Notes under the pieces: generated by a model
The model's database searches: none
Seen by the model: the letters and a program-made list of their open reading frames with translations, nothing else
Told to the model about the DNA's origin: nothing
Position numbers and translations under genes: made by a program
Origin: Vibrio vulnificus CMCP6
GTDB lineage: Bacteria > Pseudomonadota > Gammaproteobacteria > Enterobacterales > Vibrionaceae
DNA: 32,000 bases
Assembly: GCF_000039765.1 (NCBI RefSeq)
Contig: NC_004459.3
Coordinates: forward strand, 1,710,001-1,742,000
Direction: 5' to 3'
Part shown: one piece after another, positions 1-32,000 of the stretch
How positions within the stretch are numbered: the first letter of the stretch is position 1
How the letters are laid out: the number at the start of each line of letters is the position of its first letter

Positions 1-546
1 AGTGCTCTTCTGGCTTTGTTGGACGAGCGTGACACTCGCTGTGTAGCCATCGGGGAATGCGGTTTGGATGATGGGGTTGAACAAGACACGGCATTGCAAG
101 AGCAGGCGTTGAACTACCAGCTCGATTTGGCCAAGCAGTATCAACTGCCGGTTATTTTGCACAATCGACGATGTCACAATCGACTCATTCAATTAGTCAA
201 AGCGGCTCGGCTACCAAAAGGCGGCGTTATCCATGCGTTTTCTGGTAGCTATGAGCAGGGAATGGAGTGGGTACGTTTGGGTTTTTATCTTGGGGTCGGG
301 GGAACCATTACCTACCCCAGAGCGAACAAAACGCGCCAAGCGATCAGTCGACTCCCTTTAGAAAAACTGCTGCTTGAAACCGATGCGCCAGATATGCCGA
401 TATTTGGCTTTCAAGGAAAGCTCAATACACCCGCTCAGATTATTCATCCACTAAATGAGTTGGGTTTGTTGCATAATCAAACAAAGCAAACGATTGCCTC
501 TCAAATCTGGAAAAATAGCAATTCTCTGTTCTCTATCTGTGAATGA
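1..546 (+). CDS. TatD-family metal-dependent hydrolase (YjjV-like); 5' end lies outside the window
   Basis: Frame 1 is open from base 1, and the track ORF 16..546 begins at an internal TTG. The motifs GECGLD, VILHNR, VIHAFSG and LLLETDAP match TatD/amidohydrolase metal-ligand strands. The E. coli TatD paralog yjjV also neighbours the deo operon. Confidence 0.8.
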   Translation, partial: SALLALLDERDTRCVAIGECGLDDGVEQDTALQEQALNYQLDLAKQYQLPVILHNRRCHNRLIQLVKAARLPKGGVIHAFSGSYEQGMEWVRLGFYLGVGGTITYPRANKTRQAISRLPLEKLLLETDAPDMPIFGFQGKLNTPAQIIHPLNELGLLHNQTKQTIASQIWKNSNSLFSICE

Positions 547-587
547 AATCTAAAAAACTTGTTTAAAGAAAATCTCGTTCGGTATGT

Positions 588-609
588 TATTGTGAGTTTA
601 CTCACAAAT
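588..609 (+). promoter_or_regulatory. CRP (cAMP receptor protein) site upstream of nupC
   Basis: TGTGA(591-595)-GTTTAC-TCACA(602-606) is a perfect match to the TGTGA-N6-TCACA core. It is centred at 598.5, 153 bp upstream of the nupC ATG. Confidence 0.6.
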
Positions 610-639
610 GGAGGTGAATTAGCGATGAATCTTATGGGA

Positions 640-685
640 AAGTGTGAAGGTGGCATTACTTTAATTATTGGGGCATGAGTATAAT
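640..685 (+). promoter_or_regulatory. Putative nupC core promoter: proximal CRP half-site plus a consensus -10
   Basis: TGTGA(643-647)-N6-CATTA has a good left half only and is centred at 650.5, 52 bp from the distal site. A perfect TATAAT lies at 680-685. The implied TSS near 692 places the two CRP centres at about -41.5 and -93.5. Confidence 0.35.
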
Positions 686-751
686 GGCCCCCGCTTAATA
701 GCTCCATTTTGTAACACGCCAATAAATAACTTAATAAGGAAGTCATAAACT

Positions 752-2014
752 ATGAGCCTGTTTATGAGCCTAGTCGGTATGGCAGTATTGCTAGGAATTG
801 CATTACTACTGTCAGATAACCGTAAAGCTATCAATCTTAGAACTGTGGCTGGCGCTTTTGCTATCCAATTCATCATCGGTGGTTTCGTTCTTTACGTACC
901 ATGGGGTCGTGATCTACTAGCGGGTTTCTCTGCTGGTGTTCAAAACGTGATCGACTATGGTAAAGACGGTACTGGTTTCTTGTTCGGCAGCCTAGTTAAC
1001 TTCTCAGTTGACGGTATCGGCTTCATCTTTGCTTTCCAAGTACTACCAACACTGATTTTCTTCTCAGCACTTATCTCTGTACTTTACTACATTGGTGTGA
1101 TGCAGTGGGTTATCAAGATCCTAGGTGGCGGCCTTCAGAAAGCACTAGGTACTTCTCGTGCCGAGTCAATGTCTGCAGCAGCTAACATCTTCGTTGGTCA
1201 AACTGAAGCGCCACTAGTGGTTCGTCCGTTTGTACCAAAAATGACTCAATCTGAGCTATTTGCAGTAATGTGTGGTGGTCTAGCGTCTGTTGCTGGTGGT
1301 GTACTAGCAGGTTACGCATCTATGGGTGTACCTCTAGAGTACCTTGTAGCAGCATCATTCATGGCAGCACCTGGTGGTCTACTGTTCGCTAAAATCATCA
1401 AACCAGAAGTTGATACTCCAAATGAAAGCTTGGAAGACAACATTGATGGTGGTGACGACAAGCCAGCTAACGTTATCGACGCAGCAGCAGGCGGTGCATC
1501 AGTTGGTCTACAACTAGCACTAAACGTTGGTGCAATGCTACTCGCATTCGTTGGTCTAATCGCACTAGTTAACGGCATCCTAGGTGGTGTTGGTGGTTGG
1601 TTTGGCATGGAAAACCTAACTCTAGAACTTATTCTAGGTTGGTTGTTCGCGCCGCTAGCATTCCTAATCGGTGTTCCATGGGCTGAAGCAACATTTGCTG
1701 GTTCTTTCATCGGTCAAAAACTGGTTGTAAACGAATTCGTAGCTTACCTAAACTTCGTACCTTACGTTGGTGATGCAGCACAAGTTGTTCCAGCAACAGG
1801 TCAAGTAATGTCTGAGAAGACTCAAGCAATCATCGCCTTCGCTCTATGTGGTTTCGCAAACCTTTCTTCTATCGCGATTCTACTTGGTGGTCTAGGTAGC
1901 CTTGCTCCTGCTCGTCGTCACGACATCGCTCGTATGGGTGTTAAAGCGGTTGCAGCGGGTACGCTATCTAACCTAATGGCAGCGACCATTGCTGGCTTCT
2001 TCCTGTCTTTCTAA
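752..2014 (+). CDS. nupC: NupC-family concentrative nucleoside transporter
   Basis: 420-aa polytopic membrane protein. Long stretches (GQTEAPLVVRPFVPKMTQSELFAVMCGGLAS, FANLSSIAILLGGLGSLAP, GTLSNLMAATIAGFFLSF) match what I recall of the V. cholerae CNT/NupC. SD AAGGAAG lies 8 nt upstream. Confidence 0.95.
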   Translation: MSLFMSLVGMAVLLGIALLLSDNRKAINLRTVAGAFAIQFIIGGFVLYVPWGRDLLAGFSAGVQNVIDYGKDGTGFLFGSLVNFSVDGIGFIFAFQVLPTLIFFSALISVLYYIGVMQWVIKILGGGLQKALGTSRAESMSAAANIFVGQTEAPLVVRPFVPKMTQSELFAVMCGGLASVAGGVLAGYASMGVPLEYLVAASFMAAPGGLLFAKIIKPEVDTPNESLEDNIDGGDDKPANVIDAAAGGASVGLQLALNVGAMLLAFVGLIALVNGILGGVGGWFGMENLTLELILGWLFAPLAFLIGVPWAEATFAGSFIGQKLVVNEFVAYLNFVPYVGDAAQVVPATGQVMSEKTQAIIAFALCGFANLSSIAILLGGLGSLAPARRHDIARMGVKAVAAGTLSNLMAATIAGFFLSF

Positions 2015-2053
2015 TTTAGTTAAGAGAAAGCATTTATAGACGCCGTTTAAATC

Positions 2054-2096
2054 CGCCCCGTAGCAAGAGATTGCTGCGGGGCGTTTTCAGTTTTTA
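2054..2096 (+). terminator. Rho-independent terminator of nupC
   Basis: A 13-bp stem pairs CGCCCCGTAGCAA (2054-2066) with TTGCTGCGGGGCG (2071-2083), including one G-U pair, around a GAGA loop. It is followed by TTTTCAGTTTTT. Confidence 0.8.
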
Positions 2097-2573
2097 GCGC
2101 CAGTGAAGGTGACGCATTGAGCAAACGTTCACTTGTGTGAGAGGCTGAGTTTTTTTGAGATACAAACCGTTTGCGCTCTATTTGGCACTACAGTTTTGCG
2201 ATGAATATCTATAATGTAGTAATCAGACCAGAGGGATTAGGCCTTGCTGAGCCAATCACCTGCTGAATAGATGAGTTTGTAAGGGCAATGAAATGCCCAA
2301 ACATAACAGAGTTGAATAACAAGGTAGGATGCCTTGCTTAACTTCTGATATGCAAGACACCGCAATCATAGATTGTTGTGCCATAGGCCAAATTGGTACT
2401 GTGCGGTGACAGGGATAGCAATTGGTAGTTGTAATGATTACCGAGTCTTCAAGGAACCAAGTCCGTTCATCAATGACTGTTTAGCAAAGACCTTTTTTGC
2501 TGTTTTATCGTTGTGATGTGAACAGAAAAAGGGGCTGAGTAGTGAAATTTTTGAATATTGATCGGAGATAGAA

Positions 2574-3350
2574 ATGAGCGATTTGAAAGCAGCAGCGCTA
2601 CGTGCACTGAAACTTATGGACCTAACAACGCTAAATGACGACGACACTGATGCAAAAGTGATCGCACTTTGTCACGACGCCAAAACGCCTGTAGGTAACA
2701 CGGCAGCGATTTGTATTTACCCTCGCTTTATTCCTATTGCTAAGAAGACACTTCGTGAGCAAGGTACACCAGAAGTTCGCATTGCAACGGTAACGAACTT
2801 CCCATACGGCAATGACGACATCGAAATCGCAGTCGCTGAAACCAAAGCAGCGGTCGCTTACGGTGCCGATGAAGTTGACGTGGTTTTCCCATACCGCGCA
2901 TTGATGGCTGGTGATGAGAAAGTGGGCTTCGAATTGGTTAAGCAATGTAAAGAAGCATGTGGCGACATTCTTTTGAAAGTCATCATCGAAACCGGCGAAC
3001 TGAAAGAAGAAGCGTTGATCAAGAAAGCATCGCAAATCTGTATTGAAGCGGGTGCAGACTTTATCAAAACATCAACAGGTAAAGTGCCAGTTAACGCAAC
3101 GCCAGAATACGCACGCATGATGCTTGAAGTGATTCGTGACATGGGCGTGGCTGAGAAAGTTGGCTTTAAACCTGCTGGTGGTGTACGCACTGCGGAAGAC
3201 GCAGCGGCTTACCTAGCAATGGCAGATGACATCCTAGGTTCTGAGTGGGCGGATAATATGCACTACCGTTTTGGTGCATCTAGCTTGCTAACCAACCTAC
3301 TAAATACATTAGAAGTAACAGACCAAGTCGCTGATCCTGCAGCGTACTAA
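2574..3350 (+). CDS. deoC: Deoxyribose-phosphate aldolase
   Basis: 258 aa. [12 protein letters not shown] and the Schiff-base lysine context DFIKTSTGK are typical of class I DeoC. SD GGAGA is present and the gene is first in a deoCABD arrangement. Confidence 0.95.
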
Positions 3351-3438
3351 TTCTAATAACGTCTGAACGTGGTGTGAGAGCACCACGTTACCTTCTTATC
3401 CTACTTTTACCATGGCCCATTGGGCTTGGGAGGCTCTA

Positions 3439-4767
3439 ATGTATTTACCTCAAGAAATTATTCGTAAAAAACGCGACGGCGAAGCGCTGACTGCCGACGA
3501 AATTAACTTTTTTATCCAAGGTGTGGCGAACAATACGGTCTCTGAAGGTCAGATTGCCGCGTTCGCGATGACCATCTTTTTCAATGAAATGACGATGCCT
3601 GAACGTATTGCCCTAACGTGTGCAATGCGAGATTCTGGCATGGTGATTGATTGGAGTCACATGAACTTTGGTGGCCCAATCGTTGATAAACACTCAACCG
3701 GCGGTGTGGGCGATGTGACCTCTCTAATGCTTGGCCCTATGGTGGCAGCATGTGGTGGTTTCGTGCCGATGATCTCGGGTCGTGGCCTGGGCCATACTGG
3801 CGGTACGTTAGACAAACTGGAAGCGATTCCTGGCTACAACATCACACCAAGTAACGACGTATTCGGTCAAGTGACCAAAGAAGCAGGTGTAGCGATCATC
3901 GGCCAAACGGGCGATCTTGCACCAGCAGACAAACGAGTCTATGCCACTCGTGATATTACGGCGACGGTGGACAACATCTCACTGATCACCGCTTCCATTC
4001 TGTCTAAGAAGTTGGCGGCAGGTCTTGAATCTTTAGTGATGGATGTGAAAGTCGGTTCGGGCGCCTTTATGCCGACTTACGAAGCTTCAGAAGAATTGGC
4101 GAAATCCATTGTGGCGGTGGCGAATGGCGCGGGCACTAAGACGACGGCGATTTTGACCGACATGAACCAAGTATTGGCTTCTTCTGCGGGTAACGCTGTT
4201 GAAGTTCGTGAAGCGGTTCGTTTCCTCAAAGGTGAATATCGTAACCCTCGTTTGCTTGAAGTCACGATGGCGTCATGTGCTGAAATGTTGGTACTTGGTA
4301 AATTGGCTGAGAATACCGAAGACGCACGTGCGAAATTGATGGAAGTACTGGATAACGGTAAAGCGGCAGAATGCTTTGGTAAGATGGTCGCAGGTTTAGG
4401 TGGTCCGGTTGACTTTATGGACAACTATGACAACTACCTCGATAAAGCTGAAATCATTAAGCCTGTTTACGCCAAAGAGACCGGTGTGGTGTCTGCAATG
4501 GATACTCGTGCTATTGGTATGGCTGTGGTGGCGATGGGCGGTGGACGCCGCGTTGCGACAGACAGCATCGATTACGCGGTAGGTTTTGATCAGTTTATCC
4601 GTTTGGGCGAAATCGCAAGCAGCGAAAAACCACTGGCGATGATTCACGCTCGTAACGAAGCGCAGTGGCAAGAAGCCGCGAATGCACTACAAGCAGCGAT
4701 TAAGGTGGGTGGTGAGTACACACCAACACCAGACGTATATCGTCAAATTCGCCAAGAAGATATTTAA
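3439..4767 (+). CDS. deoA: Thymidine phosphorylase
   Basis: Start moved from the track's 3412 to ATG 3439 (SD GGGAGG at 3427-3432). This gives [14 protein letters not shown], compared with E. coli Deo[23 protein letters not shown] and [16 protein letters not shown] motifs are present. Confidence 0.95.
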
Positions 4768-4821
4768 TGACTATTGGGCCTATTACTGCCATGGGGTGGT
4801 AATAGGCCTGAGGAAGAAGCA

Positions 4822-6042
4822 ATGAAAAGAGCATTTATTTTAGTACTAGACTCCTTTGGTATTGGCGCAACCGCAGATGCGAAAGAGTTTGGTGATGTCG
4901 GTTCAGATACCCTAGGCCATATTGCTGACCAATGTGAGCAGGGTTTGGCAAACAATGATCAACGCCAAGGGGCTCTTCGTCTGCCAAATCTGTCCAAACT
5001 CGGTCTGGCGATGGCGCACAAAGAGTCTACTGGTCGTTTTGCACCAGGATTAGATGCGGATGCAGAAATAATCGGTGCCTACGGTCATGCTGCGGAGCTT
5101 TCTTCTGGTAAAGACACACCGTCTGGTCACTGGGAAATTGCTGGCGTCCCTGTTTTGTTTGAATGGGGTTACTTCACTGACAAAGCCAACAGCTTCCCGA
5201 AAGAGTTAACGGATCGCATTCTTGCTCGAGCAGGTATTGATGGATTCCTAGGTAACTGCCACGCCTCTGGTACGCAAGTTCTGGATGACCTAGGCGAAGA
5301 GCACATGAAGACTGGTCAGCCAATTTTCTACACCTCTGCGGACTCTGTATTCCAAATCGCTTGTCACGAAGAGACATTCGGCCTTGACCGTCTACTTGAG
5401 CTTTGCCAAATCGCTCGTGAAGAGCTAGCAGACTACAACATTGGTCGTGTCATTGCGCGCCCGTTCATTGGTCCGGGTAAAGGGCAGTTTGAGCGTACCG
5501 GTAACCGTCGAGATCTTTCTGTTGAGCCGCCATCAGCGACCGTCCTACAGAAATTGGCTGAGGAAAAGCAAGGCCAAGTGGTGTCTATTGGTAAGATTGC
5601 GGATATCTACGCAAACTGCGGTATCACCAAGAAAGTGAAAGCAACAGGCATTCCTGCGCTGTTTGAAGCGACACTTGAGCAAATTAAACAAGCGGGTGAC
5701 AACACCATCGTGTTCACCAACTTTGTCGATTTTGACTCTGCTTACGGCCACCGTCGTGATGTTGCGGGTTACGCAGCGGCACTGGAGTACTTCGATGGTC
5801 GTATCCACGAAGTGATGGAACTGATGCAAGAAGATGACATCCTGATCCTGACGGCTGATCACGGCTGTGACCCAACGTGGCCAGGTACGGACCACACTCG
5901 CGAGCACATTCCGGTGCTAGTCTACGGTCAAAAAGTTCCTGCTGGTTCACTTGGCCGTCGCGAAACGTTCGCGGATATCGGTCAAACTCTAGCGAGCTAC
6001 TTTGGCACATCGCCAATGGATTACGGCAAAAACTTTTTGTAA
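4822..6042 (+). CDS. deoB: Phosphopentomutase
   Basis: Start moved to ATG 4822 (SD GAGGAAG at 4810-4816), giving [15 protein letters not shown]. The product is 406 aa with the ADHGCDPT metal-site motif. Confidence 0.95.
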
Positions 6043-6122
6043 TCCAGAACTATAATTGAACTTATCGAATAGAGAGCGTGCCTCTCTATTCTTTTGTGAT
6101 TGAAATACAAGGAAACGAAAAC

Positions 6123-6842
6123 ATGGCAACTCCACATATTAATGCTGAAATGGGTGATTTTGCAGATGTTGTACTGATGCCGGGTGACCCGCTACGTGCA
6201 AAATACATTGCAGAAACCTTTCTGGAAGACGTGGTTCAGGTTTGTGATGTACGTAATATGTATGGTTTCACTGGTACTTACAAAGGTCGTAAAGTATCGG
6301 TAATGGGTCATGGTATGGGTATCCCATCGTGCTCAATTTACGCCACTGAGCTTATCAAAGACTACGGTGTGAAGAAGATCATCCGTGTGGGTAGCTGTGG
6401 TGCTGTAAGCACGGACATCAAAGTACGCGATGTTGTGATCGGCATGGGGGCATGTACCGATTCCAAAGTAAACCGCATCCGTTTTAAAGGTCATGACTTT
6501 GCGGCGATTGCTGACTACAAAATGGTCAAAGCAGCGGAAGAGGCGGCGAAAGCGCGTGGTATCGATGTGAAAGTGGGTAACCTATTTTCTGCTGAACTGT
6601 TCTACACGCCAGATCCAGAAATGTTCGACGTGATGGACAAATACGGCATTGTCGGCGTAGAAATGGAAGCGGCGGGCATCTACGGTGTTGCTGCGGAATA
6701 CGGCGCAAAAGCGCTGACGATTTGTACGGTTTCTGACCACATCAAGACAGGTGAGCAAACCACATCAGAAGAGCGTCAGAATACCTTCAATGACATGATG
6801 ATTGTTGCGTTGGATTCTGTATTGCTTGGCGATGCAGAATAA
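6123..6842 (+). CDS. deoD: Purine nucleoside phosphorylase (DeoD type)
   Basis: Start moved to ATG 6123, giving [31 protein letters not shown]. The product is 239 aa, the same length and N-terminus style as E. coli DeoD. Confidence 0.95.
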
Positions 6843-6870
6843 TTCGCTTCAAGAAAAGACATAAAAAGAA

Positions 6871-6899
6871 AGCCTGCACTCGTTGTGCAGGCTTTTTTA
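6871..6899. terminator. Bidirectional rho-independent terminator between deoD and smp
   Basis: Stem AGCCTGCAC (6871-6879) pairs with GTGCAGGCT (6885-6893). It is flanked by an A-run upstream and a T-run downstream, and lies between convergent genes. Confidence 0.8.
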
Positions 6900-6907
6900 T
6901 GAGGCTT

Positions 6908-6955
6908 TGGTCGATAAAAACCTTGGTCCATAAAAACCGTGGTCCATTAAGAAGG
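6908..6955. repeat. Three tandem copies of a 16-bp unit
   Basis: The units are TGGTCGATAAAAACCT, TGGTCCATAAAAACCG and TGGTCCATTAAGAAGG. The third copy overlaps the stop codon of the minus-strand smp gene. Confidence 0.6.
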
Positions 6956-7558
6956 TTCTTTATGACTAAGCAGTAAGTTTTCGACTTTAGTTTGCGGTTT
7001 TTTACGCAAAATCAGAATAAACAGCATGCCACTGACAAAGCTCATCAAAATCATCAAAAACATGTAACGATCAATTTTGCGGTAGTGATGGTCAGAAAAT
7101 GCCGTGACTTTACCGGTTTCAAACGTGATCCGAATGAAACCCACAATGCTGTTATCGGCAAAAACGGGTTCAACGAGCTGTTGGCGCCCAATGCCTGCTG
7201 TGGCAAGGGGGGTATCCAAACCCAGTACTTCTCTCGCAGTGAGTGCTTTGTCACTCGATGCTAAACGCACGCCTTCAGAATCATACACCGTCGCATCAAA
7301 AACCAAACGTTCTTTGGCCAGTTGATTCGTTAGCTTGAGCAGCTTCTCTTGGTCTTTTTGTACAATCATTTCGCTGGCAGATAACGCCGCTTGAGAGCTG
7401 AGCACTTTGGTTAAGGTTTCCAACTGCTGTGCTTGAATTTTTTCGTTACCTTTACTGATCACTACGCTGTTTTTAATGGTGACAAAAAACATGACACCTA
7501 GCAGCAGTAAAGCGATGACTCTTAGGGCATTTCGCAGTGAAAACAGAGACTCTTTCAT
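6947..7558 (-). CDS. Smp/YtjB-family bitopic membrane protein
   Basis: 203 aa with N- and C-terminal TM segments flanking a soluble domain. It sits between deoD and serB on the opposite strand, as smp/ytjB does in E. coli. The call rests on architecture and synteny. Confidence 0.7.
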   Translation of the reverse strand: MKESLFSLRNALRVIALLLLGVMFFVTIKNSVVISKGNEKIQAQQLETLTKVLSSQAALSASEMIVQKDQEKLLKLTNQLAKERLVFDATVYDSEGVRLASSDKALTAREVLGLDTPLATAGIGRQQLVEPVFADNSIVGFIRITFETGKVTAFSDHHYRKIDRYMFLMILMSFVSGMLFILILRKKPQTKVENLLLSHKEPS

Positions 7559-7664
7559 ATCGCGACATGAACTCTTTTAATATCTGAATAAATACAAGTT
7601 TGGGGCTTGCCTTTTTAAATTGCAATAGGGTAACGTTTGTGAAGGTTCATAAAGGATTAATACC

Positions 7665-8645
7665 ATGGAAGCGTTAAAAACCTTGCCATTTAGAAGGCAC
7701 ACACAACTGTTAACTCGTTTGCCAGAAACTCGTTTTGCCACGCAATGGGACAAAAGTAAAGCTAACTGGATTGTTTATGCTGAGTATTTAGCGCCCGGAC
7801 ACTTTGAAGATATCGATTTTTTTACGGGGGGCTACAACCCGATTATTGATACTTGGAAAGTGGGCTACTACGAAGTGGCGCTTATGGCAGGAGAACTGAC
7901 TCCTGAGCATGAAAAGATTCTTCAAGCGCTCCAACTTGATTACGCTTGCTTGACCGATGTGCCCGACCTCTCTAAGCCAGGGCTAATTGTGTTAGACATG
8001 GATTCCACAGCAATACAAATAGAGTGTATTGATGAGATCGCCAAACTGGCGGGAGTCGGTGAAGAGGTGGCGGAAGTGACAGAGCGCGCGATGCAAGGTG
8101 AGCTCGATTTTGAGCAGAGTCTGCGTCAGCGAGTAGGCAAATTAAAAGGAGCGGACGAGTCCATTCTCGACAGTGTTCGTCAGACATTGCCTTTCATGCC
8201 GGATTTGGTGGCATTAATTCACACCTTAAAAGGCTTTGGTTGGAAAACAGCCATTGCGTCAGGTGGCTTTACCTATTTTTCAGACTATTTGAAAGAGACA
8301 CTGCAGTTGGATCATGCGCAATCGAATCAGTTGGAAATTGTGCAAGGTAAGCTGACTGGAAACGTCTTGGGTGAAGTGGTCTCTGCGCAAACCAAAGCGG
8401 ATATTTTAATCGAGTTGGCGGAGCAGTTTGAGGTGGAGATGCACAACACCATTGCTGTCGGTGACGGGGCGAATGACTTGGTGATGATGAATGCGGCAGG
8501 GCTGGGTATCGCTTATCACGCTAAACCGAAAGTCGAGCAGCAAGCACAAGCGGCAGTGCGTTTTGCAGGGCTCGGCGGAATTTTGTGTATTCTTTCCGGT
8601 ATTCTCGCCAAGCAACAAAAAATCAGTTGGCAAAGCAAACCGTAA
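7665..8645 (+). CDS. serB: Phosphoserine phosphatase
   Basis: 326 aa. It carries HAD motif I (VLDMDST) and motif IV (GDGANDL), and lies between smp and radA as in E. coli. Confidence 0.9.
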   Translation: MEALKTLPFRRHTQLLTRLPETRFATQWDKSKANWIVYAEYLAPGHFEDIDFFTGGYNPIIDTWKVGYYEVALMAGELTPEHEKILQALQLDYACLTDVPDLSKPGLIVLDMDSTAIQIECIDEIAKLAGVGEEVAEVTERAMQGELDFEQSLRQRVGKLKGADESILDSVRQTLPFMPDLVALIHTLKGFGWKTAIASGGFTYFSDYLKETLQLDHAQSNQLEIVQGKLTGNVLGEVVSAQTKADILIELAEQFEVEMHNTIAVGDGANDLVMMNAAGLGIAYHAKPKVEQQAQAAVRFAGLGGILCILSGILAKQQKISWQSKP

Positions 8646-8669
8646 CAACTGAAGAATGTTAAATACAAA

Positions 8670-8694
8670 CATGGGCAGAATCGTTCTGCCCATG
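8670..8694. terminator. Perfect hairpin between the convergent serB and PilZ genes
   Basis: CATGGGCAGAA-TCG-TTCTGCCCATG forms 10-11 bp arms. There is no strong T-run on either side, so terminator function is inferred from position alone. Confidence 0.5.
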
Positions 8695-8740
8695 ATTATC
8701 TCGAAAGAAAAACTGTCTCAAACCAGCGCCACTGAGTCGC

Positions 8741-11089
8741 TTAATTTGTCAGTTCAAGTCGTACCAAAATCTCTTCTGTCACTTCCTCTATTTCACAATA
8801 GCCAACCAATGTTGCCAGTTCTTTTTCCAGTTTGCTGGCTTGATGCATGCTGAGTTGAGAAAGTTCATTCAGATCTTTTTGTAACAGGGAAGTCATCGGG
8901 CTGAAAATCGGTGAGGTGGACAGCCTCAGCACATAAAACTCACCCGACATCTGTGCTTTTTTAATAAATAGGATGCGTTCTTTGACACTATCAAACTCGT
9001 TCGTCAGCTTTGTTTGTACGGCTTTGATTTTGTCGCCAAATTTTGCCACTGCGATGTAAATGTCGTGATGGTGTGGTTCTGCCCCTTCAATCCGTTTCGT
9101 CGGATTGGCGATTAAGGTATTTGAACGGCCTTTATAGATGGGTTCTAAAGAGAAATTCTCTTTGTGCCCTAGCTTTGCCAATACCATTAAATGCTTTTCT
9201 AGGGGGAAGTTAACCCCGATGGCCTTGGTTCTGTAGCCCGATTGCATCTTACTGATGAACACTGGCGTGCTGACCATTTTGGACAGCAAAATGCCGTGCA
9301 ACGATTCGAGCAGCTCATTACTTGGTAGGATCTCGTTTTGTGGTTTGAGCTTGTCTTGGTTGTGTTCGATGATGCTATTGAAAAACGCAATGGTTTTCAT
9401 CGTTTGGCTGTTTTCATCAATCACCAGTTGCACTTGCTTGTTGTCTGGGCTGACACGAACCACACGATAAGGAATTTTGTCCAATGGCAGCTTTTTATCG
9501 TAGAGCTGCAGTTCATGTAGGTTGATCTCGATCTCTTCAGACGACACCAACTCAAGTGGCGCATCCAAGGTGAGACTCAAGCCTCGCTTGGATAGATCGA
9601 TCGTCTTGCCTCTCATCGCCAAACCGTCTGCTTTGGTCAGCGTAAGCGGTGATTGAAAACGATAGCGAGGTTCTTTTCTACGAGACTGGGCATCAAAGAA
9701 AATCCCTTTTGGGGAGCCGATGATTTTCCGCGTATGACGAAAAGCATTTAAGGTGCTTGATGGCAGTCGAGGCTTTTCGGTAAAGAGATAGTCTGCGCCA
9801 TTCGAGTTGTCCGCAATTTCTTGCAAAATCCCACAATGCGTTAACCCTGAAGAGGCTTCGGCTAATTCTTGCGAGAAGCTGCCGAGTTGTTGACGTTCGT
9901 TTTCACTGAGTTCAAAAATGGAAATACGGAATGCCCGCCAACTGGCTCGTTTTGCGCCAAGATGCCAAAACAGCTGTCTTTGTTCACGTGTGGCCTCGGG
10001 CATGAGCATGGAGTAGAAAAAGTTTTTCCCTTCATGTTCGTGAGTAAACGCATAAATAACGTTACTGGCACCTTTGAGCCCCGGTCGCATTAGCATCGAC
10101 ATTCGCTGTGAGTTAAACAGTGAACCAAACACCTGTTGATTTCGTTCATCATGCCAGTATTGCCAAATCGGCATATTGTTTGGCGTGAGCATCGCGAGCT
10201 TGAGCTCATCGCCTTGGAAAAACAGCGGTAAGTTACAAGTGTGCTTTAGATAAATATGCTCGTAGCCCCGCGTTCTTGCTCGAATAATTTTGTCTTGGTT
10301 ATCGTGTCGGGCACGTTTGGCTGAGCTATTTAAAGACTCATCGATCACTCTTGAGACAACATTGGTGTCTGTCAGGCGTAAGCAACGAAGAAATTTAACT
10401 GCATCGTTTTCATAAGAATCTTCAACAGCCAAAACACGGTATTCAATCGGCTTATCAACGTGAGCAATTTGCGAGGTTTTGGCCAGTTCACTAAAGGTAA
10501 TTTGAATCACTTCGCCAAGGCTGTAGTTAAATGCACTCGGTACTTTGAACTTCGCACCAGAAGCGGAAAGATCAACGCTGACGCCGTGGAGCAATTGCCC
10601 TTTTGATAACGTAATGTCGACTTGAGAGTGCACTCTGAGCCGCTTTTCTTGGCGTTTGAGATCGTAACCAAGATGGACTGCCTCGGCCTCAAATGGACTG
10701 CTGGCATCACTCAGCCCTTGGCTGCTGGCCGGTTGGCCGCCTTTGCCTAAGGCGCGGAAACTGTTGCGTGTGTTAATTAACGCTTCCCAAACGCCTTCGG
10801 TATAGCCACCAAATTTGCGCGTGTTTTTGTAGTAAGCATTAAAGGCGACATCATCAAACCAATGTTTGATACCGTCAATTTCGTATTCTCGACAATCGCC
10901 CTGTACTCGGCCTCGCAAGTCGATGCTCTTTTTGCAAGGCGCCATCACACGATTTAATTCCATTTTTACCAGTAATTTAGCGGAAGGAGGGTAGCCTTCG
11001 GTCAATTGACCAAGGACAAAATCAAAGTCTTCCGCGTGATAAACCGGGATAAGCCTTTCTGCGATTGAGAGAATTTCAGCTTGTTCCAT
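8741..11089 (-). CDS. Large c-di-GMP receptor protein with two PilZ domains (PlzC-like)
   Basis: 782 aa with two complete PilZ signatures. The first is RQEKR (aa 146-150) with DLSASG (aa 173-178). The second is RKEPR (aa 471-475) with DLSKRG (aa 498-503). Its position between serB and radA matches my recollection of V. cholerae PlzC (VC2344). Confidence 0.8.
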   Translation of the reverse strand: MEQAEILSIAERLIPVYHAEDFDFVLGQLTEGYPPSAKLLVKMELNRVMAPCKKSIDLRGRVQGDCREYEIDGIKHWFDDVAFNAYYKNTRKFGGYTEGVWEALINTRNSFRALGKGGQPASSQGLSDASSPFEAEAVHLGYDLKRQEKRLRVHSQVDITLSKGQLLHGVSVDLSASGAKFKVPSAFNYSLGEVIQITFSELAKTSQIAHVDKPIEYRVLAVEDSYENDAVKFLRCLRLTDTNVVSRVIDESLNSSAKRARHDNQDKIIRARTRGYEHIYLKHTCNLPLFFQGDELKLAMLTPNNMPIWQYWHDERNQQVFGSLFNSQRMSMLMRPGLKGASNVIYAFTHEHEGKNFFYSMLMPEATREQRQLFWHLGAKRASWRAFRISIFELSENERQQLGSFSQELAEASSGLTHCGILQEIADNSNGADYLFTEKPRLPSSTLNAFRHTRKIIGSPKGIFFDAQSRRKEPRYRFQSPLTLTKADGLAMRGKTIDLSKRGLSLTLDAPLELVSSEEIEINLHELQLYDKKLPLDKIPYRVVRVSPDNKQVQLVIDENSQTMKTIAFFNSIIEHNQDKLKPQNEILPSNELLESLHGILLSKMVSTPVFISKMQSGYRTKAIGVNFPLEKHLMVLAKLGHKENFSLEPIYKGRSNTLIANPTKRIEGAEPHHHDIYIAVAKFGDKIKAVQTKLTNEFDSVKERILFIKKAQMSGEFYVLRLSTSPIFSPMTSLLQKDLNELSQLSMHQASKLEKELATLVGYCEIEEVTEEILVRLELTN

Positions 11090-11223
11090 TTTTTCTGTTA
11101 AAGTAGCTGCTTATTAAAAGAGTATCGGCAAAGTGTTAATAAACTTAAGTATAACAGCACATTGTTTGAGGTTTAACGGATCAGTGGTCTAACTAGGTCA
11201 CAAGCTTGAGAATTTGAGGCAGC

Positions 11224-12603
11224 ATGTCGAAAGCAAAACGCGCTTATGTATGTAATGACTGTGGAGCGGATTTTCCGCGTTGGCAAGGGCAATGTAATGC
11301 CTGTGGCTCATGGAATACCATTACCGAAGTGAGATTGGCCGCATCGCCAAGCGTTGCGAGAAACGAGCGTTTATCTGGTTATGCGGGCTCTGCGACAGAA
11401 TCAAAGGTTCAGGTGTTGTCTGAGATTGATTTGCAAGAAGTTCCCCGTTTTTCCAGTGGCTTCAAAGAGCTTGACCGTGTCTTAGGGGGCGGTATTGTCC
11501 CTGGAGCGGCGATCTTGATCGGTGGTAACCCTGGTGCGGGTAAATCGACGCTGCTGTTGCAGACTATGTGTCAACTTTCCGCCAACATGAACGCACTCTA
11601 TGTCACAGGGGAAGAGTCGTTGCAACAAGTTGCGATGCGTGCTTCTCGACTGGGCCTACCGAAAGAGCATTTAAAAATGCTGTCAGAAACCAATGTCGAT
11701 AAAATTTGCCAAGTGGCTGAGCAAATTCAGCCTAAGATCATGGTTATTGACTCGATTCAGGTGATGCATGTCTCTGATGTTCAATCTTCTCCGGGAAGTG
11801 TGGCGCAAGTTCGCGAGTCTGCCACCGCGCTCACTCGTTATGCGAAGCAAAACAATGTGGCGGTATTTATTGTTGGCCACGTGACAAAAGATGGCACTTT
11901 GGCGGGGCCGAAAGTGTTGGAGCACATTATTGACTGTTCTGTGCTGCTGGATGGTGATGCAGATAGTCGTTTTCGTACCCTTCGCAGCCATAAAAACCGT
12001 TTTGGCGCGGTCAATGAGCTCGGGGTGTTTGCCATGACAGGGCAGGGATTACGTGAGGTGAGTAACCCTTCGGCGATTTTCTTGTCTCGTGGCGAAGAAC
12101 AAACGTCAGGCAGTTCTGTGATGGTGATTTGGGAAGGCACCCGACCTTTGTTAGTGGAGATCCAAGCACTGGTCGATTACTCACAACTCGCCAACCCAAG
12201 ACGTGTTGCCGTGGGCCTTGAGCAAAACCGTTTGTCGCTCCTGCTGGCGGTGCTGCATAAGCATGGTGGTTTACAAATGGCCGACCAAGACGTGTTTGTC
12301 AACGTTGTTGGTGGTGTGAAAGTAACGGAAACCAGTGCGGATCTAGCGCTTATTATGGCGCTACTGTCCAGTTTTCGAGATAGAGCCTTACCAAAAGATG
12401 TGGTGATATTTGGTGAAGTGGGCTTGGCTGGCGAAATTCGCCCTGTCCCCAGTGGCCAAGAACGTTTAAATGAAGCTTTCAAGCATGGCTTTAAGAAAGC
12501 CATCGTGCCGTTGGCGAATATGCCTAAAGGTGGGATTCCCGGAATGCAGATCCATGGGGTTAAAAAATTAGCCGATGCTATATCAGCCTTCGATGAATTA
12601 TGA
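11224..12603 (+). CDS. radA: DNA repair protein RadA/Sms
   Basis: N-terminal zinc ribbon (CNDCG...CNACG), Walker A GNPGAGKST, the KNRFG motif and a Lon-protease-like C-terminal domain; 459 aa. Confidence 0.95.
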   Translation: MSKAKRAYVCNDCGADFPRWQGQCNACGSWNTITEVRLAASPSVARNERLSGYAGSATESKVQVLSEIDLQEVPRFSSGFKELDRVLGGGIVPGAAILIGGNPGAGKSTLLLQTMCQLSANMNALYVTGEESLQQVAMRASRLGLPKEHLKMLSETNVDKICQVAEQIQPKIMVIDSIQVMHVSDVQSSPGSVAQVRESATALTRYAKQNNVAVFIVGHVTKDGTLAGPKVLEHIIDCSVLLDGDADSRFRTLRSHKNRFGAVNELGVFAMTGQGLREVSNPSAIFLSRGEEQTSGSSVMVIWEGTRPLLVEIQALVDYSQLANPRRVAVGLEQNRLSLLLAVLHKHGGLQMADQDVFVNVVGGVKVTETSADLALIMALLSSFRDRALPKDVVIFGEVGLAGEIRPVPSGQERLNEAFKHGFKKAIVPLANMPKGGIPGMQIHGVKKLADAISAFDEL

Positions 12604-12693
12604 TTTTTGTGAATTGAAGCATGAATTGCGTTGCTTTCTTTGCTGTGTGAAATTAGTCAGTTCTATTGAGATATTGCATAATGTATTTGGAGA

Positions 12694-14316
12694 ATGACGT
12701 TTTTATGGATAGAAATGTTACTAAGATATCTTGGACTGTTTTTTTGTTTGTGCTTTTCAACTGTTTCGGCTGCAAAGGAGATGGCTGCCGTCGAGTTGCA
12801 GGCTATCCAGTGGTTTCAGGGGCCGCTTAATACCAGCCAGCCTACACCACTTTGGGTATCGCAATCATTGACCCCTGTTGAGGCTTTCAGCCTAACGGGG
12901 GGCGATCATGTCAGCTTACTTAACTTTGATGTCAACAAGCTGGGCTTGTATGTCATTGATTTCAGAAATTCCACGTTAATCGGTCGCTATCAACATTATC
13001 TTTATGATGCCAATAACCAGTTGGTGGCGTCTTCTCGAGGTGGGATTGACTCTCTTGAATCAGCACATTTCTTTTTGCGTCATGGGCAGGAAGTTCAATT
13101 GGCGCCCGGTCGATACTCTCTTGTCACGGCACAACGCTCACAGTTTAATATCGCGCCGCCCACCACATTTGTCATGGAGAAGAGTCTTTATCTCGAGGAT
13201 ATTCGTGTTGGGAATGCGATTACTCTCACTGGCATAGGCATTCTCCTTTCGCTGTTTTTCTATTATCTGGTTTTGTCGATTGCGCGCAAAAACTTGGTCG
13301 ATTTTAGCTATGCGATGTTTATTCTCGGTAATTTATTGTTTAACAGCACTTCGTTATTGGTTGCTCATCATCTATTAGGTATTCAGTGGTTTGGTGGGGC
13401 AAGCTGGCCAATCTTATGCTCAAACATGGCTTACTTGGTGTTTGTCATGCAGTTACTAGAGGTGAAATCGAACGAAACGCCAATGGTTTACTACGTTGGC
13501 TGTGGATTGCTCGTTCTGTTTGCGATGTTCTTTAGTGCCTCTTTCTTCTTACCGAATTGGCAAAATGAATTTAATCGCCACGCCGTTGGTCTGTTTATTT
13601 CCTTCGGCATGTTTGCCGGTATTCGCATGATTTTCAAAGGGAGCAAAGTTGCTCGTTGGTATGTATTGGCTAACTTAGGCTTCTTTGTCTTGGCGGCGGT
13701 TGCTATTTCCCAAGAGCAGATTGCCGGTTTACAAACCATTTATATGTCTCATATCGGCCTTATTGCGGTTGTGGTTGAGGTGATGTTGCTTTCCTGCGTG
13801 GTTGCGTATCAAATGACCAGAGTGGAAGAGGAGCGCAATGCCGCTCTTGTTCATGCTCAACAAATGCTAGAGCTGGCAAGTACCGACACCCTGACAGGCC
13901 TACCTAATCGGTATGCTTTAGAAAATCGACTGCCTAAAACCAACAAAAATGAAGCGTTTATCTATCTCGACTTAGATGGCTTGAAAATCTGTAACGATCA
14001 GTATGGCCATGACATGGGGGACAAGCTGTTGCTGGTCTTCAGCGAGAAAATGAGAAAAATGCTTCCTTCCAACTGCGAGTTATTTAGGATTTCTGGCGAT
14101 GAGTTTGGCGTTATTTTACCGAATTCTCACTTACAAGAGCTGGTCGATATGGTTCATTTTATTGATAAACAACTTCGTGAAGAGGTGGCGCTGTTTGTTG
14201 GTGTCAGCTTTGGCGTGGCCTATTTTAAAGATCATAAGAACTATCGCAAAACGATAGAGGAAGCCGATCACAACATGTATTTGTATAAAAGGAATAAACA
14301 ATCACATGCGACTTAA
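12694..14316 (+). CDS. Membrane sensor diguanylate cyclase (signal peptide, periplasmic domain, 7 TM, GGDEF domain; 7TMR-DISM-like layout)
   Basis: There is a signal-like N-terminus, a soluble region of about 150 aa, seven hydrophobic segments (aa ~175-375), then a GGDEF domain (LTGLPNR, DLDGLKICND, RISGDEFGVIL). The active-site motif reads SGDEF (14092-14106). ATG 12715 is an alternative start. Confidence 0.85.
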   Translation: MTFLWIEMLLRYLGLFFCLCFSTVSAAKEMAAVELQAIQWFQGPLNTSQPTPLWVSQSLTPVEAFSLTGGDHVSLLNFDVNKLGLYVIDFRNSTLIGRYQHYLYDANNQLVASSRGGIDSLESAHFFLRHGQEVQLAPGRYSLVTAQRSQFNIAPPTTFVMEKSLYLEDIRVGNAITLTGIGILLSLFFYYLVLSIARKNLVDFSYAMFILGNLLFNSTSLLVAHHLLGIQWFGGASWPILCSNMAYLVFVMQLLEVKSNETPMVYYVGCGLLVLFAMFFSASFFLPNWQNEFNRHAVGLFISFGMFAGIRMIFKGSKVARWYVLANLGFFVLAAVAISQEQIAGLQTIYMSHIGLIAVVVEVMLLSCVVAYQMTRVEEERNAALVHAQQMLELASTDTLTGLPNRYALENRLPKTNKNEAFIYLDLDGLKICNDQYGHDMGDKLLLVFSEKMRKMLPSNCELFRISGDEFGVILPNSHLQELVDMVHFIDKQLREEVALFVGVSFGVAYFKDHKNYRKTIEEADHNMYLYKRNKQSHAT

Positions 14317-15517
14317 ACTGATTTTACCAATCCTAGCCACGATGTTAGTACCACTGGCTGCCGCTTTCTTCAAATATCCCGACACACATATTCCCCCTGG
14401 TTTTCTTGTTTTTCCCCCTCAATTTATCGTTGAAGAACCGAGCTTTAACCTGATTTATTTCTTGTTGATGCTCGTTGCTGTTGTTTGGGCACTATTAGTG
14501 CTGTTTTGGCCAGAGAAGGTGGGATTCAAACGCAATACACAACCGATGCCTTCACCGACTAGAGCCAATTTACCATGGTGGTTTTACATTGGACTGGGTG
14601 GAACGGTTTTATTTTGGTGGTTAATGTGGAGCAGAAGTGAAGCGATGTTACCTTGGGTGTACTATGCTTTCACGCCACTTTGGTGGAGCTTTATCATTCT
14701 GTTGGATGGTATCGTCTATCGATTTAATGGCGGCCGATCACTGTGCGCAACCAAACCGGGTCTTCTCCTATTTATGGCTGGCGTGTCGTTTTTTGGTTGG
14801 ATGTATTTTGAGTACTACGATTATTTTGTATTAGAAAACTGGTACTACCCAAATGCAGAAAAAACGTCATTGAGCCGAGAAATGATATTGCTACTCTTTT
14901 GTTTCTCTTATACCACTGTGACGCCCGCTATTATGCAGTGGTACACCTTACTTTGTTCCTTTCCTTCCATCAGAAAGCGTTATCGTTTTGGGCCTGTTTG
15001 GCATCTCAAGCCGAATTGGCTTATCTACGGTGGATTGGCGTCGATCTTTCTCATGGTGTTCTTCCCGAAATTACTGTTCTGGGCTGTTTGGATTGGTCCG
15101 ATGGCCGTCATGACCGGGGTACTCGAGCGATATGGCATTTGGAATCCCTTCCACGGCATTTTGACATCGGGTAATTGGACGGCAGCAGCCTTGGTTGGTA
15201 TGGCTTCATTGATCAATGGCTTCTTCTGGGAAATGTGGAACTTTGGCAGCGCTCACCCAGACACGCAGTTGATCACCAATCCGAACTACTGGGTTTATGA
15301 CATTCCTTTCGTAAACTTAACTTGGCTCCCTCTACCAACAGAAATGCCTTTGTTGGGCTACATGGGCTATGTGCCTTTTGGCATTCTTGTTTGGCAAGTG
15401 CTCATTTGGAGCGGAAAAATTATGGGGATTAATACTGATTTGCGAGAGGTGACTGATTGGTATTTGATTTCGGAGCAGAAGGCTCAATTTGACACTCCTT
15501 GTCGAGCGGAGGTCTAG
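14306..15517 (+). CDS. Trp/Tyr/Phe-rich polytopic (~10 TM) membrane protein of unknown function
   Basis: 403-aa ORF whose ATG overlaps the cyclase stop by 11 nt (ATGCGACTTAA). It has about ten hydrophobic segments. I recognise no family motif. Confidence 0.65.
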   Translation: MRLKLILPILATMLVPLAAAFFKYPDTHIPPGFLVFPPQFIVEEPSFNLIYFLLMLVAVVWALLVLFWPEKVGFKRNTQPMPSPTRANLPWWFYIGLGGTVLFWWLMWSRSEAMLPWVYYAFTPLWWSFIILLDGIVYRFNGGRSLCATKPGLLLFMAGVSFFGWMYFEYYDYFVLENWYYPNAEKTSLSREMILLLFCFSYTTVTPAIMQWYTLLCSFPSIRKRYRFGPVWHLKPNWLIYGGLASIFLMVFFPKLLFWAVWIGPMAVMTGVLERYGIWNPFHGILTSGNWTAAALVGMASLINGFFWEMWNFGSAHPDTQLITNPNYWVYDIPFVNLTWLPLPTEMPLLGYMGYVPFGILVWQVLIWSGKIMGINTDLREVTDWYLISEQKAQFDTPCRAEV

Positions 15518-16441
15518 ATGAATCCGTTTAATCATGGTTGGACTCCTGACTCTGTTTGGCCTCGCATTCAGCAACAAGTCGAGAGTTGGTGCGACCCAAG
15601 CCTGCCTGATTTTGTTCCTCAAGACAAAAGAGTCGCTGTATTTGATTTGGATGGCACGCTTTGGTGCGAAAAACCCGGTATTAATGAACTGGCGTTTTGG
15701 CGCTCGGAGTTAACCAATGCTCTGACGCTGCCACAACATCAACAGCATCACCCCAGCATCAGCTCACTAATAAATAGTGTGCAGCCAGCAAGTCAACATG
15801 ACAATCCAGTATTATTGGCTGAGCAATATGCCTCTTTATTTCGTCGAGTTTTCTCGGATATCACCGTCGAAGCCTATCAGCAGAAGGTGAAAACATGGCT
15901 CAGTGAGACGCGGCATCCAAGATTCCAAGTGAGCTATCAACAGCTCTTTTATACCCCAATGCTTGCGTTAATGGATTACTTACGGCGGCATAACTTTCGT
16001 TGTGTGATTAATTCAGGCAGTACAACAGCGTTTGTTCAAGCTTGGTGTCAGCCTTGGTTGGCTATTAATGAAGAAGATGTCATCGGTTCACAAATAGGCT
16101 TGTTTGATGAACCGCATTCGTTCGTTATTAATATTGGGCCGGAAAAGGTCAAACAGTTGAAAGCAAAATTTGCTATCAAACCATTAATGGCATTTGGCAA
16201 TACGCTGGGTGATGCGGAACAGCTTCACTATGTATTGGAAGGGGATGATAGAGCGATCGCGTGCTGCATTCATCATGATGACTCAAACCGAGAGTATTCA
16301 TATGCGTTTGACCCCCTATTTAAACTGGAGCTAAAAACGCGTTTACAGCGAGTGGATATTGTCTCTATTCGAGACCACTGGTGTGAGATTTTTGCGTTTG
16401 AAAATCCAGTGAAAAAAGAGAGAATCCCTTTTGCAATCTAG
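15518..16441 (+). CDS. HAD-superfamily hydrolase (probable phosphatase)
   Basis: The ATG directly abuts the upstream TAG (15515-15517). HAD motif I is VFDLDGTLW and a motif IV-like FGNTLGDAE is present. The product is 307 aa with no signal peptide. Confidence 0.75.
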   Translation: MNPFNHGWTPDSVWPRIQQQVESWCDPSLPDFVPQDKRVAVFDLDGTLWCEKPGINELAFWRSELTNALTLPQHQQHHPSISSLINSVQPASQHDNPVLLAEQYASLFRRVFSDITVEAYQQKVKTWLSETRHPRFQVSYQQLFYTPMLALMDYLRRHNFRCVINSGSTTAFVQAWCQPWLAINEEDVIGSQIGLFDEPHSFVINIGPEKVKQLKAKFAIKPLMAFGNTLGDAEQLHYVLEGDDRAIACCIHHDDSNREYSYAFDPLFKLELKTRLQRVDIVSIRDHWCEIFAFENPVKKERIPFAI

Positions 16442-16565
16442 GTCTTGATGGGCTTTACTGAGGTGGAAGAAAATTTTTCTCACCTAATTGCACGCAAGGG
16501 TATCAGTCTTGACAGATTGTGATATACTCTGCGCGCACTTTATACCTTATTAACAGAGTAAGACA

Positions 16566-18653
16566 ATGGCAGATTTATCAAAATACAGAAACATTGGTAT
16601 TTTCGCGCACGTTGACGCGGGTAAAACCACTACCACTGAGCGTATCTTGAAGCTTACTGGTAAAATCCACCGTCTAGGCGAAGTACACGACGGCGCATCA
16701 ACCATGGACTTCATGGATCAGGAAGCAGAGCGCGGTATCACTATCCAGTCTGCTGCGACTACTTGTTTCTGGAAAGACCACCGTTTTAACGTAATCGACA
16801 CCCCGGGACACGTTGACTTCACTGTTGAAGTTTACCGTTCTCTTAAAGTTCTTGATGGTGGTATCGGTGTATTCTGTGGTTCTGGCGGCGTTGAGCCTCA
16901 GTCAGAAACTAACTGGCGTTACGCGAACGAATCAGAAGTATCTCGTCTGATCTTCGTAAACAAACTAGACCGTATGGGTGCAGACTTCTTCCGCGTTGTT
17001 GAGCAAGTGAAGAAAGTACTAGGCGCTAACCCTCTAGTTATGACTCTACCTATCGGCCGTGAAGACGAGTTCGTAGGTGTAGTTGACGTATTGACTCGTC
17101 AAGCATTCGTATGGGATGACTCAGGTCTTCCAGAAAACTACGAAATCAAAGAAATCCCAGCAGACATGGTAGATCAAGTTGAAGAATACCGTGAGATGAT
17201 GATCGAATCTGCTGTTGAGCAAGACGATGAGCTAATGATGGCTTACATGGAAGGCGAAGAGCCATCTATCGAGCAAATCAAAGCTTGTATCCGTAAAGGT
17301 ACTCGTGATCTAGCGTTCTTCCCAACGTACTGTGGTTCTGCATTCAAAAACAAAGGTATGCAACTTGTACTAGACGCAGTTGTAGATTACCTACCGTCTC
17401 CAACAGAAGTTGAGCCTCAACCACTGACTAACCCAGAAACGGGTGAACCAACTGGTGAAGTTGCAACAGTATCTGTTGACGCGCCTCTAAAAGCGCTAGC
17501 GTTCAAGATCATGGACGACCGTTTCGGTGCTCTAACCTTCATCCGTATCTACTCAGGTCGTCTGAAGAAAGGTGACACAGTTCTTAACAGTGCAACTGGT
17601 AAGACTGAGCGTATCGGCCGTATGGTGGAAATGCACGCAAACGACCGTAACGAACTTGAAGCAGCTCAAGCGGGTGACATCATCGCTGTTGTTGGTATGA
17701 AGAACGTTCAAACTGGTCACACTCTATGTGATCCTAAGCATGAATGTACTCTTGAGCCAATGATCTTCCCAGAACCAGTAATCTCTATCGCTGTTAAGCC
17801 TAAAGATAAAAACGGTTCTGAGAAAATGGGTATCGCGATCGGTAAAATGGTTGCAGAAGATCCATCATTCCAAGTTGAAACTGACGAAGATTCTGGCGAA
17901 ACCATCCTTAAAGGTATGGGCGAACTTCACCTAGACATCAAAGTTGACATCCTGAAGCGTACTTACGGCGTTGAGCTAGAAGTAGGTGCTCCACAGGTAG
18001 CTTACCGTGAAACTATCACGAAAGCAGTTGAAGACAGCTACACGCACAAGAAGCAGTCTGGTGGTTCTGGTCAGTTCGGTAAGATCGACTACCGCATCAA
18101 ACCAGGTGAGCCAAACTCTGGCTTCACGTTCAAGTCAACAGTTGTTGGTGGTAACGTACCTAAAGAATTTTGGCCTGCAGTAGAGAAAGGCTTCGAAGGC
18201 ATGATGCAGAACGGTGTTCTAGCTGGCTTCCCAACGCTAGACGTTGAAGTTGAGCTATTCGACGGTGGTTTCCACGCAGTTGACTCATCTGCAATCGCAT
18301 TTGAAATCGCAGCGAAAGGCGCATTCCGTCAATCAATGCCTAAAGCAGGTCCTCAGCTTCTTGAGCCAATCATGAAAGTTGACGTGTTCACTCCAGAAGA
18401 CCACGTTGGTGACGTAATCGGTGACTTGAACCGTCGTCGCGGTATGATCAAGAACCAAGAAATGGGTGCAACTGGCGTTCGCGTTAAAGCAGACGTACCA
18501 CTTTCAGAAATGTTCGGCTACATCGGTACTCTACGTACAATGACTTCTGGTCGTGGTCAGTTCTCTATGGAGTTCTCTCACTACTCAGCTTGTCCAAGCA
18601 ACGTAGCAGAGCAAGTAATTGCTGAAGTTAAAGAGCGTAACGCTAAGAAGTAA
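16566..18653 (+). CDS. fusA: Elongation factor G, second (non-str-operon) paralog
   Basis: G1 [10 protein letters not shown]2 RGITI, G3 DTPGH and G4 NKLD are present in a 695-aa product. The gene is monocistronic and not flanked by rpsG/tufA. Codon usage looks strongly biased. Confidence 0.95.
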
Positions 18654-18677
18654 TTCTTAAGTTAACTCAATAACAAT

Positions 18678-18713
18678 AAAACCCGCAGCGTGCCTGGGGG
18701 TTTTTCTTTTTTC
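18678..18713 (+). terminator. Rho-independent terminator of the EF-G paralog
   Basis: An imperfect GC hairpin (AAAACCCGCAG-CGTGC-CTGGGGGTTTT) is followed by TTTTTCTTTTTTCTT. Confidence 0.6.
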
Positions 18714-18755
18714 TTCGCCTTTAATAACTATCAACCTTTAGCAACGGTGTGTCTT

Positions 18756-18793
18756 TAGTGACGATCAGTTTCTAGTAACGATCAGCGAGTGAC
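18756..18793. repeat. 17-bp-period direct repeat
   Basis: TAGTGACGATCAG (18756-18768) and TAGTAACGATCAG (18773-18785) are followed by a partial third copy, AGTGAC. The repeat lies just downstream of the LysR gene stop. Confidence 0.4.
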
Positions 18794-18811
18794 CATTAAT
18801 CTGAACGGTCT

Positions 18812-19735
18812 CTATTGCTCTTCAACCAGTTCACCGGTAATGGGATAGGTGTCTTGAAAACCTTCAATTTCCATAAGTAGCCACTGATGAAAGAGCTTTA
18901 CTTTCTTGCGTTGGAAGTAACTCGAAGGGGCACAGATGTAGTAGCTATAGCGGGTTTTCATCGCAATATCTCCGATGCGGACCAGTTTGCCTTCTTGGAT
19001 ATAGCGTGCAGCCAATGAATGTTTGACGAGCGCCACGCCCTGAACGGCAAGAGCGCCTTCCAACACAAAATGAGATCCGTCATATTGAATGGTGGAATGG
19101 CCGCCCGTTAAACCTACACTTCTCATAAACGTTTCCCAGTCCATATCAGGCCAAGTATCTTCAATTAAATCCGCTCTCGTAATGTCACTTAAATCGTGCA
19201 AGTGATGCTGTTGTGCGTAGATTGGGTGACAGACTGGGTACACGAGATCGTCCATTAACCACTTTGTTTCTATATTGGGGTATTTTCCGCGCCCGTATCG
19301 AATACTTAAATCGATCTTGGAGCCTTCAAAGGTGACGAGTTGATTCGTGGGTTCTAGTAGCAGCGAAATCTCATTTTGCTGTTTCTTAAATGCAGTCAGC
19401 CTAGGGACTAACCAGTGTTGAGCGAAAGAAGGTAGGGTGGAGACGGAAAGTTGGTTGGGATTAGCATCCGAGCTGATCAAACGGACGCCTTCTTGAAGAT
19501 GAGCAAACCCTTTTTGAGCTTGCTCGAAAAGCACTTTTCCTTCTGGAGTGAGGGTGACTTTTCGATGTTGTCGGATAAAAAGGGGGATGTTCAATGATTC
19601 TTCTAGCTGTCTTATTTGCTGGCTCACTGCAGCCGCAGACACAAATAGTTGTTCAGCTGCGAGTTTAAAACTCCCTGTTTGACATGCAACGTAAAAGTAA
19701 TAAAGACCTTGCAAAGGTGGCATACGCTCTTTCAC
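18812..19735 (-). CDS. LysR-family transcriptional regulator (GcvA-like subgroup)
   Basis: The N-terminal HTH is PPLQGLYYFYVACQTGSFKLAAEQLFVSAAAVSQQIRQLEESL, followed by a LysR substrate-binding domain. The track start is a GTG at 19735; ATG 19723 (MPPLQ...) is an alternative. Confidence 0.9.
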   Translation of the reverse strand: MKERMPPLQGLYYFYVACQTGSFKLAAEQLFVSAAAVSQQIRQLEESLNIPLFIRQHRKVTLTPEGKVLFEQAQKGFAHLQEGVRLISSDANPNQLSVSTLPSFAQHWLVPRLTAFKKQQNEISLLLEPTNQLVTFEGSKIDLSIRYGRGKYPNIETKWLMDDLVYPVCHPIYAQQHHLHDLSDITRADLIEDTWPDMDWETFMRSVGLTGGHSTIQYDGSHFVLEGALAVQGVALVKHSLAARYIQEGKLVRIGDIAMKTRYSYYICAPSSYFQRKKVKLFHQWLLMEIEGFQDTYPITGELVEEQ

Positions 19736-19750
19736 TTAAGTTTTCCTTAA
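19736..19750. promoter_or_regulatory. Candidate LysR-type T-N11-A box
   Basis: TTAAG-TTTTC-CTTAA is an interrupted palindrome in the LysR/DUF1127 divergent intergenic region. Confidence 0.3.
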
Positions 19751-19834
19751 CTCAATGTCAATTTGTATCGTTTGAGGCTTTGTATTGATAGAGAGATTAT
19801 TAGCCTTGAAAGACAAACAAAGCAAGGTGAAGTT

Positions 19835-20038
19835 ATGGAATCCAATATCAATCATCACGCATTAACTCAAACATCAGAGTTGAGTTTGATTAAGAAATTA
19901 TTGAATGAAATCGAGCGTTGGAGGCGCAATCATTCGACGAGATCTCATTTATCTCATCTCTCAGATCATTTGTATAAAGATGTGGGTCTAACAAAAGAGC
20001 AGGTACGTGATGAAGTCAAACGGAGCTTTTGGGATTGA
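19835..20038 (+). CDS. DUF1127 (YjiS-like) small protein
   Basis: Start moved to ATG 19835 (SD AAGGTGA at 19824-19830), giving 67 aa. The C-terminal RRNHSTRSHLSHLSDHLYKDVGLTKEQVRDE fits the DUF1127 R-x-L-x-x-LSD-x-L-x-D-[IV]-G pattern. Confidence 0.75.
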   Translation: MESNINHHALTQTSELSLIKKLLNEIERWRRNHSTRSHLSHLSDHLYKDVGLTKEQVRDEVKRSFWD

Positions 20039-20051
20039 GTATTAAGTCGAG

Positions 20052-20077
20052 GCTGACTCACAGCTTGGTGAGTCAGC
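20052..20077. terminator. Perfect 10-bp hairpin between convergent genes
   Basis: GCTGACTCAC-AGCTTG-GTGAGTCAGC. No U-tract follows on either strand. Confidence 0.4.
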
Positions 20078-20115
20078 TCGATATCAACGGAAGCTTAGGT
20101 GTGAATTAGTACAGG

Positions 20116-21801
20116 TTATTCTTCCCACACCACGAGCTTATCTTTTGGCCAGTTTTGCCCCACTTCGTGGTATTTCTGTTCCAAAACATGTCGTTTGATT
20201 TTTAACGTTGGCGTTAGGATGCCATTGTCGATACTCCAAGGGTCTTTAATCATCAACACCCCTTTGATCTGCTCGTGCGATTCGAGTTCCGCGTTCATTT
20301 TGGCAATCACACGTTTAGTTGTGCGTTCATAGCGATCGCGATCGAAGTTCGGGAAGTTATGCGGAACCACCAATAAGATTGGCGCTGGCAAGCCGAGGCC
20401 AATCAAACACATCATTTCTACTCGGCTGTATTCAAAGAGTTTATTCTCAATAGGGACAGGTGAAACAAACTTGCCTTTGGCCGTTTTAAAGGTGTCTTTC
20501 TTACGACCTTGAATGGTGAGATACCCTTCGGCATCCAGTCGACCAATATCGCCAGTGTGTAGCCAGCCTTCTTTATCAAAAGCTTCTTGAGTGGCAATGT
20601 CGTTTTTGTAGTATCCAGAAAATAGCCCCTTGCCACGAACCATGATCTCATCATCAGCTGCAATTTTGAGCTCAATACCGGGGCCTGCGTTGCCAACCGA
20701 GCCTATTTTGTCGGCTCTAAATGGGTAGTTTAAGGTGCTATAAGCGAACGATTCTGTCATCCCCCAAGCTTCGGTAATGTTCAAGCCAACACTGTGATAC
20801 CACGCGAGTAAGGCTGGAGAGACTGGAGCAGAGCCACAACCCAGCACTCGGGCTTGATCTAGGCCAAGGCCATCGGCCAACTTCTTCTTAATCAAACCGC
20901 TGACAAATGGGATTTTGAGTAGGAAGTTGAGGCGTTTTTGGGGCAGTTTGTCTTGAATACGTTGCTGGAATAAGGTCCATAAGCGTGGTACAGAAATAAA
21001 CAGTGTTGGACGCTGCATTTTTACGTCTTCGATAAAGGTATCCAAAGATTCAGGGAAGGCGGTAGGTACCCCTCCCATAATGGAAGAACCGAAGATATAG
21101 ACGCGTTCTGTGATATGTGCCAGTGGCAAATAAGAGAACAATCGATCGTTGGGCTGAATGCCAATATGGTTAATTAACTGCTGAACAGACCATGAAAACG
21201 CACCATATGTGAGCATTGCCCCTTTCGGTAGACCGGACGTTCCCGAGGTGTAAACCAGTGACATCAATTTATCGTCGTAGTGCTGTGGCCTGTCGCTGCT
21301 CGGCTCCGATTGCAAAATGAGCGTGGTAAATTGGTATTGGCAATGCGGGGAGCTATCGTAGGGGAGAGCAATGCTTTTCACGTCCACCAGATCATCGATC
21401 ACTTTCTGAGTCGCGGCGGCATCATCAAGTTTGCCGGCAATGAGGATTTTACTTTCACTGTGTGTGATGCAGTATTCAATTGTATCCGCTCCGGCGGTTG
21501 GGAAAATCGGTACGCTCACATAGTCACCTAGCATCATGGCTAAGTCACAAATAAACCACTCCGCGCAGTTTTTAGAGATCAGTGCGATTCTATCGCCGGG
21601 TTCCGCTCCCAGTTCTTTGAGTGCGGTGACTAAGCGAAGGGCTTTGTCGGCTACTTCTGAATAGGTGAATTCAACAAACTGTCGGTTGATGATCTGTTTT
21701 AGATATACCTCATGTGGGCGTTCCTTTGCCCATTTCAGGATCATATCGCTTGGGGTAGGGAGAGCAAGTTGCGGTTTGCTTAACTCGTTAGGTTGAATCA
21801 T
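20116..21801 (-). CDS. AMP-forming acyl-CoA synthetase (long-chain fatty-acid-CoA ligase-like)
   Basis: 561 aa with the AMP-binding signature YTSGTSGLPKG, GWLHTGD and a C-terminal TPTLKIKR. SD GGAG lies upstream of the ATG. Confidence 0.9.
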   Translation of the reverse strand: MIQPNELSKPQLALPTPSDMILKWAKERPHEVYLKQIINRQFVEFTYSEVADKALRLVTALKELGAEPGDRIALISKNCAEWFICDLAMMLGDYVSVPIFPTAGADTIEYCITHSESKILIAGKLDDAAATQKVIDDLVDVKSIALPYDSSPHCQYQFTTLILQSEPSSDRPQHYDDKLMSLVYTSGTSGLPKGAMLTYGAFSWSVQQLINHIGIQPNDRLFSYLPLAHITERVYIFGSSIMGGVPTAFPESLDTFIEDVKMQRPTLFISVPRLWTLFQQRIQDKLPQKRLNFLLKIPFVSGLIKKKLADGLGLDQARVLGCGSAPVSPALLAWYHSVGLNITEAWGMTESFAYSTLNYPFRADKIGSVGNAGPGIELKIAADDEIMVRGKGLFSGYYKNDIATQEAFDKEGWLHTGDIGRLDAEGYLTIQGRKKDTFKTAKGKFVSPVPIENKLFEYSRVEMMCLIGLGLPAPILLVVPHNFPNFDRDRYERTTKRVIAKMNAELESHEQIKGVLMIKDPWSIDNGILTPTLKIKRHVLEQKYHEVGQNWPKDKLVVWEE

Positions 21802-21920
21802 TCTCTAACTCCATGTTATTGGCAAAACAAGTATTATTTTTATGTTAATTTATTGTTAACCATAGCATGCTTTATGCTCATCAGAAATAAAAAAAACCGG
21901 ATGTGAGACAAGAATTTGAG

Positions 21921-22649
21921 CTAGTTAGAAAGTCGATATTTCCCTGGACTTACCCCGGTTTTCTTTTTAAATATGCGCGAAAAATACGACACGTCTCGAT
22001 AACCACATTGATAAGCGATAAAGGCGATTTTCGCATGGCGATCTTCGAGCAACAGCTGTTTGGCTAGATTGATGCGTTTGTTGGACAAGTAATCTCGGAA
22101 GCTGAGTCCAATCTCTTTGTGAAACACTTTAGAAAAATAGGTAATAGAGTAGTGGCAAAACGAGGCGGCGTCTTCTTCGCGAATGACATTGCTGATGTTG
22201 TTGTCGATGTGATTTAGCAGAGATTGTAACGCTTGGCTAATCATGGGATCGGCGGCTTGTGCAGAAGCGTTGCCACCGAGCTCTACATACCATCGTAGAT
22301 TCATTCTTGAGATAAGCTGTTTCAACCATTCTTGGGTGTTTTGTAAAGACAGATTGAGATGGTCGAAAACGGCAGAGTGATAGTAAGAGCCCAACTCAAT
22401 CGGCCGAGAGTGGATTAAAATCAACTTCTTATTGAGATTGATACTGAGTTTTAGCGCCGTCAGCAGTAGCGGGTACTGCTCTTCTGAATGGATGAAAAAA
22501 AAGGCAAACTGGGTACTCGGTTCACTGAGAATAGAGACGTCTGTGTCATGTTCAATCAGAGTGAACGTATTGAGAATAAGATCTTTTTCGGTTTTCTCAA
22601 GCAGGCGGACTGAGCTTCCCAGCCAATGAGCGGTACGTCTCACTTCCAT
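21921..22649 (-). CDS. AraC/XylS-family transcriptional regulator
   Basis: 242 aa. The C-terminal dual HTH includes FSKVFHKEIGLSFRDYLSNKRINLAKQLL and IAYQCGYRDVSYFSRIFKKKTGVSPGKYR. I do not recognise the N-terminal ~135 aa. The gene is divergent from the flp operon and has SD GAGGGGGA. Confidence 0.85.
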   Translation of the reverse strand: MEVRRTAHWLGSSVRLLEKTEKDLILNTFTLIEHDTDVSILSEPSTQFAFFFIHSEEQYPLLLTALKLSINLNKKLILIHSRPIELGSYYHSAVFDHLNLSLQNTQEWLKQLISRMNLRWYVELGGNASAQAADPMISQALQSLLNHIDNNISNVIREEDAASFCHYSITYFSKVFHKEIGLSFRDYLSNKRINLAKQLLLEDRHAKIAFIAYQCGYRDVSYFSRIFKKKTGVSPGKYRLSN

Positions 22650-23093
22650 GCTGATTCCCCCTCAAACTGAAATATGAATATCAAGCAGCTATTGTTTGCA
22701 TTTCAAAGGGCGAAGAGTGTGTTGTCCCAAATTATCCCTTTGTGCCTCAGTGTGGTCACCTTGGTGGTGCTTTGCAGATTCTGCTCTCATACAAAAAGGT
22801 TAGTGCTGCCACAAAAAAGTGCCAACAAAAAAAGTGATCCTTTTGGTTTGTGCAGTGATAGGTGGTTCAAACAAACGCTAACGAACAGTATTTGCCTTTT
22901 ATTTCATCTACTTTTAGTGATTAGACTTTAGTAGTGGTTGAGCGCTTTCTGCTCTCTAGTGATAGAAGGGCAATGAAGAATTTGCGTAAAGTCGTAAAAA
23001 AGTACTAGTAAAAGACAAAAAAGTCCTAACGTCTTTATTTAGCGACCTCTAACTTTAAAGGGCAAGTTCATTGCTTATGGAAGGAGAGACACA

Positions 23094-23258
23094 ATGAGCA
23101 ATCTATTACACAAAGCAAAAGCGTTTATGCAAGATGAAGAAGGTTTGTCGGTTGTTGAATACGTTGTGGGTGCAGCGTTACTGGTTGTTGCTCTAGGGCT
23201 AGTATTCAGTAACTTAGGCACCAATTTACAGAACAAGCTAAACGCGGCAGTCAGCTAA
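23094..23258 (+). CDS. flp: Flp-family type IVc pilin, copy 1 (absent from the ORF track because it is under 60 aa)
   Basis: My hand translation is MSNLLHKAKAFMQDEEGLSVVEYVVGAALLVVALGLVFSNLGTNLQNKLNAAVS (54 aa). It carries the Flp processing motif G/LSVVEY followed by a hydrophobic helix. A strong SD GGAAGGAGAG lies upstream. Confidence 0.85.
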   Translation: MSNLLHKAKAFMQDEEGLSVVEYVVGAALLVVALGLVFSNLGTNLQNKLNAAVS

Positions 23259-23440
23259 TGTCGATCTATGAGCGAGTCTTTGCTCTACGTATGAGATGTT
23301 CAGGTTTCATATGTGATGAGGAAGGATTAAGTGTTGTGGAATACGTCGTTGGGGCGGCGCTACTGGTGTTAGCCATAGGGACTCTATTTTCTGGATACGA
23401 CACTAAGCTAAATAACAAGATCGATGGTGCTCTTAGCTAG
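23258..23440 (+). CDS. flp: Flp-family pilin, copy 2
   Basis: 60 aa with the same DEEG/LSVVEYVVGAALLV core. Its ATG overlaps the flp-1 stop (TAATG). It has no SD of its own and its leader is atypical. Confidence 0.75.
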   Translation: MSIYERVFALRMRCSGFICDEEGLSVVEYVVGAALLVLAIGTLFSGYDTKLNNKIDGALS

Positions 23441-23474
23441 TCGCTGACATTCCACTCTAGGGAAGGAGGGGCAG

Positions 23475-23993
23475 GTGGTCATAAACAGTTTGATATGGTT
23501 TTGTTTGCTGGTGGTTGCCGTTTACGACGCCAGAGATAACCGAATACCAAATGCATGGCTTTTGCCCCTGACTCTTCTTGCTTGCTTACATTGGGTGGGC
23601 AAGGGGGATTTTAGTCAGCTGTTTTTAGCGATAGGTGCAGGTTCAATCTATTTTGGCAGTGGCTTGGTCCTTTTTTTCCTTAGGGCGATGTCTCCGGGTG
23701 ATGTAAAGCTTCTTGGCGTAGTGGGTGTAGTGATCGGCTGGGATGCCATGGGCGCAGTTGCCTACTGGATTACACTTTCAGCCGGGCTCGTTGCGCTGTT
23801 TTTCATGATGCTTCACTACGCTCAATATCCTGACTCTTTACAGAAATTGGTTGGTCGATATTCGTTTCAAGCAATGTCAGGTCAGGTTCCTTTACTTTCT
23901 GTTTATCCATCAGAAGTGGTTGTTCAAGGAAAACTCACCATGCCGTTTGCACCCGCCGTTGTAATTGGGTTAGCGCTGTTTCATTACTTTTAG
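23475..23993 (+). CDS. tadV: Flp prepilin peptidase (TadV/CpaA, A24 family, no methyltransferase domain)
   Basis: 172-aa polytopic protein with a GTG start preceded by GGAAGGAGGGG. The two catalytic-Asp contexts are VYDARDNRIPN and SPGDVKLLG. Confidence 0.85.
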   Translation: MVINSLIWFCLLVVAVYDARDNRIPNAWLLPLTLLACLHWVGKGDFSQLFLAIGAGSIYFGSGLVLFFLRAMSPGDVKLLGVVGVVIGWDAMGAVAYWITLSAGLVALFFMMLHYAQYPDSLQKLVGRYSFQAMSGQVPLLSVYPSEVVVQGKLTMPFAPAVVIGLALFHYF

Positions 23994-24020
23994 TATGAGC
24001 ATATTAAGTAGGGGGCTTTC

Positions 24021-25367
24021 ATGGCAGAACCCACAGCGAAACACAGAGATAAACTGACGCCTCAAGCCGCTCCACCGAAGGTGCCAACCTCATTAAATCA
24101 ATTGAAAATTCCACCTGTCGTGGTTGAGAATTTGCTGATCAAGCAATTGGCAGCATACCCCAAATCGGACCTACTGACGTTGACGCGTTTGATGGGACTC
24201 AACAGCCATATTGTTGATGAAGTGCTGGCTGTTTTAAGAAAAAAATCCCTTGTTGAAGTTTTTCAATCGGATCCCGCTGCGTTTGGGGATACAAGCCATG
24301 GAACGCGGATTCTTTATGCTCTATCGGAATCGGGTATGGAAGAAGCGGACGATGCGTTTATTAAAGATGCTTATTTGGGCCCGTGTCCTGTTTCCGTGAT
24401 GGAATATTCTGAGATGGTTAAAGCGCAAGATGTCCGGGCAAAAATCGTCAATCGAGCCGATGTGGAATACGCGTTTAAAGATGTCCTTGGTGCGCATCGT
24501 ATGGTCGCTGTATTAGGCCCTGCCATTAATTCAGGTCGAGCGTTGCTCCTCTATGGTGATGCTGGCACAGGAAAAACCTTTGTGGCCACTCGGCTACTTA
24601 ACTCTTTGAATACATCTGTGTTTATTCCTTACTCCGTCTATGCCGCAGGTAACATTATCAAGGTGTTTACCCCGCAGCATCACAAAAAAGTGGAAGAAGA
24701 AGACGCGCAGCAATCCATTGTTTTCAAAGACCAGTTTGATAAGCGCTGGGCGCTGTGTGAGCGACCCAGTATTCAGGTGGGTGGGGAGCTCACCATGGAA
24801 ATGCTGGAAGTGAACCACTCTCAACACAATCGAGTCTGGATGGCACCCCTGCAAATGATGGCTAATAACGGCATCTTCATTATCGATGACTTGGGCCGTC
24901 AACCCATGCCGGTGGCGACACTGCTCAACCGCTGGATTGTGCCGATGGAGTATTTCTACGATTACCTCTCTTTGCCGAATGGCCAACAAATAACCATTCC
25001 TTTTATTCTCACGTTGGCGTTTTCGACCAACTTAGATCCAGAAAAAATCAGTGACCCCGCTTTCTTGCGCCGTTTAGGTTACAAGATTCAGTTCCAGCCT
25101 CTTATGAAAGATGAGTACCAAGAGCTATGGCAAATCATGGCGCGCGGAAAATCGCTATCACTTGAGCCGGGGTTGTTTGACCGATTAACCGAACTGCATG
25201 AGCAACATAGTGTTGGCTACTATCCCTGTTTGCCAAAAGACATAGCGGGTATCAGCCGCGATATTGTTGCTTTTGAAGAGTCAGAGCCCGTGATCACTCG
25301 GCAAGTACTAGAAAGGGCTTGGGAAGTTTACTTTACCGCGGATGGTAAAGGCGGAGGTGCACGATGA
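24021..25367 (+). CDS. AAA+ ATPase (MoxR/NtrC-like layout) embedded in the Tad operon; function unknown
   Basis: Walker A GDAGTGKT (24555-24578), Walker B IFIIDD (24873-24890), a sensor-1-like STN and an Arg-finger-like DPAFLRRLGY. The N-terminal ~170 aa is not an ATPase. The stop overlaps the rcpC start (ATGA). SD AGGGGG is present. Confidence 0.8.
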   Translation: MAEPTAKHRDKLTPQAAPPKVPTSLNQLKIPPVVVENLLIKQLAAYPKSDLLTLTRLMGLNSHIVDEVLAVLRKKSLVEVFQSDPAAFGDTSHGTRILYALSESGMEEADDAFIKDAYLGPCPVSVMEYSEMVKAQDVRAKIVNRADVEYAFKDVLGAHRMVAVLGPAINSGRALLLYGDAGTGKTFVATRLLNSLNTSVFIPYSVYAAGNIIKVFTPQHHKKVEEEDAQQSIVFKDQFDKRWALCERPSIQVGGELTMEMLEVNHSQHNRVWMAPLQMMANNGIFIIDDLGRQPMPVATLLNRWIVPMEYFYDYLSLPNGQQITIPFILTLAFSTNLDPEKISDPAFLRRLGYKIQFQPLMKDEYQELWQIMARGKSLSLEPGLFDRLTELHEQHSVGYYPCLPKDIAGISRDIVAFEESEPVITRQVLERAWEVYFTADGKGGGAR

Positions 25368-26110
25368 GTCGTAACCAAATTATTTTACTGTTTTTACTCT
25401 CAATTTTATTTGGTTTGGCGGCCGTATTTTTTGCCAAGCAGTGGATGGATAAGCAGCTGACGCCTCAACAAGATGTTGAAGTGGTTGAGCGAGAACCTGT
25501 GGTGATTGCGGCCATAGAAATTCCGGCTGGCAGTGTGATTGAGCCGCAGCACCTCACCACAAAACTGTTGGAAAAATCGTGGCGTGAGCTCTCGCAATAT
25601 ACCGATCCTAAAGAGCTGGTGGGGCAAATCGTTGCGGGAGCAATTTACCCTGGTGAAATCATCATAGAGCAGCGTTTGACCGTGCCTGGTGAGGGCTCGA
25701 CGCTTGCTGCGTTAATTCCAGAGAACAAACGAGCCATTACCATTCGCGTAAATGATGTGATTGGCGTGGCGGGTTTCTTGCTGCCGGGAAACCGTGTTGA
25801 TGTACTCAATACCGTCTCTTACAGCAAAGGTTCAGCGGTCACTAAAACCGTACTGAAAGATATTAAGGTGTTGGCGGTGGACCAAACGGCCAGAACCAAA
25901 GAGAACAAGCCGATCATCGTTCGAGCGGTGACATTGGAAGTCACACCGGATCAGGCGGAAAAACTGTTGAGTGCCAAGAGCAAAGGTGAAATCCAACTCA
26001 CCTTGCGTAATCCACACGAGCCTGAGGAAAAAGTGGTTCGTCGTTATGTCGCCCCTAGTGTCACCATAATCAAAGGGACGGAGTCATCGAAGATTCAGGT
26101 AAAAGAATAA
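25364..26110 (+). CDS. rcpC: RcpC/CpaB Flp pilus assembly protein
   Basis: 248 aa with an N-terminal TM anchor. A SAF-like region (VVIAAIEIPAGSVIEPQHL) is followed by an RcpC-type region (RAITIRVNDVIGVAGFLLPGNRVDVL). Confidence 0.85.
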   Translation: MSRNQIILLFLLSILFGLAAVFFAKQWMDKQLTPQQDVEVVEREPVVIAAIEIPAGSVIEPQHLTTKLLEKSWRELSQYTDPKELVGQIVAGAIYPGEIIIEQRLTVPGEGSTLAALIPENKRAITIRVNDVIGVAGFLLPGNRVDVLNTVSYSKGSAVTKTVLKDIKVLAVDQTARTKENKPIIVRAVTLEVTPDQAEKLLSAKSKGEIQLTLRNPHEPEEKVVRRYVAPSVTIIKGTESSKIQVKE

Positions 26111-26120
26111 GGTGTGACGC

Positions 26121-27587
26121 ATGAAAATTTTGATTTTAGTCTTTACGTTAGGCGTGCTGAGTGTCTTTACCGCTTACGGAGCGACACAAACGGGGAAAGT
26201 GGTCACGGTACCGCATCACAAATCGACGTTTGTTGCGTTGTCAGGTAAAGCAAAACGCGTCTCGCTTGGCGATCCTGAAGTGTTAGACATCGTGATGTTG
26301 AAATCCGATGAACTGTTCTTGATCGGTCGTAAGTTAGGCTCAACAAACCTAATGGCATGGGACAGCCGCGGGAACTTAATTGAATCGATCAACATTGAAG
26401 TCACACACGATCTCAATAGCCTCAAGCAAAAGCTTTATGAGTTTCTGCCAGAGGAACCGATTCAAGTCCACAGTGCGCAAAATCGCTTAATTTTAAGTGG
26501 TATGGTCAGCACTCAAGAAAAAATGAACATCGCTCTGCGTGTGGCAGAAACCTATGCGGCGGGGCAACAAGCGGATGAAGCCACGGCCTCGTTAAACAGT
26601 CAGGTAGAAAAAAGTGGCGTGATCAACTTAATGACGATCGGCGGTGCCCAGCAGGTGATGCTAGAAGTGACCGTGGCAGAAGTGCAGCGCAGCTTGGTCA
26701 GACGTTTTGACTCTAACTTCCACTTTTTCGAAAACAACGGCAGCTTCTCATGGGGGGCAACTTCCGCTGGCGGCATCATTGATGACATCGGTGGCGGTGT
26801 AGGCCCTATCTTCAACGTGCCGGGGATCGACAGCACCGGGTTATTGAGCACCTTCATTGATGGCGACACCCTGTTTACTTTTGCATTAGACATTGCCAAA
26901 GAAAATGGCGTGGCCAAAGTATTGGCTGAGCCGAATTTGACGGCGTTAAGTGGCGCGAAAGCGGAGTTTCTTGCTGGTGGTGAGTTCCCGATTCCAGTAC
27001 CAGACAGCGATGGTGTCACCATTGAATACAAAGAGTATGGGGTGGGATTGAAGTTTGTTCCGACCATCTTGAGTGACAAACGCATCAATCTTAACTTGGC
27101 GGTGGACGTGAGTGAAATCGCGGCTTCCAATACGCTGACCTTAAGCCCGGGTGGCACCAATGCCAGCTATTTTATTCCCCCCATCACACGTCGCTCAGCG
27201 TCTTCAACCTTAGAGCTTGCGGATGGTCAAACCATCGGTATTGCGGGTCTCTTGAGTGAAAATGTACGCGATGTCAGTAGCAAAATGCCCGGCTTTGGCG
27301 ATATTCCAGTCTTGGGACAACTCTTTAGTAGCCAAGATTATATTTCCGGTGAAACCGAACTGGTGATTTTGGTGACGCCAAGGCTCGCGAAGCCAATCGA
27401 CCGTAGCAAAATTACGCTGCCGACCGATGCCTTTGTCGAACCGAGCGATCTGAAATATTACTTACTTGGTGTCGGTGCTTATATCGCAGAATCGCCCACC
27501 AACGCGAATGCGGCTGCGCAACCTGAGCCCGAGTTTCTACAAAATGGGCAGGGTGGCACTGAAGGTGAATTTGGTCACAGCCTGTAA
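26121..27587 (+). CDS. rcpA: RcpA/CpaC outer-membrane secretin
   Basis: 488 aa with a signal peptide. The secretin C-domain signature is VLAEPNLTALSGAKAEFLAGGEFPIPV ... PGFGDIPVLGQLF ... ELVILVTPRL. Confidence 0.9.
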   Translation: MKILILVFTLGVLSVFTAYGATQTGKVVTVPHHKSTFVALSGKAKRVSLGDPEVLDIVMLKSDELFLIGRKLGSTNLMAWDSRGNLIESINIEVTHDLNSLKQKLYEFLPEEPIQVHSAQNRLILSGMVSTQEKMNIALRVAETYAAGQQADEATASLNSQVEKSGVINLMTIGGAQQVMLEVTVAEVQRSLVRRFDSNFHFFENNGSFSWGATSAGGIIDDIGGGVGPIFNVPGIDSTGLLSTFIDGDTLFTFALDIAKENGVAKVLAEPNLTALSGAKAEFLAGGEFPIPVPDSDGVTIEYKEYGVGLKFVPTILSDKRINLNLAVDVSEIAASNTLTLSPGGTNASYFIPPITRRSASSTLELADGQTIGIAGLLSENVRDVSSKMPGFGDIPVLGQLFSSQDYISGETELVILVTPRLAKPIDRSKITLPTDAFVEPSDLKYYLLGVGAYIAESPTNANAAAQPEPEFLQNGQGGTEGEFGHSL

Positions 27588-27597
27588 GGAGAGAGAG

Positions 27598-27852
27598 ATG
27601 AAAACCTATTTTGCACTACTTTTTATGGCTGTCTCTTTTTTAAGTGGCTGTGCAAATGATGCGCCTTTGGGCCAACATGTGGCTAAACTTAAAGCAGAGC
27701 AAACCTATAATCCAGACGCAACCCAGGAAAACCTGGACCTTATTCCTTACGGCAGTGGCGATAAAATGGACAGCGCTTATCAGCTTTACCTCGGTAAGAA
27801 AACTGAAAGCATGTCGAGTAGTAGTAGCCAAGTTATCAACGGTTTTAAATAA
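27598..27852 (+). CDS. Small lipoprotein, Tad-associated
   Basis: Start moved to ATG 27598 (SD AAGGAGAGAGAG); the track ORF 27466 overlaps rcpA. The 84-aa product has a lipobox LSG|C at residues 16-19. Confidence 0.7.
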   Translation: MKTYFALLFMAVSFLSGCANDAPLGQHVAKLKAEQTYNPDATQENLDLIPYGSGDKMDSAYQLYLGKKTESMSSSSSQVINGFK

Positions 27853-27871
27853 CGGCCGTTAAGGATGCATT

Positions 27872-29092
27872 ATGGACATGACCAGACACTGCAAGGGAAA
27901 ACGTAAGCAACAAGGCTTAGTGCTGGTCTTGGTGACGGTAGCGATGTTGAGTTTTGTCATCATGGCGGCATTGGCGATTGACGTCACTCATCAAGTGGTG
28001 AATCGCACCAAATTGCAAAATGCCGTCGATGCGGCGGCCTTAGCTGCGGCCATGGTGGCAGACGCCACTCACGATACTCCCACCGCAACGGCGGCCGCCA
28101 AAACAACACTTAACTCCATGCATAGCGCCTCAGGAAACAGTGAGCTGGATATCGACTCGGCCACCTTCAGTATTGATTATTCCAACGACCCTTTGACGTT
28201 CCCCGATAGCAGTTTCAACAGTGATGAGGACATTTATGTCCGAATTTCGATTGATGATCTGAGCCTCAGCGAATTTTTTATGCAGGCGCTGGGGTTGAGT
28301 AAAACCGTCTCAGCTTCTGCAGTCGCAGGGCCAAGCTCAAGCATTAACACCATTAGTAACGTCGTGCCCATTGGCGTATGCAAAGGCGATGAGAGTGGTG
28401 GTATTTACGGTTATAACCCTGCTGAAGTTTATGTGCTTAAAGTGGGGGACTCGACCATGACCACCATGGGATCGGGTAATTACCACTTGCTCGACTTTGG
28501 CTCGGGGGCGGACACCGTGAGAGAGGCTTTAGGTGGTGGCTATGAGGGTACCGTACAAATCGGTGGCGATATTGGCACCCAGACTGGTGTGGCAGCAGGT
28601 CCGGTGGGGCAAGGCGCGAATACTCGCTTGGGGATCTACCAAGGTGGCGTTTCGAGTAGTGATTACCCCCCCGACTTTATTACCGAACAACCCGATACAC
28701 CCGCGACGGTCGATACCGATGGCAATGTGGTTTATGACTATGCAACGGATTTGACCTATGCTGAATATAAGCTCAAAACCGAAGCGTGCATTGAAGACAG
28801 TAGCTCTGGAGATTGTGAGTCGGGTGGTCAGCCATGGCGACGTATCCTGCCCGTTCCAATGGTGGACTGTACGGGAAAAAGTGGCGGCTCGACGACCTAT
28901 TCTGTTGTAGAGGTGGGCTGTTTTTTCTTGCTTCAGCAGGTCCCAACAAACAACTCGGGTTTAGGGCAATTGGTGTTTGGTGAGTTTGTTGACTCTTGTG
29001 TGGTGGAAAACGGCTCAATTGGCAACACACCGGGAAACCAAGGTGCTTATAAGATCGTCATCTATGAAGATCCAAACAATGGAGATTCGTGA
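27872..29092 (+). CDS. tadG: TadG-like pilus assembly protein
   Basis: 406 aa. The N-terminal TadG-type segment is QQGLVLVLVTVAMLSFVIMAALAIDVTHQ. The large extracytoplasmic part contains GNYHLLDFGSG and several Cys residues. Confidence 0.7.
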   Translation: MDMTRHCKGKRKQQGLVLVLVTVAMLSFVIMAALAIDVTHQVVNRTKLQNAVDAAALAAAMVADATHDTPTATAAAKTTLNSMHSASGNSELDIDSATFSIDYSNDPLTFPDSSFNSDEDIYVRISIDDLSLSEFFMQALGLSKTVSASAVAGPSSSINTISNVVPIGVCKGDESGGIYGYNPAEVYVLKVGDSTMTTMGSGNYHLLDFGSGADTVREALGGGYEGTVQIGGDIGTQTGVAAGPVGQGANTRLGIYQGGVSSSDYPPDFITEQPDTPATVDTDGNVVYDYATDLTYAEYKLKTEACIEDSSSGDCESGGQPWRRILPVPMVDCTGKSGGSTTYSVVEVGCFFLLQQVPTNNSGLGQLVFGEFVDSCVVENGSIGNTPGNQGAYKIVIYEDPNNGDS

Positions 29093-29093
29093 G

Positions 29094-29531
29094 ATGAAAA
29101 GAAAGATGAACAACCAAAAAGTGCGTGGGTTTGCCGCGGTCGAAATGGTCGCCACTCTGCCAGTGATTTTGTTGATTCTAGTGGGCGTGGTGGAAGTCGG
29201 GCATATGTTTACCCAGTACAACACCCTCGCCAAAGGAGTACAAAATGGTGCTCGTTTTGCTGTCAATGATGTCTATGGAACCATTACCTATGACCAGATT
29301 GCCAACGAAGCTGACATTAAAAACATGGTGCTACATGGCCAAGTCTCTGGCGGCAGCTACACCATTTTAGACAACTTAACCGCAGACGATATTACGGTGA
29401 CCCATAATAGCGGCTATGTCACGGTGACGGCCTCTTACACTTACGTACCATCGTTTAGCAAAATTCCGTACACCAACACGGAATTAGGCATCACGTTCAC
29501 AGCGTCTTCTGTGATGAGGAGCGGCTTGTGA
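29094..29531 (+). CDS. TadE-like pseudopilin
   Basis: Start moved to ATG 29094, 1 nt after the tadG TGA. The TadE N-terminal motif RG/FAAVEMVATLPVILLILVG has a prepilin-like G-x4-E site. The product is 145 aa. Confidence 0.75.
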   Translation: MKRKMNNQKVRGFAAVEMVATLPVILLILVGVVEVGHMFTQYNTLAKGVQNGARFAVNDVYGTITYDQIANEADIKNMVLHGQVSGGSYTILDNLTADDITVTHNSGYVTVTASYTYVPSFSKIPYTNTELGITFTASSVMRSGL

Positions 29532-30046
29532 TGCGAGGTAAGGAATGGAAGAAAAAAAATAACCAAGGACTGGCAGTGATTGAACTGACCATTGTCTCAA
29601 CTGTGTTGATGTTGGTACTGCTGTCAATCTTCTCCGTTGGTTACTACATGTTTTCGATGCAGATGATTAATGAGGCGACACGTAAAGCGGCACGCTTAGC
29701 AACGGTTTGCTATGTCACCTCAAGCGCGCACCAAAACATCAAAGACGCCGTCATTGATAGCAGTTTGCCCGGCAATTTCAGTGATCAGCATTTGCTGATT
29801 GAGTATCTCGACGCCAATGGCGATGTGGTCAGCGGGGACTTAACCGATAATGATGTTTTTATAACCATAAAATACGTTAGAGCTAGAGTGAGTAACTATC
29901 AATTTCAATTTGTTTCAGTTCTTAATTTTTTAGGAAACAACGGCTTAGTGACCATTCCGCAATTTGAAACCACGCTACCTGTCGAGAGTTTAGGGGTGGT
30001 GAGACCAACTAAAAACGATTCGGATGGTTCCACAACTGACTGCTAG
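29531..30046 (+). CDS. Second TadE/TadF-like pseudopilin
   Basis: The ATG overlaps the upstream stop (TGATG); GTG 29528 is an alternative start. The motif QG/LAVIELTIVSTVLMLVLLSIF is present in a product of ~171 aa. Confidence 0.7.
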   Translation: MRGKEWKKKNNQGLAVIELTIVSTVLMLVLLSIFSVGYYMFSMQMINEATRKAARLATVCYVTSSAHQNIKDAVIDSSLPGNFSDQHLLIEYLDANGDVVSGDLTDNDVFITIKYVRARVSNYQFQFVSVLNFLGNNGLVTIPQFETTLPVESLGVVRPTKNDSDGSTTDC

Positions 30047-30056
30047 GGGACGGTAT

Positions 30057-31274
30057 ATGGGAGAAGCTGTGAAGCTAAATAGGAACAATGATGAAAGTTT
30101 TGCTCGCTTAAAGACCAGTCTACATATCTGGGTGTTGTACAGTAGCGACCGATTTCAGCTTCATATGGGGGCGCAACTCAAGTTGTGCAAAAACCTCAGT
30201 TTTGATCTGATTTCAATGCACAACTTCAATGTCTCAGGGCTCACGCACGTGACGCCACCCGATCTTATTTTTGTTGAAACTGGGCCCAATTGGGCACAAA
30301 AAGTGCTCTCATTGCAAGAATATGAAGCTCCCAGTGACGATTTCGAAGCCTCGTTGATTGTGTTTGGTGACGAAAGTGACAATGGCGCATTGAAAATTGC
30401 TTTGCGTCTGGGCGCGGCTGACTTTGTTTCTGATAAAGCCTTAGTGGGGGACTTCTTCCACCTACTCAAAAATGTTTCCGATGAGAAGTTTTCCAGCCGA
30501 GAGCTTGGAGAATTGCACTTATTTATTAACACCAAAGGCGGCTGCGGTGCCTCGACACTGGCCTTGAATACCGCCTTAGAAATAGCCGGTTCGCATCCGG
30601 AGAAAGTGCTTCTGCTGGATGTGGACATTCCCTTTGGCGTCATCTCTGAATACCTCAACATTTCACCGCAATACAGCTTAACGGACGTCATCGAGCACTC
30701 TAAGGATCTTGACCACGATTCGCTCACCGCCATGGTGACCAAGATGGAGAGTGGTTTGCACGTGTTGGGTTTTTTCCACGAAAACACCGCAGAAGATTTT
30801 GATAAAGCGAAGGAAATTGGCCGGTTACTGCCTGTTCTTCGCGAAATTTATCCTTACGTCATTATCGATCTGTCCCGTGGGGTGGATCGGATTTTCTCGG
30901 CGGTGGTCGCGCCCGCGACCAAGGTTTTCTTGATTACGCAGCAAAACCTGGCCGCGATTAAGAACACCTCGCGCATCCTGCGCATGTTGACCTTTGAGTA
31001 TGGTGTTACCCGAGAGCAGATCGAGTTGATTGTTAATCGATACGAGAAACGAGCATCAATCAAATTAAAAGACATTGAGCACACCATCACAGGCATTCCG
31101 GTTTTCATGATCCCGAATGATTACCGTGTTGCGATTGAAAGTGCCAATTTAGGGCGACCTTTTGTTGAGAACAAGAAAAACAGTGCGATTACCCGTTCCA
31201 TTGTCGAGTTTTCTCATCACATCGCGAAACCTGAGGAAGAGAAAAAAAGTTGGCTCAAGAAAATATTTTCTTAG
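30057..31274 (+). CDS. tadZ: TadZ/CpaE localisation ATPase-like protein (receiver-like N-domain plus MinD/ParA-like domain)
   Basis: Start moved to ATG 30057 (SD AGGGGA at 30045-30050). The deviant Walker A reads KGGCGAST (30534-30557). MinD-like DVDIPFG and VIIDLSRG segments are present. Confidence 0.85.
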   Translation: MGEAVKLNRNNDESFARLKTSLHIWVLYSSDRFQLHMGAQLKLCKNLSFDLISMHNFNVSGLTHVTPPDLIFVETGPNWAQKVLSLQEYEAPSDDFEASLIVFGDESDNGALKIALRLGAADFVSDKALVGDFFHLLKNVSDEKFSSRELGELHLFINTKGGCGASTLALNTALEIAGSHPEKVLLLDVDIPFGVISEYLNISPQYSLTDVIEHSKDLDHDSLTAMVTKMESGLHVLGFFHENTAEDFDKAKEIGRLLPVLREIYPYVIIDLSRGVDRIFSAVVAPATKVFLITQQNLAAIKNTSRILRMLTFEYGVTREQIELIVNRYEKRASIKLKDIEHTITGIPVFMIPNDYRVAIESANLGRPFVENKKNSAITRSIVEFSHHIAKPEEEKKSWLKKIFS

Positions 31275-31309
31275 AGAGTGCGAAAATTTAGAAACGAAAG
31301 GACAAGGTT

Positions 31310-32000
31310 ATGTTTTTTAAAAGAAAAAATATCAACCCAGAGTTTCAGGAAAAAGCAGCGGCACTAGAAGCGCAACCCAGTTCAACGATCAGTGATGAGG
31401 TTATATCTGACATTGAGTCCAATGTGCAGCCAATAGACTCAAACAGAGTCGAGCCGATGCAACAAGACAAAAAACTGCTGGAGCGTCAGGCGAAAGATAA
31501 AGCGGTTGAAGAGGCACGTAAACAACTCGAACAAGAGTTGGCGATTAAGCACTACTATCATCAGCGTTTGTTGGAAACATTGGATTTGGGCTTGTTGTCG
31601 AGTTTGGAAAAAGAGCGTGCGAAGAAAGATTTGCACGATGCCATCGTCCAGCTCATGGCGGAAGACCAAACCCACCCAATGAGCTCAGAAGGGCGTAAGC
31701 GGGTGATCAAGCAGATTGAAGATGAAGTGTTTGGTCTTGGGCCCCTAGAGCCATTACTGCATGACAAAACCGTGTCGGATATTTTGGTTAATGGTCCGAA
31801 AAACATCTTTGTCGAACGTCGCGGTAAGTTGGAAAAGACCCCCTATACCTTTTTGGATGATCGCCACTTACGCAACATCATCGACCGCATTGTTAGCCAG
31901 GTCGGGCGTCGTATTGATGAAGCCTCGCCCATGGTGGATGCGCGTTTGCTGGATGGTTCGCGAGTCAACGCAATCATTCCACCCTTGGCCCTCGACGGAG
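31310..32000 (+). CDS. tadA: TadA/CpaF secretion ATPase; 3' end outside the window (not in the ORF track)
   Basis: Frame 2 is open from ATG 31310 (SD GAAAGGA) to the window end. My hand translation includes VFGLGPLEPLLHDKTVSDILVNGPKNIFVERRGKLEKT and MVDARLLDGSRVNAIIPPLALDG, which is the classic CpaF/VirB11-type N-terminal core. Confidence 0.9.
   Translation, partial: MFFKRKNINPEFQEKAAALEAQPSSTISDEVISDIESNVQPIDSNRVEPMQQDKKLLERQAKDKAVEEARKQLEQELAIKHYYHQRLLETLDLGLLSSLEKERAKKDLHDAIVQLMAEDQTHPMSSEGRKRVIKQIEDEVFGLGPLEPLLHDKTVSDILVNGPKNIFVERRGKLEKTPYTFLDDRHLRNIIDRIVSQVGRRIDEASPMVDARLLDGSRVNAIIPPLALDG

Follow-up and report, generated by a model that had tools for sequence, protein, structure and literature searches.

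Between the prepilin peptidase gene tadV and rcpC, the flp-tad pilus operon of Vibrio vulnificus carries a gene whose product is, judged from its motifs and predicted fold, a complete AAA+ ATPase with a catalytic motif set conserved across phyla. On balance, the AAA protein probably serves the type-B Tad machine as a dedicated accessory ring ATPase whose targets are proteins of that machine. In many bacteria, among them V. vulnificus, the Burkholderia cepacia complex, and plant-associated Pseudomonas and Rhizobium, adhesion, biofilm formation and virulence are driven by Tad/Flp pili. The model Tad systems have two NTPases only, TadZ and TadA, with TadA/CpaF driving both extension and retraction, and they function without the AAA gene. 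The findings suggest a third ATP-driven Tad component in a widespread subtype that includes V. vulnificus.

The AAA gene in the type-B Tad operon

The window, meaning the whole 32,000-nt stretch of V. vulnificus DNA that was analyzed, contains the flp-tad operon up to the 5' part of tadA (Table 1). The neighbors named in the initial annotation (tadV, rcpC, TadZ and TadA) were borne out by profile matches and translation; TadZ, with its sub-cutoff Pfam matches, was recognized by a custom-built TadZ profile. A homologue of the AraC-family regulator lies 5' of flp in 20 related loci, mostly in divergent orientation. The second flp-like ORF (23258..23440) gave no Pfam match and has homologues in 26 loci, and the small lipoprotein ORF (27598..27852) has no Pfam family on record. 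At the position of the small lipoprotein, Burkholderia and Paraburkholderia loci have a small hypothetical gene.

Table 1. Features of the flp-tad operon and of the AAA gene, in window positions
Feature	Position	Strand	Evidence or detail
AraC-family regulator, divergent from flp-tad operon	21921..22649	-	HTH_AraC/HTH_18 on identical gene, L085/L086
flp pilin gene, 54 aa	23094..23258	+	Pfam Flp_Fap E 1.1e-5, below cutoff; EEGLSVVEY processing-type motif
Second flp-like pilin gene, 60 aa	23258..23440	+	Shares EEGLSVVEYVVGAALL motif with first flp; gene call in L085/L086
tadV prepilin peptidase	23475..23993	+	Peptidase_A24 E 1.1e-10, above cutoff
Shine-Dalgarno-like AGGGGG, 5 nt ahead of ATG	24010..24015	+	Sequence reading
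AAA+ ATPase gene, N-terminal winged helix, 448 aa	24021..25367	+	ORF, ATG start
Winged-helix domain, aa 30-115	24108..24365	+	H32-45, H51-58, H62-74, E78-82, E97-101, H103-115
Walker A GDAGTGKT, aa 179-186, K185	24555..24578	+	G179, G182, G184, K185 invariant, 33 homologues
β-rich insert, aa 204-283, at helix α2 position	24630..24869	+	Motif D240-x-R-W-x2-C-x-R-P-x4-GGELT
Walker B strand hhhhDD, D289/D290	24873..24890	+	IFIIDD; D289, D290, G292 invariant
Pre-sensor-1 β-hairpin, aa 312-328	24954..25004	+	E313-317, E323-327 between helix 298-311 and strand 331-336
Sensor-1 Asn337	25029..25031	+	Strand β4 end, FSTN aa 334-337; at least 90% conserved
Arg350/Arg351, candidate arginine finger	25068..25073	+	Invariant, 33 homologues; motif AFLRR(L/I)GYK
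α-helical lid, aa 363-437	25107..25331	+	Helices 363-376, 385-396, 403-419, 427-437
ATGA, AAA stop overlapped by rcpC start	25364..25367	+	Sequence reading
rcpC/cpaB	25364..26110	+	Pfam RcpC (PF16976) E 4.7e-31, plus SAF
rcpA secretin	26121..27587	+	Secretin E 3.8e-39; T2SS-T3SS_pil_N
Small lipoprotein, 84 aa, MKTYFALLFMAVSFLSGC...	27598..27852	+	Gene call L085/L086; lipobox in translation
tadG-like pseudopilin	27872..29092	+	Pfam Tad (TadE/G-like) E 1.1e-9
tadE	29094..29531	+	PF07811 on identical gene, L085
tadF (TadE-like)	29531..30046	+	TadE E 2.3e-9; gene call L085
tadZ/cpaE, ParA/MinD-type NTPase	30024..31274	+	AAA_31, CbiA, ParA just below cutoffs; KGGCGAS deviant Walker A
tadA/cpaF, 5' part, runs off window	31310..32000	+	Translation; full L085 gene 495 aa, T2SSE match

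The AAA protein is 98% identical to a V. vulnificus 'AAA family ATPase' (P0001). A homology search with the AAA protein returned 5142 homologues (E<=0.001), and a representative search returned 453 clusters at the 50% identity level (E<=1e-30, full-length match). The ORF is a genuine gene, far from a chance ORF. Since the tadV ORF ends at 23993, the tadV-AAA gap is 27 nt, and the ORF list and sequence agreed with the initial annotation on the 448-aa length, this gap, a Shine-Dalgarno sequence of the gene's own and the ATGA overlap with rcpC. No terminator-like sites were found in the tadV-AAA or AAA-rcpC junctions. The sole promoter-like match on the operon strand lies inside the AAA ORF (24102-24131), and promoter-like matches were rarer than in shuffles (4 versus 10.7). 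GC content is uniform along the operon (0.45-0.52), and the AAA gene matches it. The analysis shows that the AAA gene shares a transcript with tadV and rcpC and is coupled to them in translation. The view that it is an integral, translationally coupled third NTPase gene of the operon was upheld by the recurrence of the tadV-AAA-rcpC order in 45 to 47 of 47 β/γ-proteobacterial loci: rcpC is directly 3' of AAA in 47/47 and tadV directly 5' in 45/47, with a 4-nt AAA-rcpC overlap in 17/47 and a gap of <=20 nt in 37/47.

A gene of this kind had been reported in silico in Pseudomonas fluorescens F113, where the ATPase gene PSF113_4189 belongs to a "Flp/Tad type B" cluster and is listed as type-B specific with tadV, rcpC, rcpA, tadGEFZ and tadABCD; it is termed only ATPase, set against TadZ, and is given without domain analysis or function (PMC7716237). 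Judged by locus type and gene order, PSF113_4189 is probably the orthologue of the AAA gene. The type-B gene content (two flp genes, tadV, ATPase, rcpC, rcpA, tadG/E/F before tadZ, and tadABCD) is present in the window taken together with locus L085, and the type-B order recurs in Pseudomonas, Burkholderia, Paraburkholderia, Photobacterium and other loci. In Pseudomonas loci L019-L035, L039 and L056, the order is flp-tadV-AAA-rcpC-tadG-tadE-tadF-tadZ-tadA, and the AAA homologue there is full-length and 34-38% identical. The initial annotation had stated that no experimental role is known for such a component in Tad biogenesis. Full-text literature searches on the AAA gene returned no experimental study, so that this part of the claim stands, and only one in-silico mention (PMC7716237), by which the presence of the gene had probably already been noted.

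Distribution and gene neighborhoods

The AAA gene adjoins Tad genes across α-, β- and γ-Proteobacteria despite its shifting position. All of the plasmid or chromid loci checked were Tad loci (8/8), and in α-Proteobacteria the AAA gene is placed differently: after tadC in Rhizobiaceae, after tadD-tadV in Pseudorhodobacter, and convergent with tadC in Salipiger. The gene 3' of AAA in Rhizobiaceae was checked as a cryptic tadV and gave no Pfam match, so tadV-AAA adjacency applies to β/γ-Proteobacteria and Pseudorhodobacter but not to Rhizobiaceae. The AAA gene is present in roughly one in three plasmid-borne Tad loci (76 records versus 208 with RcpC).

Linkage and composition both bear on the idea that the AAA gene is a passenger with a non-pilus function, merely carried in the island, which is very improbable. 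The linkage to Tad genes persists at about 30-40% divergence, in three proteobacterial classes and in several gene orders; the rcpC overlap is conserved, the AAA gene has the GC content of its operon, and on Rhizobium plasmids 57 AAA records stand against 57 RcpC records. The passenger explanation would nevertheless fit the quotation of the tad locus as a mobile 'widespread colonization island' (PMC7716237) and the presence of the family without Tad neighbors in many phyla.

Co-occurrence of homologues with tad loci, which the initial annotation had put forward as a check on its reading, held in all proteobacterial loci examined and mostly lapsed elsewhere: within 10 kb of the gene, Tad genes were lacking for 29/33 non-proteobacterial relatives and present for 4/33. 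Full-length relatives away from Tad genes occur in Planctomycetes, Bryobacterales, Melainabacteria and Chloroflexota with varied neighbors, so the core activity of the family is not intrinsically pilus-related. When the neighbors in the 29 non-Tad loci were clustered all against all and 88 flanking genes were sorted by Pfam family, no neighbor family common to lineages was found; the neighbors are lineage-specific. In Planctomycetes they encode Ser/Thr-kinase-tubulin-like, FHA-EAL and GGDEF proteins, whereas Melainabacteria have transglutaminase-like genes at these places. Some relatives carry N-terminal sensor domains, namely FHA (P0157, P0213) or HDOD (P0186). A divergently transcribed secretin-like gene adjoins the AAA gene in L044/L057, which are near-identical contigs and were therefore counted as one observation.

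Motifs, fold and relatives of the AAA protein

Motif conservation was scored across 33 diverse homologues (about 30-40% identity), and the sensor, arginine-finger and lid roles were given by position in the sequence and model. The AF2 model of the AAA protein (pLDDT 90.3, pTM 0.87) has an αβα core, a pre-sensor-1 hairpin and a lid. Of the features by which the AAA+ superfamily is tested, Walker A, Walker B, sensor 1, an arginine finger and a lid with sensor 2 were all found. The GDAGTGKT motif, the Walker B motif and the later motifs lie where the initial annotation had placed them, with IIDDLGRQ at aa 287-294, its Walker B strand modeled as E285-288, and FLRRLGY at aa 348-354. The sensor-2 position in the lid reads C-(L/H)-P-(K/R)-D (family consensus chPrDl). 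Between Walker A and Walker B lies the large, conserved β-rich insert, modeled with strands E205-208, E211-214, E243-247, E250-253, E265-267 and E272-274; D240, R242, R248, P249 and A275 are invariant in the homologues, and G254, G255, E256, L257 and P276 are at least 90% conserved. No TM segment was found in the AAA protein, as had been claimed, the best 19-residue Kyte-Doolittle window scoring 1.18.

The second acidic residue of Walker B is Asp (D290), the usual Glu being absent, and ATP hydrolysis may therefore be slow. Given this DD pair, the AAA protein may work as a nucleotide switch and not as a motor. It is possible, though unlikely, that the protein is a nucleotide-dependent signaling switch and not a remodeler, with ATP binding toggling the activity of type-B pili by cell state, be it between assembly and no assembly or between extension and retraction, and with little mechanical work. 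Besides DD in place of DE, this would fit the FHA or HDOD domains on relatives and the lineage-specific neighbors in Planctomycetes; it would also fit the pore loop, as no conserved aromatic pore-loop motif was evident after β2 in the family alignment. The Tad-linked clade, however, is without a sensor domain, the AAA gene sits inside a structural operon coupled to rcpC and not beside a regulator, and the protein conserves, as hydrolyzing AAA+ proteins do, sensor 1, the Arg pair and the sensor-2 position. The switch explanation overlaps with that of an accessory ring.

No profile in Pfam, NCBIfam, PHROGs or PADLOC was matched above its cutoff, and such matches as there were stayed at the P-loop level. 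The best Pfam match was AAA_16, below cutoff, and further sub-cutoff matches were AAA_22 (21.7 bits vs cutoff 27), AAA_5 (18.4 bits vs cutoff 22), Mg_chelatase PF01078 (17.7 bits vs cutoff 20.3, residues 152-196 only), Sigma54_activat (E 0.08, 13.1 bits vs cutoff 20.2), bpMoxR (E 0.079, 12.5 bits vs cutoff 27, residues 150-201 only) and TIGR00368 (YifB/ComM; 18 bits vs cutoff 362). In the Pfam search of the AAA protein, no match to AAA_3, T2SSE or PG_binding was reported, and a GAFTGA or G.F.G. motif is absent from its sequence. The label "MoxR/NtrC-like" in the initial annotation had to be dropped: the MoxR, Sigma54_activat and Mg_chelatase matches are confined to the Walker A region, and since no Pfam or NCBIfam cutoff was reached, the membership is unsupported. 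Identity as an NtrC-type enhancer-binding protein (bEBP) was ruled out by the missing GAFTGA together with the sub-cutoff Sigma54_activat match. The MoxR/ChlI-BchI/NtrC group does have an insert after β2 and a pre-sensor-1 hairpin in common with the AAA protein, and BchI (1G8P) is among its fold matches (E 3.8e-9), but the insert of the AAA protein has ~80 residues, mostly β, whereas that of the MoxR/BchI/NtrC group is a short hairpin within α2.

TadZ/CpaE and TadA/CpaF are P-loop NTPases from the same operon but differ from the AAA protein in architecture, and the Walker A of TadZ is of the deviant ParA/MinD type, while that of the AAA protein is classical. A duplicate of TadZ or TadA was ruled out by hhalign profile comparison and BLASTP, in keeping with the distinctness claimed earlier: the AAA family profile reached a probability of 4.5% against the TadZ profile and of 64% against TadA, the latter over only ~60 (64) P-loop columns, and BLASTP of the AAA protein against TadZ and TadA found nothing.

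The closest solved fold is 8P49 (Q8U0N8, Pyrococcus furiosus; E 4e-14, 405-427 aligned columns, TM 0.42-0.56), a cryo-EM hexamer of an uncharacterized ring-forming AAA+ protein with a flexible N-terminal domain and without Pfam assignment, aligned over almost its full length. Its identity to the AAA protein is only about 14%, phmmer and the family profile both missed it by sequence, and with an rmsd of about 9 Å the domains are either arranged differently or placed with uncertainty. The next fold matches are the ring ATPases RuvB, LonB and ClpB/ClpC (E 5e-10 to 1e-7, identity 13-17%). RuvB, LonB and ClpB-NBD2, all hexameric ring motors, match the AAA protein in AAA+ core, lid and pre-sensor-1 hairpin; the AAA protein differs from them in its own β-rich insert replacing α2 and in its N-terminal winged helix, and has neither the C-terminal winged helix of RuvB nor a protease domain. 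PDB sequence searches with the single sequence and with the family profile were uninformative, giving Walker-A-region matches only (midasin, p97, spastin). The AAA protein anchors a large unnamed AAA+ family, the 453 clusters above being without a Pfam or NCBIfam model.

The winged-helix-looking stretch noted earlier in the N-terminal part was confirmed by the model of this domain (pLDDT 85.9) and by Foldseek, with MarR-family regulators as top matches (E 1.6e-4 to 5e-3, TM about 0.45). Across the family, the recognition helix has a hydrophobic/acidic consensus, the domain carries a net charge of -3 to +3, and a wing that is not basic varies in length; these surface features argue against DNA binding, as far as they can be read from the family alignment. 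They also weigh against an ATP-dependent DNA-binding transcription factor for flp/tad or other genes, built from a MarR-like wHTH and an oligomerizing AAA+ module, which is improbable. Such a factor would account for the MarR-family fold, for AAA_16 as the best sub-cutoff Pfam match, a family known also from large ATP-dependent regulators, and for the presence of FleQ and NtrC among the structural neighbors, weak at the sequence level. A MarR fold alone, however, is common among protein-binding winged-helix domains, the GAFTGA loop is missing and Sigma54_activat stayed at E 0.08, a dedicated AraC regulator is already conserved beside the operon, and the AAA gene is internal to a structural operon and translationally coupled in it.

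The fold matches raise, as the least probable explanation, a RuvB/ComM-like nucleic-acid translocase tied to DNA uptake via the Tad pilus. RuvB hexamers are the best characterized of these matches, relatives are named 'predicted ATPase with chaperone activity' or 'DnaC' in some sources, and DNA uptake through Tad pili has been reported for some bacteria (PMC8513845). Against these points, the pre-sensor-1 hairpin has an acidic/hydrophobic consensus that lacks a conserved Lys or Arg, the winged helix is not basic, competence genes are absent from the 55 Tad-linked loci examined, and the DnaC, IstB and YifB matches cover the Walker A region only and fall far below cutoffs.

Proposed role in the Tad machine

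That a widespread subtype has conserved a third ATPase and coupled it to the operon implies a further step, dependent on energy or gated by nucleotide, which would be invisible in model organisms, whose Tad systems have two NTPases. Under the accessory-ring explanation, the product of the AAA gene in the type-B layout (flp-tadV-AAA-rcpC-rcpA-lipoprotein-tadG-tadE-tadF-tadZ-tadA-tadB-tadC-tadD) is predicted to be soluble, to bind ATP and probably to hydrolyze it, and is most likely a hexameric ring by analogy with its structural neighbors (8P49, RuvB, Lon). The winged helix would be an adaptor for a protein and not for DNA. ATP use by the ring would lead to assembly, remodeling or gating of a cytoplasm-exposed part of the machine, presumably at an early step at which TadV processes prepilin and the inner-membrane platform and RcpC alignment complex are built up. 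The ring would be neither the power source of fiber polymerization, which is TadA, nor the positioner of the machine, which is TadZ. The chaperone or remodeler role put forward in the initial annotation is likewise an inference.

A bolder proposal, which must be called doubtful, is that the winged-helix AAA+ protein is an unrecognized part of type-B Tad systems whose ring links TadV processing to the loading of pilins or pseudopilins on the platform, or extracts or recycles pilins at retraction. It would then provide a third energy-using step that is missing from the models built on Caulobacter, Aggregatibacter and P. aeruginosa. It would also define a new AAA+ family that has a structural relative in archaea (8P49) and is reused in other phyla with FHA or HDOD inputs.

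GspA/ExeA (Aeromonas, Vibrio ExeAB), an accessory AAA ATPase of some type II secretion systems that is needed for secretin assembly, offers a precedent: it is an AAA-type ATPase other than the motor whose gene accompanies those of a machine of the type IV filament family. ExeA sits in the membrane and has a peptidoglycan-binding domain in the periplasm. Unlike ExeA, the AAA protein has no TM segment, a winged-helix head, a sub-cutoff AAA_22 match and no PG_binding match. The likeness to GspA/ExeA lies in the position of the AAA gene just 5' of secretin-associated and secretin genes.

Operon context of the AAA gene

The locus encodes a Tad system in which a third ATPase is conserved; its features are listed in the table together with other genes of the window. 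The ORF, the tadV-AAA-rcpC order, the separate Shine-Dalgarno-like site and the ATGA overlap reported in the initial annotation are all real; given the rcpC start, this ATGA is common to the AAA stop and the rcpC start. Terminator-like sites were searched for in the flanks of the AAA gene and none was found, and GC content is even throughout the operon. The claim of an integral operon member is borne out. Promoter-like matches were fewer than in shuffled sequence, and the sole one on the + strand falls within the AAA ORF. Judged from this arrangement of the sequence, the AAA gene is co-expressed and translationally coupled with tadV and rcpC. At 98% identity, the protein matches an 'AAA family ATPase' of V. 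vulnificus; gene order on V. vulnificus contigs (L085, L086) is identical to that of the window. The 85-aa ORF upstream of flp is not among the gene calls on these contigs and is therefore probably not a gene.

Features of the tad locus and other genes in the window
Feature	Position	Strand	Remarks
782-aa protein gene	8741-11089	-	adjoins radA
7TMR-DISM/GGDEF diguanylate cyclase gene	12694-14316		few kb upstream of tad locus
Second EF-G-type elongation factor gene	16566-18653		695 aa, full EF-G domain set (on L085); flanked by HAD hydrolase and LysR regulator genes, remote from ribosomal operons
AraC-family regulator	21921-22649	-	divergent, upstream of flp-tad operon
ORF, 85 aa	22674-22931		between AraC gene and flp; no family match
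flp	23094-23258	+	pilin gene, first of tandem pair
Second flp-like gene	23258-23440	+	EEGLSVVEYVVGAALL motif as in first flp; no Pfam match
tadV	ends 23993	+	Peptidase_A24, E 1.1e-10
AGGGGG, Shine-Dalgarno-like	24010-24015	+	between tadV end and AAA ATG
AAA gene	24021-25367	+	ATG-initiated, 448 aa
ATGA	25364-25367		AAA stop and rcpC start together
rcpC	starts 25364	+	Pfam RcpC, E 4.7e-31
rcpA	26121-27587	+	downstream of rcpC
Lipoprotein, 84 aa	27598-27852		directly 3' of secretin gene; lipobox LSGC; no Pfam family
tadG, tadE, tadF, tadZ		+	in that order after lipoprotein gene
tadA	from 31310 onward	+	start only

The AraC-type regulator is conserved in 20 related loci, from Vibrio, Pseudomonas and Marinobacterium among others. 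It mostly lies directly upstream of flp on the opposite strand and is probably a dedicated regulator of type-B Tad loci. The tandem flp genes overlap by one base, shared by the stop of the first and the start of the second. Many related loci likewise have more than one flp gene, with up to three in two Burkholderia loci (L082 and L021). The 84-aa lipoprotein may be a pilotin or an RcpB-like partner of RcpA. In loci of Burkholderia, Paraburkholderia and Rhizobium, its place is taken by a small hypothetical gene.

The existence of the AAA gene is already on record through annotation and one paper, an in-silico study of Pseudomonas fluorescens F113 that defined a 'Flp/Tad type B' cluster and listed the ATPase PSF113_4189, together with tadV, among the genes specific to type B, without analysis (PMC7716237). 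By locus type and gene order, PSF113_4189 is probably the orthologue of the AAA gene. Beyond this, full-text searches and the Tad papers covered (V. vulnificus, Aeromonas, Sinorhizobium and others) gave nothing on the gene. The architecture, the breadth of the family, its α-, β- and γ-proteobacterial conservation, the tadV-AAA-rcpC coupling and the independence from MoxR, NtrC, TadZ and TadA appear to be new.

Family, conserved residues and predicted fold

Profile searches against Pfam, NCBIfam, PHROG and PADLOC gave no match reaching its cutoff, and the sub-cutoff matches span little beyond residues 150-240, around the P-loop. A word-indexed search returned 5142 homologues at E ≤ 0.001, and an exhaustive search at the 50% identity level returned 2182 clusters at E ≤ 0.001 and 453 at E ≤ 1e-30, mostly aligning to residues ~15-440, N-terminal domain included. 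On these sequence matches the protein belongs to a large, coherent family claimed by no curated model. The 'MoxR/NtrC-like' class assigned initially amounts to a loose resemblance and not to membership, the profile matches being sub-cutoff and the GAFTGA loop absent from the sequence. A diverged TadZ (hhalign probability 4.5%) and a diverged TadA (64%, over P-loop columns only) were ruled out, and the claim of a distinct third NTPase stood.

In an alignment of 33 family members at about 30-40% identity, G179, G182, G184 and K185 of Walker A, D289, D290 and G292 of Walker B, and R350, R351, D240, R242, R248 and P249 were invariant; N337, G254-L257 and several lid residues were ≥90% conserved. 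The AAA+ catalytic set is intact, with an unusual Walker B DD. The protein is soluble, and no TM segment was found (maximum hydropathy 1.18), as had been stated.

In the confident AlphaFold2 model built on this alignment (pLDDT 90.3, pTM 0.87), residues 30-115 form a winged helix and the AAA+ core is αβα. From β2 to the Walker B strand (~204-283) this core has a highly conserved insert of mostly β structure. The model further predicts a β-hairpin of the pre-sensor-1 type, placed between α3 and β4, and a four-helix lid. The N-domain modelled by itself (pLDDT 85.9) matched MarR-family winged-helix proteins in Foldseek (E 1.6e-4 to 5e-3), in agreement with the winged-helix-looking stretch first noticed there. 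The recognition helix of this domain is hydrophobic/acidic in character, and family-wide the domain's net charge stays between -3 and +3, which suggests binding to protein rather than DNA; a DNA-binding regulator is the less likely reading. When the protein was compared with the PDB by Foldseek, 8P49 ranked first (E 4e-14, 14% identity over about 405-427 aligned columns); it is a hexamer of an uncharacterised Pyrococcus furiosus protein with a flexible N-terminal domain, solved in a homo-oligomer study, followed by RuvB, archaeal LonB, BchI and ClpB/ClpC. From these neighbours the protein is an AAA+ of the pre-sensor-1-hairpin kind and very probably forms a ring; a RuvB-like translocase is less likely.

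The protein would act as a ring-shaped hexamer, with the winged-helix head binding a partner protein. ATP would drive the assembly, remodelling or gating of a part of the type-B Tad machine that faces the cytoplasm, probably near the TadV/prepilin step or the platform step. A switch-like regulator is a serious rival to this remodelling role, favoured by the Walker B DD, the absence of a conserved aromatic pore loop, and the N-terminal FHA or HDOD domains present on some relatives.

Linkage to Tad genes in Proteobacteria

Scanning one genome for each species gave at least 599 confirmed stretches, of which the best 80 were used as loci. Among these, rcpC lies directly 3' of the AAA gene in 47/47 γ-/β-proteobacterial loci (including Vibrio, Photobacterium, Shewanella, Pseudomonas, Halomonadaceae, Methylococcales, Massilia, Duganella, Hydrogenophaga and Methylotenera), with a 4-nt overlap in 17 and a gap of ≤20 nt in 37. 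By profile HMMs, tadV lies directly 5' in 45 of the 47; of the other two, one is truncated at the 5' end of the AAA gene and L011 gives no match. Searching plasmids and chromids by tblastn added 76 records, and all eight inspected were Tad loci with varied gene orders. Burkholderia, Paraburkholderia and Photobacterium have the Vibrio order. The gene comes after tadB-tadC in Rhizobium and Sinorhizobium fredii and after tadD-tadV, at the distal locus end, in Pseudorhodobacter; in Salipiger it is convergent with tadC. Linkage that outlasts rearrangement in three proteobacterial classes is strong evidence that the AAA gene shares a function with the Tad genes, and a passenger gene is less likely.

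The gene is tied to one Tad subtype and is not universal in Tad loci. RcpC homologues were present on 208 plasmid records, versus the 76 for AAA (records with AAA versus RcpC: Rhizobium 57 and 57, Sinorhizobium 7 and 76, Sphingobium 0 and 16, Azospirillum 0 and 13, Vibrio 0 and 4). It is not known from the classical Tad loci of Aggregatibacter, Caulobacter and P. aeruginosa. Its absence from the P. aeruginosa locus is also documented (PMC7716237).

An L,D-transpeptidase gene lies between tadZ and tadA/cpaF in α-proteobacterial AAA-bearing Tad loci (L081 4996-5559; L089 16511-17071), which hints at peptidoglycan remodelling tied to this subtype. In the Paraburkholderia terrae plasmid pPT65 (65 kb), a MarR-family regulator gene (L088 17735-18220), whose product shares its fold with the N-domain of the AAA protein, directly follows tadC and ends the type-B locus.

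Relatives outside Proteobacteria

Among the same best 80 of at least 599, Tad genes lie within 10 kb in 4/33 non-proteobacterial loci, in one of which (L067) the AAA homologue is divergent from flp. None was found within 10 kb, profile searches included, in the other 29 (Bryobacterales and other Acidobacteriota, Planctomycetota, Melainabacteria, Chloroflexota and Acidimicrobiia). A predominance of homologues outside tad loci, which the initial annotation had set against a Tad role, thus holds in part, and only outside Proteobacteria. No neighbour conserved across lineages was found around the non-Tad relatives; of the Pfam families in the 88 flanking genes, the commonest (GGDEF, EAL, FHA and protein kinase/tubulin-like) each had three members. 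In a neighbour-joining tree, Tad-operon members form proteobacterial clades and the remaining members a separate cluster. Given this cluster, the varied neighbours and the FHA/HDOD fusions, the WH-AAA+ module is a general device, one proteobacterial lineage of which is bound to Tad.

In a Bryobacteraceae contig (L044 7703-9295) and in L057 (4848-6536), the AAA homologue is divergent from a gene for a secretin-like protein whose N-terminus is TPR-like, adjoined by a ~1180-aa TonB-type outer-membrane protein. The L057 contig, binned as 'Arcobacter', is near-identical to L044 and probably mis-binned. In four Planctomycetota loci (L053, L073, L074, L076), the AAA homologue is followed by a single ~1100-aa protein with both a Ser/Thr kinase and a tubulin-like domain (PF13809), and an FHA-EAL protein precedes the homologue in L073 and L074; these surroundings are a conserved signalling neighbourhood.
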